Assembly (NCBI GenBank): GCA_045586405.1
Contig: JAZNAG010000104.1
Span: 716-64,715, forward strand
Length of the DNA: 64,000 nt
Source of the DNA: Acutalibacteraceae bacterium
Lineage (GTDB): Bacteria > Bacillota > Clostridia > Oscillospirales > Acutalibacteraceae
Direction: 5' to 3'
Shown here: piece after piece, positions 1-64,000 of the stretch
How positions within the stretch are numbered: the first letter of the stretch is position 1
How the letters are laid out: each line of letters begins with the position of its first letter
Program-made: the position numbers and the translations under genes
Notes under the pieces: model-generated
What the model was told of the DNA's origin: nothing
The model's input: only the letters and a program-made list of their open reading frames with translations
Database searches by the model: none

Positions 1-767
1 GTTACATCCTTGCCCTTAACAACAGCAACAAGGATAGTGGTAGAACCGGTAGGAACAGGAACACGCTGTGCAGAACCGATGAGTTTGCCGTTGAGTTCAG
101 GAATAACAAGACCGATAGCCTTAGCTGCGCCGGTGCTGTTAGGAACGATGTTGCAAGCAGCGGCACGAGCACGACGAAGGTCACCCTTTCTGTGAGGACC
201 GTCAAGTACCATCTGGTCGCCTGTCCAAGCGTGAACGGTGGTCATGATACCGCTCTGGATAGGAGCATATTTGTTAAGAGTGTCTGCCATAGGAGCAAGA
301 CAGTTGGTGGTGCAGGAAGCCGCAGGGATAATCTTATCATCAGCAGTAAGAGTGTTTTCGTTAACGCTGTAAACAACAGTAGGAAGATCCTTACCTGCGG
401 GAGCAGAAATAACAACCTTCTTAGCACCTGCATCAATATGAGCCTGAGACTTCTCTTTTGAGCAGTAGAAACCGGTACACTCAAGAACAACGTCTACACC
501 GATTTCGCCCCAAGGAAGATCAGCAGCATTCTTTTCAGCATAAATTTTGATAGTCTTACCGTCAACAGTGATGCTGTCTTCACCAGCAACAACGGTATCA
601 GCAAGAGCATATCTACCCTGAGCAGAGTCATACTTCAGAAGATGAGCAAGCATTGCGGGGCTGGTAAGATCGTTGATAGCAACAACTTCATAACCCTCAG
701 CGCCAAACATCTGTCTGAAAGCGAGACGGCCGATACGGCCAAAACCATTAATAGCAACTTTAACCAT
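1..767 (-). CDS. gap: Glyceraldehyde-3-phosphate dehydrogenase, type I. The N-terminal ~255 aa are present; the 3' end runs off the window.
   Basis: Not in the ORF track because no stop lies in the window. The reverse translation from the ATG at 765-767 reads [19 protein letters not shown]...[11 protein letters not shown]...[12 protein letters not shown], which covers the Rossmann GxGxxG and the catalytic SCTTNC motif. GGAGG RBS at 776-780. Confidence 0.9.
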
Positions 768-925
768 TGGAAAAACCTCCTAAAAATATTACAAGTTTTT
801 GCTTTTATTATTTTATCCTAAAACGCGGTATTTTTCAAGACTTTTTTGTTATTTTTTTGTCATTCCTTACATTTTGGAAAATAATACAATAAAACAGCAT
901 AATTTACACAAGTTTTTGTAAATTA

Positions 926-2500
926 TTATCTAATAGAATTTATTAGGCTTTCGGCACACATAAGTCCGTCTACCGCAGCTGAAACAATTCCTCCCGCATA
1001 TCCTGCACCTTCTCCGCAAGGAAAAAGGCCTTTAATACTAACCGACTGATAATCGACGTCTCTGATTATTCTGACAGGTGATGAGCTTCGTGTTTCGGGC
1101 GCAGAAAGTATAGCATGCTTATCGGCAAAACCCGAAAGCTTATTATCAAGCAGCGGTAACGCATCTTTTAATGCGGTTGTTATAAAGTCGGGAAAAATAT
1201 CGTTCATATTTGCAAATACAGTGTCAGGCTTTACCGTAGGCTTAACCTTACCTATCTTGGCGGTTTCACCATAAAGAAATTCCCATACAGTAGTAATTGG
1301 CACCTTGCCATTACCTATCTTATACGCATTTCGTTCAATATTTTGCTGAAGACGGCAACCCTCAAGAACATCATCACCAGATAAATCTTCAGGTGTAACA
1401 TTTACCAGTAATGCGCTATTGGCATTTTTGCCGTCTCTCTGACTGTTACTCATACCGTTTACCGTAACAGAGTTTTCTTCGCTTGTAGCGTTAACAACAT
1501 ATCCACCCGGACACATACAAAATGTATAAACCGATCTGCCGGCAGGCAAATGAACAGCAAGCTTATATGGCGCGGCGCCCAAATATTCACTGTCAAAAAG
1601 TTCACCGTAAAGCGATTTATTTATATCTTCTTGCAGATGTTCAATTCTAACCCCCATAGCAAAAGGCTTTCTTTCCATAGACACTTTATTGTCATAAAGA
1701 AGTTTAAACACATCACGTGCAGAATGTCCGGTAGCTAAAATAACGGCTTTTGTGGATATTTCTTTACCATTTTCAAGTATTACCGAGTTTAGTTCTCCGT
1801 CTTTTAAACCAAGAGCCGTCATTTTTGAATTAAAGAAAATTTCGCCCCCAAGGCTGATAATTTCATTTCTGATATTTTTAACAATCTTAACTAAAATATC
1901 GGTACCAATATGGGGCTTTGCTTCATAAAGAATATTATCGGGTGCACCAAACTCATTAAAGGTTTCAATAACCGTTGCACAACGTTTATTTTTAATGCCT
2001 GTAGTCAACTTACCGTCAGAGAATGTGCCTGCACCCCCCTCTCCGAACTGTATGTTTGACTGAGTATCCAATTTGCCACCACTAAAAAATTCTTCAACCT
2101 TTTTAACTCTTTGTTCAACACAGTCGCCGCGTTCAAAAACAATAGGTTTTAATCCCGAACGTGCAAGAAGCAGCGCGGCAAACATTCCTGCAGGACCAAA
2201 GCCTACAACAACAGGTCTGAATTCACATCTAGAGCCCTGCAACCAATTATACTTTTCCTCTTTAAACAAAGAGGCGTTTTTATGCTTTTTAAGTACAAAT
2301 TTTTCACATTTATCATTTAACTGTACCTTAAATGAACAGCAAAAACAAATCTGATCTTTCTTTCTGGCATCGATAGATTTTTTATGAAGCTTTGCACTTA
2401 AAATTTCATTGGATGCAACCCTTAAAACAGGACTGAGAATAGCAGGAATATTATCAAAAGAGGTGTCTATAGGTAAATTTACGTTATTTAACAGTATCAT
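926..2500 (-). CDS. FAD-dependent oxidoreductase (COG2509-like uncharacterised flavoprotein)
   Basis: The 551-aa track ORF is trimmed to the internal start MILLNNVNLPID, because the upstream gene's stop lies at 2484. Dinucleotide-binding motif VVVGFGPAGMFAALLLA. C-terminal CGEGAGYAGGI motif typical of this family. Confidence 0.7.
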   Translation of the reverse strand: MILLNNVNLPIDTSFDNIPAILSPVLRVASNEILSAKLHKKSIDARKKDQICFCCSFKVQLNDKCEKFVLKKHKNASLFKEEKYNWLQGSRCEFRPVVVGFGPAGMFAALLLARSGLKPIVFERGDCVEQRVKKVEEFFSGGKLDTQSNIQFGEGGAGTFSDGKLTTGIKNKRCATVIETFNEFGAPDNILYEAKPHIGTDILVKIVKNIRNEIISLGGEIFFNSKMTALGLKDGELNSVILENGKEISTKAVILATGHSARDVFKLLYDNKVSMERKPFAMGVRIEHLQEDINKSLYGELFDSEYLGAAPYKLAVHLPAGRSVYTFCMCPGGYVVNATSEENSVTVNGMSNSQRDGKNANSALLVNVTPEDLSGDDVLEGCRLQQNIERNAYKIGNGKVPITTVWEFLYGETAKIGKVKPTVKPDTVFANMNDIFPDFITTALKDALPLLDNKLSGFADKHAILSAPETRSSSPVRIIRDVDYQSVSIKGLFPCGEGAGYAGGIVSAAVDGLMCAESLINSIR

Positions 2501-3716
2501 TACATATCCCCTCTGCCGCCGCAGCAGCGCTGGACCAAGCCCACTGAAGATTATAGCCACCACAGTCACCGTCGATATCAAGTATTTCGCCTATTGCATA
2601 AATACCTTTACACTTAAGCGACTCCATAGTTTGACAATTAAACTCCTCAGTTCTTATTCCGCCTGCCGTTACCTGTGCATTGTCAAAACCGTTATTTCCG
2701 CAAACTTCGATCTCAAAACCAACAATATTATCAGAAAGTACGCTAATCTGTTTATCAGAAATATTGCTAATATTCTCCTGTAAAGAAACACCTGCAATTT
2801 TCAGCAAGATATGGCCAATCATTTTTGGAAAAATTCCCGTAAAAAAGTACTCGGCGTTTCTGTTTGATAACACGCTTTTTCTATTTACCAGAAGTTCTTT
2901 CACCTGAGCATAATTTTTATCGCACATAAGGTTAATTTTAACCTTTGCATCATCAAAAGTTGTAAAGCAACGGGAAATCTGTAAAACAGGAGGACCTGAA
3001 ATACCATATTTAGTAAACAGCAACTCCCCTATTTCACTGCGAAGCTTTTTACCGTTTTTAAAAGCCGAAACCTCACAGTCAAGCTTTATTCCCGTAAGTG
3101 CTTTAATTTTAGTCAAATCGGTTTTAAGCTGCACAAGTGATGGATTTATCTTAGTAGAACTATGGCCTAATTCAGTAAGCAGTTTGTAAGGCGTATTATA
3201 GGAAATAAGTGACTTACCACCTGCAACTGAGCCGACTGCAACTATTACTTTTTTTGCTACATACTGATTACTTTTAGTGGAAATTTTATACTCATTTCCC
3301 ACTTTACTGATATCTTCAGTCGCTTCACCGAAAAATGTTTCCACACCCAATTCTTCGACTGTAAGGCGCAACGCATCAACTACTGCAGAGGCCTGTAAAC
3401 TGTATGGATACATCTTTCCGTTTTCGCCGTCAATTAAAGGAATGCCAAGACTATCGAAAAACTCTTCAGTAAAATCAGCACCGTATTTTTTAAGCGCAAA
3501 TTCGCAAAATTCTACATTTTCGCCGTGATACGATGAAACCGCAATATAGCGATTAGTTATATTACAGCGTCCGTTACCCGTAGTAAGCAGTTTTTTGCCT
3601 ACTCGGTTTTGGGCTTCTATTATTGCAACATTATAATCAGGCTTTTTTCTTTTTATTAAAATAGCTGCGCACAAGCCCGAGGCGCCGCCGCCAATAATCA
3701 AAACATCATATTTCAT
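2484..3716 (-). CDS. HI0933/BaiN-like FAD flavoprotein (aminoacetone-oxidase family)
   Basis: MKYDVLIIGGGASGLCAA Rossmann start with a GGGGGTG RBS upstream of the ATG at 3716. C-terminal GGYNLQWAWSSG-like motif typical of the HI0933 family. Confidence 0.75.
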   Translation of the reverse strand: MKYDVLIIGGGASGLCAAILIKRKKPDYNVAIIEAQNRVGKKLLTTGNGRCNITNRYIAVSSYHGENVEFCEFALKKYGADFTEEFFDSLGIPLIDGENGKMYPYSLQASAVVDALRLTVEELGVETFFGEATEDISKVGNEYKISTKSNQYVAKKVIVAVGSVAGGKSLISYNTPYKLLTELGHSSTKINPSLVQLKTDLTKIKALTGIKLDCEVSAFKNGKKLRSEIGELLFTKYGISGPPVLQISRCFTTFDDAKVKINLMCDKNYAQVKELLVNRKSVLSNRNAEYFFTGIFPKMIGHILLKIAGVSLQENISNISDKQISVLSDNIVGFEIEVCGNNGFDNAQVTAGGIRTEEFNCQTMESLKCKGIYAIGEILDIDGDCGGYNLQWAWSSAAAAAEGICNDTVK

Positions 3717-3728
3717 ACAGCACACCCC

Positions 3729-5261
3729 CTATTCTTCGTTGCCCCAATATTTTCTGTCAAGGCTTCTGAACTGAATAGCCTGTGCTATATGTTCAATATG
3801 TATTATTTCGTCATTACTAAGGTCGGCAATGGTTCTGGCAACCTTTAGTATTCTGTCATAAGCACGTGCCGACATACCAAGATTATCGAATGCACGCTGA
3901 AGCACAACCGATGCATCATCACTCATAACACAGTATTTTTTAAGAAGTGCAGGAGTAAGCCGAGCATTACAAGTAATATCGGTACCCTTATATCGTTCGT
4001 TCTGTATTTTTCTTGCCGCATTTATGCGATCTCTTATAACCGCTGAACTTTCTTCTTGAACCTTTGAGTTCAGTGCATCAAAATCAACGGGAGGCACTTC
4101 AATATGAAGGTCCATACGATCAAGCATAGGACCAGAAATTTTATTAAGATATTTACGCACTGCATTTGGTGAACAGGTGCATTCTCTGGTAGGATGTCCG
4201 AAAAATCCGCAAGGGCAAGGATTCATAGCCGCAACAAGCATTATTGAGCTTGGATATGTAAGACTACCTGAAACACGAGAAATTGTAACTTTGCCGTCTT
4301 CAAGTGGCTGACGAAGTCCTTCCATAGTTGACCGTGAAAATTCAGGCAATTCGTCTAAAAACAGTACACCGTTATGTGCAAGAGATATTTCACCTGGACG
4401 CGGAACTGTACCGCCACCGGTTAAACCAAATGCAGAAATAGAATGATGTGGCGAACGAAAAGGTCTTTGTTTAATCAATGGTTTTTTATTATCAAGAACA
4501 CCTGCTATTGAGTGGATTTTTGTGGTTTCAATGGACTCTTCAAAGGTCATTTCAGGCAAAATAGTAGGTATACGCTTGGCAAGCATACTTTTACCGGATC
4601 CCGGAGGGCCAATAAACAGCAAATTATGACCGCCGGCTGCTGCAATTTCTACTGCCCGTTTAGCCTGTGACTGACCTCTTACATCAGCGAAATCTATGGG
4701 ATATACGTGATTTTCTCTAAAACTTTCATCCGGCTCTTCAGATAGTAGTTTTTTTACATCGTTTAAATGTAAAAGCACATCCCTTAATGCAGTCGCGCCC
4801 AAAACATTCACGCCTGAAATAACCGATGCTTCTTTAGCGTTTTCTTTTGGTAAAAATATATCATGATAATCCTCATCATGTGCAGTTATAGCCATAGCTA
4901 ATGCACCTGTTACCGAACGCAAATGACCGTCAAGTGATAGTTCGCCTATAAATACCTTGTTACTTACGTCAACTTTTATTTGTCCCGAAGCAAGTAAAAG
5001 AGCAATAGTTATGGGTAAATCATAATGAGAGCCACCTTTTTTAAGGTCTGCAGGAGCAAGATTAACCGTTATTCTGCCATTTGGAAAATTAAATCCGCAA
5101 TTTTTAATAGCCGAACGAACCCTATCCCTTGCTTCTTTAACAGAAGCGTCCGGCAAACCGACAATATCAAAGGAAGGCAAACCTTTAGAAACATCTGCCT
5201 CTACCTCTACAATATATGAGTTCATACCGAAAAGACCAACACTGCTGACTTTTGAAAACAT
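3729..5261 (-). CDS. YifB/ComM family Mg-chelatase-like AAA+ ATPase
   Basis: MFSKVSSVGLFGMNSYIVEVEADV N-terminus. Walker A GPPGSGKS, Walker B VLFLDE, and a C-terminal Mg-chelatase-like region. The start was moved to the ATG at 5261, because the track ORF begins at a TTG with no RBS. Confidence 0.85.
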   Translation of the reverse strand: MFSKVSSVGLFGMNSYIVEVEADVSKGLPSFDIVGLPDASVKEARDRVRSAIKNCGFNFPNGRITVNLAPADLKKGGSHYDLPITIALLLASGQIKVDVSNKVFIGELSLDGHLRSVTGALAMAITAHDEDYHDIFLPKENAKEASVISGVNVLGATALRDVLLHLNDVKKLLSEEPDESFRENHVYPIDFADVRGQSQAKRAVEIAAAGGHNLLFIGPPGSGKSMLAKRIPTILPEMTFEESIETTKIHSIAGVLDNKKPLIKQRPFRSPHHSISAFGLTGGGTVPRPGEISLAHNGVLFLDELPEFSRSTMEGLRQPLEDGKVTISRVSGSLTYPSSIMLVAAMNPCPCGFFGHPTRECTCSPNAVRKYLNKISGPMLDRMDLHIEVPPVDFDALNSKVQEESSAVIRDRINAARKIQNERYKGTDITCNARLTPALLKKYCVMSDDASVVLQRAFDNLGMSARAYDRILKVARTIADLSNDEIIHIEHIAQAIQFRSLDRKYWGNEE

Positions 5262-5407
5262 CTTCTCACCTTTAAAAACTTTATTGAATTTATTATACAA
5301 CAACTGTTAAAAAAGAGCAACAGATTTAATATCAATTAGTTTAACTAAAACTCCTCTTGACAAACAAAACCATAAAAACTATAATACTTAATGTTCATAT
5401 AAAATTT

Positions 5408-5496
5408 GGAGACGTATCGAAGTGGTCATAACGGACATGACTCGAAATCATGATGCCCCTTGAGGGACGTGGGTTCGAATCCCACCGTCTCCGCCA
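5408..5496 (+). tRNA. tRNA-Ser (anticodon CGA), encoded CCA
   Basis: Acceptor ggagacg/cgtctcc. Anticodon stem catga/tcatg with loop ctCGAaa. Long variable arm, GGTTCGAATCC T-loop, and terminal gCCA. Confidence 0.9.
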
Positions 5497-5498
5497 AA

Positions 5499-5540
5499 AT
5501 CGACAAGTTTCGACAGAAGCTTGTCGATTTTACTTTTTTT
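5499..5540 (+). terminator. Intrinsic terminator after tRNA-Ser
   Basis: 10-bp stem aatcgacaag/cttgtcgatt followed by a T-run. Confidence 0.7.
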
Positions 5541-5622
5541 ACCTCTTTACTCTTCATGTTTCACTATTCTCTTAAAAGCCGATTTGGAATAAGCAATAGT
5601 ATAAATTGTAAGTTTTTGTCGC

Positions 5623-5651
5623 TTGACAACATTCTATATTGACAATATAAT
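5623..5651 (+). promoter_or_regulatory. Sigma-A type promoter for the SH3/glucosaminidase gene
   Basis: TTGACA (5623-5628), 17-nt spacer, TATAAT (5646-5651). It lies ~40 nt upstream of the RBS GAAAGGAAG. Confidence 0.6.
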
Positions 5652-5690
5652 TGATTATGTACTTTTGTTTTTTGAAAGGAAGAATATTCT

Positions 5691-7634
5691 TTGGTTAATT
5701 TAAAAAAAATATGTAGCATTATACTGTCTACTTTGTTACTAAGCTGTTGCATTTTATCGATGCATGCTTCTGCACAAACCACTACAAAAAGAGGATTTAT
5801 AAATACTGCTGACGTTCGTCTTCGTGAAGCTGCAACCACCAAATCACAAGTGATTGATATGCTTTCTTACGTCCCTGTTACTATCACTTCAACAACAACT
5901 GGACAAGAAGTTTTTACCGGGAATAATATTTGGTATCAAGTTACATATAACGGAGTTTCCGGCTATGTTTACAGTGAATATGTTAGTCCGATAATGGAAA
6001 TAAACTATGATGACGATTTTGAAGCAAATCTCAATAATTTCCCCCAAAGTTATCATCCATATCTTCGCGAACTACACGAAAAGTACCCAAACTGGAAATT
6101 TATAGCACACAATCTTCCCATATCATTTAAAGATGCTGTTGAGACACAGTACTGTGTTTCGTCAGTTTCAGAAACCATCAAATGGGTAGAATTTAACTAT
6201 GGTGGCAACGAATGGCGTGATATGCGAGGATATGATGAATCGACTGACAGCTGGGCAACGCGTGAAACTCGTTGGACATATGCTTCACGCCCTGCTATAG
6301 AATATTTTATGGATCCTCGTAATTCACTAAATGAAAATAACATTTTCGTTTTTATGCAACAGTCTTACGATTCTGAATCGCAGACTATAGATGCCCTTCG
6401 TTCTGTAGTTGCCAATACTTTTCTCGCTTACGGTTATGACAAAAATTCAGATGGAATTGTTGAAGCTGATGCATATCTCGACGATATTATAACTGCTGCA
6501 TCACAAAGCGGAGTAAGTCCTTTTGTTCTTGCTACAACAATTATTGTAGAGCAAGGTGCAGGCGGCGATACAAATATGGTTTCGGGCACATACCCCGGAT
6601 ACACCAATTACTATAATTTCTTTAACTTTAAAGCTTATGGCGACACCACTGCAGAAATCACAGCATCTGCGTTAAACTACGCTGTTAAAGAAGGATGGAA
6701 TTCACGTGAGGCAGCTATAGTAGGCGGTGCTAAAAAATATTCTGACGGCTATATTAACATTGGACAAGATACTTTTTATTATAAAGATTTCAATGTTATT
6801 AATCAAAGATGGAACCATCAGTATGCAATGGCGCTGTATGATGCTTGGACGAATGCATCATATTTAAAGAAGGGCTGTCTTTTAAACCCATCTGCCAGTT
6901 TTGTTTTTGAAATACCTGTTTACACAGATATGCCCACAACTGCTTGTAAAAAGCCGGTTTCTAACGGTTGGCGGTTGATTGACGGATACTGGTATTATTA
7001 TTCACAAGGCAACGCTATTGACGGATGGATATATTACAACAATGAATGGTACTATCTCAACCCCAATAATTATAATATAATGGCTACCGATTGGGCATAT
7101 ATTAACGACAACTGGTACTTCTTCAACAACAACGGTGTAATGCTTACCGGTTGGCAACAAATAGAAGGCACATGGTATTTCTTTAAAGAAAACGGTGCAA
7201 TGCACACCGGCTGGATTGATCTCAATGGTATTTGGTACTACTTAAATGAAAACGGCGCTATGCACACAGGCTGGGTTTACTATCAAGGCGCATGGTATTA
7301 TTTAAGCGATAGCGGTTCAATGCACACGGGTTGGATTAAGCTTGACGGCACTTGGTACTATATGAACGAAACCGGTGCTATGTATACAGGTTGGGTTTAT
7401 TACGGCGATGCTTGGTACTACTTAAATCAGAATGGTGCTATGCATACCGGTTGGATTAAACTTGATAGTACTTGGTACTTTTTAAATTCAAGCGGTGCTA
7501 TGCATAAAGGTTGGATTATGCTCGATGGTGTCTGGTACTATTTAAACGATGACGGTGCTATGCATACAGGTTGGTTGGACCTTGACGGTACTCGGTATTA
7601 TCTGAACGAAAACGGTGCTCTTCGCACAAATTAG
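5691..7634 (+). CDS. Secreted cell-wall hydrolase: signal peptide, SH3b domain, glucosaminidase (GH73-like) domain and C-terminal choline-type cell-wall-binding repeats
   Basis: TTG start with an RBS. Hydrophobic N-terminus ending ASAQ. SH3b-like segment GFINTADVRLREAATTKS...WYQVTYNGVSGYVYSEYV. Central region with IIVEQG...YYNFFNF...GQDTFYYKDFNV. About 11 copies of GWxxxDGxWYYLNxNGAMHTGW. Confidence 0.8.
   Translation: MVNLKKICSIILSTLLLSCCILSMHASAQTTTKRGFINTADVRLREAATTKSQVIDMLSYVPVTITSTTTGQEVFTGNNIWYQVTYNGVSGYVYSEYVSPIMEINYDDDFEANLNNFPQSYHPYLRELHEKYPNWKFIAHNLPISFKDAVETQYCVSSVSETIKWVEFNYGGNEWRDMRGYDESTDSWATRETRWTYASRPAIEYFMDPRNSLNENNIFVFMQQSYDSESQTIDALRSVVANTFLAYGYDKNSDGIVEADAYLDDIITAASQSGVSPFVLATTIIVEQGAGGDTNMVSGTYPGYTNYYNFFNFKAYGDTTAEITASALNYAVKEGWNSREAAIVGGAKKYSDGYINIGQDTFYYKDFNVINQRWNHQYAMALYDAWTNASYLKKGCLLNPSASFVFEIPVYTDMPTTACKKPVSNGWRLIDGYWYYYSQGNAIDGWIYYNNEWYYLNPNNYNIMATDWAYINDNWYFFNNNGVMLTGWQQIEGTWYFFKENGAMHTGWIDLNGIWYYLNENGAMHTGWVYYQGAWYYLSDSGSMHTGWIKLDGTWYYMNETGAMYTGWVYYGDAWYYLNQNGAMHTGWIKLDSTWYFLNSSGAMHKGWIMLDGVWYYLNDDGAMHTGWLDLDGTRYYLNENGALRTN
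6961..7631 (+). repeat. Tandem ~60-nt coding repeats (CW_binding_1 / choline-binding type)
   Basis: Repeated ggtgctatgcataccggttggatt...tggtactat units. In protein terms this is the 20-aa motif WYY(L/F)NxNGAMHTGW. Confidence 0.85.
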
Positions 7635-7645
7635 TTATTATTTAC

Positions 7646-7679
7646 AAAAAAGCCAAGAGCTTATGCTCTTGGCTTTTTT
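7646..7679. terminator. Bidirectional intrinsic terminator between convergent genes
   Basis: aaaaaagccaagagc-ttat-gctcttggctttttt. The stem is flanked by an A-run and a T-run. Confidence 0.75.
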
Positions 7680-8475
7680 ATGCTTTTAAAATTTTGATTA
7701 TTTCGCCGCAGTCATTCAGGACGATATCGGGCTTGTCTTCGCTTTCGACAAGGATCTTTTCATCGGTTTCTCCGCTCATAACAAGAATACTTAAAGCACC
7801 GCTGTTTATTCCGCTTTTTATATCGGTATAAATTCTGTCGCCTATTACTGCAGTATTTTCTTTAGGAATACCGGTCATTTTCATAGCCATTTCAGGCATT
7901 ATGGGTTCCGGTTTACCAATAAGCATAGGTCTTCTTCTTGTGCAATTATAAATCATATCGCAAAAGCTTCCACAGTCAGGCACACTACCGAATTCGGTAG
8001 GACAAACATAATCAAGATTTGTGGCAATATATTTAATATTTTCTTTTGTAAGAAGGATTTTGCATACGTCGTGAAGTTTTTTAAAGGTAAGCTCGGTATC
8101 ATTGCCCATAACTATCATTGTAGTTTCGTCGATGTCCTCAGTTAGATAAAAGCCATCATTTAAAAGTTCTTTTTTAAGAGAATTAGTGCCGCAAACGTAA
8201 ATTTTTTCATTACTAAAGTTATTTTTAATAAAGTAAGACGTTGCCTGAGATGAAGTAATAAAATCATCATACTCGGCCTTTATTCCATGTTTATCAAGTT
8301 TTATAATATAATCGGCTACACTTTTCGACGAATTATTAGTCATAAACATATATCTTCCGCCGTTCTCCTTGATTACCGATAAAAGCTCCTTTGTGAAGTC
8401 AAACAAGTTATTGCCAAGATATAACGTTCCGTCCATATCAAAAAGAAACAGTTTCACATTTTTTATTCTGTTCAT
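7678..8475 (-). CDS. HAD-IIA family hydrolase (NagD/sugar-phosphatase-like)
   Basis: LFLFDMDGTLYLG motif I, TNNSS motif II, and GDRIYTDI motif IV. Confidence 0.8.
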   Translation of the reverse strand: MNRIKNVKLFLFDMDGTLYLGNNLFDFTKELLSVIKENGGRYMFMTNNSSKSVADYIIKLDKHGIKAEYDDFITSSQATSYFIKNNFSNEKIYVCGTNSLKKELLNDGFYLTEDIDETTMIVMGNDTELTFKKLHDVCKILLTKENIKYIATNLDYVCPTEFGSVPDCGSFCDMIYNCTRRRPMLIGKPEPIMPEMAMKMTGIPKENTAVIGDRIYTDIKSGINSGALSILVMSGETDEKILVESEDKPDIVLNDCGEIIKILKA

Positions 8476-9343
8476 TATCTAACTCCTCATAAATTTTTTC
8501 AGCAATTCTTCCTATATATTCCGCTTCACATTCACCTATTTTCAGTTTGCTCTGCTTAGGCAAACCCCAAACATCGAAAATACGCGGGCCTAACCAACAG
8601 TGATATGCCGTATTTTCAAAAATGCCAAAAATAGCAGAAAGACAAGCTTTTTTGGGCTTCATAAATATAACCTTCATCGGATATTTAATTAACGCAAAAA
8701 TAAGTTTTGGATAGTGATTAGTAATACCTGTGAAGGTTATTCCGGGATGAACAATAGAAAGCCCATCATAGTTTTCATTCTTAAAAAGTTCAAAAAGAGA
8801 AAACATTAAATATCTTTTAGCATTACCATAAACAAGACTTGATTTTTTACGTGTTCTGAAATCAATATCATGTGCATCACTTTTACTGTATCTATGGGCT
8901 ATGCTTCCCGTAACAACAAATTTGCCGTTTTTAACCCGTAACAAAGACAGCAACCATTTTATCAGATAATAAGGCGATATAAAGTTTACCGTAAAAACAT
9001 TATCGTAGCCGATATCTGTTATATATCTTGGTATATGATAAGCACCCGCATTATGTATAAAAATATCGATATCAAGCTTTATAAGTTCTTCTGCCGCCGA
9101 TTTTACCGAAGAAAAATTGCTAAGGTCAGCATATACAAAATAAATCTCAGCATTACTAAATTCGCATTTTAAAGATTCAATTTGTTTTAAGGTTTTTTCC
9201 GCATTTCGATTTACACAAACAAGGGTAGCGTTAAGAGTGAGCAAATATTTACACAACTGCTCCCCTATTCCTCCTGTTGTTCCCGTAACCGCAACAACTT
9301 TACCATCAAGATTATCGGTATTTTTTAATAGATACTTATTCAT
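8438..9343 (-). CDS. SDR family oxidoreductase
   Basis: VVAVTGTTGGIGEQL cofactor motif, NAG motif (IHNAGAY), and YGNAK catalytic Yxxx K. It overlaps the downstream HAD gene by 38 nt. Confidence 0.8.
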   Translation of the reverse strand: MNKYLLKNTDNLDGKVVAVTGTTGGIGEQLCKYLLTLNATLVCVNRNAEKTLKQIESLKCEFSNAEIYFVYADLSNFSSVKSAAEELIKLDIDIFIHNAGAYHIPRYITDIGYDNVFTVNFISPYYLIKWLLSLLRVKNGKFVVTGSIAHRYSKSDAHDIDFRTRKKSSLVYGNAKRYLMFSLFELFKNENYDGLSIVHPGITFTGITNHYPKLIFALIKYPMKVIFMKPKKACLSAIFGIFENTAYHCWLGPRIFDVWGLPKQSKLKIGECEAEYIGRIAEKIYEELDNEQNKKCETVSF

Positions 9344-9407
9344 AAAACACCACTGTTTTTCACTAAATAAATGGATTTGACTGAAAAAACAGCCAAATCC
9401 TTATAAA

Positions 9408-10391
9408 TTAAAGAAGTTTTGCTCTCAACTGCTCACTGCTCATTGCAGATAAATAAGCGGGGGCAATATCAAATACGGTTTTACAGCCAAAATTGCCCTC
9501 TTTAGACAGTCTATAAACCGCTCTTACATACGCCGTAATAACGCTGGCGGTAAATTCGGGGTTAGAATCAAGCTTTAATGAATATTCGATAATATGCGAA
9601 TTTTCGTTATTAAAGCCTGTTTTACCACTTCTGATAACAAAGCCGCCGTGAGGTATACCGCTATGATTTTTCTGAAGCTCATCTTTACTGATAAAATGAA
9701 CAACAGTATCATAATCGGCAAAGTAATTGGGCATTGTTTTAATTTCGTTTTCAATTCTTAAAAGGTCAGCACCGTCTTCAGCAACCACAAAGCATTCTCT
9801 TAAATGCTTATCTCTGGTAGAAAGATTCGGGTTCTCGCCATTTCTGACAGATGCTAATGCTTCTTCCTTTGGAATAGTGTACTGTCTTGCATCTACAACA
9901 CCGTCAATTCTTCTTATAGCATCGCTATGCCCCTGACTAACGCCCTTGCCCCAGAAAGTATAATCGTTTCCGTCAGGTAAAACTGCTAAGGCGTAAAGAC
10001 GGTTAAGCGAAAACATACCGGGATCCCAACCTGCAGATATAAGCGCAGTTGTATTTGCTTTTTTAGAGGCAACATCAACATTTTCAAAATGCTCAGGTAT
10101 TTTTGCATGGGTATCAAAACTGTCAATAACATTAAAATACTGTGCAAGATATGGTGTCTGCTCAGGCAGATCGGTAGCGCTTCCGCCGCACAGCACCATA
10201 ACATCAATTTTTTCACGCCAACTTAGTACATCGCCTGCACTTACAGCAGGAATACCTTCTGTTTTAAGTTTTAAAGTAGAAGGATCACGGCGGGTAAACA
10301 CAGCAACAAGCTGCATATCATTATTTTTGTTTATTGCGGCTTCTATGCCACGGCCTAAATTGCCGTAACCGAAAATACCAACACGAATCAT
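9408..10391 (-). CDS. ddh: meso-Diaminopimelate D-dehydrogenase
   Basis: MIRVGIFGYGNLGRG N-terminus. SAGWDPGMFS and WGKGVSQGHSDA motifs characteristic of Ddh. Confidence 0.85.
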   Translation of the reverse strand: MIRVGIFGYGNLGRGIEAAINKNNDMQLVAVFTRRDPSTLKLKTEGIPAVSAGDVLSWREKIDVMVLCGGSATDLPEQTPYLAQYFNVIDSFDTHAKIPEHFENVDVASKKANTTALISAGWDPGMFSLNRLYALAVLPDGNDYTFWGKGVSQGHSDAIRRIDGVVDARQYTIPKEEALASVRNGENPNLSTRDKHLRECFVVAEDGADLLRIENEIKTMPNYFADYDTVVHFISKDELQKNHSGIPHGGFVIRSGKTGFNNENSHIIEYSLKLDSNPEFTASVITAYVRAVYRLSKEGNFGCKTVFDIAPAYLSAMSSEQLRAKLL

Positions 10392-10445
10392 TTAAAATAC
10401 TCCTTTGAAATTCAACTACCTGATAATTATAATACACACAAAGTC

Positions 10446-12143
10446 TTATTTCAATAAGTTTTCCTGTAATTTCTTATAAATATCAGCAAACTCAGACTCG
10501 AAAATTTTCATTACCTTTCTGTCATAAGTAACAAGACCGTTTGTTTCGTCTTCAACATCACTAAGCTGAGTATAAACGGTTGCACAAAGCCCCTTTTCAA
10601 CAAGAGGTAAAACCTCGTTTAGATAAAGATTTCTAAAGGCTTTTGCAAAGTCTTCTCTGTTTTTGAAATTACCATATCCATAAGTGCTGTTGCTATTAAA
10701 CACGTGGTCTTTTATATTAAGAGAATAACCGCCGAACTCAGATATAAAAAGAGGTTTATTGCTGCATTTTACTTTAAGTTTTCTAAAGTATATATGCCTT
10801 GAGTTAAAATCATTTTTCTTAGAATAAAACCAACCGGAAGCCGAATCTATAAATCGGGTATCGTCAAGCGCTTTTAATTTATCATACATACTGTCAGCGC
10901 AAAACTGTCCCCAGCCCTCATTAAAAATTGTCCATTGACAAATACAAGGGTGGTTATACAGTTGATTTACAGTTTTTTTCATTGTATCTATGAACATTTC
11001 ACGGCTTTGGGGGTTATTGTGAGTGTTTTTATCATTCCTTTTAAGAACGCCTATTGTGGGAAGCAGTGTATCTTTAAAAAAGGAATATATACCATTATTG
11101 ACCATATCCTGAAAGACGACCATACCCAGTCTGTCACACTCGCTGTAAAAGAACTCGGGTTCAACCTTAATATGCTTTCTCAGCATATTAAAGCCAAGGT
11201 TTTTCATTTTTAAAATATCATTTGTATATTCAATAAGACTTGCAGGAGTAAAAATACCATCAGAAAAATAGCCTTGATCAAGAACGCCGTGGAAAAAGTA
11301 GGGCTTACCATTTAATAAAAGGCGGTTTTTATCACCAACTTTACCGATAGACAAAGTTCTTAGCGCAAAATATGACTCAACTTTATCCTCCCCTGCCTCA
11401 ATGATAAATTTATATAGATACGGAGTTTCAGGGGTCCACAACTTTGGGTTTTTAAGGTTAACTACAGCTTTACCGTCTATTAAGTATGCAACGATATTTT
11501 CGTCGTCAAATACCGTGATTTTACCATCAGTAATTCCGCAAACATCAATTACGGCAGAGTTTAATGAGGTTGAAATTTTAAGCGATTTTATATAAGTTTC
11601 AGGCACACTTTCACACCAAACGCTTTGCCAGATACCCGAAACGGGAGTATACCACATTCCTTTAGGGGTTTTGCTCTGCTTACCGTAAGGCATAGTTTTA
11701 TCGCTGAGAATATCTTTTACTTCTAAGGTTAATATATTTTCTTTTTTAAGGCTATCGGTTATATCAAATGTAAAAGTGTCATATCCGCCGATATGTTCAC
11801 CAATAAATTTGTCGTTTAAAAATACTGAGCATACTTGGTCAACGGCACCAAAATGCAGCAATACCCGACCTATATTGAAGCCTTCAGGCAGAGTAAACTC
11901 TTTTTTATAATAAAGAGTTTTATCCTCAGAAAAGACCTCACCGATACCCGAAAGCAAAGACTCGGGACAAAATGGCACACGAATTTTTCTGTCGTATACT
12001 ATTTCTTTGCCAACACCAAATTCCCACACACCGTCAAGAGAGAAGAAAGACGCTCTTTTAAGCTGAGGGCGAGGATAGATACTTTCGGTATTTTGGTCAA
12101 TTTTTTCGCCCAACTTTGTAAAAAGTTTATTTGTCTTCCGCAT
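10446..12143 (-). CDS. Glycoside hydrolase family 2 protein (beta-galactosidase/glucuronidase-like)
   Basis: Sugar-binding, Ig-like and TIM-barrel order, with NMLRKHIK...WTIFNEGWGQ (acid/base NE) and ISEFGGY (nucleophile E) motifs. Its ATG overlaps the stop of the upstream MFS gene (TAATG). Confidence 0.8.
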   Translation of the reverse strand: MRKTNKLFTKLGEKIDQNTESIYPRPQLKRASFFSLDGVWEFGVGKEIVYDRKIRVPFCPESLLSGIGEVFSEDKTLYYKKEFTLPEGFNIGRVLLHFGAVDQVCSVFLNDKFIGEHIGGYDTFTFDITDSLKKENILTLEVKDILSDKTMPYGKQSKTPKGMWYTPVSGIWQSVWCESVPETYIKSLKISTSLNSAVIDVCGITDGKITVFDDENIVAYLIDGKAVVNLKNPKLWTPETPYLYKFIIEAGEDKVESYFALRTLSIGKVGDKNRLLLNGKPYFFHGVLDQGYFSDGIFTPASLIEYTNDILKMKNLGFNMLRKHIKVEPEFFYSECDRLGMVVFQDMVNNGIYSFFKDTLLPTIGVLKRNDKNTHNNPQSREMFIDTMKKTVNQLYNHPCICQWTIFNEGWGQFCADSMYDKLKALDDTRFIDSASGWFYSKKNDFNSRHIYFRKLKVKCSNKPLFISEFGGYSLNIKDHVFNSNSTYGYGNFKNREDFAKAFRNLYLNEVLPLVEKGLCATVYTQLSDVEDETNGLVTYDRKVMKIFESEFADIYKKLQENLLK

Positions 12144-13441
12144 TAAATTTTCTCCTTTTTTGCAAACATATTTTGCAAAAATACTATTAAAATTAAGATA
12201 ACGGCAACCACTAAAGCAGTTATAAAAATATTTTCATTCGGTATGAAAGACTGTGTACCGTCATCACCTATTACAGTTTCTGCATTTTTAAGTACAAAAG
12301 CACCTATCTGCGGACCGATAATACCGGGAATAAGCACCTGTCCGAAAATCCTAAGGCCTTGAAACATACCTGCCTTGTTTTCGGGTATTTTATCACGAAT
12401 CATAGCGCCAAATACTGCCGAGCCGCAAAGATATCCGCACATCATAAGAAGTGATCCGATAAACACAAGGGTTGTACCTTTATATAAGAAAAGCAATACG
12501 TAACCGGCACACAGCGATACAAGTGTCGGCAGAAGCGATTTAAAATAGCCCACTTTATCATAAAATCTGCCATAAAAAGCGGTAGCAATAGCTGCTATAA
12601 TTATGGCAGGAGCCATTATCAATACATAATTATCCATCTTTAATGAAACATTATAATACAGTATAAGATAAGGCATAAACACCTGAATTGAAATACCGAA
12701 AACCGCAAAGGAAAGCAGAGTAAAATAGAGTGACTTGTTTTCCTTAATAACACTCGGCCTGAAACCATAAAAGATATTGCCCCAAAAGCTGTTATTTACT
12801 TCACTTCTAACCGTGCTTTCCTCAAGGAAGAAAAGGGTCAAAACGCCAATAACCAGCACAGTAATACCTATTATTAAATATATAGAAGTCCAACTTTCAG
12901 CTTTGTTAAGGTCAAAGCCCATAAAACCGCCGAATACTGCAATAATAGCAAGAAGCGGCATCATAGCGTTGATGCCCTCTGCCGCACCGCGCTTGTTGTC
13001 AGGCACCGACTCGGTAAGCCAAGCATTAAAACAAGCGTCATTGGCACTTGAGCCAAAAAAGGTCATTACACAGTCAAGGATTATTGTAAGAGAAACACCA
13101 ACACTTGCCGCAGATACTACTGCAGGAAACATGCTGTTTATAACATCAATTCTAATAAAAGCAAAACAGATAATTGATATGCCCCAAAGAATATAACCAC
13201 CGCTGATAAATATTTTACGCTTACCGATTTTATCCGACAAAGCGCCGATAATTACAGTAGTTACCGTTGCGGCAACAGCTGAAGCCGTAACCATCAGAGA
13301 TATTTCACCTGCACTGGCGCCAAACATTTTATATATGAATACGTTGAAGTACATATTCTCTACTACCCATGCTATTTGACCAACAAGGCTAAGTATAACA
13401 AGTATGGGCCAGAAAAATTTAGGCAATGACTTAGTGTTCAT
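12143..13441 (-). CDS. MFS transporter, probably the sugar/glycoside importer partner of the GH2
   Basis: About 12 predicted hydrophobic spans. SDKIGKRK loop motif between TM2 and TM3. Translationally coupled to the GH2 gene. Confidence 0.75.
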   Translation of the reverse strand: MNTKSLPKFFWPILVILSLVGQIAWVVENMYFNVFIYKMFGASAGEISLMVTASAVAATVTTVIIGALSDKIGKRKIFISGGYILWGISIICFAFIRIDVINSMFPAVVSAASVGVSLTIILDCVMTFFGSSANDACFNAWLTESVPDNKRGAAEGINAMMPLLAIIAVFGGFMGFDLNKAESWTSIYLIIGITVLVIGVLTLFFLEESTVRSEVNNSFWGNIFYGFRPSVIKENKSLYFTLLSFAVFGISIQVFMPYLILYYNVSLKMDNYVLIMAPAIIIAAIATAFYGRFYDKVGYFKSLLPTLVSLCAGYVLLFLYKGTTLVFIGSLLMMCGYLCGSAVFGAMIRDKIPENKAGMFQGLRIFGQVLIPGIIGPQIGAFVLKNAETVIGDDGTQSFIPNENIFITALVVAVILILIVFLQNMFAKKEKI

Positions 13442-13530
13442 ATTTTTTCTCCCTATAAGTTTTTTATTATTATAACAAATTTATTGTAATAAAGCAATAA
13501 ACCGTTCAAATCGAACGGTTTATCTTTTTG

Positions 13531-14820
13531 TTACTGCTTTTTTACAGCATTTAATTTAGTTGCTCTTCTCTCTTTTACGTGATGAGGAATAGGTTTGATT
13601 TCGCCGGCGGCGGTAAGAGCCATACGTGTGAATACAGGACCGAAAATTTCATAAATCAGTACCGCAAAGAGAGTTATGTTTCTTATAAGTTCACCCTGAT
13701 TACCCAGCTGCATTGCTGTTGTACACATACCAAGAGCAACGCCTGCCTGCGGCAAGAGCGTGATACCAAGGTATTTACAAATGCTTTGAGTACAAGAAGT
13801 AAGTTTTGCGCTGATAAATGCACCAAGATACTTACCGATGGAACGGAAAATTATATATGTTAAGCCTATTAGAACTATAGAGATGCTTGTAAATACATCA
13901 AGTTCCAGTTCGGCACCGCTTATAACAAAGAATATAGCAAACAACGGTGAGGTCCATTTATCGCTTGCCGCCATTAAATCGTGAGATAATGGACATATAT
14001 TACAGAAAACTGTACCTAACATCATACAGGTGAGCAGCGACGAAAAATGCACCGAAACAGGTCCTATATTAAAGTGAAGCATTGAAAGAGAGGCGGTAAG
14101 GAAAACCGCACCGATAGTAAGATTCAGTCGGTTTGTGTTTGAATTGAACAGTTTTTCAAGCTGAGTTAAAACCCAACCCATGATTGTACCGAGAAGCAAT
14201 GAACAAATTATTTCAATAATGGGGTTAACAATTATTGAAATAATATCCATATCACCGCTGACAATAGTTTTTGCTATACCAAAGGACACAGCAAATGCAA
14301 CAAGACCAACGGCATCGTCAAGGGCAACAATAGGTAAAAGAATCTTTGTAAGAGGGCCTTCCGCTTTGTACTGTCTTACTACCATAAGCGTTGCGGCAGG
14401 TGCAGTAGCAGTAGCAATAGCACCAAGAGTAATTGCCTGAGGTACAGAAATAATATCAGGCCGTATATAGTGAATAAAGAGCAAAGCCGCATCAACAAGG
14501 AGCAGCGCAACAATTGCCTGAACTATACCGATTACAAGGGCTTGCTTACCGGTTTTTTTAAGATCTTCCACCCTGAATTCATTACCAATAGAAAAAGCAA
14601 TAAAGCCAAGAGCAACTTCAGATACAAGACCGAGGGATTCAACCTCACCCATACTACCGAAACCGAGGCCGTCAATATGTAATTTACCAAGACAGTAAGG
14701 TCCTATAAGAACGCCTGCTATAAGATAAGCAGTAACTGCAGGAAGCTTGATTTTCTTAAACAGTCTGGTCATAATAAGGCCGGTTAAAAGTGAAATTGAA
14801 ACCGATAAAAGTGTACTCAT
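13531..14820 (-). CDS. Cation:proton antiporter (Na+/H+ exchanger family, CPA-type)
   Basis: Highly hydrophobic 429-aa protein with AYLIAGVLIGPY and LGFIAFSIGNEF motifs typical of Na_H_exchanger proteins. Confidence 0.75.
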   Translation of the reverse strand: MSTLLSVSISLLTGLIMTRLFKKIKLPAVTAYLIAGVLIGPYCLGKLHIDGLGFGSMGEVESLGLVSEVALGFIAFSIGNEFRVEDLKKTGKQALVIGIVQAIVALLLVDAALLFIHYIRPDIISVPQAITLGAIATATAPAATLMVVRQYKAEGPLTKILLPIVALDDAVGLVAFAVSFGIAKTIVSGDMDIISIIVNPIIEIICSLLLGTIMGWVLTQLEKLFNSNTNRLNLTIGAVFLTASLSMLHFNIGPVSVHFSSLLTCMMLGTVFCNICPLSHDLMAASDKWTSPLFAIFFVISGAELELDVFTSISIVLIGLTYIIFRSIGKYLGAFISAKLTSCTQSICKYLGITLLPQAGVALGMCTTAMQLGNQGELIRNITLFAVLIYEIFGPVFTRMALTAAGEIKPIPHHVKERRATKLNAVKKQ

Positions 14821-14952
14821 AAAAATTCATCTTCTTATAATTTTTTAGTGCGCAGAAATTATAACACAACAAACCTTAATATTCAATAAGCAAAGATACG
14901 AAAATCAAGGTAATTTTCGATAGCATTTTGTGAAATTAAACAATAAGTCTCA

Positions 14953-15768
14953 TTAGTATATTTTTGTCTTAATTTCGGACGGCGAATGCCCCATTATTCT
15001 TTTATAAACAGTACTGAAATAGTTTTGATCGTGAAAGCCCACCGAAAGAGCCGCCTCTCTTACCGAACATCCCTTTTGCAAAAGTTCTGTTGCATGACGC
15101 ATTTTTTGATGATTAAAATACTCCATAACGCCTACGCCGGCATAATAATTAAAGGTTTTTTGCATATTTATGGCACTCATATTGCAAAGCGCCGCAATTT
15201 CATCTACCGACAGTCTTTCGTGAAGATGATTTGTCATAGTATTTACTATTTCAATATAGTTCTTTGCTTTTTGTGACATATCACCGGAACGAGAAACAAG
15301 ATGCGACACAAGTTCTATAAGCAAAAGTTCTAGTCGCTTAACATACATAAGATGGGCATCACCCTCTGACTTCTGTCCTACTATAACAAGACCATGTCTT
15401 ATGTTGTAGTATCTGACCGCCAGTTCGTGCAAAGACTTAACGCTTGACACATCGGTTATTTCGCAAACGCTATTTTGTATCTCCGGTATATTTTCCCCTG
15501 TAAAAGTAAATACGCAAACCTCCGCAGGACGACCACCCGTAACGGTAATGTTGTGAAACTGCATTGGATTATGAAGTATCGCCTGACCTGTCGTAAGTTC
15601 AAAAATGTTGGTATCGGCGGCAACGCTTATTGAACCGTCAATAACACATACAAGTTCCCAAAAATCATGTGTTTCGCCTTTAAAACGATAATCTGCCTCA
15701 AAAACCCAGTTATATGTAGTATATACTGCAGTAATATGCGGATTATTAGTTATTTGATGTAAAGTCAT
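14953..15768 (-). CDS. AraC family transcriptional regulator (cupin sensor + HTH)
   Basis: C-terminal AraC HTH (SVGFHDQNYFSTVYKRIMGHSPSE). N-terminal cupin-like region. Divergent from the oxidoreductase gene. Confidence 0.85.
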   Translation of the reverse strand: MTLHQITNNPHITAVYTTYNWVFEADYRFKGETHDFWELVCVIDGSISVAADTNIFELTTGQAILHNPMQFHNITVTGGRPAEVCVFTFTGENIPEIQNSVCEITDVSSVKSLHELAVRYYNIRHGLVIVGQKSEGDAHLMYVKRLELLLIELVSHLVSRSGDMSQKAKNYIEIVNTMTNHLHERLSVDEIAALCNMSAINMQKTFNYYAGVGVMEYFNHQKMRHATELLQKGCSVREAALSVGFHDQNYFSTVYKRIMGHSPSEIKTKIY

Positions 15769-15881
15769 ATCTGCACCACCAAATTATACAAATTCAAAGA
15801 TTAAATATATAATAACATATATATCTTTGAAAGTAAATACCTTAAAATCAAATTATAAAATATCGTTTAGGAGGAAACGTT

Positions 15882-17165
15882 ATGAAACAGTTAACCGCCA
15901 TCGTTATAGGTGCAGGTAGCCGTGGCAAAGGCTACACCGATATAATGGCAAAATGCCCTGAGAAGTTTAAGGTTGTAGGTGTTGCCGAGCCTATCGTTGA
16001 TCGCCTTAACTATGTTAAAGATAAGCACAACATTGAAGAGGCTAATTGTTTTGACACCTGGGAAAAGATACTCGATATACCAAAATTTGCTGATATCGCC
16101 ATAATTTCAACTATGGACCGTATGCATACCGAGCCGGCAATTAAAGCATTAGAGCTTGGTTATGATTTATTACTGGAAAAGCCTGTTGCCCCAACACCTG
16201 AAGAGTGTTCAATGATACTTAAAAAGGCTGAAGAGTGTAACCGCAAGGTAATGGTTTGCCACGTTTTACGTTATACCCCATTCTTTATGAAATTAAAGAA
16301 CATTATTGACAGCGGAACTCTTGGCGAAGTAATTTCAGTGGACCATATCGAAGCTGTTGGCAACCGTCACCAAAGCCACAGTTTTGTACGCGGCAACTGG
16401 GGAAATTCAGAGCGTTCTTCATTTATGCTATTACAAAAATGCTGTCATGACCTTGATATTCTTCAGTGGCTGCTTGGCAAAGAGTGTAATAAAATTCAAT
16501 CTTTTGGTTCACGCAAATTCTTCCGTATTGAGAATGCACCTGAAGGTGCACCCGAACGCTGTACCGAAGGCTGTCCTCACGCCGAAACCTGCTACTATAA
16601 TGCAGTAAAGCTTTATCACGACAGCGATATCAATTGGTTCCGTGAAGCAGCCGCTATGAAACCTAATCCTTCAAATGAGGATGTATGGAAGGCACTTGAA
16701 ACCACTCAGTACGGAAAATGTGTATACAAGTGCGATAACGATGTTGTTGACCATCAGACAGTAAATATGGAATTTGACGGTGGTGTTACCGCAACGTTGA
16801 CTATGAGTGCCTTTACTAAGGGCGGACGCACAACTCGAATTATGGGAACAAAAGGTGAACTGTTTACCGAAATGAATTCAACCGGTGATAAAGCCTTTAA
16901 TTTCTTTGATTTTGAAACCCGTACTTTCCGTTATATTGATGCTGAAATTGCTATTACAGGCGACAGCATTGCTTCGGGACACGGCGGCGGCGACGCAGGA
17001 ATAATAGAAGCACTATACCAGTATCTTACCGACGAACTTAAAGCAGAAGACGTTAGTGAAATTGGTATTTCCTGCCGTAACCATATGCTTGCTTTTGCTG
17101 CTGAAGATGCTCGTCTTTCAGGCACAGTAATAAGCCTTGATGAGTATATTAAAAAATATATGTAA
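15882..17165 (+). CDS. Gfo/Idh/MocA family oxidoreductase
   Basis: IVIGAGSRGKGY Rossmann N-terminus and the EKP motif (LLLEKPVAP). GGAGG RBS upstream. Confidence 0.85.
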   Translation: MKQLTAIVIGAGSRGKGYTDIMAKCPEKFKVVGVAEPIVDRLNYVKDKHNIEEANCFDTWEKILDIPKFADIAIISTMDRMHTEPAIKALELGYDLLLEKPVAPTPEECSMILKKAEECNRKVMVCHVLRYTPFFMKLKNIIDSGTLGEVISVDHIEAVGNRHQSHSFVRGNWGNSERSSFMLLQKCCHDLDILQWLLGKECNKIQSFGSRKFFRIENAPEGAPERCTEGCPHAETCYYNAVKLYHDSDINWFREAAAMKPNPSNEDVWKALETTQYGKCVYKCDNDVVDHQTVNMEFDGGVTATLTMSAFTKGGRTTRIMGTKGELFTEMNSTGDKAFNFFDFETRTFRYIDAEIAITGDSIASGHGGGDAGIIEALYQYLTDELKAEDVSEIGISCRNHMLAFAAEDARLSGTVISLDEYIKKYM

Positions 17166-17167
17166 CT

Positions 17168-17201
17168 AAAAAGTTCCCTCAGTGCAGAGGGAACTTTTTT
17201 T
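17168..17201. terminator. Bidirectional intrinsic terminator
   Basis: aaaaagttccctc-agtgca-gagggaacttttttt. Confidence 0.75.
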
Positions 17202-17736
17202 AATAATCATCGTTGTTTTTTATATAATTTTTTATATATGAGAATGTTTCTTTTTCGCCTTTTTCGCTAAGCATAACAAGAAGTTTTTCAAGAAAATCAG
17301 ATGTTTCATTGTGAATAAATCTATTAGGCTTACCGCGCAAAAAGTATTCAAGAGGATGACTATTTGTATAATTTTTGCCTTGATATATTTTACTTGCCGC
17401 AACCCTGTCACAGAACATTTCAATAACGAAAACAAGAGGCATTTTTATAGGCTCGACCTTTCGCGTTGAGGGCTGATAGTCGGTCCAATATTCGAAATGA
17501 TGTTTGTTTCTGCCCTTGTGGTGCATCCAAGCTGAAGAATAACCTTTTTCAGCCCGTTCGGCTTCGTTAGGACTTTTAGTGCCTAAAAAATAATGAACAC
17601 CGCATAAAAACTCAACAGGGTTATACTTTGAAAGGTCATGTAAAAGACCTCGCCAAAGAATCCCTGCCTTGAAGCAGTGTTTTATTACGCAATTTCTATG
17701 CCTGGTAATTGTTATAAAGTGCTTAAAAAAATTCAC
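17200..17736 (-). CDS. Conserved hypothetical protein, His-rich HD-like motifs (resembles the DUF5662 family)
   Basis: LLHDLSKY and WMHHKGRNKHHFEYW motifs. The family assignment is from memory only. Confidence 0.45.
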   Translation of the reverse strand: MNFFKHFITITRHRNCVIKHCFKAGILWRGLLHDLSKYNPVEFLCGVHYFLGTKSPNEAERAEKGYSSAWMHHKGRNKHHFEYWTDYQPSTRKVEPIKMPLVFVIEMFCDRVAASKIYQGKNYTNSHPLEYFLRGKPNRFIHNETSDFLEKLLVMLSEKGEKETFSYIKNYIKNNDDY

Positions 17737-17800
17737 ACCATCACCCTATATTTTTTGATATTTTTAATTATATCACAAGGAAAAAACATATTCAAGAAAT

Positions 17801-17830
17801 AAAAAACCAAGTCATAAGACTTGGTTTTTT
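17801..17830 (-). terminator. Intrinsic terminator ending the tRNA operon
   Basis: Stem aaccaagtc/gacttggtt, with a T-run on the minus strand immediately after tRNA-Gly. Confidence 0.7.
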
Positions 17831-17906
17831 TGGAGCGGATTACGGGGCTCGAACCCGCTACCTCCACCTTGGCAAGGTGGCGCTCTACCAGATGAGCTAA
17901 ATCCGC
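17831..17906 (-). tRNA. tRNA-Gly (anticodon GCC), encoded CCA
   Basis: The reverse complement is gcggatttagctcatctggtagagc...ccaccttGCCaaggtgg...ggttcgagc...tccgctcca. Confidence 0.9.
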
Positions 17907-17913
17907 AAAATTA

Positions 17914-17989
17914 TGGTGCCTCCGGTCGGAATCGAACCAACGACACGGGGATTTTCAGTCCCCTGCTCTACCAACTGAGCTACAGAGGC
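17914..17989 (-). tRNA. tRNA-Phe (anticodon GAA), encoded CCA
   Basis: The reverse complement is gcctctgtagctcagttggtagagcaggggactGAAaatcccc...ggttcgattcc...ggcacca. Confidence 0.9.
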
Positions 17990-17994
17990 AAAAC

Positions 17995-18071
17995 TGGCGA
18001 CCTGGATGGGGCTCGAACCCACGACCTCTAGCGTGACAGGCTAGCGTTCTAACCAGCTGAACTACCAGGCC
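17995..18071 (-). tRNA. tRNA-Asp (anticodon GTC), encoded CCA
   Basis: The reverse complement is ggcctggtagttcagctggttagaacgctagcctGTCacgctag...ggttcgagcc...gcca. Confidence 0.9.
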
Positions 18072-18078
18072 ATAAAAA

Positions 18079-18154
18079 TGGTGGGAACAATAGGGCTCGA
18101 ACCTATGACCCTCTGCTTGTAAGGCAGATGCTCTCCCAGCTGAGCTATGCTCCC
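18079..18154 (-). tRNA. tRNA-Val (anticodon TAC), encoded CCA
   Basis: The reverse complement is gggagcatagctcagctgggagagcatctgccttTACaagcag...ggttcgagcc...ttcccacca. Confidence 0.9.
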
Positions 18155-18190
18155 ACATCGAACCGCTACCCGTGTACCGGCGACTTTGAT

Positions 18191-18219
18191 ATAATACCAC
18201 AATGACTATTGTTTGTCAA
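18191..18219 (-). promoter_or_regulatory. Sigma-A type promoter of the Val-Asp-Phe-Gly tRNA operon
   Basis: The minus strand reads TTGACA, 17 nt, (TGg)TATTAT, about 35 nt upstream of tRNA-Val. Confidence 0.55.
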
Positions 18220-18253
18220 CACTTTTTTAAAAAAAGTTTTAAAATTTTTTCTT

Positions 18254-19132
18254 TTACTTTTTATCCTTTAAAATCGACTTGATTTCTGAAGGAGTAAAGA
18301 CATAATTTTTGTTGCAAAAATGGCATTCAACCTTAATTTCAGGCATTTCGTCAGCCATAGCAGTCAGTTCTTCTTCACTTATACCGGACAGCATTTTAAC
18401 CGTTCTTTCTCTACTGCACGGACAAACATAAGCGGTATTTTCTTCATATAAAACCTCTGTTTCAAATCCGCTAAGCATTTCAAAAAGAATGTCCTTAACA
18501 TCTTTGCCCTCGTCCATCATAGCAGTAATTGGACGAATGTGTTTTAAATTTTCTTCAAGTTTATCAATAGTTTTATCGTCTGCACCGGGAAGAAGCTGTA
18601 TAATAATCCCCCCCGCCTTTTTAACGGTTAAGTCTGTATTAACCAGCACACCTAAAGAACATACCGTAGGTATCTGCTCACTAACAGCATAGTAAGCCGT
18701 AATATCTTCAGCAATTTCACCCGAAACAAGCGGTACAGAGCCGCTGTAAGGCTCTTTCATACCAACGTCTTTTATAACATAAACCAGACCGTTAGTGCCA
18801 ACAGCGCCGCCTACGTCAAGTTTGCCGTTATCTTTAAGAGGAAGTTCAACCTTAGAATCCCCAACATAGCCGCGAACATTACCTGTAGAGTCTGCAACAG
18901 CCACAACAGTACCTGCAGGGCCTCCACCGTTTATTTTAACGGTTACTGTATGGTCCTTACCCTTCATCATATTGCCCATTATTGAAGTAGCGGTGAGCAG
19001 TCTGCCAAGTGCCGCTGTCATTACAGCACTTGTTTTATGATACTTCTCAGCATTTGCTACAATATCGGTTGAATCAAGGGCGGTTGCCATTACGGCACCG
19101 TCACTTGTAATACATCTAATCAGCTTTCCCAA
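18254..19132 (-). CDS. hslO: Hsp33 family redox-regulated chaperone
   Basis: MGKLIRCITSDGAVMATALDST N-terminus. C-terminal zinc centre CPCS...CHFC. Confidence 0.9.
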   Translation of the reverse strand: MGKLIRCITSDGAVMATALDSTDIVANAEKYHKTSAVMTAALGRLLTATSIMGNMMKGKDHTVTVKINGGGPAGTVVAVADSTGNVRGYVGDSKVELPLKDNGKLDVGGAVGTNGLVYVIKDVGMKEPYSGSVPLVSGEIAEDITAYYAVSEQIPTVCSLGVLVNTDLTVKKAGGIIIQLLPGADDKTIDKLEENLKHIRPITAMMDEGKDVKDILFEMLSGFETEVLYEENTAYVCPCSRERTVKMLSGISEEELTAMADEMPEIKVECHFCNKNYVFTPSEIKSILKDKK

Positions 19133-19134
19133 GT

Positions 19135-19878
19135 TTAGCGTTCCTTTCTGACTACAAAAACGTTTCTTTGTGAGTTCTTCTGCGGTTTACTAAAGGTATT
19201 TTCACCAAATACTTTCAGTACTTTAAAGCCTGATTTTTCAAGCATTACGGTGAGAGTTTTATTATCATAAACTCTCTCAGAAAAATATTCACTGCTTCTT
19301 TCATAAGTACCGTTTTGCTCAACAAAAAAGTCAAGATTTATATCGGTAATTTTACTTTTTTTATCATAAAAATTCTGCCAGACACACATAGTATTATCAT
19401 TTTCAAAAACAAAGCAATTATCTGCCAGAATGTTTTTTTGCTTATATTCGGTATTTACATCAAAAATAAACAGTTTCCCCTGCTCTAAAAACAGCGAAAC
19501 TCTGTTAAAAAAGCGTTGCAGAGTGCGTTTGTCGGTTATATGATTTACGGTATCAAGACAGCATACAGCACCGTCAACGGTACCGTACAAATCCATGTCC
19601 TCTCCCCTTTGGTTAAGAAACAAAACCGAAAGATTTTGCTCTTTTGCCTTTTGGGTTGCAACACTTAACATTTCAGCTGACGGATCAACGGCAATAACGT
19701 CTATTCCCCTGCTTGCAAACTGGAGAGAAAAATTACCCGTACCGCAACCTACATCCAAAAGCAAAGAAGGAATACTGCCATACCTTTCGAAAAGATTTAA
19801 AAGATAATCGGTACGTGATTTATAATCTACATCTGCCGTCAATTCATCATAAAAATTTGAAAACAGCTCGTAACTCAT
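19135..19878 (-). CDS. Class I SAM-dependent methyltransferase
   Basis: LLDVGCGTGNFS SAM-binding motif I. Confidence 0.8.
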   Translation of the reverse strand: MSYELFSNFYDELTADVDYKSRTDYLLNLFERYGSIPSLLLDVGCGTGNFSLQFASRGIDVIAVDPSAEMLSVATQKAKEQNLSVLFLNQRGEDMDLYGTVDGAVCCLDTVNHITDKRTLQRFFNRVSLFLEQGKLFIFDVNTEYKQKNILADNCFVFENDNTMCVWQNFYDKKSKITDINLDFFVEQNGTYERSSEYFSERVYDNKTLTVMLEKSGFKVLKVFGENTFSKPQKNSQRNVFVVRKER

Positions 19879-20163
19879 TTACTCTCTTGTTCTCTCCAAA
19901 ATCGTATTAATAGCGCCTGTGCCGTCGCTCATCATTCTTTTAACTCTGCTTACAGTAGCGGTACTGGCACCTGTTTCTTTAACAATTTCACTGTAAACAC
20001 GTCTTTCTTTAAGCATTTTTGCAACCATATAACGCTGAGCTATTGATAATAGTTCTTTAGTGGTGCAAACATCCTTAAAAAAGTCAGCACATTCAGCATC
20101 ATTTTCTATGCTTAAAATAGCTTTATAAAACAATTCTGCAGTTTTTTTCTCGGAAGGATTCAT
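19879..20163 (-). CDS. YerC/YecD family TrpR-like DNA-binding protein
   Basis: 94 aa. ECADFFKDVCTTKELLSIAQRYMVAKML...ETGASTATVSRVKR matches the TrpR-related YerC/YecD pattern. Confidence 0.8.
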   Translation of the reverse strand: MNPSEKKTAELFYKAILSIENDAECADFFKDVCTTKELLSIAQRYMVAKMLKERRVYSEIVKETGASTATVSRVKRMMSDGTGAINTILERTRE

Positions 20164-20312
20164 AATAATTTTCCTTTCTCTGATATACTAAAAATATTTT
20201 AACAGATTAAAGCGCGAAAGTCAATAAGGCTTTCGTTGTGTTTTTTCTAATTTTATAAAACTAAACTATTGACTTTTTTGTAAAAATATTGTATCATTGC
20301 TAATGTTATCAC

Positions 20313-20399
20313 GCCGCTGTGGTGGAATAGGCAGACACAAGGGACTTAAAATCCCTCGGTAGCAATACCGTACCGGTTCAAGTCCGGTCAGCGGCACCA
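20313..20399 (+). tRNA. tRNA-Leu (anticodon TAA), encoded CCA
   Basis: Acceptor gccgctg/cagcggc. Anticodon loop ctTAAaa within gggacttaaaatccc. Long variable arm and GGTTCAAGTCC T-loop. Confidence 0.9.
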
Positions 20400-20431
20400 A
20401 AAAAAGCAAGTCTTTTGACTTGCTTTTTTTA
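20400..20431 (+). terminator. Intrinsic terminator after tRNA-Leu
   Basis: aaaaaagcaagtc-tttt-gacttgcttttttt. Confidence 0.75.
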
Positions 20432-20533
20432 TTTTTTCGTTAACGCCGAAGAAAATATACGTGACATTTTCTTTATTGAACAGTACCTAAAAGCAGACAA
20501 TTTTTTCGTTCAAAATGACAACACGCTTATATA

Positions 20534-20562
20534 TTGTAATAAACTTAATGTTATGCTATAAT
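20534..20562 (+). promoter_or_regulatory. Candidate sigma-A promoter of the giant gene
   Basis: TTGTAA (20534-20539), 17 nt, extended -10 TGcTATAAT (20555-20562). RBS AGGAAG lies 6 nt before the ATG at 20601. Confidence 0.5.
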
Positions 20563-20600
20563 AAATTATCTATATTTTATTTTAGCGAAAGGAAGATTTT

Positions 20601-23600
20601 ATGAAAACACCACTACTGATGAAAATTTGTTCAGTACTTCTGGTCATCACTATGATGATTACAATGTGTCCCCTTTCTATATTTGCTATTGACGAGGAGG
20701 GTGACGAAGAAATCATCGAGCCGGTTGATGTTTATTCGGCCGATGACCTTGAAGAAGTTTTAGCAGGTGATGATGATTACATTCGTATTCTTAACGACTT
20801 CTATTTAGACAGAACGTTCTACATAGACCACAATGTAACCATTTATACCGAATCGGCAATAACCCTAACCCGTGCGCCTGAATTTGACGGCGACATTTTC
20901 ATTGTCGGCAAAAACAGCGAGGGTAATATTTGTGAAGAATCGGTTTCCTTAACACTTGGAAACAAAGATTCTGTCATATCCGACCTACTTACCATAAACG
21001 GTAATAGCGAAAATATGGCAGCCGAAGTAACAGGTACGGTTATTTTTGTTTGTGCAAATGCTAAAATAAATCTTTACGAAGACCTGACAATAACAAACTG
21101 TGTCAAGGTTGGCAATGACGAAACAATGACAGGTTTGCACACATTATCCTACCCTGCCCGTATAGGCGGTGCTGCAATTATTCTTGCCGGTAACAGTTAC
21201 GGTAACATTTACGGCGGTAAATACATTAACAACTCTGTAAATGATTTTACCGATGCTGATACCGATGAAGGCAGCGCTTCTACCCACGGCGGTGCCATTT
21301 ACAACTATGGTACCCTCAACGTTTACGGCGGTATATTCTCTAATAACCACGCCGGTCGTGGCGGTGCCTTCTACAACTATCGTGTTCTAAATCTTTACAG
21401 TGCTGAAATTACCGGCAATACCTCTTCTACCTTTGGTGGTGCTATTTATGTACCTAACAGTACCTCTGCATATACATATATTGGTGAAGAAAACGGTATT
21501 GGCGACAGTTTTGTTTCTTTCGGCGGCAACTCTGCTGAAGAAGGCGGCGGTGCTATATACGTCAAAAATGTTGCCACAGTAAAAAACACTTCCTTTAGTG
21601 ATAACAGTGCAGGTACATCCGGTGGCGCTATTTTCGCCCCTGCTATGGAGCTAACAGTTTCAAACTCAACCTTTGACAACAACATTTGTGCTACAAATGG
21701 CGGTGCTATATATCTTTCTGGTACCAACTCTACCGCAGGTAAAGAATTTACTGCAACCGAATCATCCTTCAGAAACAACGTTTCCCAAAGCAAAGGCGGT
21801 GCTATATACATAAAAGAAGCCTCTGCATATATGGAAAATGTCATTTTTGAAGCTAACAACAGTCCTTCCGGCGGTGCAATTTATTCTACAACCGCAAATA
21901 TTGATATAAATACCGCTACCATAAACGATAACACAACAACAGGCTATGGCGGTTTTATATACCTGGTTGAATCTTCTGTTGCAAAAATGAACAAAATCAC
22001 CGCAACAGGCAACATATCAAATTCTTCCGGTGGTTTCATATGTTCAAACGCTTCTACCACAACTATTTACGACAGTACCTTTGTTGGTAACAGATCTACA
22101 TCCTCAGCAGGTGCTATCAGCTTTAATTTGGACTCGGTTGGTAATGTATATAATTCTACCTTTGAGAACAATATCACCGGTGGTTCAGGTGGTGCAATTT
22201 TCATTTACACCAATGGTGTTGCCACCCCGACAATTATTCACAGCTGTACATTTTTAAACAACCAAGCAGGTTCAGGTGGTGCAATATACGCTTCCAAAGC
22301 AAGTATTGCCGAGCTTTATAATATTACTGCAAAAAATAACAGTGCAGATAAAGGCGGTTTCCTTTATATTACAACCACCAATACAACTTTATCCTTAGCC
22401 GGTATCTCAGTTTACGGAAATACCGCTTCTGTTGGTGGTCCTATTATTTGGGGTAACCTTAAAGCATCAATTCTTAAAATCGATAAAACAAAATATGTTG
22501 ATATGGGCAACTCAGGCGACTGGGATGACGCTTACTGGAGCGCCGCAATCTATAACTTAGTTACTGTTAAGGAAGCAAGCCTATCTATTCCTTCATACAT
22601 TGGTTATGACGGTAACGAAGTTATTCCTGAAGTTATTTCTGTTCCTGCAGAAGTTTCTACAGTTGCTGAGCTTGAGCGCGCTATAAACGCAGGTCACGAT
22701 TTAATTCGTATCACCAAGAGTTTTGAACTGGACCGTACCTTCTATATCAAAAATGATATGAACATTTTTGCAAGTTCTGCGGTAACCCTTACCCGTGCCG
22801 CTGACTTCGGCGGTGACATATTTGTAGTTGGCGAAACCGAAGACGGTACCCTTCTTGAAACTGCAGAAAACGATAGAATCGTTCTCTCAATCGGTAACAA
22901 GGAATCAAAAGAGAGCAATATGCTTGTAATTGACGGTAACAGAGACAATATGACTGTTACAGTTACCGGCTCGGTATTTTTCGTTCGTAAAAACTCACAG
23001 GTAGATCTATACGAAAACCTTTCTGTAATCAACTGCAAAAAGAACGGTAACAGCAAGACCTACAATTACACCGATACCGATATTTCGGGTTATCCTGCCA
23101 ATGTAGGCGGTGCTGTTGCAATTATGACAAGTGGCAGTTTGATGAACATTTATGGCGGTAATTACAAAAACAATGCTGTAAATAATACTGCCGATGCTGA
23201 TTCCCTTTCATCCTGGGGCGGTGTTATTTTCAACCATGGTACAGTTAATATTTATAGCGGTACTTTTGAAAATAACCACGCAGGTCGTGCCGGTTTTCTT
23301 TACAACTACCGTGTGTTAAATGTATATAATGCCACGATCAAAGGCAGTTCTGCCTCCTCTATGGGTGGTGCTATATATATTCCCGCTTCTACAGCTGCCT
23401 CTACTAATATCGGTACTGACAATGATTTGGTAGAAAGCCACGTAATCATTACTGAAAGTTCCTCTACCGGTAACGGTGGTGCTATATACGCTCAAAAATA
23501 CCTGAAAATTGAAAATGTTGAATTCAGCAAAAACACTTCGGGCGGAAATGGCGGCGCACTGTATCTTACAGGTACAAACGCTACTATCAGCAACACTGTT

Positions 23601-26600
23601 TTCAAGGAAAACTCTACTACATCTGATTCTTCCTATGGCGGCGCTATTTATCATAAAGATTCAAATACAAAAATTACCGGTGCCACTTTTGAAGGCAATA
23701 CATCTCCCTCCCACGGCGGTGCAATTTATACAACCGGTGCTATTGACACCAACGAGAAGGATTTAACCATATTCAGCTCCTCCTTTAATTCAAACAGCAC
23801 TAATGCAAATGGTGGTGCTATATACGTTTGCGGTTCTTCACGAATATACTCTGTAAAAACCAACTATAGTAGCAATAGTGCTACATCAGGTGGTGCAATT
23901 TACTCTACAAACGGTAACGTTGACGTTAATACATCTATCGTTAGAAATAACACCGCTTCCTCTGTTGGTGGATTTGTTGCAGTATATACAAATTCAACTG
24001 CCCTTTTAAATGCCATTGATGCTGAAGAGTGTTTTGCAAATACAGGTGGTCTTGTATATGTTAAAAACTCCGATTTAGAAATTTACAACAGCCATATTAA
24101 AATGTGTAGCGCTCGTACCACACACGGCGGTGCTGTATATGTAGAAACAGGCTCTAATGCCAAGTTTTATGCAAGTACTTTTGAAAATAATACCGCTGAC
24201 GATAACGGCGGTGCGCTCGCCCTATACAATGCCGGACTTTATAACCTCATTCACAGTTGTACCTTTATAGGTAACAGCAGTAATGTTTTGGGTGGTGCTG
24301 CATGGATTTCTAACGGTCCTACAGTTGATATTTACAATATCACTGCTAAGAACAATCACTCCGACAAAGGTGGCGCGCTCTACATAACCGTATCCGGTAC
24401 TGTGGTTAATCTTATCGGTGCTACATTCTCAGGCAATACCGCAACCACAGGCGGTCCTATTATCTGGGGTAACACTTTTAATGCTGTTCTCAATATTGAC
24501 AAGTCAAAATACACCGACCTTGACCATACCGGTGCTTATGACGACGCTTATTGGAGTGCAGCTATATACAACAAATTAACTGTTAACGAAACCACAGGTG
24601 AAGTTCCCAAATATCTTGACTACGGCAACGAGCCTTATGACCATATGAGCGATGCTGTTGACGTTAAGACCTGTGACCAGCTTGAAGCTGCTCTCAAGAG
24701 CGATGCAAAACATATTCGTATTATTTCTGACCTTATTATAGACAGAACTTTCTACATTGACAGAAGCGTAACAATATTCTCCACTGCCCCCTACGTCTTA
24801 ACCCGTTCACCCGAGTTTACGGGAGACTTCTTTGTTGTAGGCGAAACCGAGAATACAGTTAGTTCACTTGTTGATAACGGAAGAATTTTCCTAACCCTTG
24901 GTAACCCGTTATCTGTTAAAGAAGACCTTTTAACCTTTGACGGTAACTCTGCCAATATGAAAGAGACAGTTAAGGGTACAATTCTGTTTATAACCAGCAG
25001 TTCTATTGTTGAGTTACACGATAACATCACAATAACCAACTGTTACAAGACCGACAACGAACGAACCTACGAAACCAAATACAACCTGCCAAGATCTAAT
25101 CGTATCGGTGGTGCAGGTGCCATTATTCATAGTGGTACTCTTGATATTTATGGCGGTAATTACAGAAATAACAAAATTGGTGACGAAGACACTACTACTG
25201 CTGACGATTCAGGTAGAAATTCTTCCATCGGCGGTCTTATTTACAACTTCAGCAACCTGATTATACGCGGTGGTACATTTGACGGAAACACTGCTGCCCG
25301 CGGTGGTATAGTTTATAACTACCGTACCGTTAAAATTTACGGTGGTACCTTTACAAACAACCACGCTACCGTAAACGGCGGTGTTATCTATCAACCTAAT
25401 ACTGCTCCCGCACAATTGCGTATCGGTACTCAGTACAACGCCGGAGATTTCTCTGTATTATTTGAAAACAACACATCAGTTAAGCACGGCGGTGCAATTT
25501 ACACTTCAAGCCTTAGCTCTACTCTAATTAACGGTAATGTTACTTTCAAAAATAATAAATCAACTGAAGGTAGTGGCGGTGCTATTGCAATTTACGGTCA
25601 ATTAACCGCTACCGGTATTAACTTTACCGGCAACTCAGCTTATCTAAGAGGCGGTGCGGCTTATCTTGCCAACTCAAGCGACTCTTATGTAACAAGATTT
25701 ATTAAGTTTGACAACTGTAAATTCACAAGCAATACTGCACTACTCGGTGGTGCTCTGAATATCTTTGCAGGTTCTTCCTCTTTAAGTAACGGTGCTCAGG
25801 TTATCGTTAACAACTGTAACTTTAAGAAGAACACTGCCGCCAAGACATTCGACAGCCCCTCCTCTGCTTTTGGTGGTGCAATTGTTGCAGAAAGAAAATC
25901 CACACTTACTGTAACCGATTCAACCTTTACACAGAACAGTGCAGCAAACGAAGCAGGTGCAATTTACATCGCAGGTCAAAGTACTGCTACTATTAACGGT
26001 TCTACCTTCAGTTCTAACTTTATTGCCGAAGGTGGTACACACGGTGGTGCAGTAGTTGTACGTAGTTCTAAGCTTACTGCCGACAATAATACCTTCTCCG
26101 ATAACAAAGCTATTAACAACGGCGGCGCTGTGTATATTTCTTATCAGAGCGCTCAGGGTGTTAACTCTGATGTTAAAATTACAAATTCTATTATCAAGAA
26201 AAACTACGCCGGTGGTAATGCAGGTGCAATTTACGCTACCAAGATGACTGTTGAAAACGAAAAACGTATTCTTACTGTAAAAGATACTGAATTCAACGGT
26301 AACAGCGCCGAATCAAATGCAGGTGCCGTTATGTTAGCAACAGGTGTTGATGCCTTCTTTAAGAATGTTAAGTTTGATAAGAACTCTGCAATTACCGGTG
26401 ACGGCGGTGCGTTATTCACCTACGGCGCAATAATGACTTTTGAAACTGCAGAATTCAACGAAAACACCTCAACCGAAACCGGTGGTGCCATCCGCATTGA
26501 CGGTGCCGCTACCGCAACATTATACGATATCCTTGCCACCAAAAATGCAGCACAGACAAGCGGCGGATTTTTATTTAATGATTCCGGCGCTGTAAAAGTA

Positions 26601-29600
26601 TATGACAGTTCCTTCAAAAACAACTCTGCCAACGGCAACGGTGGTGCAATAACCGTTTACGGCGCCGGCACCAGCGAAATTTACGGTAGTGAATTTGTAG
26701 GCAACAAAACCACCGGTAATTCATCAAGTTCAAACGCCGGTGCTTTATACTTCGGCAGTGCTGAAAAGAATAACTTAGTTCACTCCTGTACATTTACAGA
26801 TAATAGTGGCTACTACGGTGGCGCAATATACGCTACCGGTAAGGCACAGGGTAGTTTCTACAATATTACCGCTACAAACAATAGCGCACAAAGAGGTGGC
26901 TTCTTCTACGAAACCACAACAGGTACTACCTTTAATATTGCAAGTCTTACCGTTTCGGGCAATACCGATGTTGAAGGAGCTCCGATTATTTGGGGCAACA
27001 GTTTTGGCGCAGTACTAAATATCGATAAATCAAAATACACCGACAAAGATGTAACTACTGCACTTGACGATGCTTACTGGGCTAAGGCAATTTATAACAA
27101 GCTCACAGTCAATTATGTAACATTGACTGTTCCAGCCTATACTGCTTATAAGCCTACGGAAGATAAAGTAGTTACTCCTACAGAAAAAACACCTGTACCG
27201 GTAACCGATGTTTTGAACTTAGCTCAGAACAGCACTGACGGATACATAAACTCTTATTATGATAAGTTAGAAAAGCTTGAGAACAATTCAAACTTCTTAA
27301 GTAAAAATACTGCGACCTTTGAAAATATCAACGGAAATACTGTAACGGTAGACACCTTTGTATACCCCTACAAGAGTGCTGCAGACAACTGTAACTTCAG
27401 TCAGGGTATTCTTATGTATCAGGCTATTCTCTATAAAGCAGCCCACCCCGAAGAAGAAGTTTATATTGATGTTGCTTCTTATCGTATGTCTGTTGCCGCA
27501 GCAGTTAACATTAACCCCAACAGCAGATACTACGGCTATATGAGAAATCTGCAGGGCAAAGAATACGACTCCAACGGTTTCGTACGCCTTGCTTATCTGA
27601 TGATTACTGCCGCAAAAATGGGTATTCACGTAAATGTTCTCGGTCATATAGACGGATATCCCGCTTACTCAAGTGACCCTAACCTTAATAAGTATTTCAC
27701 TAACAAGTTAAATGATCCTTGTGATCCCGCTTATGTTGAGAACGGTGTAATCGGCGATTATCTTGACTTTAATAAGTTCAACTGGACACTGGACAATAAA
27801 GGCGGAACAGATATGATGCACACAAAGATGTGCGCTGTTTCCCACTATCTTGACTGGAACGGTGTAGAACACAAAAATGCCGTTTGGTCATCCAGTTCTA
27901 ACCTTGACGGTATAAGAACTGAAGGTTGGAACGGTAACTATAAGTTACAGACCGCATCTATTGTTACAGGCCATGCTGAAATATACCGTACTGCAACCAA
28001 CTATCTGCGCTTAATCGGCAATTATAAAGAGCAGGAACAGGTTTACGAGTTCCACGAGCTTATAAGCCAGATGAATACATATCAGATTGATATGATAAAT
28101 GCAGGTCGCGGTGATGAAATACCTGAAGACGAAAGAATAGTTTATCTTGGCACCGAGTATGACAAGGTATTTGAGCTTTACTTTACTCCCTTCGGCGGTG
28201 ATCAGGTTGTTTGGGACGAAGAGCATAACCCCTACTGTAAATATCTGCGCAAAATGTATAATTCTGAAGATTATATTCTCTTCTCTTGGAATACTGCAGA
28301 ATACAACGGTGAATTCCCCTTAGGTAAGCAAATTGAAGATGTTATAACTTCTGCTTTCCACGATAACCGCAACCCAAACAACAGATTCTATGCAATAATG
28401 AACTCCTACAATTCTGCAAATATGTCCGATTTGAAGGTAGGAAAAGATATAGGTTTCTTCTCACTTAACAAGAGAGATTTCGGCTATATTCATAACAAGG
28501 ATATGCAGATGTCTTACGTAGAAAACGGTCAGCGTTACTATGTATCTCTGCTTAACTCCTGCAACGTACACTCCGGTTCTATGTGTTATCAGTCCAACTT
28601 TATGCTTGTTATTAAAGAAACTGATTACACAGAAAAAAGCGTATTCTTTAATCATGCAGAAAATACCACTACCGGTATTGTTGACCACGATTACGGCGAA
28701 GTGCTTGTAAAAGAAGCTGAGGAAAACAAACACGGCTATACTTATAAAACATGTCAGCAATGCGACAAGCAGATAATTCTTGATGAAGTTCACAATTACA
28801 GTGACTGGATAACCGACAGAGAGGTTACCTCTACCTTAAAGGGTATCGAGCACAAAGAATGTACTGTATGCGGTGAAATATTTGAAACAAGAGAAGTTGC
28901 TTTCTCTAAAGAAACTTCTATAGATACTTCTGACAGCGAAGGCAAATTCTTTACAACCGATACAAACTCACTTATTTCTGTACCCGAAAATGTAACCCCC
29001 TTAACCATTGAGGCAACCATTCAGGTTCCCAAAAACAGAACCAGCCGTGCAGGTGTAATTGTTGGTAACTACAAGAACTCATCTGTTGGCGAGTTCAACG
29101 TAGAAATTTACACAAACGGTAATTTACGTCTTTACTGTGTAGCCGGCAGCAAAATTATAAACACAATATTTGCAACCGACCTACGCTCAGACAACCCACA
29201 GCATATTGCTGTTACTATTGACTCAAATATTGCTACCCTTTATTTAGGCGGCGAAGCAGTAGAAACCAAAAAGTTAGTAGCTTCCCTTCCCGAAAATATG
29301 GCTGACTTTAAGATAGGCGGCGATAACAGAGAAGGCAACGCTCAGCACTTTAAATGTGCTCTGCACTCAATAGCTCTATTTAGCGATATCAGAACTCCGG
29401 ATGAAATTAAGCTCGATGCTATGTATGTAACAAATGATGCTGATAATCTCATTTACTCAGAATACTACTCAAAGCTCCAAAATTCTGAAACAGCATCAAG
29501 CAGCACACTTGAAGGTAAAACCTTCACCGGCAGAGATTTGTATAGCTTTGGCAGAACGTTTGCCGCTACTCCTCGAACAATTGAAGCAACCATTCTTGCT

Positions 29601-32600
29601 CCCAAGAGCATTTCTTCAAGAATGGGTGTTATCGTTGGTAACAATAACGGCAGTGATCCCTTCATCAACCTGGAAGTATATACCGAAGGTAAAGTTCGTC
29701 TGCTTTATAATGACGGTACTACTAAGACAACCCATACCTTCTCTGAGGATATACGTTCCGACTCCCCTGTCAATATTGCTGTTACCATGAGCGGAACTAC
29801 TGCAACTCTGTATGTAAACGGTATCAAAAAAGAAACCGCTACAGTCAGTGAAATCACTGCTAATATCACCAAAAACTTTGTTGTTGGCGGTGATAATACT
29901 CCCGGTAACTACAATTACTTCAAGGGTACCATTTACTCAGTAAATATGTTCTCTGATGCAAGAAGTGAGGCTGAAGTATTAAACGATGCTATCTTTGTTA
30001 ACAGTAAAGATGACAGTCTTTTAGCTTCTGTATACTTTACTTCAAAACAGACCGACAAGAAATTAACTGCCGTAAGCAACCTTGGTCAGACATTCAGTGC
30101 ATCAAAGCTCTACTCTACCGAAAAAACCTTTGATCAGCCTGCCAAAACCTTTGAAGCAGTTATAAATGTACCGAAAACTCTTAACAACCGTGCCGGTGTA
30201 ATCATCAGTAACTATGACGGTAGTTCTTCACCGCAGGTCAGCATTGAGGTTTACACTCAGGGCAAGGTAAGACTCTTCTATCATACAGGTAGCGCAAAGA
30301 TTGAGTATATATTCAGTAAAGATATTCGTTCTGCCGATCCTACACATATTGCTATTACTATAGACGATATGACAGCTTCTCTGTATGTAAACGGTGAATT
30401 TTCCGAATCCACTACCCTTACCCGCGCATTCCCCAATATTACCAGCGGATTGATGATAGGTAGTGACAACCGTAGCGGTAACTCCCAGTACTTCAAGGGT
30501 ACAATTTACTCAGCCGCTATCTTCTCCGATGTTCGTACAGCTGAAGAAATCAAGCAAGATTCACTTCTTGTTACAAACGATGCCGATGCCCTGCTCTACA
30601 GCGAATATTTCGCAAACGAAAATGACGAAGCATTTGTTATTGAACCTACAGGCAAAACCTTTACGGAAACTCTTGTTGGTATTGTTGGTTCTCTGAGCAG
30701 TGCTCCCAAGACCATTGAAGCCGATGTTTTTGTACCTGAAAATATCACTTCAAATGCCGGTGTTATTTTCAGTAATCGTTCAGATAGCACAGAAAATCAG
30801 ATTGGCATAACTCTCTGTGAAGACAACAAAGTACGTCTTGACTTTGTAAATGGCGAAGTATCACAGTCTTACCTATTTAGTTCTTCTGTTACTGCCGGTA
30901 AACTGACAAATGTTGCCGTTACCTTTAGCGAAAACACCGCAGCTCTGTATATTGACGGAAAACTCTGCGAAATTGCAACCTTAGATGCATATCTTCCCGA
31001 TATTGTACAGAACATTAAAATTGGCGGTGACAACCGCGTAGGTAACCCCGAATATTTCAAGGGTTCTATTTACTCAGTAAATATGTTCTCAGATGTAAGA
31101 AGTGATTCCGAAATACTTTCAGACTCTGTTGCAGTTTCTAAGTATGCCGATAATCTCATTTACTCTGATTACTATGTAATGAAGAAAAATGACGGTGTAT
31201 CATCCTCTACTCTTACTCCTGTCGGCTTCAATTCCACTCCTTCAAGTGAGTTTGAAATTACAGACCTGAATAGTTCTCCCTATACTATTGAAGCAACAGT
31301 AAAAGTTCCAAAAAGTATGGAAGACCGTGCGGGTACAATTATAGGCAACTATAAATCAGGTAACAGAACTCAAATGAACCTTGAAATTTACGACGGCGGT
31401 CGTGTTCGTATTTACTATGTTTCAAGTGCCGGTACTGTTGACTGTATCTTCTCTACCGACATACGCTCAGATAACGCCGTACATTTAGCTGTTACCCTTA
31501 AGGATAACACCGCTTCTCTGTACGTTAACGGCGTATTAGCCGAAACCAAGGCTGTAAGTTATATTTATGACATCCACGCCAAGAAGCTGAAAATCGGTAG
31601 CGATTTCAGACCTAACGATACTATGTATTTCAAAGGCACTATCTACTCAGTTAATCTGTTCTCTGAGGCTCGTACTGCAGAACAGATTGCAAGTGATATG
31701 CTTCTTGCCGCTCCCGTTACCGATTCTCTTATTTACTCTACTTACTTTGCTAATGTTACAAATCATTCTGATGCAACCGGCAGAACCTTCTCAAAGAATG
31801 AAATAAGTGAAATAGGAAATCTTGACAGCACGCCTTATACCTTTGAGGCTACCATCAATGTTCCTAAGTCGCTTAGCGGTCGTGGCGGTGTAATCGTAGG
31901 TAACTACGGCTCAGGCGCTAAATCTCAGATAAGCATTGAAATTTATGACGGCGGACGAATTCGTCTGTTCTATGTTGCTATGTCTAAGCGTACCGACTGT
32001 GTCTTTACAACCGATATACGTTCAAACGATCCTGTTCACATTGCAGTGACTCTCAATGGCAAAGTTGCTACACTTTATATTGACGGTGTTGCTACCGAAA
32101 GCATTACTCTGGACATTGACTACAAAATCACCACCGACAAGTTCACCATTGGTGGCGACAAGCGTTCAAACAACTCACAGTATTTCAAAGGAACTATTTA
32201 CTCTGTAGCTCTCTTCAGTGATGTCCGTACAGCTGAGGAAATTAAGCAAGATGTAAACGGCATCACCGATGGTACCGATTCACTTATTTGCAACAGATAC
32301 TTTAACTCTGAAATCTGTGAAGCAAGTGCAACCAGAGACGGTCATATTGCAAGTGACTGGATTATAGACAGCGTAGAAACCGCTACACTTTCAGGTGTAA
32401 AACACAAAGAATGTATTCGTTGCTCCAAAGTTCTTACTGTAAGTGATATTAAAACCAGCTTATATTACAGCAACCACATTGTAATTGCTGATATGAAGGG
32501 TAAAAAGCTTAGCAACGTTACAGATGCTTACGAAGTAAAAACCACACTTCCTTATGCACCTGTCACATTTGAAGTTTCACTCAACTTACCTTCCGGCTTC

Positions 32601-37818: not shown

Positions 37819-38464
37819 AAGTCATTTTTTCTTGTTTAACTTTTTTATCTATTATGTGACGAGAGGCAAGTTCGTTCTTAATATCCGAAACATTTATACC
37901 CATTTCCACCATCATTACCATTATATGATACATAAGGTCGGCAACCTCATATACCGTTTCGGCTTTATCGTCAGCCTTGGCAGCAATTATTACTTCGGTT
38001 GTTTCTTCACCGATTTTCTTTAAAATCTTATCAATACCTTTTTGAAACAGATAGGTAGTATATGAACCTTCAGGCAGTTCATTTTTTCTTTGTTTTAGTA
38101 AATCATACAGACCTTCGGTTGAAAAAGCATTCAACTCGTCGCTGTGCCAGATTTCATTAAAGAAGCAGGAATTTTCACCCGTATGACAGGCAGGACCGTC
38201 CTTTTTAACAACCACCGTTAAAGCATCGTTATCGCAATCGGCGGTAATTGATACAATATGCTGATAATTCCCACTTGTTTCGCCCTTGAGCCACAGTTCC
38301 TGTCTGCTGCGGCTATAAAAACAGGTAAGCCCTTTCTCCATAGAAATCATAAGACTTTCTTTATTCATATAAGCAAGGGTTAAAACCTCTTTTGTGTCAG
38401 CATCGACAACAATAGCAGGTATAAGCCCCTTTTCATCAAATTTAAGTTTATCAATACTTATCAT
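37817..38464 (-). CDS. hisI: Bifunctional phosphoribosyl-AMP cyclohydrolase / phosphoribosyl-ATP diphosphatase
   Basis: GLIPAIVVDADTKEVLTLAYMN...CHTGENSCF (HisI part), followed by a HisE-like C-terminal half. Confidence 0.9.
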   Translation of the reverse strand: MISIDKLKFDEKGLIPAIVVDADTKEVLTLAYMNKESLMISMEKGLTCFYSRSRQELWLKGETSGNYQHIVSITADCDNDALTVVVKKDGPACHTGENSCFFNEIWHSDELNAFSTEGLYDLLKQRKNELPEGSYTTYLFQKGIDKILKKIGEETTEVIIAAKADDKAETVYEVADLMYHIMVMMVEMGINVSDIKNELASRHIIDKKVKQEKMT

Positions 38465-39225
38465 TATTTTAACCTCACAATAATTCCGTTGTCATTAAGT
38501 TCTTTTTTCAAATCACTTATTTTAACTTCACCAAAATGGAAGATAGAAGCTGCCAGACCTGCATCAACACCCGGTAACGTTTTAAAAAGCTCAACAAAAT
38601 GCGCAGTATTGCCGGCTCCCCCCGAAGCGATAACAGGTACATTAACAGCATTGCATACAGCTTCTAACATTTCAAGGTCGAAACCTCCCTTTACTCCGTC
38701 GGTATCAATAGAATTAACGACTATCTCACCTGCGCCGTCATTAACGCCTTTTTTAATCCAGCTTATTGCCTCAATGCCTGTATCCTCTCTGCCGCCTTTG
38801 GCAAAGACGTGAAAACTGCCGTCAACTCGTTTTATATCAACAGACAAAACAACGCATTGGTCACCGTACTTTTTAGCAGCATTAGATATTAACTGAGGAT
38901 TTTTGATAGCGCCCGAATTAACACTGACTTTATCTGCGCCACATTTAAGTACTCTGTCAAAATCGTCAACAGTTTCAATTCCACCGCCTACCGTTAACGG
39001 TATAAAAATTTGCGAGGCAACCTCTTTTAAAATATCGGTAAAAAGTTGCCTACCCTCAAAAGAAGCTGTTATATCGTAAAAAACAAGCTCGTCAGCACCG
39101 TTTTCACTGTAATACCGTGCTAAATCTATAGGTGAAGAAACATCATTTAGTCCTTTAAAGTTAACACCCTTAACAACTCTGCCGTTTTTTACGTCAAGGC
39201 AAGGGATAATTCTTTTTGTTATCAT
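38464..39225 (-). CDS. hisF: Imidazole glycerol phosphate synthase, cyclase subunit
   Basis: MITKRIIPCLDVKNGRVVKG...IPLTVGGGI...VIASGGAG. Confidence 0.92.
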   Translation of the reverse strand: MITKRIIPCLDVKNGRVVKGVNFKGLNDVSSPIDLARYYSENGADELVFYDITASFEGRQLFTDILKEVASQIFIPLTVGGGIETVDDFDRVLKCGADKVSVNSGAIKNPQLISNAAKKYGDQCVVLSVDIKRVDGSFHVFAKGGREDTGIEAISWIKKGVNDGAGEIVVNSIDTDGVKGGFDLEMLEAVCNAVNVPVIASGGAGNTAHFVELFKTLPGVDAGLAASIFHFGEVKISDLKKELNDNGIIVRLK

Positions 39226-39935
39226 TTTGTTATCTCCACCGCCTCTTTAATATCAATGGCACCGGTGTAATACGCTTTACCTATTATAGCGCCGTATACA
39301 TCAATCTTATTCAACTCAATAATATCATTTATATCTGTTACTCCGCCTGAAGCGATTATGTCTAAGTTTAGTTCATTTTTTAACTTTCTATATAGGTCAA
39401 GGTTGGTGCCTTTCATAGCGCCGTCACGGGAAATGTCGGTGCAAATAATGGTTTTAACGCCGATACTTTGCATCTGTGTACAAAATTCTATACCGTCAAA
39501 CTCTGATTTTTCGGTCCAGCCCTTTATAGCAACCTTACCGTCTTTTATGTCTACACCGACAGCAATTTTGTCGCCGTATTTTTTTACAGCACTTAGCAAA
39601 AATTCTCTGTCTTTTACAGCGGCGGTGCCCAAAATCACTCTATTAACACCGGAACTGATATATGTTGCAACGGTCTCCATACTTCTGATGCCGCCGCCGA
39701 TTTCTATAAAAGCATCTGTTACGCTTCTTATTTTTTTTACGGTTTCAATATTAGGGGTATTACCATCCCTTGCGCCCTCAAGGTCAACAAGATGAAGAAA
39801 CTCTGCCCCGCTTTCTTTAAACTTTACTGCAATTTCTTCGGGATGGTCACTGTAAACCGTCATATTATTATAGTCGCCTTTATATAAACGGACAGCCTTG
39901 CCGCCGTAAATATCAATAGCAGGAAAAATTTTCAT
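39222..39935 (-). CDS. hisA: ProFAR isomerase
   Basis: MKIFPAIDIYGGKAVRLYKGDY...LHLVDLEGA...IASGGV. Confidence 0.9.
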   Translation of the reverse strand: MKIFPAIDIYGGKAVRLYKGDYNNMTVYSDHPEEIAVKFKESGAEFLHLVDLEGARDGNTPNIETVKKIRSVTDAFIEIGGGIRSMETVATYISSGVNRVILGTAAVKDREFLLSAVKKYGDKIAVGVDIKDGKVAIKGWTEKSEFDGIEFCTQMQSIGVKTIICTDISRDGAMKGTNLDLYRKLKNELNLDIIASGGVTDINDIIELNKIDVYGAIIGKAYYTGAIDIKEAVEITK

Positions 39936-39938
39936 AAA

Positions 39939-40553
39939 TTACTCTCCGTATTCACAAAACGCTTTTAAGATTTTAAGTCCAGTTTCACCGCTTTTTTCGG
40001 GATGAAACTGACAGCCGAAAATATTATCCTTAGCAACTGCGGCGGTAATATCTATACCGTATTCTGAGGTTGCAATAAGGCATTCCTCACATTCATTAGC
40101 AAAAAAAGAATGAACAAAATAAACACAGTCACCCTCGTTTATATATTTAAACAAAGGACTGTCCTTTATAAACTTTAGTCCGTTCCAACCGATATGAGGA
40201 ATTTTAAGGTTGGCAGGTATTCTTTTATCCATAGCTACTACCTTGCCCTTTAAAAGACCTAAGCCGTCGTGCTCTCCGTATTCGAAACTTTTTTCAAAAA
40301 GCATCTGCATACCAAGACAAATACCAAGAAGCGCCTTACCCTTTTTCACCTCGTCAATAATCACTTTATCAAGAGATAGTGTGCGAAGTTTTTTAATTGC
40401 ATCCTCAAAAGCGCCTACGCCGGGTAATACAATTTTATCTGCTTTTTTTATGGTTTCGGCATCACCGGTAACACAGATATCCAAACCAAGAGATTTAAAA
40501 GACGAACAAAGTGAAAAAAGATTTCCAACTCCGTAGTCAACAATTGCTATCAT
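39939..40553 (-). CDS. hisH: Imidazole glycerol phosphate synthase, glutaminase subunit
   Basis: MIAIVDYGVGNLFS...LPGVGAF...GICLGMQ...FHPEKS. Confidence 0.92.
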   Translation of the reverse strand: MIAIVDYGVGNLFSLCSSFKSLGLDICVTGDAETIKKADKIVLPGVGAFEDAIKKLRTLSLDKVIIDEVKKGKALLGICLGMQMLFEKSFEYGEHDGLGLLKGKVVAMDKRIPANLKIPHIGWNGLKFIKDSPLFKYINEGDCVYFVHSFFANECEECLIATSEYGIDITAAVAKDNIFGCQFHPEKSGETGLKILKAFCEYGE

Positions 40554-41140
40554 CAGAGAACTCCTTTAGTCGAGGGTATTTGGTTTTCAAAGCGTGTATC
40601 AATAGCCACTGCCCGTCTTAAGGCTCTGGCAACCGACTTGAATGCGCCTTCTGCAATATGGTGTGAATTTCTGCCGTCACGCTGTATGATATGTAAGGTT
40701 ATATCGGCATTTCTTACAAAAGAAACAAAGAATTCCTCAATAAGTTCACTGTCAAAGGTGCCTATTTTTTCGCTTCTGATATCAAGTTTATAGGAAATAT
40801 ACGGTCTGCCGGAAATATCAACGGCAGATTCAATAAGTGCCTCATCCATAGGAAGAAGCATTGAGCCGTAGCGGTTAATACCCTTCATATCCGAAAGTGC
40901 TTCCTTAAAAGCCTTACCAAGACAGATGCCTAAATCTTCAGCAAGATGATGATCGTCCACAAAAGTGTCTCCGTTTGCTTTAACGTTCAGGTCAAAACCG
41001 GAGTGACGGGCAAACAAAGTAAGCATATGAGTTAAAAAACCGCAAGGAATATCAAGTTTTGCTTTTCCCTCTCCGTCAAGATTTATACTGAGTTCAATTT
41101 GAGTTTCACTTGTATTTCTGTTTATAGAAGCTTTTCTCAT
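40553..41140 (-). CDS. hisB: Imidazoleglycerol-phosphate dehydratase
   Basis: RNTSETQIELSINLDG...DDHHLAEDLGI...GRNSHHIAEGAFKS. Confidence 0.92.
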   Translation of the reverse strand: MRKASINRNTSETQIELSINLDGEGKAKLDIPCGFLTHMLTLFARHSGFDLNVKANGDTFVDDHHLAEDLGICLGKAFKEALSDMKGINRYGSMLLPMDEALIESAVDISGRPYISYKLDIRSEKIGTFDSELIEEFFVSFVRNADITLHIIQRDGRNSHHIAEGAFKSVARALRRAVAIDTRFENQIPSTKGVL

Positions 41141-42204
41141 TTTACTTCCTCCTTAATTTCTTTTACAGTACTGATAAACTTTTTCATCTGTTTTAAAGTA
41201 CCTATGGTAATGCGGTTATAGTCGCAAATTTCTTTTGCCGAAAAATGTCGTATTAAAACGCCTTTGGCTTTAAGCCTTTTGTAAAGTTCCTCGCCGCCTA
41301 TCCAGTTACTTTTTGCAAATATAAAATTGGTTTTCGAATCAATAACCTCAAAACCTATTTCTTTCAGCGCATTTGCGGTAAAGGTGCGGTTTTCCATAAT
41401 CTTTTTGCACTTATCAACATAATAGTCGTTATCATCAATAGCAGCAGCGCCTGCCACTAAAGACAGTCTGTTTATGTTATAGGGATTGGTTGAATATTTA
41501 ATAAGTTCCAAATCCTTAATAATTTCTGCGTTACCGATTGCAAAACCTAGTCTGGCACCAGCAAGACAACGTGATTTTGAAAAGGTGCAACAAACAAGAA
41601 GATTATTATACTTTTTAGTAAGAGCAGTTGCGCTTTCACCACCGAAATCAACATAGGCTTCATCAATAAGCACAACATTATTTGGGTTTGATTTGACTAT
41701 TTCTTCTATTTGGTCAACAGACAGCGCAAGACCGGTTGGTGCGTTGGGGTTTGCAATAACAATAAATTTATTCTTATTAAGATAGTCCTTGTAATCAATA
41801 GAAAAATCTTTTTTAAGTTCTATTTCTTCGGCTTTCAGTCCGTAAAGCTGAGCAAAAACCTTGTAAAAGCCATAGCTAATCTTTGGAAAGGCTACCTCAC
41901 CCTTTTCTCCCGAAAAAGTCATAAAGGAAAAGTTAAGAATATCATCAGATCCATTTGCAAGATAAACGTTATCAGCCTTTACTCCGTAAAGGTTTGCAAT
42001 TTTTTCCTTAAGAACCTTAGCTGTCGGATCAGAGTAAAGCCTTAAGTTTTTTACTTCATTCTTGCTTACAGCTTTCAGTACCTTTTTTGATGGTGGGAAT
42101 GGTGATTCATTGGTGTTAAGCTTTACATATTTCATATCTCTGGGCTGTTCACCCGGAACATACGCGGTAAGACCACTGAATTTACTGTTTAAAAATTTAC
42201 TCAT
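41137..42204 (-). CDS. hisC: Histidinol-phosphate aminotransferase
   Basis: LNTNESPFPPS...NPNAPTG...TFSKS(R) PLP-lysine motif. Operon context. Confidence 0.9.
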   Translation of the reverse strand: MSKFLNSKFSGLTAYVPGEQPRDMKYVKLNTNESPFPPSKKVLKAVSKNEVKNLRLYSDPTAKVLKEKIANLYGVKADNVYLANGSDDILNFSFMTFSGEKGEVAFPKISYGFYKVFAQLYGLKAEEIELKKDFSIDYKDYLNKNKFIVIANPNAPTGLALSVDQIEEIVKSNPNNVVLIDEAYVDFGGESATALTKKYNNLLVCCTFSKSRCLAGARLGFAIGNAEIIKDLELIKYSTNPYNINRLSLVAGAAAIDDNDYYVDKCKKIMENRTFTANALKEIGFEVIDSKTNFIFAKSNWIGGEELYKRLKAKGVLIRHFSAKEICDYNRITIGTLKQMKKFISTVKEIKEEVK

Positions 42205-43481
42205 TTTTTATTCTCCGTACGAATAATTGCGCTTTTTGCATGGGCAGAAAGGCCTTCTTTTTCAGCAAAATAAGCAACATCTTGCGCAACCTTTTCCAGC
42301 GCTTCTTTTGTATAGTATGTATACTGAGTTTTCTTTACAAAGTCATCAACTGAAAGCGGGCTTGAAAACTTTGCTGTACCGCTTGTGGGTAAGGTGTGGT
42401 TAGGACCTGCAAAATAGTCGCCCAGTGCCTCAGGACAGTATTTGCCCATAAATACAGAGCCTGCATGACGTATACTGTCAAGATAATCAAATGGGTTATC
42501 AACACAAAGTTCAAGATGCTCAGGTGCTATTTCATTAGCTATATCTATTGCAACCTTCAGGTCATCGGCAACGATAATTTTGCCGTTATTATCAATAGAT
42601 GTTCTGGCAATTTCACTTCTTGGCAGAAGCGGAATTTGTTCTTCAAGCTGAGCAGAAACTTTTTTGGCAAATTCAATACTATTAGTAACCAGCACAGCGC
42701 TTGCCATTTTATCGTGCTCTGCCTGAGATAACAGGTCTGCTGCAATATAAGAGGGCTCACAGGTATCATCGGCAACAATCAGTATTTCACTGGGTCCGGC
42801 TATCATATCAATAGACACAGTACCATATACCTGCTTTTTGGCTTCGGCAACAAAGGCATTACCGGGGCCGACGATTTTATCAACCTTAGGTATACTTTCG
42901 GTACCGAAGGCTAAAGCCGCGATAGCCTGAGCGCCGCCCACCTTGAAAATACGGTCAACCCCTGCCACCTTAGCTGCCGCTAAAATAACGGGATTTACCT
43001 TTGAATCACTTGACGGCGGTGTTACAATACACAGCTCCTTTACACCTGCAATTTTAGCAGGGATACTGTCCATAAGCACAGTTGACGGATATGCGGCAGT
43101 ACCACCGGGCACATAAAGACCTGCGCGGTCAACAGGGATAACCTTCTGACCGATTACAACGCCCTGTTTATCGTTGATAATAAAACTGTTTCTCAACTGT
43201 TTTTCGTGGAAATTACGAATATTATCTGCCGCCGAGCGTAAAATTTCTATAAATTTTTCGTCTACGCTTTTTATAGCTTCTTCAATTTCTTCCTCTGTCA
43301 CCTCAAGACAGTCAAGATTAGCTTTATCAAATTTTAAAGAGTAACGGTAAAGAGCCTCGTCGCCATTTTCTTTAACATCGGCAAGTATCTCACTTACCAC
43401 ACCCGAAACATCTGTCTGAACATCACAACGGGAAAAAATCTCACTGTTTGGCACTTCGCCGTACTTTAATATCTTAATCAT
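42201..43481 (-). CDS. hisD: Histidinol dehydrogenase
   Basis: [16 protein letters not shown]...SQAEHD...[13 protein letters not shown]. Confidence 0.92.
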
Positions 43482-44109
43482 TATAACTCACCTGTTTAGC
43501 AAGGCCGGATTTTACAGCCTCAATTATATCTTTATTAAACTGATAACTTGCTTTGTTGGAAATTAGTCTTGCGCTTATAGGAACTATGGTTTCATAAGCA
43601 GTAAGATCATTTTCTGTAAGGGTTTTCCCCGTTTCAACTATATCCACAATTACATCAGAAAGTCCAAGTATAGGGGCAATTTCTATAGAGCCGTTAAGAT
43701 GAATAATATCAATATCACGGCATTTTTCTCTGTAATATTTAGCGGCAATATTTGAAAACTTAGTAGCAACACGCAGAGTTTTATCGGTATTATCTCTGAA
43801 ATCACGTTTTGCCGCAACTGCCATTCTGCATTTACCGATATTAAGGTCAAGCAGTTCATAGACATCGGGGCAGTATTCAAGCAAAATATCCTTACCTGCA
43901 ACACCAATATCTGCCGCGCCGCGTTCAACATATATTGCAACATCAGAGGGTTTTACCCAGAAATATCTAACCCCTGCTTTTTCGTTTTCAAAAATGAGCT
44001 TTCTGTTATTCTCTTTAATAGAAGGACATTCAAAACCGGCTTTTTCAAACATTTCATAAACCTTTTCGCCCAGTCTGCCCTTGGGAAGTGCAACGTTAAT
44101 CATTTTCAA
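43474..44109 (-). CDS. hisG: ATP phosphoribosyltransferase, short (HisZ-dependent) form
   Basis: 211 aa. INVALPKGRL...DIVETGKTL. Paired with hisZ upstream. Confidence 0.9.
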   Translation of the reverse strand: MKMINVALPKGRLGEKVYEMFEKAGFECPSIKENNRKLIFENEKAGVRYFWVKPSDVAIYVERGAADIGVAGKDILLEYCPDVYELLDLNIGKCRMAVAAKRDFRDNTDKTLRVATKFSNIAAKYYREKCRDIDIIHLNGSIEIAPILGLSDVIVDIVETGKTLTENDLTAYETIVPISARLISNKASYQFNKDIIEAVKSGLAKQVSYND

Positions 44110-45208
44110 TTGTTTTCACAAACTCCTTCCCGTTAAACTCATACGCTTTTTTGTAAATAAGGTTGCTTGGCAGTTTTTTGCATACCTTAACGGTTTCTCC
44201 GTCTTGTAGTAATTTTTCAATTAAACCAAACACGGCAGAAATATCACCGTTGTCAATAATTATTGTATCTACATCGTACTGTAAAGGTTTCTCTTTAAAT
44301 CTTTCAAGCTCGTCCAGATAAACAGCAAAGCCTATTGCAGAGCCTTTTTTACCCATTTTTCGCATAAGCTTATCATACTGTCCACCAGAGCATACTGTAG
44401 TGGGTATGCTGTTTACAAAGCCTTTGAAAACAATACCGCTATAATATCTCATACCGCCAACAACAGAAAAATCAACATTGAATTTATAACCGCGTTTTTC
44501 GGTAATTTTAAGTATTTCTTCAAATTCGTTAAATTCTTTTACGGCGGTTTCGCTTATAGCTAATTTTGAAAGTGCTGCAACAGCGGTTTTTATATCACTG
44601 AAATTTTCAGTAAAAATTGTCAGTCTTTCGGTATAATCGTCTAAAGACTTTTCCTTGCAAAACCACTTAATTCCGTCGGCATTTTTACTGCTTATAAGTT
44701 CAATAATTTCTTTTCTGTCACTGTCAAAAATTCCGATTTCGTCAAGTACGGCGTAAAGAAAACCTATATGAGAAAGCTGCATCATATAATCAGCATCAAT
44801 TACCTTAAGGCTTTCAAGGGCAAGATGAAGCACCTCGCAAACATCATAAAGTCCGATATCGCCTATACATTCAAGACCGGTCTGCATAATTTCTTTATAT
44901 GTATGCGATCTACCCGAAATACGATAAACGTTTTCATTATAGTAAACCTTTTCAACCTGCCCTGCTCTGTCATTAAAGTTGTTGATAATGGAAAGGGTTA
45001 CGTCGGGCTTTAAGGCAAGAAGCTTACCTGAAGTATCGGTAAATGTTATAACACTGTCAGAAATAAGAAAATCTTTATTCTTAACGTAAAGGTCATATTC
45101 CTCAAACTTATTCATTTTATAACGGCAGTAACCAAAGCGTCTGTATAATGCTCTCAATTTATATACAGACTCTTCATCATACTTTAAAAGTTTTTCGTCA
45201 ATATACAT
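44096..45208 (-). CDS. hisZ: ATP phosphoribosyltransferase regulatory subunit (HisRS paralogue)
   Basis: HisRS-like core without an anticodon-binding domain. First gene of the his operon; it overlaps hisG. Confidence 0.85.
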   Translation of the reverse strand: MYIDEKLLKYDEESVYKLRALYRRFGYCRYKMNKFEEYDLYVKNKDFLISDSVITFTDTSGKLLALKPDVTLSIINNFNDRAGQVEKVYYNENVYRISGRSHTYKEIMQTGLECIGDIGLYDVCEVLHLALESLKVIDADYMMQLSHIGFLYAVLDEIGIFDSDRKEIIELISSKNADGIKWFCKEKSLDDYTERLTIFTENFSDIKTAVAALSKLAISETAVKEFNEFEEILKITEKRGYKFNVDFSVVGGMRYYSGIVFKGFVNSIPTTVCSGGQYDKLMRKMGKKGSAIGFAVYLDELERFKEKPLQYDVDTIIIDNGDISAVFGLIEKLLQDGETVKVCKKLPSNLIYKKAYEFNGKEFVKTIEND

Positions 45209-45239
45209 ATTTTGCCTCCGCTGAATAATTCACTTCATT

Positions 45240-45268
45240 AGTCTATCACATCAGCGTGATGAAGTCAA
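45240..45268 (-). promoter_or_regulatory. Candidate promoter of the his operon
   Basis: The minus strand reads TTGACT (45263-45268), 17 nt, TAGACT (45240-45245). The leader to the hisZ ATG is short (~30 nt), which leaves no room for a T-box. Confidence 0.45.
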
Positions 45269-45290
45269 TACATTTTTAAAAGTTTTTTCA

Positions 45291-45332
45291 AAAATCAAAA
45301 TACCTGCGAAGCAACACAGCAAACGCAGGTAT
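45291..45332 (-). terminator. Intrinsic terminator after metA
   Basis: The minus strand reads aatacctgcg-tttgctgtgttgctt-cgcaggtatt followed by ttgattttt. Confidence 0.7.
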
Positions 45333-45336
45333 TCAG

Positions 45337-46272
45337 TTAGTTACCTTGCTTTGTTTTAGCAATTTCGGTTATATCAAAAGGTGTTGTTTGATATACGAAA
45401 TAGTTCAGCCAGTTGGAATATAAAAGATGTGCATGTGAGCGCCACTTTACAATAGGAGCTTTCGTTGCATCATCACCAGGATAGTAATTTTCGGGAACAT
45501 CAATAGGCTCACCTTTATTTAAATCTCGGACATATTCATCATTTAAGGTATTGGCGTCATATTCAGAGTGTCCTGTTATAAACACCTGCTTACCGTTTTC
45601 GGTAAGAACAGCGTATATTCCCGCCTTTTCTGAGGATGCTACTATTTTAAGGGCATCTACTGCTTCAATCTCTTCCCTCTTAACTGTAGTATGGCGGGAA
45701 TGAGGTACAAAGAAGTTATCATCAAAACCACGAAGAAGCATTGAGTTCTTATAATCGGCAGTATGCTCAAATACACCGAACAACTTACTGTCAAGCGGGT
45801 ACTTATTTATGCCGTAATGGTAATAAAGCCCTGCCTGTGCACCCCAACAAATATGAAATGTGCTGTGAACGTGTGTTTTTGTCCACTCCATTATTTCACA
45901 AAGCTCCTGCCAATATTCAACCTCTTCAAAAGCCATTTTTTCAACAGGTGCGCCTGTAATAATCATTCCGTCAAAGGTTTGGTCCTTTACATCTTCAAAA
46001 GTTTTATAAAAAGCCAGAAGATGTTCGGATGATGTATTTTTGGAATGATAAGTGCTTGTATGAATCAGCTCAAGCTCAACCTGTAACGGCGTGTTACCAA
46101 GAAGTCTGGAAAGCTGTGTTTCGGTAGCAATCTTATTAGGCATAAGATTTAAAAGCAGTATTCTTAAAGGACGAATATCCTGAGTAACCGCACGCTGCTC
46201 GGGCATAACGAAAATATTTTCATTAAGCAAAGTTTTAACTGCAGGCAGATCATTGGGTATTCTTATTGGCAT
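45337..46272 (-). CDS. metA: Homoserine O-acyltransferase (MetA family)
   Basis: [23 protein letters not shown]...[10 protein letters not shown]...[10 protein letters not shown]. Confidence 0.9.
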
Positions 46273-46293
46273 ATTTTATGTCAACTCTCTTTA

Positions 46294-47577
46294 CTAAATA
46301 TTATCGAGTGCGTTTTTGATATCGTTTATAAGGTCCTGACTATTTTCAAGACCGCAAGAAAAACGAACAAGATCAGGTAAAACACCTGCTGCAACAAGCT
46401 CTTCGTCGCTCATCTGACGATGTGTAGCACTTGCAGGATGCAGACAACAGCTTCTTGCATCGGCAACGTGGGTTTCAATAGCGGCAATTTTAAGACCTGC
46501 CATAAACTTTTCGGCAGCTTTTCTTCCGCCCTTAACGCCGAAGCTTACAACACCGCAAGAGCCGTTCGGCAGGTACTTCTTAGCAAGAGCCTCATCCTCA
46601 TCACCTTCAAGATTTGGATATTTAACCCAAGAAATTCTGTCGTCAGACTTTAGGAACTTGGCTACGGCAAGACCGTTAGCACAGTGCTGTTTCATTCTTA
46701 CGTGCAGACTTTCGATACCAAGGTTAATAAGATAAGCGTTCTGAGGAGACTGAATAGAACCGAAATCTCTCATAAGCTGAGCAGTAGCTTTGGTAATATA
46801 TGCGCCTTCAAGCCCAAAGCGCTCGGTATAGGTAACACCGTGATAGCTATCATCAGGTGTGCAAAGTCCTGCAAATTTTTCAGGATACTTAGTCCAGTCA
46901 AACTTACCTGAATCTACAATACAGCCACCGACACCGCTGCCGTGACCGTCAAGATACTTAGTTGTGGAATGAGTAACAATATCTGCACCCCACTCAAAAG
47001 GACGGCAATTAACAGGTGTGGCAAAGGTATTATCTATAATAAGCGGTACGCCGTTTTCGTGAGCCACTTTGGCAAACTTTTCAATATCAAGCACAGTAAG
47101 TGCAGGGTTAGCTATAGTTTCACCAAACACGGCCTTCGTATTAGGACGAAAAGCCGCCTGAAGTTCTTCTTCAGTTGCATAAGGGGAAACAAAGGTAAAC
47201 TCTATACCCATACGCTTCATAGTAACAGCAAAAAGGTTATAAGTACCGCCGTAAATTGCCGATGAAGCAATTATATGGTCACCAACAGAAGCAATATTGA
47301 AAATACTGTAAAAGTTTGCAGCCTGACCTGAAGAAGTAAGCATTGCAGCAGTACCGCCTTCAAGTTCACAAATTTTTGCAGCTACATGGTCATTTGTAGG
47401 GTTCTGTAAACGAGAGTAAAAATAACCGGAGGCCTCAAGGTCAAAAAGCTTTGCCATATCGTTTGAAGACTCATATTTAAAAGTTGTACTCTGTATAATC
47501 GGTATCTGTCTGGGCTCGCCGTTTCCGGGACGATATCCACCCTGAACACAGGTAGTTTCTATATTATATTTATTCAT
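46294..47577 (-). CDS. metY: O-acetylhomoserine aminocarboxypropyltransferase / sulfhydrylase (PLP-dependent)
   Basis: Cys/Met-metabolism PLP enzyme. It has the HSTTKYLDGHG PLP-lysine motif and sits adjacent to metA. Confidence 0.85.
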   Translation of the reverse strand: MNKYNIETTCVQGGYRPGNGEPRQIPIIQSTTFKYESSNDMAKLFDLEASGYFYSRLQNPTNDHVAAKICELEGGTAAMLTSSGQAANFYSIFNIASVGDHIIASSAIYGGTYNLFAVTMKRMGIEFTFVSPYATEEELQAAFRPNTKAVFGETIANPALTVLDIEKFAKVAHENGVPLIIDNTFATPVNCRPFEWGADIVTHSTTKYLDGHGSGVGGCIVDSGKFDWTKYPEKFAGLCTPDDSYHGVTYTERFGLEGAYITKATAQLMRDFGSIQSPQNAYLINLGIESLHVRMKQHCANGLAVAKFLKSDDRISWVKYPNLEGDEDEALAKKYLPNGSCGVVSFGVKGGRKAAEKFMAGLKIAAIETHVADARSCCLHPASATHRQMSDEELVAAGVLPDLVRFSCGLENSQDLINDIKNALDNI

Positions 47578-47609
47578 AAAAATATTACCTCCATTATAAT
47601 CTATATCTA

Positions 47610-47637
47610 AGTATACACCTTTAAATCTTTAAGTCAA
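47610..47637 (-). promoter_or_regulatory. Candidate promoter of metY-metA
   Basis: The minus strand reads TTGACT (47632-47637), 16 nt, TATACT (47610-47615). Confidence 0.4.
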
Positions 47638-47710
47638 GTAAAATAAGATACAAAATAACAGTTTTTTTCGTTATTTTTTCACAAAAATTGCATATTTTGA
47701 TATTTTTTTG

Positions 47711-47739
47711 TTGCAATACACAACAGGTTGTGGTATGAT
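47711..47739 (+). promoter_or_regulatory. Candidate promoter of the pfl leader
   Basis: TTGCAA (47711-47716), 17 nt, extended -10 TGgTATGAT (47732-47739). Confidence 0.55.
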
Positions 47740-47746
47740 AACACTA

Positions 47747-47822
47747 CAAGGCAGTTCGCTGACGGTTTTGTGAATTGACACAGTGCGGTCTGTCCTCATA
47801 TAGTTGCCGACCGTCTGGGTAG
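47747..47822 (+). promoter_or_regulatory. Probable ZTP riboswitch (pfl RNA motif)
   Basis: The 5' subdomain has ggcag...cgcTGACGG and a tgtg/caca hairpin, closed by ctgtc. After a linker comes the 3' element GCCGACCGTCTGGG. The GACGG (47761-47765) / CCGTC (47811-47815) pairing corresponds to the conserved GGCGG/CCGCC pseudoknot, with a compensatory G-C to A-U change. The element sits directly upstream of pflB, the motif's namesake context. Confidence 0.65.
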
Positions 47823-47850
47823 TTAAGTTCTTCTTAGCTACTTATTTTTA
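47819..47850 (+). terminator. Intrinsic terminator acting as the riboswitch expression platform
   Basis: Stem gtagttaag-ttctt-cttagctac followed by ttattttta. The 5' arm abuts and overlaps the CTGGG element of the aptamer. Confidence 0.6.
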
Positions 47851-47916
47851 TGCTTAATTTTATGTTTCTTTTTTAACAATATCGAGATTATTTGTTTATT
47901 AGCGGAGGATTATACA

Positions 47917-50148
47917 ATGAAATTTAAACAATGGAAAGGTTTTAATAGCGGAAAGTGGCAAGACAAAATCAATGTCCGCGATTTTATTCAAAACAACTAT
48001 CACCCCTATAGCGGTGACAGTGCGTTTTTATGCGGTCCTACCAAGCGCACAAATTCTATTATGGAGAGATTCAGAACTCTTCAGAAGAAAGAACAAGAAA
48101 ACGGCGGTGTTCTCGACATTGATGTGGATACCGTTTCTTCCATTTGCTCGTATAAGCCCGGCTATCTTGACAAAGACAACGAAATAATTGTAGGCTTCCA
48201 GACCGATGAGCCGTTAAAGCGTGGCGTCAACCCCTTTGGCGGTATCCGTATGGCTCGTTCCTCCTGCGAAGCTTACGGCTATAAATTATCCGATAATGTT
48301 GAAAATTCTTTTAAATTCCGTACCACTCATAATGACGGTGTATTTAGAGTATATACCGACGAAATGAAGAGTGCCCGTCACTGCGGTCTCCTTACCGGTC
48401 TGCCCGATGCTTACGTCAGAGGAAGAATTATCGGTGACTATCGCCGCATTGCCCTTTACGGTATTGACGCGCTTATTAAATTCAAAGAAAAAGACAAGTC
48501 CGAACTTGGCAAAAAGAATATGAGTTCCGATAACATTCGTTTACTTGAAGAGGTTGCTCAGCAGATTCATTTCTTAGGTCTTATAAAGGAAATGGCGGCT
48601 TCTTACGGCTACGATATTTCAGAACCTGCCGCTAATGCAAAAGAAGCTATTCAGTGGACCTATTTCGGCTATCTTGCCGCTAATAAAGAGCAAAACGGTG
48701 CCGCTATGTCTTTCGGTAGAACAAGCACCTTCTTTGATATTTATATTGAACGTGACCTTGAAAATGGCACAATTACCGAAAGTCAGGCACAGGAGCTTAT
48801 TGACGACCTTGTTATAAAACTTCGTATGGCAAGGCATCTGCGCACTCCTGAATATAACGAGCTTTTCGGCGGCGATCCTATGTGGATTACCGAAAGTATC
48901 GGCGGTATGGGTGAGGATAACCGTACTCTTGTTACTAAGTCTTCATTCCGCTTCCTTCATACCCTTAGAAACTTAGGTCCCGCTCCCGAGCCTAACCTTA
49001 CAGTTTTATGGAGTGAGCGTCTGCCTGAGGAATTTAAGGCTTACTGTGCTGAAATTTCTATTGATACCGACTCTATTCAGTATGAAAACGATGATATTAT
49101 GCGTCCCTCTTACGGCGACGATTACGCTATTGCCTGCTGTGTATCGGCTATGAAGGTTGGTAAGCAGATGCAGTTCTTCGGTGCCCGTACTAATCTTGCT
49201 AAGCTTTTACTTCTCGCTATTAACGGCGGTACCGATAACACCTTCGGCACAAAGCTTGGTCCTCAGATGGGCCCAGTTACAGGTGAAGTATTACAGTATG
49301 ACGAGGTTATGAAGCGCTTTAGCACATATCTTAAGTGGCTTGCGGCTCTTTATGTAAATACTATGAACTGTATCCACTATATGCACGATAAATATGCTTA
49401 TGAAAAAAGCCAGATGGCTTTACACGACACTCAGGTTGAGCGTCTGATGGCTTTCGGTGTTGCAGGTCTTTCTGTAGCGGCTGACTCCCTTTCTGCTATC
49501 AAATATGCAACCGTTAAACCTGTACGCGATGAAAACGGTATAATCGTAGACTTTATTACCGAAGGTGATTTCCCCAAATTCGGTAATGACGATGACCGTG
49601 TTGATAATATAGCCCACGATCTTCTCCACGACGTTTCTAAAGAATTAAAGAAAACGCCTACCTATAAAAACGCTATTCACACACTTTCTGCCCTTACCAT
49701 TACCTCAAACGTAATGTACGGCAAAAAAACAGGTGCTACTCCTGACGGCAGAAAGAAAGGTGAGCCTTTTGCTCCCGGTGCCAACCCCATGCACAACAGA
49801 GAAACAAACGGTGCTATTGCATCTCTTAACTCTGTTTCAAAGCTTTCTTATCTTGACGCAAGAGATGGTATTTCAAATACATTCTCCATTGTTCCCGATG
49901 CTCTTGGCAAAACAAGAGAAGAAAGAGTAAATAATCTTGTTGCTATTCTTAACGGATATTTTGGCAATTGCGCTCATCACTTAAATGTAAATGTTATGAA
50001 CCGCGAACTTCTTATGAAGGCTTATGACCATCCCGAAGACTATCCCAACCTTACTATAAGAGTTTCGGGTTATGCCGTTAATTTCTGCAAACTATCCCGT
50101 GAGCAACAGCGAGAAGTCATTTCCCGTACATTCCACGAGTGTTGCTGA
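47917..50148 (+). CDS. pflB: Formate C-acetyltransferase (pyruvate formate-lyase)
   Basis: 743 aa. Active-site IACCVSAMK. Glycyl radical motif [11 protein letters not shown] near the C-terminus. Confidence 0.95.
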
Positions 50149-50149
50149 T

Positions 50150-50851
50150 ATGACAAACTGTAAAATAAGTTCATTTCAAAGCCTTGGAACTGTTGACGGT
50201 CCCGGTATTCGTGCTGTCGTTTTCTTGCAGGGCTGTCCTTTGCGGTGCAGCTGTTGCCATAATCCTGAAACCTGGGATTTAAGCGGCGGTAATATAGTTA
50301 CAAGTGACGAATTACTGAAAAAGATATTACGTTGCGAAAAATACTTCGGAGATGACGGCGGCGTTACCTTTTCAGGCGGCGAACCATTGCTTCAGGCAGA
50401 TTTCTTATGTGATTTTATACCGCTTTTAAAAGAAAACGGCATCAATGTTGCCATTGACACCAGTGGTTGTATTCTAAATGAAAAAGTCAAAAAAGTAATA
50501 CTGCTTTCTGACCTTGTTCTTCTTGACTGCAAGTATACTAACAATGACGATTATCTGAAATATACGGGTATGTCTTTTGACACTTTTCTTGAATTCTTAA
50601 ACTTTCTTGAAGACAATAACAAGCCCACCTGGCTTAGACAGGTAATTGTACCGGATATTAACGATAATGCAGATTCGTTAAGTAAATTATCCGTTATCAA
50701 AAAGCGATTTGCCTGTGTTAAAAAGGTCGAGCTTCTTCCATTCAGAAAGCTATGCACGGAGAAATATAAAAACGAAGGTCTGGTCTTCCCCTTTGAAAAT
50801 ATCCGCGAAGCAGTAAGAGAAGATATAGAAAGATGTCTTAAATATATGTAA
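50150..50851 (+). CDS. pflA: Pyruvate formate-lyase activating enzyme (radical SAM)
   Basis: The start was trimmed to the ATG at 50150, which overlaps the pflB stop (TGATATG). GTVDGPGIRAVVFLQGCPLRCSCCHNPETW contains the CxxxCxxC motif. Confidence 0.92.
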   Translation: MTNCKISSFQSLGTVDGPGIRAVVFLQGCPLRCSCCHNPETWDLSGGNIVTSDELLKKILRCEKYFGDDGGVTFSGGEPLLQADFLCDFIPLLKENGINVAIDTSGCILNEKVKKVILLSDLVLLDCKYTNNDDYLKYTGMSFDTFLEFLNFLEDNNKPTWLRQVIVPDINDNADSLSKLSVIKKRFACVKKVELLPFRKLCTEKYKNEGLVFPFENIREAVREDIERCLKYM

Positions 50852-50882
50852 AAAAAGTCACTCATTTCTGAGTGACTTTTAA
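50851..50882. terminator. Bidirectional intrinsic terminator (pflA / spo0A)
   Basis: aaaaaagtcactca-tttc-tgagtgactttt. Confidence 0.8.
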
Positions 50883-50884
50883 TT

Positions 50885-51658
50885 TTATTCAAGCTTCATA
50901 CTTAGCCGCAAATTATCGGAAATCATTGCTATAAACTCGCTGTTAGTAGGTTTTCCTCTTTGGTGCTGAACGGTATAGCCGAAGTATGCCTCTAACACTT
51001 CAACGTCCCCCCTGTCCCACGCAACCTCTATTGCGTGACGAATTGCTCTTTCAACTCGTGAAGACGTAGTTTTAAAGTTTTTGGCTATTGTTGGATACAA
51101 AAGTTTTGTTACACTGTTTATCATTTCGCTATCCTTTACCGACAAAATAATGGCATCTCTCAAATAATTGTATCCTTTTATATGAGCAGGAATACCTATT
51201 CTATGTATTATGTCGGTAACCATAAGTTCAAGCTCGGTTTCACTAAGCTTTCTGCCACGGGACTTAACAAATATATCATTAGTCTTAATACCTGAATATT
51301 GCATTATTCTTTCTATCAGTCGTTCTATAACAAAGGGTTTTATAAAATAATATGTAGCGCCGGCTGAAATTGCTTCCTTTTCAAGTCTTGGGTTATCAAA
51401 ACCTGCCATTACGAAAAACGCAGGACCGTTTACACCGTTGCCACTCACCGTCTGCATTACACTTATAATATCAGCACTGGGCATAAATACATCAGCGAGT
51501 ACAATATCGGGTGATTTTTCTTTTATTGCCTCTATAAGCTTTACTCCGTCTTTTTCGCAGGTATAAACATCAATATCCCGCTCCTTGAGTGCCGAAATAC
51601 AATTAAAACTAAATTCGCTATTGTCGGCAGCCATCAAAATTTTACATTGCTTTTTCAT
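50885..51658 (-). CDS. spo0A: Sporulation master regulator Spo0A (receiver + Spo0A_C DNA-binding domain)
   Basis: The C-terminal domain [19 protein letters not shown]...[18 protein letters not shown]...[13 protein letters not shown] is diagnostic. The start was set at the ATG at 51658, preceded by GGAGGAA (51664-51670). Confidence 0.9.
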
Positions 51659-52018
51659 TTTTATTCCTCCAAATTTCAATTTTGTTGTCATATTCTAACA
51701 TTTACTTCGTCATTTTTCAACTTTTTCGCAAATATTTTAGAATATTTAGGAAAACACCTAATTTAATAAAGTTAAAACTTGGAACATAATAGCTAATTAC
51801 AATTTTTAACTTTAAAATTGTAATCGCAAAACTTGACAAATTCTAAAAAAGTTAAAAAATGCCGTCGTAATTTAACCGTCGGCAGAGTTTATGAGATGTT
51901 TTCGTCATAACGCTTTTTTTACAGCGTGACGGCCCATAATATTTATTTTTATTACTTTACGAACATAATTTTCTTGCAATATTTCAGCAGTTATAGTATT
52001 ATGTAATTGGTGAGGTAT

Positions 52019-52813
52019 ATGAAAATAACTGATATAGAGTTATCAATAGACAAAATTTTAGATGTAAAACTAGGTCACTTAACTAACAAAAAAACCTATA
52101 TAAACCCCGGCAGACAAAACGATAGTTTTATGTATGTTTTAAGCGGTTCTGCCCAGTATTTTTTTGGAAACAGCGTACATACCGTGCAGGCGGGTACTGT
52201 TATGTTTCTTGCTAATAAAAGCAAATACAAATTCGTTATTACTTCAAGTGAATATACTTTTTTGTATATTGACTTTTATTTTGAAAATGAAGATGACATA
52301 CTGCTTGAAAACAGTATATATAGCAGTAAAAATGTTTCGTTACTTGAGAGTTCCTTCAGAACTCTTAAGCGTTTATGGGATATCGGTAACTTTTCCGAAA
52401 AAATTTATTGCAAATCTCTTATATATAACATTTACTGTGAACTTGCAAAGTCAGAACTTGCTCATTATGTAACAAAAGACAGAAGGCGAGAAATTGAAAA
52501 AATTGCCGAATATATTTCAGATAATATAAGTAACTCTAAGCTTTCGGTATCACAGCTCAGTCAAATGTGTGAGGTTAGTGAAGTTCACTTCAGGCGAATT
52601 TTTTCTAAAATCTACCGTACTTCTCCGATTAAATTTATTACTATGCTGCGTCTTAACAAAGCGAAAGAAATGCTACTGCACGGTGAGTTTTCAATAGGTG
52701 AAATTTCGAGAAGCTGTGGTTTTGAAAATCAGTATTACTTTTCGAAAATCTTTAAAAGTGAAAACAAGCTAACCCCTAGCGAATACAGAAAACTATATAA
52801 AGGCAATTATTAA
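52019..52813 (+). CDS. AraC family transcriptional regulator
   Basis: Cupin-like N-terminus. C-terminal HTH (SRSCGFENQYYFSKIFKSENKLTPSEYR). ATG at 52019 after GGTGAGG. Confidence 0.85.
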   Translation: MKITDIELSIDKILDVKLGHLTNKKTYINPGRQNDSFMYVLSGSAQYFFGNSVHTVQAGTVMFLANKSKYKFVITSSEYTFLYIDFYFENEDDILLENSIYSSKNVSLLESSFRTLKRLWDIGNFSEKIYCKSLIYNIYCELAKSELAHYVTKDRRREIEKIAEYISDNISNSKLSVSQLSQMCEVSEVHFRRIFSKIYRTSPIKFITMLRLNKAKEMLLHGEFSIGEISRSCGFENQYYFSKIFKSENKLTPSEYRKLYKGNY

Positions 52814-52817
52814 GAAA

Positions 52818-52852
52818 AACCTGAATTCAATTACTTGAATTCAGGTTTTTTT
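52818..52852 (+). terminator. Intrinsic terminator
   Basis: aacctgaattcaa-ttac-ttgaattcaggtt + ttttt. Confidence 0.8.
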
Positions 52853-52963
52853 ATCTAACGGGTATTTTAATCCAAAAAGTTTGTATTTTGACCAAAAGCA
52901 AATTTGCTTTTAATATACCTTTAGTTAAAAATGACAATTTTATAACAATCTGTCTTTTTTTCG

Positions 52964-52992
52964 TTGCATTTAACCAATGATTATGTTATAAT
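52964..52992 (+). promoter_or_regulatory. Candidate promoter of pckA
   Basis: TTGCAT (52964-52969), 17 nt, TGtTATAAT (52985-52992). Confidence 0.5.
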
Positions 52993-53095
52993 AAATGCAT
53001 AATTGGGAGAATATGGCTTTGTGTTATTTTTTCCGCACCAATTTATTGGTGAAATTATGAGCATACTAATATAAAAAACGAAACGAGGTACATTT

Positions 53096-54700
53096 ATGAA
53101 AAACTTAGATTTAAGTAAGTACGGTATTACCGGCGTAAAAGAAATCATTCATAATCCTTCTTATGAAGAACTTTTCGCTGCTGAAACCGACCCCGCTCTT
53201 GAAGGCTTTGAAAAAGGCCAGGTTACCGAACTCGGTGCTGTTAACGTTATGACCGGTATTTACACCGGACGTTCACCTAAAGACAAGTTTATCGTTATGG
53301 ATGAAAATTCCAAAGATACTGTTTGGTGGACATCTGACGAATTCAAAAACGATAACCACTCCTGCAGCGAAGCTACATGGAGTGTTTTAAAAGACCTTGC
53401 TACAAAGCAGTTATCTGACAAGAAACTTTATGTTGTTGACGTATTCTGCGGTGCTAACGCTGACTCAAGAATGTCTATCCGTTTCATTATGGAGGTTGCT
53501 TGGCAGGCTCACTTCGTTAAGAATATGTTTATCAACCCCACCGCTGAAGAACTTGAGAACTTCGAACCCGACTTTGTTTCTTACAACGCTTCAAAGGCTA
53601 AGGTTGAAAACTACAAAGAGTTAGGTCTGAATTCCGAAACCGCTTCTGTTTTCAACATTTCTTCTCGCGAACAGGTTATTCTTAACACCTGGTACGGCGG
53701 TGAAATGAAGAAAGGTATGTTCTCTATGATGAACTACTACCTGCCTCTTAACGGTATGGCTTCAATGCACTGCTCTGCTAACACCGATATGAACGGTGAG
53801 AACACCGCTCTCTTCTTCGGTCTTTCCGGTACAGGTAAAACCACTCTTTCTACCGATCCTAAGCGTCTTCTCATTGGTGACGACGAGCACGGTTGGGACG
53901 ATAAGGGCGTATTCAACTTCGAAGGCGGTTGCTATGCTAAGGTTATCAACCTTGACAAAGAATCTGAGCCTGACATTTACGCTGCTATCAAGCGCAACGC
54001 TCTTCTTGAGAACGTAACTGTTGATGAAAACGGCGTTTGTGATTTTGCTGACGATTCCGTTACCGAAAACACCCGTGTTTCCTATCCCATTGACCATATT
54101 GAAAAGATTGTTCGCCCCGTATCTGCCGCACCCGATGCTAAGAACGTAATATTCCTTTCTGCAGATGCTTTCGGCGTACTTCCTCCCGTATCTATCCTTA
54201 CTGCTGAACAGGCACAGTACTACTTCCTCTCCGGCTTTACTTCAAAACTTGCCGGTACTGAGCGCGGTATTACCGAGCCCACCCCCACCTTCTCTGCTTG
54301 CTTTGGTCAGGCATTCCTCGAACTTCATCCTACAAAGTATGCTGAAGAACTTGTTAAGAAGATGGAAAAGAGCGGCGCTAAGGCTTATCTCGTAAACACC
54401 GGTTGGAACGGTACCGGTAAGCGTATTTCCATTAAGGATACCCGTGGTATTATTGATGCTATTCTTGACGGCTCTATTCTTAAGGCTGATACCAAGACTA
54501 TCCCCTACTTCAACCTTGCAGTTCCCACCGAACTTCCCGGCGTTGACACCAATATTCTTGACCCCCGCAACACCTATGCTGATGCTGCTGAGTGGGATAC
54601 CAAGGCTAAAGATCTTGCTTCCCGTTTTGTTAAGAACTTTGTTAAGTACACCGGTAATGATGCAGGTAAGGCACTTGTTGAAGCAGGTCCTAAGCTTTAA
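53096..54700 (+). CDS. pckA: Phosphoenolpyruvate carboxykinase (ATP)
   Basis: 534 aa. Kinase-1a [21 protein letters not shown], and the overall PckA pattern. Confidence 0.93.
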
Positions 54701-54850
54701 TTATAAAATTATAAAATTATAAAATCATAACTACCGGCCGTGCCGGTAGTATGCACTGCCCCCTTAGGGCATAAGACCGGCCGAGCCTATAGGCTCGTCG
54801 AAAGGTTTGCCAACCGCAACTCTTTCACCGGCTGCCCCTAAAGGGGCTTT

Positions 54851-55327
54851 TTATTTGCCTTCTTTTACCTGCTTACCCGTAAACTGGTCTACATACTCTA
54901 CCAACGACATTTGATCGTATGATATATCTTCCTGCAACTGATTTCGTATGTACTCTGCAATTGCTTTTTTGTTTCTTCTTACTGTATCTACATAATATCC
55001 TCTACACCAAAAATGTCTATTTCCGTATTTGTACTTCATATTGGCATATTTCTCAAATATCATTAAACTACTTTTTCCTTTGAGATATCCCATTATTTGT
55101 GATACACTATACTTAGGCGGTATGGATACCAACATATGTATGTGGTCTTTGCAGGCTTCTGCTTCAATTATTTCAACCTGCTTGTACTCACATAATTTTC
55201 TAAGCATTATTCCTATATCCGCCTTTATCTTTCCATAGATTACTTGGCGGCGGTATTTTGGTGCAAAAACTATATGATATTTGCAATTCCATTTTGTGTG
55301 TGCTAAACTATCTGTGTCAAGTTTCAT
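54851..55327 (-). CDS. tnpA: IS200/IS605 family Y1 (HUH) transposase TnpA
   Basis: 158 aa. HTKWNCKYHIVFAPKYRR, then HIHMLVSIPP (HUH motif), then a RGYYVDTV catalytic-Tyr region. Confidence 0.9.
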   Translation of the reverse strand: MKLDTDSLAHTKWNCKYHIVFAPKYRRQVIYGKIKADIGIMLRKLCEYKQVEIIEAEACKDHIHMLVSIPPKYSVSQIMGYLKGKSSLMIFEKYANMKYKYGNRHFWCRGYYVDTVRRNKKAIAEYIRNQLQEDISYDQMSLVEYVDQFTGKQVKEGK

Positions 55328-55334
55328 ACTTGAT

Positions 55335-55393
55335 TCCTCCTTCGTCTTTTTGTTGTGGTTGGCAAACCCACTTCTATTTTAGACGAAGGAGGA
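55335..55393 (-). promoter_or_regulatory. RBS-sequestering stem-loop in the tnpA 5' UTR
   Basis: On the mRNA, tcctccttcgtct (complement of 55381-55393) pairs with agacgaaggagga (complement of 55335-55347). The latter contains the Shine-Dalgarno and lies 7 nt before the ATG. This is the arrangement known for IS200. Confidence 0.6.
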
Positions 55394-55461
55394 TTCTTTT
55401 TCTACGCATAGCTAAAGCTTTTTGGAACTACCAGCACTGCTGGTAGTATTCGTTACACAAT

Positions 55462-55493
55462 TAAAAAACCGCAGTAAACTACTGCGGTTTTTC
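55462..55493 (-). terminator. Intrinsic terminator after the GRE-activase gene
   Basis: The minus strand reads aaccgcagta-gtt-tactgcggtt + ttttaatt. Confidence 0.7.
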
Positions 55494-55495
55494 TG

Positions 55496-56293
55496 TTATA
55501 TAAATAGTTTTTCTTCCTCTTTGATTTCCTCGTCGGTGGGCAATTTAGAGGGTAAGGTGTTTTCTATGTTAAGCGCATGGTATTTTGAAGCTGCATAACT
55601 GTGATATGGTAAAACCTTTACGGCTTTAACATTTTTTAAGGTTTTGAGAAACTCTGCAATTTTTTCTGTTTGGTCAGAGTTATATTCGGGAACATACGGA
55701 ATGCGAACCTCTATTGATTTTGACAAAGAATCAACGTATTTTATATTTTCTAAAATCAGTTTATTTGACTGACCTGTGCATTTAATATGAACATCTTCAT
55801 CAATTGCTTTTATGTCATATAAAAATATATCAGTATATGGTATTACCTTATCAAGTGCATCTTTTGAAACAAAACCACAGGTATCAACTGCAGTATGTAT
55901 CCCCTGCTCTTTAAGTTTTTTTAAGAGTTCTGCGCAAAAATCTGCCTGACAGAGACACTCGCCGCCCGATAGGGTTACACCGCCGCCGCTATTCTTATAA
56001 AATTCTTTGTCTTCAAGAAGCTGTGGTAATAACAGGTCCACCGTTACCTCTTTGCCGTATACAGTCCTTGCTTCGCCAAGGCAGTTTTGATAAGTAAAGT
56101 CTTCTCTTTTGCACTCACCGCAACCTATACACTTGTTCTCATAAAAGGCAGTCTGGGGTTTAAAGCTTATACTTTCAGGGTTATGGCACCAAGCACATTT
56201 TAAGTTGCAACCCTTAAAGAACACCGTTGTTCTTATTCCGGGACCGTCAACAAAAGAATTGCGTTCTATATCAAATATAATTGCAGAAGTCAT
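55496..56293 (-). CDS. Glycyl-radical enzyme activating protein (radical SAM, with extra ferredoxin-like Cys clusters)
   Basis: FVDGPGIRTTVFFKGCNLKCAWCHNPES contains the CxxxCxxC motif, and CIGCGEC the auxiliary cluster. This type accompanies non-PFL (PflD/dehydratase-type) GREs. Confidence 0.88.
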   Translation of the reverse strand: MTSAIIFDIERNSFVDGPGIRTTVFFKGCNLKCAWCHNPESISFKPQTAFYENKCIGCGECKREDFTYQNCLGEARTVYGKEVTVDLLLPQLLEDKEFYKNSGGGVTLSGGECLCQADFCAELLKKLKEQGIHTAVDTCGFVSKDALDKVIPYTDIFLYDIKAIDEDVHIKCTGQSNKLILENIKYVDSLSKSIEVRIPYVPEYNSDQTEKIAEFLKTLKNVKAVKVLPYHSYAASKYHALNIENTLPSKLPTDEEIKEEEKLFI

Positions 56294-56323
56294 TTTTATC
56301 CCCCACTTTCACATTATCAAAAA

Positions 56324-56861
56324 CTAATCATTTGCATATCTTTTTATAATCGAATCCTGAATAGCGTCATCCAAACGTGTGAAATAATCTGAATATCCCG
56401 TAACTCTTACCTTAAGATTTTTGCAGATTAAATTTATCGTCATAATAATAGATTTTATCCAAATCTTTATAAAGCTGGTCTTTAAAAATCTCATAGAAAT
56501 TTCTTGGCGGTTGTTTTGAAATAATTCCTGTAATTCCAACAGATAAAACCATTATGTAATCAGATGTGCCGTGTTGCCAATCCATACAAGAAAGATTATC
56601 TATATGTTTGCGATAAAAATCTCTCAGACATTCACTTGTATTTTTATGCCCTTCACGGCGAAAAATATCACCCACAACACAGCCGTTAAAATTAAAGAAT
56701 CCGGTAAAACAGGAATATTTCGTTATTAAGGGTTGCTGATTTAAAATATACTCGCATATCCTTTTTACATTTTTCTCCTGCTATGTCAACAACAAATCCA
56801 TTCTGTCAAAATCGCTTTTAACCGTTTTAACATACATTTTACCCTCCATGGTCATATCCAT
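56324..56861 (-). pseudogene. Relic of a glycyl radical enzyme gene: internally deleted, with an in-frame stop and a frameshift
   Basis: Last frame: ...NLKVRVTGYSDYFTRLDDAIQDSIIKRYAND* (glycyl radical RVxGYS motif). Upstream frame: ...WQHGTSDYIMVLSVGITGIISK...YYYDDKFNLQKS*. That region resembles the GHxxxDYxKVLxxGxxGII segment from the N-terminal quarter of ~800-aa GREs. The frame switches at an A5 run near 56412-56425. A TAG interrupts the 5' part. In total ~175 codons remain where ~800 are expected. Confidence 0.7.
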
Positions 56862-56868
56862 CAATTCT

Positions 56869-57021
56869 TTAATTCGCTGTTGCATATACTGTTTGCGCCG
56901 TTTCGAGCATATTCTCTGCAAATATGCCGTAGCCTTTTGTTGGCTCGTCGATTAACACGTGGGTAACGGCGCCGATAAGTTTGCCGTTTTGGATTATGGG
57001 GCCGCCACTCACGAGTGTGTC
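56869..57021 (-). pseudogene. C-terminal fragment (~45 codons) of a second SpoIVB-type S55 peptidase gene
   Basis: The minus-strand translation is [49 protein letters not shown]. The intact SpoIVB (59523-60770) has [44 protein letters not shown] stop codon lies immediately upstream of the homologous stretch. Confidence 0.75.
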
Positions 57022-57169
57022 AATATAGGACCAACATATCCTGTATTATACACCACATTGAAATTTAGGGCGGATGGCACATTCTTTTTAACCGTCCCGT
57101 TGAAGGCTACGAAGTAAAATAATTTCTAAAATACACGCTTGATTTTATTCAGCATATTACTGTATAGAC

Positions 57170-57210
57170 AAAAAAGAGAAGACTTGCGATAAGCAAATCT
57201 TCTCTTTTTT
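57170..57210. terminator. Intrinsic terminator after the M23/ricin hydrolase gene
   Basis: aaaaaagagaagacttgc-gataa-gcaaatcttctctttttt (one mismatch in the stem). Confidence 0.75.
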
Positions 57211-57223
57211 GTGTTGTTTTTTA

Positions 57224-59203
57224 TTATATCCAAACACCGTTGGCATTAATCCAGTAGTTACCTATCCAGCAGTTAGCAGCCATAGCACCACTATTATAGA
57301 AGTAATACCAATTACCATCTATATATTGCCAGTCGGTTAACATATTTCCGCCGCTTGCCAGATAATACCAAGTGTTTCCAAGTAGCAACCAGCCTGTTGC
57401 CATATTACCGCCATTGTTGAAATAATACCAACTAGAACCTACGTATTGCCAACCGGTTACCATATTGCCACCGTCAGCCAAATAATACCAAGCTCCACCT
57501 TGGTTTAACCAACCGGTTTGCATTGCGCCACCTTCGTTCAAGTAGTACCAAGTGTTGCCGATGTACTGCCAGCCTGTAGTCATAGCGCCATTGTCAGCTA
57601 AATAGTACCATACTCCGTCAAGCAACCAGCCTGTTTGCATTGCACCACTTTGGTTAAAGTAATACCAAGTACCATTAATATTTTTCCAACCGGTTACCAT
57701 AGAACCATTATCACTTAAATAATACCACGTATTATTACGAAGCAACCAGCCTGTTGCCATATTTCCATATTCATTAAAGTAATACCAGTTGCCATCAATA
57801 CATTGCCAATCTTCAGATATTCTCTCCCACACAGCATACAGTATTATGTTCGCATTTGCTGCATAATTTGCACCGCTTTCATACATTGGTGTTGTAGCAT
57901 TAGGATCGTTTGACCAACCTAAGAAAGTATAGCCTTGTCTAGTCGGTTTGGTTGTGGAAAGTTGTATGGTTATATCATACTCTTTAAACTGAGTTGCAGG
58001 TGAACCGCTACCACCATTATCACGATATTCAATAAAGTTTTCAATTTTCCAAATTTGAGTTCCTGCACCTGTATATGTATTAACGCATACATCTGACCCT
58101 GATCGAACATCTAACACACAACTCGAATTTTGAGAATTTCTTATAACAAAACCATCATTAACTTTTTCAAACTTCCATCGTTGAGAATTATGACCTGTGT
58201 TATCATATATACAAACATTTTTGCCGCTTGCTACTGTTTCTGCATATACATTAACTACTCTGGTTGAGCTGCAATGCGGTCTTATCATATGCCCTAGCAC
58301 TTCGTTCTTAATTTCCACGGTGAAAGAATCGTTTATAGTTCCCGAATAAGCAACGGTGCTTATATTAGTGGACTGCGCATCTACACCACCATCAACATTT
58401 AAATAGCCGCCGTTGCCAACGTTTTTGATAAGATAATTGCTGTATTCAATATCAATAAGATTTCCGATTGTGCCACTATTAATTGTAACTTTATTTTTAT
58501 CAAAAGTATAGTGTACTGATCCGTAATGCGACTTGAGAGGTGCTACTACAGCACTTTTCCCTGATGGAAAACCCGCATCGTTTGAACTTGCAGGATTATT
58601 TAAAATTCTACCTTTGGAATTGCCTGATGTAACTACCCATCCACAACGCTCAAGTTCATTTAAAAGAGATGAATTTCCAGTACGCCCCGATTCTCCCAAA
58701 AGCATTCCAAAATGCAAATGATTTCCTCCGCTATCACCAGTAGAACCAATCTCGCCTATAACATCACCTACCGAAACCGTTTGTCCATTTGTAACAGAAA
58801 ACGATAACAAATGTTGATATGTTGTATAATAAGAGTATCCGCTACCTATTGGATGCTCGATTACAACAGTATTACCACGAACACTATTATAAAAAGCATA
58901 TGCTATTCCTGATGCAGAGGCATATACTTGTGTGCCCGCATCTGCAGCCACATCAATACCATTATGCCCACCTTGGCCTGTATGAGCAGAATCCCCCCAA
59001 CTGCTGTGATATGTTCCGCAGAATACACATTTATCTTGTCCTGGACAACCTGCCCAGTCACTAAAATTATTGTAATAAGTAGATGGCAAAGGGAATAACC
59101 ACGTACCATCATCACGTGTTGCTGCAAATGCGCTCACCTGTATCATAGGGAAAACACAAATCACTAGGATTATAGATAATATCATCGCTAAACTTTTCTT
59201 CAT
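57224..59203 (-). CDS. Secreted M23 metallopeptidase with ricin-type beta-trefoil lectin domain, Listeria-Bacteroides (Flg_new) repeat and C-terminal cell-wall-binding repeats
   Basis: Signal peptide MKKSLAMILSIILVICVFPMIQVSAFA. M23 motifs GHNGIDVAA and GGNHLHFGM. Ricin-like QRWKFEKVNDGFVIRN / TQIWKIE. GYTFLGWSNDP...ILYAVW. About 9 copies of GWxxxxxxWYY(L/F)xxxGxMxTGW. Confidence 0.85.
   Translation of the reverse strand: MKKSLAMILSIILVICVFPMIQVSAFAATRDDGTWLFPLPSTYYNNFSDWAGCPGQDKCVFCGTYHSSWGDSAHTGQGGHNGIDVAADAGTQVYASASGIAYAFYNSVRGNTVVIEHPIGSGYSYYTTYQHLLSFSVTNGQTVSVGDVIGEIGSTGDSGGNHLHFGMLLGESGRTGNSSLLNELERCGWVVTSGNSKGRILNNPASSNDAGFPSGKSAVVAPLKSHYGSVHYTFDKNKVTINSGTIGNLIDIEYSNYLIKNVGNGGYLNVDGGVDAQSTNISTVAYSGTINDSFTVEIKNEVLGHMIRPHCSSTRVVNVYAETVASGKNVCIYDNTGHNSQRWKFEKVNDGFVIRNSQNSSCVLDVRSGSDVCVNTYTGAGTQIWKIENFIEYRDNGGSGSPATQFKEYDITIQLSTTKPTRQGYTFLGWSNDPNATTPMYESGANYAANANIILYAVWERISEDWQCIDGNWYYFNEYGNMATGWLLRNNTWYYLSDNGSMVTGWKNINGTWYYFNQSGAMQTGWLLDGVWYYLADNGAMTTGWQYIGNTWYYLNEGGAMQTGWLNQGGAWYYLADGGNMVTGWQYVGSSWYYFNNGGNMATGWLLLGNTWYYLASGGNMLTDWQYIDGNWYYFYNSGAMAANCWIGNYWINANGVWI
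57227..57815 (-). repeat. Tandem ~60-nt coding repeats (cell-wall-binding repeats)
   Basis: Periodic ccagcctgt(t/a)gccat...ataataccaag units on the plus strand. In protein terms these are WYYLxxGGNMxTGW repeats. Confidence 0.85.
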
Positions 59204-59234
59204 TCGTATAAAACCCCTTTATAATTTTAATATT

Positions 59235-59264
59235 AAAAAAGTGCGGCCACCGAAGTAACCGCAC
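59235..59264 (-). terminator. Leader terminator (candidate attenuator) upstream of the M23 gene
   Basis: The minus strand reads gtgcggttac-TTCG-gtggccgcac, a 10-bp stem including two G-U pairs with a UUCG tetraloop, followed by tttttt. It lies ~30 nt upstream of the RBS AAGGGG and the ATG at 59203. Confidence 0.65.
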
Positions 59265-59455
59265 AAAAAACGCAAACCCCGATAGTCGCCAAACTAACAA
59301 ATGTGAAATGGGTGCAAACGCACATACCTATAAACACCTGGAATTTGCGTTTTTATCAAATTCAAAAGCATTTATAGATATAACCAAAATGAGCGTAATT
59401 ATCCCTATAAAAAGAAAAATACACCCAATTTCACACAGTATTCAGTTAGTTTGGC
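59265..59455 (-). promoter_or_regulatory. Structured 5' leader (candidate riboregulator) or MITE-like inverted-repeat element
   Basis: About 24 bp of long-range complementarity. gccaaactaac...tgtgaaattgggtg (complement of 59422-59455) pairs with cacccatttcaca...gttagtttggc (complement of 59288-59314), enclosing ~107 nt. There are three copies of a (t)gcgttt / aaacgca element that can pair alternatively. Confidence 0.4.
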
Positions 59456-59461
59456 AAAATT

Positions 59462-59490
59462 AGTATAACACATTAAAATTTAAATTGCAA
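59462..59490 (-). promoter_or_regulatory. Sigma-A type promoter driving the leader and the M23 gene
   Basis: The minus strand reads TTGCAA (59485-59490), 17 nt, extended -10 TGtTATACT (59462-59470). The predicted TSS coincides with the start of the long helix. Confidence 0.6.
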
Positions 59491-59493
59491 TAG

Positions 59494-59516
59494 AAAAAGG
59501 ACTCCGCATGGAGCCC
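59494..59516 (-). terminator. Intrinsic terminator after spoIVB
   Basis: The minus strand reads gggctcc-atgc-ggagtcc + ttttt. Confidence 0.6.
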
Positions 59517-59522
59517 TTTCTG

Positions 59523-60770
59523 TTACGATGCATCTTTTAATTTATTGCTCTCTGACACACTTTGAGCAGTCTCTAACATATTTTCTGCGAATATAGCATA
59601 TCCCTTGGTGGGATCATCGACTAATACGTGAGTTACTGCCCCAATTAACTTACCATTCTGAATTAAAGGACTACCCGACATACCCTGAACTATACCGCCT
59701 GTTTTTTCTATAAGCTCTTTATCGGTTATAACAACAGTCATATCCTGAACGGTATTATTCACCTTTGCGTTTATCACCTTTATTTCGCAGGAATATGCCT
59801 TTACACCACCGTCATCAACGGTAGTCATAATTGTTGCCACGCCGTCCTTAACATCCTGTTTATGCGCAATTTGAGTAAGATTTTCGGTACTTACCTTACA
59901 GGTGGCTTGTCCATACACTCCCATTTGACAGTTTTCGTAAAGTCTGCCAACAGAAGTATAGGTGAGTTTGCCTTTAAGTTCACCCGGTACGCCCTTTGTA
60001 CCCTTTACTATTGACACAATTTGTGCACCAACAAGGTCGCCGCGGCTAAAGGAAATCATTTCTTTGGTTTCGCTGTCGTATATACCGTGACCAAGTCCGC
60101 AAATCATATTATTATACGGCGAATAAAAGGTTAACGTACCGATACCTGCCGTACTGTCTTTAACCCACAGTCCCGCCTTATACTCACCATCTTCATCGCT
60201 TAGCACCGGTGTTAAGTAAAGCGTCATATCCTTACCATCTCTGCGTATCTCTAGCGTTTGTTCTTGGCCGTTACTGTTTGAAAATATTTCAGCCAAGCCC
60301 TCGTTAGTAGTCACCTTTTTGCCGTTTACAGATAAAATATAATCTCCTTTTAAAATTCCCGCTTCCCTACCGGGATTTTTTGTTTTACCCTCTGTATTTA
60401 TCTCCTGAATATCCACCACCAATACTCCGTCGGTATAAATTTTTATACCAAAAGGACTACCCAGCACCGCAACAAAGGTTTCCTCAACTATTTCAACTGT
60501 AGTAGATTTAACGGGAATAACGCCGAAAAGCTTTACATCTACCTTAAAAGTGCCGCCTACAACGTTTATTTCGTCGCACTTTGAAAAAACTACGCCGTTA
60601 TATTCTGTGGTTACGGGAACCAAGGAATCTATGTCGAAATTTGTTCCCTTTGTAATTTTATAGGTATCTGCAATATTATCGGAATAGTAGCCCGCCGTGG
60701 CACCCACAAGCAAAACCGATATAGAAAACAGCGCATAAAGTGTAAGCAGCGCCGTTTTAAACTTCTTCAT
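59523..60770 (-). CDS. spoIVB: SpoIVB peptidase (S55 serine peptidase with PDZ domain)
   Basis: TM/signal segment, PDZ region (GILKGDYILSVNGKKV), and catalytic region [27 protein letters not shown] at 60770 after the AGGGTGA RBS. Confidence 0.9.
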   Translation of the reverse strand: MKKFKTALLTLYALFSISVLLVGATAGYYSDNIADTYKITKGTNFDIDSLVPVTTEYNGVVFSKCDEINVVGGTFKVDVKLFGVIPVKSTTVEIVEETFVAVLGSPFGIKIYTDGVLVVDIQEINTEGKTKNPGREAGILKGDYILSVNGKKVTTNEGLAEIFSNSNGQEQTLEIRRDGKDMTLYLTPVLSDEDGEYKAGLWVKDSTAGIGTLTFYSPYNNMICGLGHGIYDSETKEMISFSRGDLVGAQIVSIVKGTKGVPGELKGKLTYTSVGRLYENCQMGVYGQATCKVSTENLTQIAHKQDVKDGVATIMTTVDDGGVKAYSCEIKVINAKVNNTVQDMTVVITDKELIEKTGGIVQGMSGSPLIQNGKLIGAVTHVLVDDPTKGYAIFAENMLETAQSVSESNKLKDAS

Positions 60771-60816
60771 TTTTATCACCCTGTGTTATTGTAACCTTTT
60801 AAAAAGACAATAACTG

Positions 60817-61095
60817 TTACAAACTTTTCCTTTTTGAGTTTTTAATTGTAATAGGCCCTTTTACAAGCACGGTTTCGTTGCCTATTACCTCAATATTTTT
60901 CCAGGGAATCTGTATATCCTCTTCTCTGCCGAGCACGCCGAAAAGCCTTTGCCTGCCAAAAACAACAATATTTGCGACACTGCCCGTTTCGGTATCAACT
61001 TCAAGTTCACTTACATAGCCGATTACCGAGCCTGTTTCTACGCTTACAACCTGTTTGTTTTTAAAATCTTCAATATTATAAAGCAAAAAAATCAC
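60817..61095 (-). CDS. YlmC/YmxH family sporulation protein (PRC-barrel)
   Basis: About 90 aa. KQVVSVETGSVIGYVSELEVDTETGSVANIVV...IPWKNIEVIGNETVLV. The 5' end is uncertain: GTG at 61095, or TTG at 61086 after GGGGTGA. Confidence 0.8.
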   Translation of the reverse strand: MIFLLYNIEDFKNKQVVSVETGSVIGYVSELEVDTETGSVANIVVFGRQRLFGVLGREEDIQIPWKNIEVIGNETVLVKGPITIKNSKRKSL

Positions 61096-61128
61096 CCCAT
61101 ATAAAATATGAGATTTGAATGTTTATAA

Positions 61129-61914
61129 TTACTGATTACCCTTTATTTTGTCAATGGCATTTTTTTCAAGGCGTGAAACCTGTGCCTGAGAAATACCTAT
61201 TTCTTTTGAAACCTCGGTTTGAGTAAGTCCCCGCATAAACCGCATTGTGAGAATATTCTTTTCCCGCTCATCAAGAGCAACTATTGCTTCTCTGAGCGCC
61301 AGTTCATCAAGCCATTGTTCAGCCGAGTTATTGTCACCCAGTTGGTCGAGAACGTATACCATATCGCCGCCCTCAGAAAAAACCGGTTCATACAGCGAAA
61401 TGGGGTCCACAATGCTTTCAAGGGCTATTACCACTTCGCTTTCAGCCAAGGACAACATTTGCGCTATTTCACCTATAGTCGGCTCTTTCTGGTACTTATT
61501 TATATATTCCTCTTTAGCCTTCATAGCCTTATAGGCGGTATCTTTTATAGAACGGCTTACCCTTATTGAGTTATTATCGCGAAGGTGCCGTCGTATCTCA
61601 CCGATTATCATGGGCACCGCATAGGTTGAAAAGCGGACATTCTGGTTAATATCGAAATTCTCAATAGATTTTATCAGTCCGATACAGCCAACCTGAAACA
61701 AGTCGTCCATATTTTCGCCTCTACCCGTAAAACGCTGTACTACGCTTAGCACAAGGCGGAGATTTCCTATTACCAGTTCATCTCTTGCCGATTTATCCCC
61801 CGCCTTAAATCTTCTGAGCAATTCTTCTTTTTCTCTTTCTTTCAAAACCTTTAATTTTGATGTATCAACACCGCAAATTTCTACTTTACCGCAAAAAATA
61901 ACAGACACCTCCAA
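61129..61914 (-). CDS. sigG: RNA polymerase sporulation sigma factor SigG
   Basis: KVEICGVDTSKLKVLK...GNLRLVLSVVQRF...FSTYAVPMIIGEIRR...GISQAQVSRLEK closely follows the SigG pattern. No ATG lies near the 5' end. The TTG at 61914 overlaps a GGAGGTG box, so the true start is probably a few codons downstream. Confidence 0.85.
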   Translation of the reverse strand: MEVSVIFCGKVEICGVDTSKLKVLKEREKEELLRRFKAGDKSARDELVIGNLRLVLSVVQRFTGRGENMDDLFQVGCIGLIKSIENFDINQNVRFSTYAVPMIIGEIRRHLRDNNSIRVSRSIKDTAYKAMKAKEEYINKYQKEPTIGEIAQMLSLAESEVVIALESIVDPISLYEPVFSEGGDMVYVLDQLGDNNSAEQWLDELALREAIVALDEREKNILTMRFMRGLTQTEVSKEIGISQAQVSRLEKNAIDKIKGNQ

Positions 61915-61969
61915 TAATTCTTAATAGAATTATTGCCAGATGTCTGAAAACTAAACCTGTTTTTTAAAA

Positions 61970-63061
61970 TTAAATTTGTCCTAAAATACTCTGAAAATAG
62001 TCAAGAGTTTCGTCACATTCCTTATCAATAGAGGTTTTAAGCAAATCACCGTTTAAATCGGTAGCAAGTATGGAAGAAATTTCCTCTTTGGCAACCTCGG
62101 TTCTGCCCAAAACAAGATTGATAAGTTCTTTTTTATTTGCACTGCCGCTACTAGCAAGTACACAGTTAACCTTAACCGATTCCGTAACGATTTTACCGAT
62201 AATCTTAACGGCATATTCATTTATATCGTTGCTTTTATTATCATTATTTTGCCTTAAAAAATCAAAATCGTGATAATCCTGAGCCGGAACACTCTCGGTT
62301 ATCTGTTCAACGGCAACCGTTTCAGTGATTTCTGCCTCTTGCTCCTCTTTGCAAGGCAAATCTTCAGCAGGTTCCTCTTTTTTAGTTAAAAGCGAAGCTT
62401 CAAGGGCAGTTATTTTTTCACTTAAAATTCTAATTTCATTATCCTTATCTTTTATAGAATCTTCAAGGGATTTAATAAGCGAATTTGCCTCTAACAGTTT
62501 TTCTGTTAAGGCTTCGTTCTGCTTTATAAGTTCCTTTTTACGCATAACCTTTTTCACTTCTTTTCTTTTTTCACATATGTAAACAATAAATAAAATAACT
62601 ATAATACCGCAAAAAGCGCCGCCGCTGTCAATTAGCATATCACGTATTTCACAGCTTCTGCCCACAACAAATTTTTGATGGATTTCATCACTGACAGCAT
62701 AAAGACTGCAAAACAGTTGTGACAGCAAAAATCTGCCTATAAACCGCATTTTGAATGTAGCAAGAAAAGACGCGGCAAATACGCCAAGCAGCCCATAAAC
62801 ACAAAAATGAGCAGATTTTCTAACAATTTTTTGCAAAGAATGAACTATCACCCTCTGCTCAGCAGGGCTTTTAAGCTTATATGAATTGTCAATAGCGCTG
62901 ATAATCTTTACTATAACTCTGCCGCTTGTGTTACTTGACTTAGTTGCTTCTTGCGCAGACATATAAAATATAAACGCTGCAATTAAAACAACGAGTATAG
63001 CAAAGAGCACCCGAAGACATATAATATGCATCGGGCGTCTTGTTGAATTATTACTTGTCAT
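61970..63061 (-). CDS. VanZ-like membrane protein with C-terminal coiled-coil/acidic extension
   Basis: The N-terminal 4-TM region has KSAHFCVYGLLG and DEIHQKFV(V)GRS motifs typical of VanZ. A KELIKQNEALTEKLLEANSLIKSLEDSIKDKDNEI coiled coil follows. The start is uncertain (63061 or 63091). Confidence 0.65.
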   Translation of the reverse strand: MTSNNSTRRPMHIICLRVLFAILVVLIAAFIFYMSAQEATKSSNTSGRVIVKIISAIDNSYKLKSPAEQRVIVHSLQKIVRKSAHFCVYGLLGVFAASFLATFKMRFIGRFLLSQLFCSLYAVSDEIHQKFVVGRSCEIRDMLIDSGGAFCGIIVILFIVYICEKRKEVKKVMRKKELIKQNEALTEKLLEANSLIKSLEDSIKDKDNEIRILSEKITALEASLLTKKEEPAEDLPCKEEQEAEITETVAVEQITESVPAQDYHDFDFLRQNNDNKSNDINEYAVKIIGKIVTESVKVNCVLASSGSANKKELINLVLGRTEVAKEEISSILATDLNGDLLKTSIDKECDETLDYFQSILGQI

Positions 63062-64000
63062 AACTGAAACTTGACGGATTCTTCTTAACACTGTTTACCA
63101 TAACTTCAAAGTGCAAATGGTTACCGGTAGACCATCCGGTTGTTCCCACATACCCGATTATCTGTCCGCGCTTTACAGAAGCGCCATTGCTAACAGTTAC
63201 ACTCTTCATATGCGCATAAAGGGTTTTATAGGTGTTACCGTCTTCTGATTTACCATGATCTATGGCAACATAGTTACCATAACCGCCACCACAACCACAG
63301 GAATAATTTTTGCCGTAGTTATGGGAACAGCTATTATTTACATAATAAACTTGTCCGTCTGCAGCAGCACGAACAGGCTTTCCTGCAATACCGCTGCCGG
63401 CGATATCAATACCCTTATGATTTCCTTTGTGAACACTGTCGTTACTTTGCCAACCTGCAGAAATACTATAATGACCTGCTACAGGCCAGAGGAAGTTGCC
63501 GCCTGCAAAATTTATATTTGAATTACTGCTTGCTTCACTGATCTTTTTAGCAGTTTCTTCCATAATTTTCTGTGCGGCAGATATATCGCTGTTAAGCTCT
63601 TTGATAACGCTGTTAACTTCAGCAACATCTTTTTTCAGTGAACTGTTATATGAGTCAAGCTTGCTTTTTTCTTTTTTCTGTTCATCAAGAATGGCTCGAA
63701 TTTCAACCTTTTCTTTTTCGATTTCCGAAATAGCGGCGTTGATTTTATTTACTAAATCGTTATCTTTTTCAGCAAGGGTTGCCGTCATTTCAGCAAGAAC
63801 AAGGTATTCAGAAAAATCCTCAGCACCAAGAAGAACCTGAACATTGCTTTGGTTTCCACCGGTCATATATATTGAACGGATACGCTTTCTGAATTGCTCG
63901 TTATCGGCTTCCATCTGAGCATTTTTTCTGTCAATTTCAGCCTGTTTTGCGGATATTTGTTTGTTAAGTGAAGAAATTTTAGCATTGCAATCGTCAACAA
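63051..64000 (-). CDS. M23 family metallopeptidase with N-terminal coiled coil (EnvC-like); the 5' end lies outside the window
   Basis: C-terminal GNHKGIDIAG ... STGNHLHFEV M23 motifs. The coiled-coil reading frame stays open through position 64000. Confidence 0.85.
   Translation of the reverse strand, partial: VDDCNAKISSLNKQISAKQAEIDRKNAQMEADNEQFRKRIRSIYMTGGNQSNVQVLLGAEDFSEYLVLAEMTATLAEKDNDLVNKINAAISEIEKEKVEIRAILDEQKKEKSKLDSYNSSLKKDVAEVNSVIKELNSDISAAQKIMEETAKKISEASSNSNINFAGGNFLWPVAGHYSISAGWQSNDSVHKGNHKGIDIAGSGIAGKPVRAAADGQVYYVNNSCSHNYGKNYSCGCGGGYGNYVAIDHGKSEDGNTYKTLYAHMKSVTVSNGASVKRGQIIGYVGTTGWSTGNHLHFEVMVNSVKKNPSSFSYDK

Follow-up and report, generated by a model that had tools for sequence, protein, structure and literature searches.

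Structure of the Locus and Integrity of the Open Reading Frame

In the window, that is, the whole analyzed stretch of 64,000 nucleotides, a single uninterrupted and intact ORF was found to encode a giant protein of 4148 aa (Table 1). The initial annotation had ascribed to it a promoter-like element, a ribosome-binding site and a strong terminator of its own; all three were located, and the promoter-like site is treated as putative, since a match to the consensus is not in itself evidence of function. The domain order established for the product, namely, a signal peptide, three beta-helix modules, a phospholipase D (PLD)-fold domain, a CxxC..CxxC mini-domain and seven Laminin_G_3 domains, was essentially that proposed earlier from by-eye calls.

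Table 1. Features of the giant gene and its flanks in the window (aa, residue numbers of the product).
Feature	Position	Strand	Remark
Promoter-like site TTGTAA-17 nt-TATAAT	20534..20562	+	TG before the -10 hexamer; 10/12 consensus positions
Ribosome-binding site AAGGAAG	20589..20595	+	5 nt before ATG; read from sequence
Giant gene	20601..33047	+	4148 codons plus stop; exact protein in an NCBI-derived collection
Sec-type signal peptide (predicted), aa 1-29	20601..20687	+	Cleavage between ..LSIFA and IDEEG; sole hydrophobic segment; no canonical lipobox
Beta-helix module 1, aa 37-682	20709..22646	+	Chlam_PMP; GGA(I/V/F)(Y/F)/FxxN repeats
Allelic replacement patch 1, aa 267-690	21399..22670	+	Covers the C-terminal half of module 1; DNA ~72% identical to that of the other allele
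Beta-helix module 2, aa 683-1352	22647..24656	+	Chlam_PMP; AF2 model
Beta-helix module 3, aa 1353-2196	24657..27188	+	Chlam_PMP; longer through extra rungs
Allelic replacement patch 2, aa 1950-2230	26448..27290	+	End of module 3 and linker; ~85% DNA identity to the other allele
PLD-superfamily-fold domain, aa 2192-2696	27174..28688	+	New sequence family; AF2 and Foldseek
Lobe 1 catalytic motif (predicted) H2407-x-K2409-x4-S2414 ... N2434-x-D2436	27819..27908	+	H, K, N, D invariant in 84/84
Lobe 2 catalytic motif (predicted) H2631-x-K2633-D2634-x3-S2638 ... N2655	28491..28565	+	E2673 downstream; H, K, D, N, E invariant in 84/84
4-Cys mini-domain C2718-x2-C2721 ... C2754-x2-C2757	28689..28895	+	Zinc-ribbon-like; conserved among relatives
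LamG (Laminin_G_3) domain 1	28947..29444	+	Pfam
LamG domain 2	29514..30014	+	Pfam
LamG domain 3	30084..30587	+	Pfam; sole PDB match weak (S-layer domain protein 4qvs, E 0.024)
LamG domain 4	30651..31151	+	Pfam
LamG domain 5	31224..31724	+	Pfam
LamG domain 6	31779..32279	+	Pfam
Second, partial Cys motif H..SDW...C3938-x2-C3941	32268..32435	+	Between LamG 6 and LamG 7
LamG domain 7	32508..33011	+	Pfam
Intrinsic-terminator-like hairpin	33064..33101	+	17-bp stem, then T run

A frame of this size could be an assembly artefact or a pseudogene, in which repeats were collapsed or chimerically joined and no single protein is made; the contig is of the metagenome type, the encoded protein is highly repetitive, and collapsed repeats or frameshifts had been named as a doubt in the initial annotation. 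Against this, an independent Logan assembly (L085) contained a collinear allele of 4150 aa with 95% identity and the same synteny, the intragenic DNA repeats were short (none above 86% identity over 65 nt), and intact orthologues of 3000–4235 aa with the same domain order were found in about 30 other species. Moreover, a 12.4-kb open frame in DNA with 40% G+C could not have arisen by chance. The ORF therefore stands, and the probability of an artefact is negligible. Outside two replacement patches (Table 1), the two alleles were ~99.9% identical in DNA; intragenic gene conversion was rejected as the origin of the patches because each matched best the same position of the other allele and not another module.

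Export Signal, Beta-Helix Modules and LamG Array

The hydrophobic stretch at aa 1–32, with a possible cleavage site between ..SIFA and ID, was the only one in the giant protein and is consistent with the signal peptide predicted at the outset. Inspection of motifs and hydrophobicity revealed no motif of the LPXTG, RTX, YD or choline type in the 4148 aa and no transmembrane segment at the C-terminus, and the Pfam scan revealed no SLH or dockerin domain, in agreement with the earlier statement that a known anchor was absent. A lipoprotein anchor was considered unlikely, as the sequence ITMC is not a canonical lipobox. The protein, having no anchor, may simply be released.

The assignment of three Pmp-type beta-helix modules was borne out by matches to PF02415 (Chlam_PMP) in each of them (E = 3e-26, 2.4e-25 and 3.3e-28, i.e., from 2e-25 to 3e-28) and to TIGR01376 (E from ~1e-18 to 1e-21); Pfam Beta_helix also matched modules 2 and 3. 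The modules were 646–844 aa long and 39–45% identical to one another. The AF2 model of module 2 (pLDDT 94.3, pTM 0.93) was an all-beta right-handed helix, for which Foldseek returned generic beta-helix matches only (TM 0.2–0.4, E of at least 1e-5). Because only generic helices were matched, the beta-helix may serve as a passive stalk or may itself be an enzyme.

The Cys motifs initially described as short and degenerate were present, but the first of them proved to be a conserved 4-Cys mini-domain, which was retained immediately behind the PLD-like domain in 26 of 28 listed fused proteins; its Pfam matches were zinc-finger-like and sub-threshold only. The seven LamG/ConA-like domains read from the translation were all delimited, with PF13385 scores (165 and 239 bits) well above the cut-off of 27.6 and with secondary matches to PF02973, PF22925 and PF08787. 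They were 32–51% identical to each other.

The PLD-Fold Domain

The boldest guess of the initial annotation was a two-lobed PLD-like domain with two HxK motifs, and both elements were recovered, the motifs at H2407/K2409 and H2631/K2633. The domain of ~505 aa was modeled with AF2 as a two-lobed structure (pLDDT 91.5, pTM 0.90), in agreement with the pseudo-twofold-symmetric bilobal alpha/beta fold of the PLD superfamily, and the best 50 of the 67 PDB chains retrieved by Foldseek with E ≤ 0.001 all belonged to the PLD superfamily (best E 2e-11, prob 1.0), with modest TM-scores of 0.38–0.53. The top matches were SpPLD 7e0m (a Serratia PLD according to the literature), PLD3/4, PLD1/2, PPK1, F13, Tdp1 and Streptomyces PLD; nucleases, kinases and lipases were scored equally.

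At the sequence level, the domain had no match in Pfam, NCBIfam or PDB (phmmer and hmmsearch with the family profile, E up to 10). The hmmscan check with PLDc_2 that the initial annotation had suggested (PF13091) gave no match for the giant protein itself even at E ≤ 10, and neither did the other curated PLD profiles (PF00614, etc.). A transitive bridge to PF13091 was nevertheless obtained, since the family profile retrieved distant relatives, five of which, like the rest named only as "hypothetical", passed the gathering score of PF13091 (PLDc_2). The predicted structure, the Foldseek matches and this bridge together support the assignment of the domain to the PLD-superfamily fold as a new sequence family.

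The superfamily is characterized by two copies of the HKD motif HxK(x)4D(x)6G[ST]xN. In the family alignment of 84 sequences, spanning 36–89% identity, H2407, K2409, N2434, D2436, H2631, K2633, D2634, N2655 and E2673 were invariant (84/84), and in the model both H-x-K..N motifs occupied equivalent strand-hairpin-strand positions of the two lobes. In both lobes, Ser or Thr took the place of the canonical +7 Asp of HxK(x)4D, and the spacing from H to N was 24–27 residues, the canonical value being 17. An HKD variant lacking Asp is known in Tdp1 and is comparable to that of the family studied here. Both the domain and its family are acidic (median pI 4.9, about 4.9–5.0) with few conserved basic residues, which argues against nucleic-acid binding.

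Relatives and Gene Linkage

The family is small, with 205 matches among 1.84 billion representative proteins (~200 clusters), and no cultured organism carrying it was seen. The giant fusion is not a singleton, as it was found in ~30 species-level MAGs of gut Clostridia. The relatives were "hypothetical" in every source and literature searches gave no relevant match, which agrees with the earlier statement that no characterized protein combining these elements was recognized. All relatives at least 50% identical to the domain of the giant protein were fused, and all those at most 44% identical were split, with the exception of one locus (L058, 43%).

In 80 genome loci, as well as in further loci, the PLD-like domain was either fused to a homologous beta-helix or encoded ~0–25 nt behind one on the same strand; wherever upstream DNA was readable, the pairing held. 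In the reverse direction, four of four beta-helix homologues, picked regardless of PLD, were followed by a PLD-like gene, and a distant relative of 480 aa retained the pairing. Thus, in every case examined, the members of this small uncharacterized family were fused to a beta-helix protein or encoded right after one. Beyond the pair, no conserved neighbors (transporters, regulators, immunity, secretion or sortase genes) were found, and no downstream gene was conserved among the 30 giant loci or among the ~50 loci of the two-gene type; Acyl_transf_3 was seen in no more than about 7 related loci. Because the enzyme domain lies within the protein and is strongly conserved, and because no such downstream gene exists, the protein was not assigned to the polymorphic toxins or contact-dependent inhibition systems. 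The tblastn search of phage and plasmid collections with the PLD-like domain returned no match and thus gave no support to an origin from a phage depolymerase or a mobile element.

The sister forms add Metallophos or GDSL/SGNH domains, as well as lipoprotein, SLH or dockerin anchors. One recurrent architecture follows a beta-helix protein of 2000–3250 aa and comprises a signal peptide, the PLD-like domain, Big_2, LamG, Metallophos, fn3 and a dockerin or SLH domain. Its Metallophos domain had no PDB match, and NCBIfam gave only sub-threshold matches to cyclic-nucleotide phosphodiesterase and PdeM. LamG was found together with the PLD-like domain in the giant architecture and in that of the Metallophos type, but not in the short stand-alone forms. 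Many stand-alone members were lipoproteins, and in the short systems each of the two partners had its own lipid anchor; in the long two-gene systems the beta-helix partner had no anchor and the PLD-like partner carried SLH or dockerin. With their signal peptides or lipoboxes and C-terminal SLH or dockerin domains, the relatives are predicted from sequence to be extracellular and surface-tethered, which supports the reading of the family as surface enzymes.

Proposed Function and Alternative Explanations

The giant protein is most likely part of a cell-surface phosphodiesterase complex, and on balance we favor, with some reserve, a Sec-exported extracellular multi-domain enzyme-adhesin that processes a phosphodiester-containing polymer at the cell surface. 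The three consecutive right-handed beta-helices would serve as an extended, rigid stalk or as a surface for binding, and the central domain would be a catalytically competent member of the PLD (HKD) superfamily, in which H2407 or H2631 would attack the phosphodiester to give a phospho-histidine intermediate, the remaining invariant His would protonate the leaving group, with the phosphate kept in place by the paired Lys and Asn residues. The seven LamG jelly-rolls may act as a multivalent glycan-binding array, which would direct the enzyme to a surface bearing glycans or keep it attached to the wall of the producer itself. The beta-helix and the PLD-fold enzyme presumably constitute an obligate unit, fused in one clade and encoded by adjacent genes elsewhere.

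Beta-helix and LamG are classical carbohydrate-interacting folds, and the Metallophos and GDSL/SGNH domains fused in relatives fit the stepwise breakdown of an esterified phosphodiester polymer. The candidate substrates may be ranked as a phosphodiester-bridged glycopolymer (teichoic-acid-like, capsular or phosphoglycan), a membrane phospholipid and a nucleic acid, in this order. The targets suggested in the initial annotation (host glycan, mucin or biofilm) are speculative. The PLD, SGNH and Metallophos families each include members acting on lipids, nucleic acids and glycopolymers, so the families themselves do not discriminate between the substrates. A more specific version, put forward tentatively and with considerable doubt, is a two-component surface machine of uncultured gut Clostridia in which an "HKS" branch of PLD on a beta-helix platform would depolymerize phosphodiester-bridged glycopolymers of neighboring microbes or the host. 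The enzyme would then need the beta-helix for substrate binding and would be assisted by accessory SGNH esterases and Metallophos phosphatases; acting on such targets as teichoic acids, capsules or phosphoglycans, it would amount to a PLD-based "teichoicase" or phosphoglycan depolymerase; remodeling of the producer's own wall polymers would be an alternative to this. Several observations run counter to the favored reading, namely, the replaced motif Asp, the missing direct Pfam PLD match, the modest TM-scores, the generic beta-helix matches, the anchorless state of the giant protein and the lack of conserved neighbors hinting at a pathway.

A different enzymatic role would be that of a contact-dependent phospholipase D, whose beta-helix and lectins would attach to a target cell, be it host epithelium, a protozoan, a fungus or a rival bacterium, and whose PLD-fold domain would hydrolyze membrane phospholipids, acting as a cytolysin or releasing head groups, e.g., choline. 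The nearest structures include true phospholipases (Serratia SpPLD 7e0m, PLD1/2 and Streptomyces PLD), and domains of the GDSL/SGNH lipase type are fused in several relatives. PLDs are also usable as weapons, as in the case of the T6SS Tle5 effectors. However, no conserved immunity-like gene adjoins the pair, the tethering of many stand-alone members to the producer's own membrane is awkward for a membrane attacker, and Foldseek rates nucleases and kinases on a par with lipases; we consider this role unlikely. An extracellular PLD-type nuclease similar to Nuc or PLD3/4, acting on environmental DNA or RNA with the sister Metallophos domain as a nucleotidase, would agree with the PLD3/PLD4 exonucleases among the top structural matches and with the recurrent fusion to Metallophos, which resembles the nuclease and nucleotidase pairs occurring on Gram-positive surfaces. 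It appears improbable in view of the acidity of the domain and family, of beta-helix, LamG and SGNH partners that have no obvious nucleic-acid role, and of a Metallophos domain without a nucleotidase-specific match.

The protein might also be purely structural or adhesive, with the PLD-fold domain as a non-catalytic module for binding or docking that, for example, holds the beta-helix on the cell. The anchoring of the long two-gene systems through the PLD-like partner would be explained in this way, the mosaic pattern of allelic replacement in the beta-helices is suggestive of a surface antigen that is exposed and variable, and the HKD Asp is missing. Yet the complete His, Lys and Asn set shows no substitution in either lobe across 84 sequences, the most distant at 36% identity, which is hard to explain without catalysis, and in the short systems each partner has its own lipid anchor; this explanation was also given a low probability.

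As a sequence-orphan branch of a well-studied enzyme superfamily with no coverage in Pfam, NCBIfam or PDB, the family merits a new domain model. Its linkage to beta-helices of the Pmp type, which usually carry the label "adhesins" and no assigned function, is unusually strict, and the coexistence of fused and split forms provides a ready-made Rosetta-stone case for interaction between the beta-helix and PLD-like partners. Should the pair prove to be an enzyme complex, a first clue to the function of Pmp-like beta-helix proteins outside Chlamydia would be gained, as well as a new extracellular phosphodiesterase activity in Clostridia of the herbivore and human gut.

Comparison with Known Systems

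The PLD-like domain shares the two-lobed fold of the PLD (HKD) superfamily (Serratia plymuthica PLD 7e0m, human PLD3/PLD4, Streptomyces PLD and PF13091), with one H-x-K ... N per lobe on a strand-hairpin-strand element and with distant family members that reach PF13091. It differs in having no direct profile or PDB match, in the replacement of the motif Asp by Ser/Thr, in the longer hairpin, in the extra elements that bring it to ~505 aa and in its constant coupling to a beta-helix protein.

The beta-helix modules share GGA(I/L/V)/FxxN repeats, a right-handed parallel beta-helix and strain-level mosaic variation with chlamydial Pmp and AIDA-type passengers. In contrast to Pmp and other type V autotransporters, the giant protein has no beta-barrel (Pfam, NCBIfam) and ends in a LamG array, its host is a Gram-positive-type Clostridium, and three complete tandem helices, each with an N-cap and a C-terminal "..GGPIIWGN..DDAYW..LTV" cap, are followed by an enzyme and lectins. 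Since an autotransporter domain is absent, the protein is not a member of the Pmp/type V group and shares only the repeat type with it. The fold is also common to beta-helix polysaccharide-active proteins (PL6 alginate lyases and phage tailspike depolymerases) and to beta-helix adhesins (Ag43, PfbA, pertactin and rhombotarget A); these were the best Foldseek matches of module 2, all of them weak and generic. The likeness to the lyase families PL1, PL6 and PL9 was at the fold level only, with no catalytic signature of a lyase or hydrolase identified in the modules.

The PF13385 match, present seven times, is shared with the Laminin_G_3/ConA-like modules of surface enzymes, such as the N-terminal lectin of sialidase and the C-terminal one of trans-sialidase, whereas the seven tandem copies bear a family-specific "..IGGDNR.GN.QYFKGTIYS..FSD.RT..EI" signature and have no close solved homologue (best 4qvs, E 0.024). 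Although the sister architecture consists of two genes instead of a fusion and possesses a second phosphoesterase and an explicit anchor, neither of which is found in the giant protein, it contains the same PLD-like family (36–44% identity), a beta-helix partner and a LamG companion.

Giant Gene, Expression Signals, and Neighboring Genes

A tRNA-Leu gene (20313-20399) and an 85-aa DUF1538 fragment border the giant gene, whose G+C content is that of its surroundings. The ORF is flanked by a promoter-like site, the RBS-like sequence AAGGAAG, and a downstream hairpin, and therefore looks monocistronic.

Features of the giant gene and giant protein (nucleotide positions, window; aa and Cys numbers, giant protein)
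Feature	Position	Description
tRNA-Leu(taa)	20313-20399	Directly upstream of giant gene; own promoter-like site and terminator
Sigma-70-like site	20534-20562	Upstream of giant gene; TTGTAA-17-TATAAT with TG extension; consensus match
AAGGAAG	5 nt before giant-gene ATG	Read from sequence
Giant gene	20601..33047 (+)	Single uninterrupted ORF, 4148 aa
Hairpin	33064-33101	Downstream of giant gene; 17-bp stem and T run
Allelic patch 1	21399-22670, aa 267-690	Beta-helix modules; about 72% DNA identity to L085 allele
Allelic patch 2	26448-27290, aa 1950-2230	About 85% DNA identity to L085 allele
Beta-helix module 1	aa 37-682	Chlam_PMP/POMP repeats (Pfam, NCBIfam)
Beta-helix module 2	aa 683-1352	Chlam_PMP/POMP (Pfam, NCBIfam) and Beta_helix PF13229
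Beta-helix module 3	aa 1353-2196	Chlam_PMP/POMP (Pfam, NCBIfam) and Beta_helix PF13229
CxxC..CxxC mini-domain	C2718, C2721, C2754, C2757	Directly C-terminal to PLD-like domain
Half Cys motif		Between sixth and seventh LamG domain

The 85-aa ORF (33195-33452, plus strand), which matched only the first ~60 of 211 positions in the DUF1538 model and is followed by a terminator-like hairpin (33451-33472), represents a remnant of a gene or, alternatively, a conserved mini-protein; the same ORF was also found in L085, an independent Logan assembly with another allele. A four-tRNA cluster (Gly, Phe, Asp, Val; 17831-18154, minus strand) lies 2 kb further up from tRNA-Leu. A 993-aa ABC_tran-FtsX fusion is encoded two genes past the giant gene (34802-37783, plus strand); in locus L092, the beta-helix/PLD pair likewise has ABC and FtsX genes at its flanks, and this association, seen in few loci only, may be a coincidence. 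The minus-strand region 37817-45208 contained hisIE (PRA-CH + PRA-PH; 37817-38464) followed by eight same-strand ORFs with sizes fitting a putative histidine biosynthesis operon, of which only the first gene was checked.

Integrity and Allelic Variation of the Giant Gene

The giant gene is real: an assembly artefact was ruled out by the divergence of its modules, the shortness of its DNA repeats, the NCBI record, and an independent collinear allele. At the protein level, the three large modules were mutually only 39-45% identical and the seven LamG copies 32-51% identical, whereas the longest DNA repeats inside the gene were 65-81 nt (81-86% identity). An NCBI contig record contains the exact protein, and L085 contained a collinear 4150-aa allele (95% identity, same synteny), which speaks against the collapsed repeats or broken ORF considered in the initial annotation. 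The two alleles differed at 225 positions, 214 of which were concentrated in two patches; outside both patches, 11 differences were found over ~3400 residues, and the gene was about 99.9% identical between the assemblies. Intragenic conversion was ruled out as the source of the patches, which represent recombinational replacement, because the best match of each was the same position in the other allele and not another module. This mosaic is consistent with an exposed, diversifying beta-helix surface with conserved enzyme and lectin parts, and the patches point to recombination-driven surface variation.

Domain Architecture of the Giant Protein

The sole hydrophobic stretch was aa 1-32 (MKTPLLMK-ICSVLLVITMMITMCPLSIFA, followed by IDEEG), which agrees with a Sec-type signal peptide. 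Regular-expression searches revealed no LPXTG, RTX, YD, or choline-type motifs, no SLH or dockerin domain was found with Pfam, and a C-terminal TM segment was absent; thus, judging by sequence, the giant protein falls outside every known anchored surface-protein class. Chlam_PMP/POMP repeats were matched in all three modules (E about 3e-26 to 3e-28). The AlphaFold2 model of module 2 (62 aligned sequences) was an all-beta right-handed helix (pLDDT 94.3, pTM 0.93), and Foldseek returned weak-scoring generic beta-helix proteins only (PL6 alginate lyases, phage tailspikes, Ag43, PfbA, pertactin, and rhombotarget A); therefore, the modelled fold can be regarded as certain, yet no specific enzyme or adhesin family was assignable from this search. 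The Cys mini-domain, which 26 of the 28 listed fused proteins share at this site, precedes seven Laminin_G_3 domains (PF13385, 165 and 239 bits). Hence, the initial annotation was borne out for the ORF with its promoter-like element, RBS, and terminator, the signal peptide, the three Pmp-type modules, the seven LamG domains, and the lack of known anchors and repeats; the short Cys motifs that it described as degenerate are present, but the first is a conserved four-Cys unit.

For the PLD-like domain (aa about 2192-2696), no sequence match was found in Pfam, NCBIfam, or PDB, including a search with a 97-sequence family profile (E ≤ 10), and the PLDc_2 profile proposed earlier as a check did not match the giant protein's own domain. 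About 100 homologues (36-50% identity) were found; nearly all come from Clostridia MAGs, are ~560 aa long, are annotated as "hypothetical," and have no Pfam domain. With the homologue alignment, AlphaFold2 gave pLDDT 91.5 and pTM 0.90, and all 50 listed Foldseek matches in PDB were two-lobed PLD-superfamily proteins (67 with E ≤ 0.001; prob 1.0, best E 2e-11, TM 0.38-0.53), including Serratia PLD 7e0m, PLD3/PLD4, PLD1/2, PPK1, vaccinia F13, Tdp1, and Streptomyces PLD. When 1.84 billion representative proteins were searched exhaustively by HMMER using the family profile, only 205 matches were obtained (120 at E ≤ 1e-30); the family is small and isolated. Among its weakest members, five of ten tested exceeded the Pfam PLDc_2 gathering score, which provides a transitive sequence bridge to PLDc_2. 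Residues H2407, K2409, N2434, D2436, H2631, K2633, D2634, N2655, and E2673 were invariant across 84 sequences. In the model, the two lobes carry their H-x-K..N motifs at corresponding places, each on a strand-hairpin-strand element, and the canonical +7 Asp is replaced by Ser or Thr in both. The two-lobed domain with two HxK motifs read from the sequence was thus recovered and its initial PLD-like assignment proved correct, its superfamily membership being supported by the predicted fold and the profile bridge, with a variant motif; the domain is very probably a divergent, active PLD-superfamily phosphodiesterase or phosphotransferase.

Distribution and Gene Organization of Relatives

Scanning one genome per GTDB species revealed 80 loci. 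One came from an Anaeroplasmataceae MAG and all others from MAGs of uncultured gut Clostridia; the taxa named were Acutalibacteraceae, Oscillospiraceae, Faecousia, Ruminococcus, and Christensenellaceae, and the hosts included ruminants, deer, and rabbit. The closest relatives were Acutalibacteraceae (89% and 85% identity). About 30 loci encoded the same giant fusion of 3000-4235 aa (up to 5223 aa in the representative library), with beta-helices followed by the PLD-like domain and 1-7 LamG domains; the architecture, initially taken as unrecognised, is therefore no singleton, but its family is uncharacterised. All members with at least 50% identity to the window were fused, whereas those with ≤44% were split, with L058 as the sole exception. 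Wherever upstream DNA could be read, the PLD-like gene of a split locus directly followed a gene for a protein built from the same beta-helix module, on the same strand and 0-25 nt apart or overlapping. Conversely, four of four beta-helix homologues selected solely by similarity to module 2 were followed by a PLD-like gene (676-714 bits). The pairing was retained in a distant 480-aa relative and absent in a Spirochaetia relative. No other conserved genes were found around fused or split forms, nor was the domain found in phage and plasmid collections. The family is real, recurrent, and wholly uncharacterised, with an unusually strict two-component linkage.

The split PLD-like proteins are predicted to be exported. 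Many short ones and their beta-helix partners carry lipoprotein signals, while long ones comprise, in this order, a signal peptide and PLD-like, Big_2, LamG, Metallophos, and fn3 domains and end in SLH or dockerin. From these anchors and export signals, the family would thus represent an extracellular, usually surface-tethered enzyme. Its companions repeatedly include a lectin-type domain, a second phosphoesterase, or an esterase, and always a beta-helix; a GDSL/SGNH esterase occurs in some stand-alone PLD-like proteins and five complete giants. In the latter (L013, L018, L020, L031, and L082), it is C-terminal (..DGLHP..AGH..) and replaces the final LamG, and the stand-alone proteins P0005 and P0018 have a fusion of the same kind. 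Beta-helix lipoproteins of seven loci (L001, L002, L047, L054, L061, L068, and L076) have the motif "C-x-HEYGEW..T.EATC" immediately behind the lipobox Cys; this Cys/His/Trp mini-module is of the type that follows the PLD-like domain in giants. An Acyl_transf_3 membrane acyltransferase gene adjoins the pair in about 7 related loci (L002-L004, L047, L054, L068, and L073) and lies upstream of a distant pair in L086 (2858-3721, 9454-11040), with genes for a multi-pass membrane protein and a TMEM164-like protein downstream; these neighbors may hint at cell-surface polymer modification.

Putative Function and Comparison with Known Systems

The most economical reading is that of a cell-surface phosphodiesterase complex, in which the beta-helix would serve as a rigid stalk or as a platform that binds the polymer, the PLD-fold domain would cleave or transfer a phosphodiester via a phospho-histidine intermediate, and the LamG array would bind glycans multivalently, either to target the protein or to retain it. 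A non-catalytic docking role of the PLD-fold domain is disfavoured by the invariance of the catalytic residue set. As the substrate of such an enzyme, a phosphodiester-bridged glycopolymer (teichoic-acid-like, capsular, or phosphoglycan) is ranked first, since beta-helix and LamG are carbohydrate-interacting folds and the SGNH and Metallophos partners would suit the removal of ester and phosphate groups from such polymers. Phospholipid, ranked second, is consistent with PLD and SGNH precedents but awkward for enzymes lipid-anchored in the producer's own membrane with no immunity gene, whereas nucleic acid, ranked third, is at odds with the accessory domains and the acidic charge of the family (median pI 4.9).

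A polymorphic toxin was rejected because the enzyme domain is internal, conserved, and without an immunity gene. The Pmp-like beta-helix is common to the giant protein and Pmp/autotransporter proteins, but this class was likewise rejected, since the giant protein has no barrel. Relative to the PLD superfamily, the giant protein would represent an enzyme of this type mounted on a Pmp-like beta-helix.

What the first reader, a model, noticed from the sequence alone, without database searches (positions are those of the whole stretch)
27150..28700. Embedded PLD-like domain with non-canonical HxK(x)4S motifs
A region with the two-lobe logic of PLD-superfamily enzymes lies between the beta-helices and the LamG array. 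Each lobe has a hydrophobic strand (EVYIDVASYRMS; DYILFSWNTAEY). This is followed ~150-200 aa later by an HxK motif: MMHTKMCAVSH with His at 27819, and IHNKDMQMSYV with His at 28491. A downstream small-residue/Asn motif then follows (WSSSSNLD; LLNSCNVH).

In both motifs the canonical Asp of HxK(x)4D is replaced by Ser, and an insertion separates HxK from the (G)SxN element. If this is real, the giant protein carries a catalytic phosphodiesterase, transphosphatidylase or nuclease-type centre of a divergent subclass. That would change its interpretation from a passive adhesin to an enzyme.
Basis: inference. Interest (0 to 1): 0.65.

Follow-up and report, generated by a model that had tools for sequence, protein, structure and literature searches.

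The report
Hidden PLD-type enzyme in giant protein
A 4,148-residue surface protein of an uncultured gut Clostridium carries a real but unannotated phospholipase-D-superfamily domain whose predicted catalytic residues never vary, so the protein is probably an extracellular phosphodiester-cleaving enzyme rather than only an adhesin.

Summary
Window 27210-28700 (aa 2204-2700 of the ORF at 20601-33047) is a discrete 497-aa domain. Pfam and NCBIfam give no significant hit, yet the AlphaFold2 model is very confident (pLDDT 95). All 50 listed Foldseek PDB hits are PLD-superfamily structures (best E 4e-11).

Both His, both Lys and the downstream Asn residues are invariant in 91 of 91 homologues. The Asp of HxK(x)4D is replaced by Ser/Thr in lobe 1, and mostly Ser in lobe 2. 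The hairpin before SxN is 10 and 7 residues longer than canonical.

A distant sister clade links the family to Pfam PLDc_2 by sequence.

The family is small (201 representatives among 1.84 billion) and was found here only in uncultured gut and rumen Clostridia. It occurs in giant PMP-helix/LamG proteins, in secreted PLD-like–LamG–Metallophos fusions, and as stand-alone proteins with signal peptides, many with lipoboxes. The distant clade sits beside HAD phosphatases, and once beside PhoD.

Verdict: a divergent, probably active, extracellular PLD-type phosphodiesterase, a new variant of a known kind. The substrate is unresolved: phosphodiester-linked glycopolymer, phospholipid or nucleic acid.

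The parts
20601..33047 (+). Giant ORF of 4148 aa. Order: signal peptide, three PMP/beta-helix modules, PLD-like domain, Cys-rich spacer, seven LamG domains.
   Evidence: ORF list and translation. Pfam finds Chlam_PMP, Beta_helix and Laminin_G_3 in 7 stretches.
20601..20690 (+). N-terminal signal peptide (MKTPLLMKICSVLLVITMMITMCPLSIFA|IDEE).
   Evidence: Read directly from the translation. This is inference; no predictor was run.
20700..27149 (+). Three beta-helix modules of about 700 aa, rich in PMP repeats. Each ends in DDAYW...IYNKLTV (aa 642, 1314, 2156).
   Evidence: Pfam Chlam_PMP (18 stretches) and Beta_helix; motif positions.
27150..27209 (+). Pro/Thr/Lys-rich linker (KPTEDKVVTPTEKTPVPVTD).
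   Evidence: Translation. Homologue alignments start after it.
27210..28700 (+). PLD-superfamily domain as a whole (aa 2204-2700), with two lobes.
   Evidence: AF2 pLDDT 95.1. All 50 listed Foldseek hits are PLD superfamily. 164 homologues. Family profile E 4e-207 over aa 2202-2701.
27210..28016 (+). Lobe 1 (aa 2204-2472). Its first core strand is EVYIDVASY at 27456-27491.
   Evidence: Secondary structure of the model: E85-93, E207-214, E220-228, E246-253.
27813..27932 (+). Motif 1: H2407 (27819), K2409 (27825), S2414 (27840), S2432-x-N2434 (27900), D2436 (27906), N2444 (27930).
   Evidence: H, K, N, D and N are invariant in 91/91; Ser is S or T in 91/91.
28122..28679 (+). Lobe 2 (aa 2508-2693). 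Its first core strand is YILFSW at 28269-28304.
   Evidence: Secondary structure of the model: E357-361, E432-438, E441-449, E462-470.
28488..28598 (+). Motif 2: H2631 (28491), K2633 (28497), D2634 (28500), S2638 (28512), S2653-x-N2655 (28563), N2666 (28596).
   Evidence: H, K, D, N and N are invariant in 91/91. Ser is Asn in 5 loci.
28752..28871 (+). Cys-rich spacer (CQQC ... HKECTVCG). It is repeated at about 32373-32423.
   Evidence: phmmer hit to the C-terminal region of IgA protease 9qa6, E 6.8e-7; motif positions.
28929..33038 (+). Array of seven LamG (Laminin_G_3) domains. They are the same subtype that sits between the PLD-like and Metallophos domains in the shorter architecture.
   Evidence: Pfam. 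Seven matches to the LamG part of profile A4.

Best explanation
**Shown**
- Window 27210-28700 encodes a two-lobed domain of the phospholipase D (HKD) superfamily.
- It belongs to a small clade with no Pfam or NCBIfam model and with source names only 'hypothetical protein' or none. The clade's signature in each lobe is HxK(x)4[S/T](x)14-17SxN(x)9-10N.

**Inferred from established PLD/Tdp1 chemistry**
- The two lobes bring H2407/K2409/N2434 and H2631/K2633/N2655 together into one active site.
- One His attacks a phosphodiester phosphorus and forms a covalent phosphohistidine.
- The other His protonates the leaving group, then activates water (or an alcohol) to release a phosphomonoester product.
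- The missing Asp does not block this, because Tdp1 ('HKN') works without it.

**Inferred from architecture**
- The enzyme is extracellular. The giant protein has a signal peptide, and stand-alone homologues have signal peptides, many with lipoboxes.
- It is held at a surface by beta-helix and LamG lectin-like modules.
- It works upstream of a phosphatase. In relatives the partner is a fused purple-acid-phosphatase/GpdQ-like Metallophos domain, or a neighbouring HAD phosphatase (once with PhoD as well). Together these would scavenge phosphate and organic moieties from extracellular phosphodiesters.

**Substrate guess**

| Candidate substrate | Estimate |
|---|---|
| Phosphodiester-linked glycan or polyol polymer, or glycosylated phospholipid head group recognised by the LamG modules | ~0.35 |
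| Ordinary phospholipid | ~0.3 |
| Nucleic acid | ~0.2 |

The confidence given covers the core claim only: a catalytically competent extracellular PLD-type phosphodiesterase.
For: **Fold.** AF2 pLDDT 95.1. All 50 listed Foldseek PDB hits are PLD superfamily, with E from 4e-11 to 8e-7.

**Residues.** H, K and N of both lobes are invariant in 91/91. They are kept in every uncut copy among 80 genome loci.

**Sequence bridge**
- hhalign of the family against the sister clade gives probability 100 and E 1.4e-57, with motifs in register.
- The window domain hits the sister-clade profile directly, E 2.3e-66.
- Sister-clade members pass the PLDc_2 gathering score of 27 bits, with 40.1, 37.9, 30.7 and 29.5 bits.
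- PLDc_2 matches 9 of 28 family members at E up to 5 (best 4.3e-5), all below the gathering score.

**Extracellular location.** Signal peptides and lipoboxes in the homologues. SLH and dockerin fusions.

**Phosphatase partnership**
- The PLD-like–LamG–Metallophos architecture appears in 13 of the 20 mid-size proteins scanned.
- The Metallophos model is closest to Lmo2642, purple acid phosphatases, GpdQ and Rv0805.
- A HAD phosphatase sits just upstream of sister-clade genes in two contexts. One of these also has a TonB receptor and PhoD.

**Mechanism precedent.** Tdp1 HKN (PMC5778467) and SpPLD (PMC8004604).
Against: - No activity data exist for any member.
- I could not read model coordinates, so the convergence of the two His residues was not measured.
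- hhalign of lobe 1 against lobe 2 finds no internal duplication signal.
- TM-scores to solved PLDs are only 0.4-0.5.
- The window domain itself has no significant Pfam or NCBIfam hit, and sequence or profile searches find no PDB relative for it.
- There are no conserved neighbour genes around family members, and the giant gene sits among housekeeping genes.
- The phosphatase link is by fusion in paralogous architectures and by context in a clade only about 21% identical. It is not seen in the window protein itself.
- The domain is acidic (median pI 5.0). This mildly disfavours polyanionic substrates.
Confidence: 0.8

Rival explanations
1. It is a classical phospholipase D or transphosphatidylase. 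It would act on membrane phospholipids from diet, host or neighbouring cells and release head groups such as choline. The beta-helix and LamG parts would only provide adhesion.
For: The best structural match is the secreted phospholipase D of Serratia (7e0m), followed by human PLD1/2 and Streptomyces PLD. One family member is fused to a GDSL/SGNH lipase-acylhydrolase domain (P0126). Many stand-alone homologues have lipoboxes, which would place them at a membrane. Gut bacterial PLDs that release choline are known (my own knowledge; not retrieved here).
Against: - Foldseek scores do not separate lipases from nucleases; PLD3/4 score about the same.
- The dominant partners are lectin-like LamG and a phosphatase, not lipid-binding modules.
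- One sister-clade context includes a TonB-dependent receptor, and two include an MFS transporter. These point to soluble substrates.
Confidence: 0.3
2. It is an extracellular nuclease of the Nuc/PLD3/PLD4 type. It would digest environmental DNA or RNA, with the Metallophos partner acting as a nucleotidase.
For: PLD3 and PLD4 exonucleases are among the top structural hits, with E from 2e-10 to 9e-8. Pairing a nuclease with a metallophosphoesterase nucleotidase is a known extracellular scavenging logic (my own knowledge). E. coli 5'-nucleotidase and Mre11 appear among the Metallophos matches.
Against: - The domain is acidic (median pI 5.0).
- The Metallophos partner is closer to Lmo2642, purple acid phosphatases and GpdQ than to 5'-nucleotidase, and it has no 5'-nucleotidase C-terminal domain hit.
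- LamG modules suggest glycan recognition rather than nucleic acid recognition.
Confidence: 0.2
3. It is a non-catalytic PLD-fold module, a pseudoenzyme comparable to the PLD-like domains of PPK1. It would serve as a phosphate- or ligand-binding or scaffolding unit in an adhesin.
For: PPK1 PLD-like domains are among the hits. The canonical Asp is absent, and the domain has no significant Pfam hit. The host protein otherwise looks like an adhesin.
Against: Pseudoenzymes normally lose the catalytic residues. Here H, K and N of both lobes are invariant in 91/91 sequences that are otherwise only about 40% identical. The domain also exists alone as a secreted protein and fused to other hydrolases.
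Confidence: 0.07
4. The HxK motifs are chance matches in a domain of another fold.
For: HxK is a short pattern. There are 5 in the protein, and one H.K....[ST] match lies in a LamG domain.
Against: The fold assignment, the invariance of the residues and the profile bridge to PLDc_2 all contradict it.
Confidence: 0.01

Closest known systems
Secreted bacterial two-lobe PLDs of Pfam PLDc_2 (Serratia plymuthica SpPLD 7E0M; Streptomyces PMF PLD 1F0I/1V0S)
   Same: They are single-chain, two-lobed and secreted, with one HxK per lobe at the lobe interface. SpPLD is the best Foldseek match (E 4e-11, TMt 0.51). The mechanism runs through a phosphohistidine (PMC8004604).
   Different: - About 11% identity.
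- Asp of HxK(x)4D is replaced by Ser/Thr.
- The hairpin before SxN is 10 and 7 residues longer.
- No GG/GS six residues after the motif.
- No PLDc_2 hit at all for the window domain.
- Embedded in a 4148-aa protein.
Tyrosyl-DNA phosphodiesterase 1 (HKN subclass of the PLD superfamily)
   Same: The motif logic matches. In each lobe His, Lys and a distant Asn are conserved, there is no Asp, and the H-to-N spacing is stretched: 20 and 23 residues in Tdp1 (from the residue numbers in PMC5778467) against 27 and 24 here. This shows that the Asp is dispensable for catalysis.
   Different: Tdp1 is not among the 50 listed structural hits. It is a eukaryotic nuclear DNA-repair enzyme. No sequence relationship was detected.
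PLD3/PLD4 lysosomal 5' exonucleases
   Same: Two-lobe luminal (extracytoplasmic) PLD-fold enzymes that act on a non-lipid phosphodiester. Foldseek E from 2e-10 to 9e-8, TMt about 0.5.
   Different: They are eukaryotic type II membrane glycoproteins with HKD/HKE-type motifs (my own knowledge). Identity is about 10%. They have no lectin or beta-helix partners.
Unnamed sister clade (alignment A3, e.g. P0259, P0261, P0385, P0391): secreted or lipoprotein PLDc_2-like proteins of about 480 aa
   Same: True homologues over both lobes: hhalign probability 100, E 1.4e-57, 417 columns. The hairpins are extended in the same way, and the Asp is likewise absent.
   Different: - About 21% identity.
- Lobe 2 has a more canonical GSTN.
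- Found beside a HAD phosphatase, Zn-ADH and MFS genes, and in one locus also a TonB receptor and PhoD, rather than fused to LamG or PMP modules.
- Some members pass the PLDc_2 threshold.

Membership tests
PLD (HKD) superfamily, Pfam clan CL0479 | Two alpha/beta lobes (or a dimer of two domains) with the PLD fold | tested here: met
   AF2 pLDDT 95.1. All 50 listed Foldseek PDB hits are PLD-superfamily structures, probability 1.00, E down to 4e-11.
PLD (HKD) superfamily, Pfam clan CL0479 | A conserved His and Lys (HxK) in each lobe | tested here: met
   H2407/K2409 and H2631/K2633 are invariant in 91/91 and in all uncut genome copies.
PLD (HKD) superfamily, Pfam clan CL0479 | Detectable sequence homology to established members | tested here: met
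   The link is transitive. Family against sister clade: hhalign E 1.4e-57. Window domain against sister-clade profile: E 2.3e-66. Sister-clade members score 29.5-40.1 bits on PLDc_2, above the 27-bit cut-off.
PLD (HKD) superfamily, Pfam clan CL0479 | The two His residues face each other in one pocket (about 6-7 A apart in SpPLD, PMC8004604) | not testable with these tools
Only secondary structure and Foldseek tables were returned.
PLD (HKD) superfamily, Pfam clan CL0479 | Phosphoryl transfer through a covalent phosphohistidine | not testable with these tools
   Needs biochemistry.
Canonical HKD enzymes (Pfam PLDc / PLDc_2) | Asp at the fifth position after Lys: HxK(x)4D | tested here: not met
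   Ser/Thr in lobe 1 (91/91). In lobe 2: S 86, T 3, A 1, R 1 of 91, and Asn in 5 further loci.
Canonical HKD enzymes (Pfam PLDc / PLDc_2) | G(G/S)xN starting six residues after the Asp position | tested here: not met
   SxN is present and its Asn is invariant. It is displaced by 10 residues in lobe 1 and 7 in lobe 2, and the Gly is not conserved in the window (SSSN, NSCN).
Canonical HKD enzymes (Pfam PLDc / PLDc_2) | Score above the Pfam gathering threshold | tested here: not met
   No PLDc or PLDc_2 hit for the window domain at E<=1 or E<=5. PLDc_2 matches 9 of 28 family members at E up to 5 (best 4.3e-5), all below the cut-off.
Tdp1-type HKN subclass | HxK plus a distant conserved Asn in each lobe, without Asp | tested here: met
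   The pattern is present and invariant. The definition comes from PMC5778467. This is a resemblance in motif logic only.
Tdp1-type HKN subclass | Sequence or structural closeness to Tdp1 | tested here: not met
   No Tdp1 entry among the 50 listed Foldseek hits. PDB sequence and profile searches find no PLD-superfamily entry for this domain.
Polyphosphate kinase 1 | N-terminal and head domains plus two PLD-like C domains that lack HxK catalysis | tested here: not met
   Only the PLD-like part matches. There are no PP_kinase Pfam hits in the giant protein, and the HxK motifs are intact.

The most novel reading that the evidence does not exclude
The domain founds a lectin-targeted class of PLD-fold enzymes. 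These would cleave phosphodiester-linked glycopolymers or glycolipid head groups: teichoic-acid-type polyol phosphates, phosphoglycans, or plant or fungal glycosyl-inositol-phospho-ceramides. I know of no PLD-superfamily enzyme described with this substrate class.

Gut Clostridia would deploy them on giant surface proteins, and in fusion with a phosphatase, to harvest or strip phosphorylated glycans from neighbouring cells or from feed.

What the evidence allows:
- The PLD-like/LamG adjacency is constant across the multi-domain architectures scanned.
- The same LamG subtype sits next to the Metallophos domain.
- The sister clade lies beside HAD phosphatase, Zn-ADH and MFS genes, once also with a TonB receptor and PhoD.
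Probability: 0.2. Interest if true: 0.75.

Novelty: new variant of a known kind. Interest (0 to 1): 0.45.

Why it matters
- It turns a 4,148-residue 'adhesin-like' protein, and at least 201 representative relatives in gut and rumen Clostridia, into candidate extracellular enzymes.
- It defines a PLD-superfamily clade that has no Pfam or NCBIfam model and carries no informative source name.
- It gives a natural example, besides Tdp1, in which the eponymous Asp of the HKD motif is systematically absent while His, Lys and Asn stay invariant.
- The recurrent coupling to phosphatases (Metallophos fusion; HAD and PhoD neighbours) points to an uncharacterised route for breaking down extracellular phosphodiesters in the gut. 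That route could affect phosphate, choline or polyol release, or cell-wall turnover in the community.
- The finding is directly testable with one recombinant domain and four point mutants.

Tried and rejected
- **Pfam and NCBIfam on the window domain.** No significant hit.
- **phmmer and two profile searches against PDB sequences.** Nothing for the domain itself. The only hit is the flanking Cys-rich motif, to IgA protease 9qa6.
- **hhalign of lobe 1 against lobe 2.** No internal-duplication signal (probability 1.2). The pseudo-twofold symmetry therefore rests on the fold match and the parallel motif layout only.
- **Conserved gene neighbourhood in 80 genome loci.** None. The largest neighbour cluster occurs in 6 loci.
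- **Neighbours in the window.** Housekeeping genes only.
- **Subtype of the fused Metallophos domain.**
  - phmmer against PDB found nothing.
  - AF2 plus Foldseek gave a generic purple-acid-phosphatase/Lmo2642/GpdQ/Rv0805-like phosphoesterase, which does not settle the substrate.
- **Isoelectric point as a nuclease indicator.** Acidic (about 5.0), which is weak evidence only.
- **Literature searches.** I searched for this architecture and for PLD-type teichoic-acid phosphodiesterases; nothing relevant was found.
- **PPK1-like function.** Rejected: no kinase domains are present.
- **Cytoplasmic lipid synthase (Cls/Pss).** Rejected: the protein is extracellular.
Full report
**1. What is at the coordinates**

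The finding lies inside one very long ORF, window 20601-33047 on the + strand, 4148 aa. Pfam places Chlamydia-PMP/right-handed beta-helix repeats over the N-terminal ~2170 residues and seven Laminin_G_3 domains over the C-terminal ~1370. It gives no significant hit for aa ~2185-2760, and neither does NCBIfam.

One detail is wrong. The first hydrophobic strand of each lobe precedes its HxK by about 121 and 74 residues, not 150-200.

**2. It is a real, conserved module**

A search with window 27210-28700 (497 aa) found 164 homologues at 37-52% identity over about 95% of the query. Most are 500-620 aa, have no precomputed Pfam domain, and carry either no source name or 'hypothetical protein'.

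An exhaustive profile search of 1.84 billion cluster representatives found only 201 proteins at E<=1e-3. The family is therefore small. A scan of one genome per species returned 80 loci (the 80 kept of 93 confirmed). All are from uncultured gut, faecal or rumen Clostridia: Acutalibacteraceae, Oscillospiraceae, Ruminococcus and Lachnospiraceae MAGs. The closest is 89% identical, from an Acutalibacteraceae MAG.

**3. The motifs are conserved far beyond chance**

In a 91-sequence alignment the following are invariant, 91 of 91:

| Lobe | Invariant residues |
|---|---|
| 1 | H2407, K2409, N2434, D2436, N2444 |
| 2 | H2631, K2633, D2634, N2655, N2666 |

- The residue that replaces the canonical Asp is S 85 / T 6 of 91 in lobe 1, and S 86 / T 3 / A 1 / R 1 in lobe 2. 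It is Asn in five further loci.
- Every genome copy not cut by a contig end keeps both HxK and both SxN.
- Both lobes share one layout, HxK-x4-[S/T]-x17/14-SxN-x9/10-N. The His-to-Asn spacing is 27 and 24 residues, against 17 in the canonical HxK(x)4D(x)6GSxN.
- In the model, the extra residues lie in the strand-turn-strand that follows HxK: E207-214/E220-228 and E432-438/E441-449.

**4. Fold**

AlphaFold2 with the 91-sequence alignment gave mean pLDDT 95.1 and pTM 0.94. Foldseek against the PDB gave 95 matches at E<=1e-3. All 50 listed are PLD-superfamily structures:

- Serratia PLD 7e0m (E 4.1e-11, TMt 0.51)
- human PLD1 and PLD2
- PLD3 and PLD4
- the PLD-like domains of PPK1
- phosphatidylserine synthase
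- Streptomyces PLD
- vaccinia F13
- plant PLD alpha

Identities are 8-14% and TM-scores 0.4-0.5, as expected for a remote member with insertions.

**5. Sequence bridge**

- Weaker hits of the profile search form a sister clade of about 480-aa secreted proteins (alignment A3).
- hhalign of the family against this clade gives probability 100, E 1.4e-57 over 417 columns. MMHxK aligns with QMHNK, SxNLD with STxNxD, HxKD with THxKN, and NSxN with GSTN.
- The window domain hits the sister-clade profile directly, E 2.3e-66, over aa 2234-2687.
- Four sister-clade members exceed Pfam's PLDc_2 gathering score of 27 bits, with 40.1, 37.9, 30.7 and 29.5 bits. The matches cover the first strand through GSxN in lobe 1, and HxK through GSxN in lobe 2.
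- PLDc_2 matches 9 of 28 family members at E up to 5, best 4.3e-5, all below the gathering score.

Membership of the superfamily is thus supported independently by fold, by residues and by sequence.

**6. Tests that found nothing**

- Sequence and profile searches of PDB chains found nothing for the domain.
- hhalign of lobe 1 against lobe 2 gave no signal.
- I could not read model coordinates, so the distance between the two His residues was not measured. This is the main gap in the catalytic argument.

**7. Architectures and partners**

Three architectures recur:

- **(a) Giant proteins of 2000-5200 aa.** PMP/beta-helix modules, then the PLD-like domain, then LamG arrays. These domain copies are 55-89% identical to the window copy. 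Some shorter relatives carry PMP plus the PLD-like domain plus SLH or DUF5648.
- **(b) Secreted proteins of 1080-1580 aa.** PLD-like, (Big_2), Laminin_G_3, Metallophos, (fn3), (dockerin). This was seen in 13 of the 20 mid-size proteins scanned. One member carries a GDSL/SGNH hydrolase instead (P0126).
- **(c) Stand-alone proteins of 500-620 aa.** They have signal peptides, many with a lipobox.

Further points:

- The LamG-Metallophos unit is itself a widespread Clostridial module, named only 'metallophosphoesterase'.
- Its Metallophos domain models well (pLDDT 90). It is closest to Lmo2642, purple acid phosphatases, GpdQ and Rv0805, which makes it a generic phosphomono/diesterase.
- The seven LamG domains of the window protein are of the same subtype as the LamG of that module.
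- No neighbouring gene is conserved around family members. The giant gene is flanked by housekeeping genes.

**8. Context of the sister clade**

- One locus reads: HTH-cupin regulator | HAD phosphatase – TonB-dependent receptor – PLD-like – PhoD – Zn-ADH – MFS.
- Three loci carrying one and the same protein (P0391) share the order aldehyde dehydrogenase – HAD phosphatase – PLD-like, with a cupin gene on the opposite strand. The longest also shows Zn-ADH, MFS and citrate-synthase-like genes upstream.
- Another locus has Zn-ADH next to the PLD-like gene.
- Other loci are uninformative.

The theme shared with architecture (b) is a PLD-type phosphodiesterase paired with a phosphatase. Here it comes with uptake and oxidation functions for a soluble alcohol or polyol product.

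**9. How it most likely works**

Shown: a PLD-superfamily fold, invariant His/Lys/Asn in both lobes, and an extracellular location.

Inferred from established PLD and Tdp1 chemistry (PMC8004604; PMC5778467):
1. One His attacks the phosphodiester and forms a phosphohistidine.
2. The other His acts as general acid, then as general base.
3. Lys and Asn bind the phosphate and stabilise the transition state.

Tdp1 shows that the Asp of HKD is not needed, so the Ser/Thr replacement marks a subclass rather than a loss of function.

Inferred from the partners: the domain releases a phosphomonoester that a Metallophos, HAD or PhoD phosphatase then dephosphorylates. The beta-helix and LamG modules hold the enzyme on a glycan-bearing surface.

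The substrate is not settled. My estimates:

| Substrate | Estimate | Main arguments |
|---|---|---|
| Phosphodiester-linked glycopolymer, polyol phosphate or glycolipid head group | ~0.35 | LamG adjacency; TonB/MFS/ADH context of the sister clade |
| Ordinary phospholipids | ~0.3 | Best structural hit is a secreted PLD; GDSL fusion; lipoboxes |
| Nucleic acids | ~0.2 | PLD3/4 hits. Against: domain is acidic (median pI 5.0) and the Metallophos domain is not of 5'-nucleotidase type |
| Non-catalytic module | ~0.07 | Made unlikely by the invariant residues |

**10. Comparison with what is known, and novelty**

- The domain is a member of the PLD superfamily: fold, HxK pairs and transitive homology were all tested and met.
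- It is not a canonical HKD/PLDc_2 enzyme. The Asp, the GSxN spacing and the Pfam threshold were all tested and not met.
- In motif logic it works like Tdp1's HKN subclass, but it is not related to Tdp1 specifically.
- I found no paper describing this clade or architecture.

I rate it a new variant of a known kind. It is a useful re-annotation and a testable enzyme hypothesis, but not a new principle. Interest 0.45.

Noticed in passing
window 28752-28871 and about 32373-32423: A Cys-rich module of about 35-50 aa (CxxC ... W[IV]xDxExTxTxxGxxHKECxxC[GS]) occurs twice. One copy follows the PLD-like domain and the other precedes the last LamG. phmmer matches two repeats in the C-terminal region of an IgA protease structure (9qa6, E 6.8e-7). 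It is probably a small zinc-ribbon-like spacer found in Clostridial surface proteins.
   Followed up: partly
window 28929-33038: All seven LamG domains of the giant protein match the LamG part of the widespread 'Laminin_G_3 + Metallophos' module (local hmmsearch with profile A4). The window has no Metallophos domain. The giant protein looks like the PLD-like–LamG–Metallophos architecture with the LamG amplified and the phosphatase lost or supplied separately.
   Followed up: partly
window 20700-27149: The N-terminal part consists of three repeated PMP/beta-helix modules of about 700 aa. Each ends in the same DDAYW(S/A)(A/K)AIYN(L/K)(V/L)TV motif (aa 642, 1314, 2156). The protein has no recognisable C-terminal anchor (no LPXTG, SLH or dockerin), unlike some relatives.
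   Followed up: no
L056:5785-10215, L043:440-5059, L077:2878-7626 (related loci): The shorter architecture is PLD-like–Big_2–LamG–Metallophos–fn3. In L043 and L077 it ends in a type I dockerin, so in some Ruminococcus-like genomes the enzyme pair is probably mounted on a cellulosome-type scaffold.
   Followed up: no
L083:4422-13419 and L088-L090 (sister-clade loci): A candidate catabolic locus for an unknown phosphodiester. L083 has HAD phosphatase, TonB-dependent receptor, PLD-like protein, PhoD, Zn-dependent alcohol dehydrogenase and MFS transporter. L088-L090 (one protein, P0391) have aldehyde dehydrogenase, HAD phosphatase and the PLD-like gene, plus MFS and citrate-synthase-like genes in the longer two and Zn-ADH in L088 only.
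   Followed up: partly
L081:4641-11126: Four tandem paralogues (51-87% identical) of the sister-clade PLD-like gene lie in one 3.8-Mb genome. The copy at 8001-9464 shows only one match to the pattern H.K.....
   Followed up: no
window 37817-45208: A run of eight minus-strand ORFs downstream of the giant gene looks like a histidine-biosynthesis operon. The first two were confirmed by Pfam (PRA-CH/PRA-PH at 37817-38464 and His_biosynth at 38464-39225); the rest were not scanned. This, with Hsp33, serine dehydratase and an ABC-FtsX fusion nearby, shows the giant gene sits in ordinary chromosomal context and not on an obvious mobile element.
   Followed up: no
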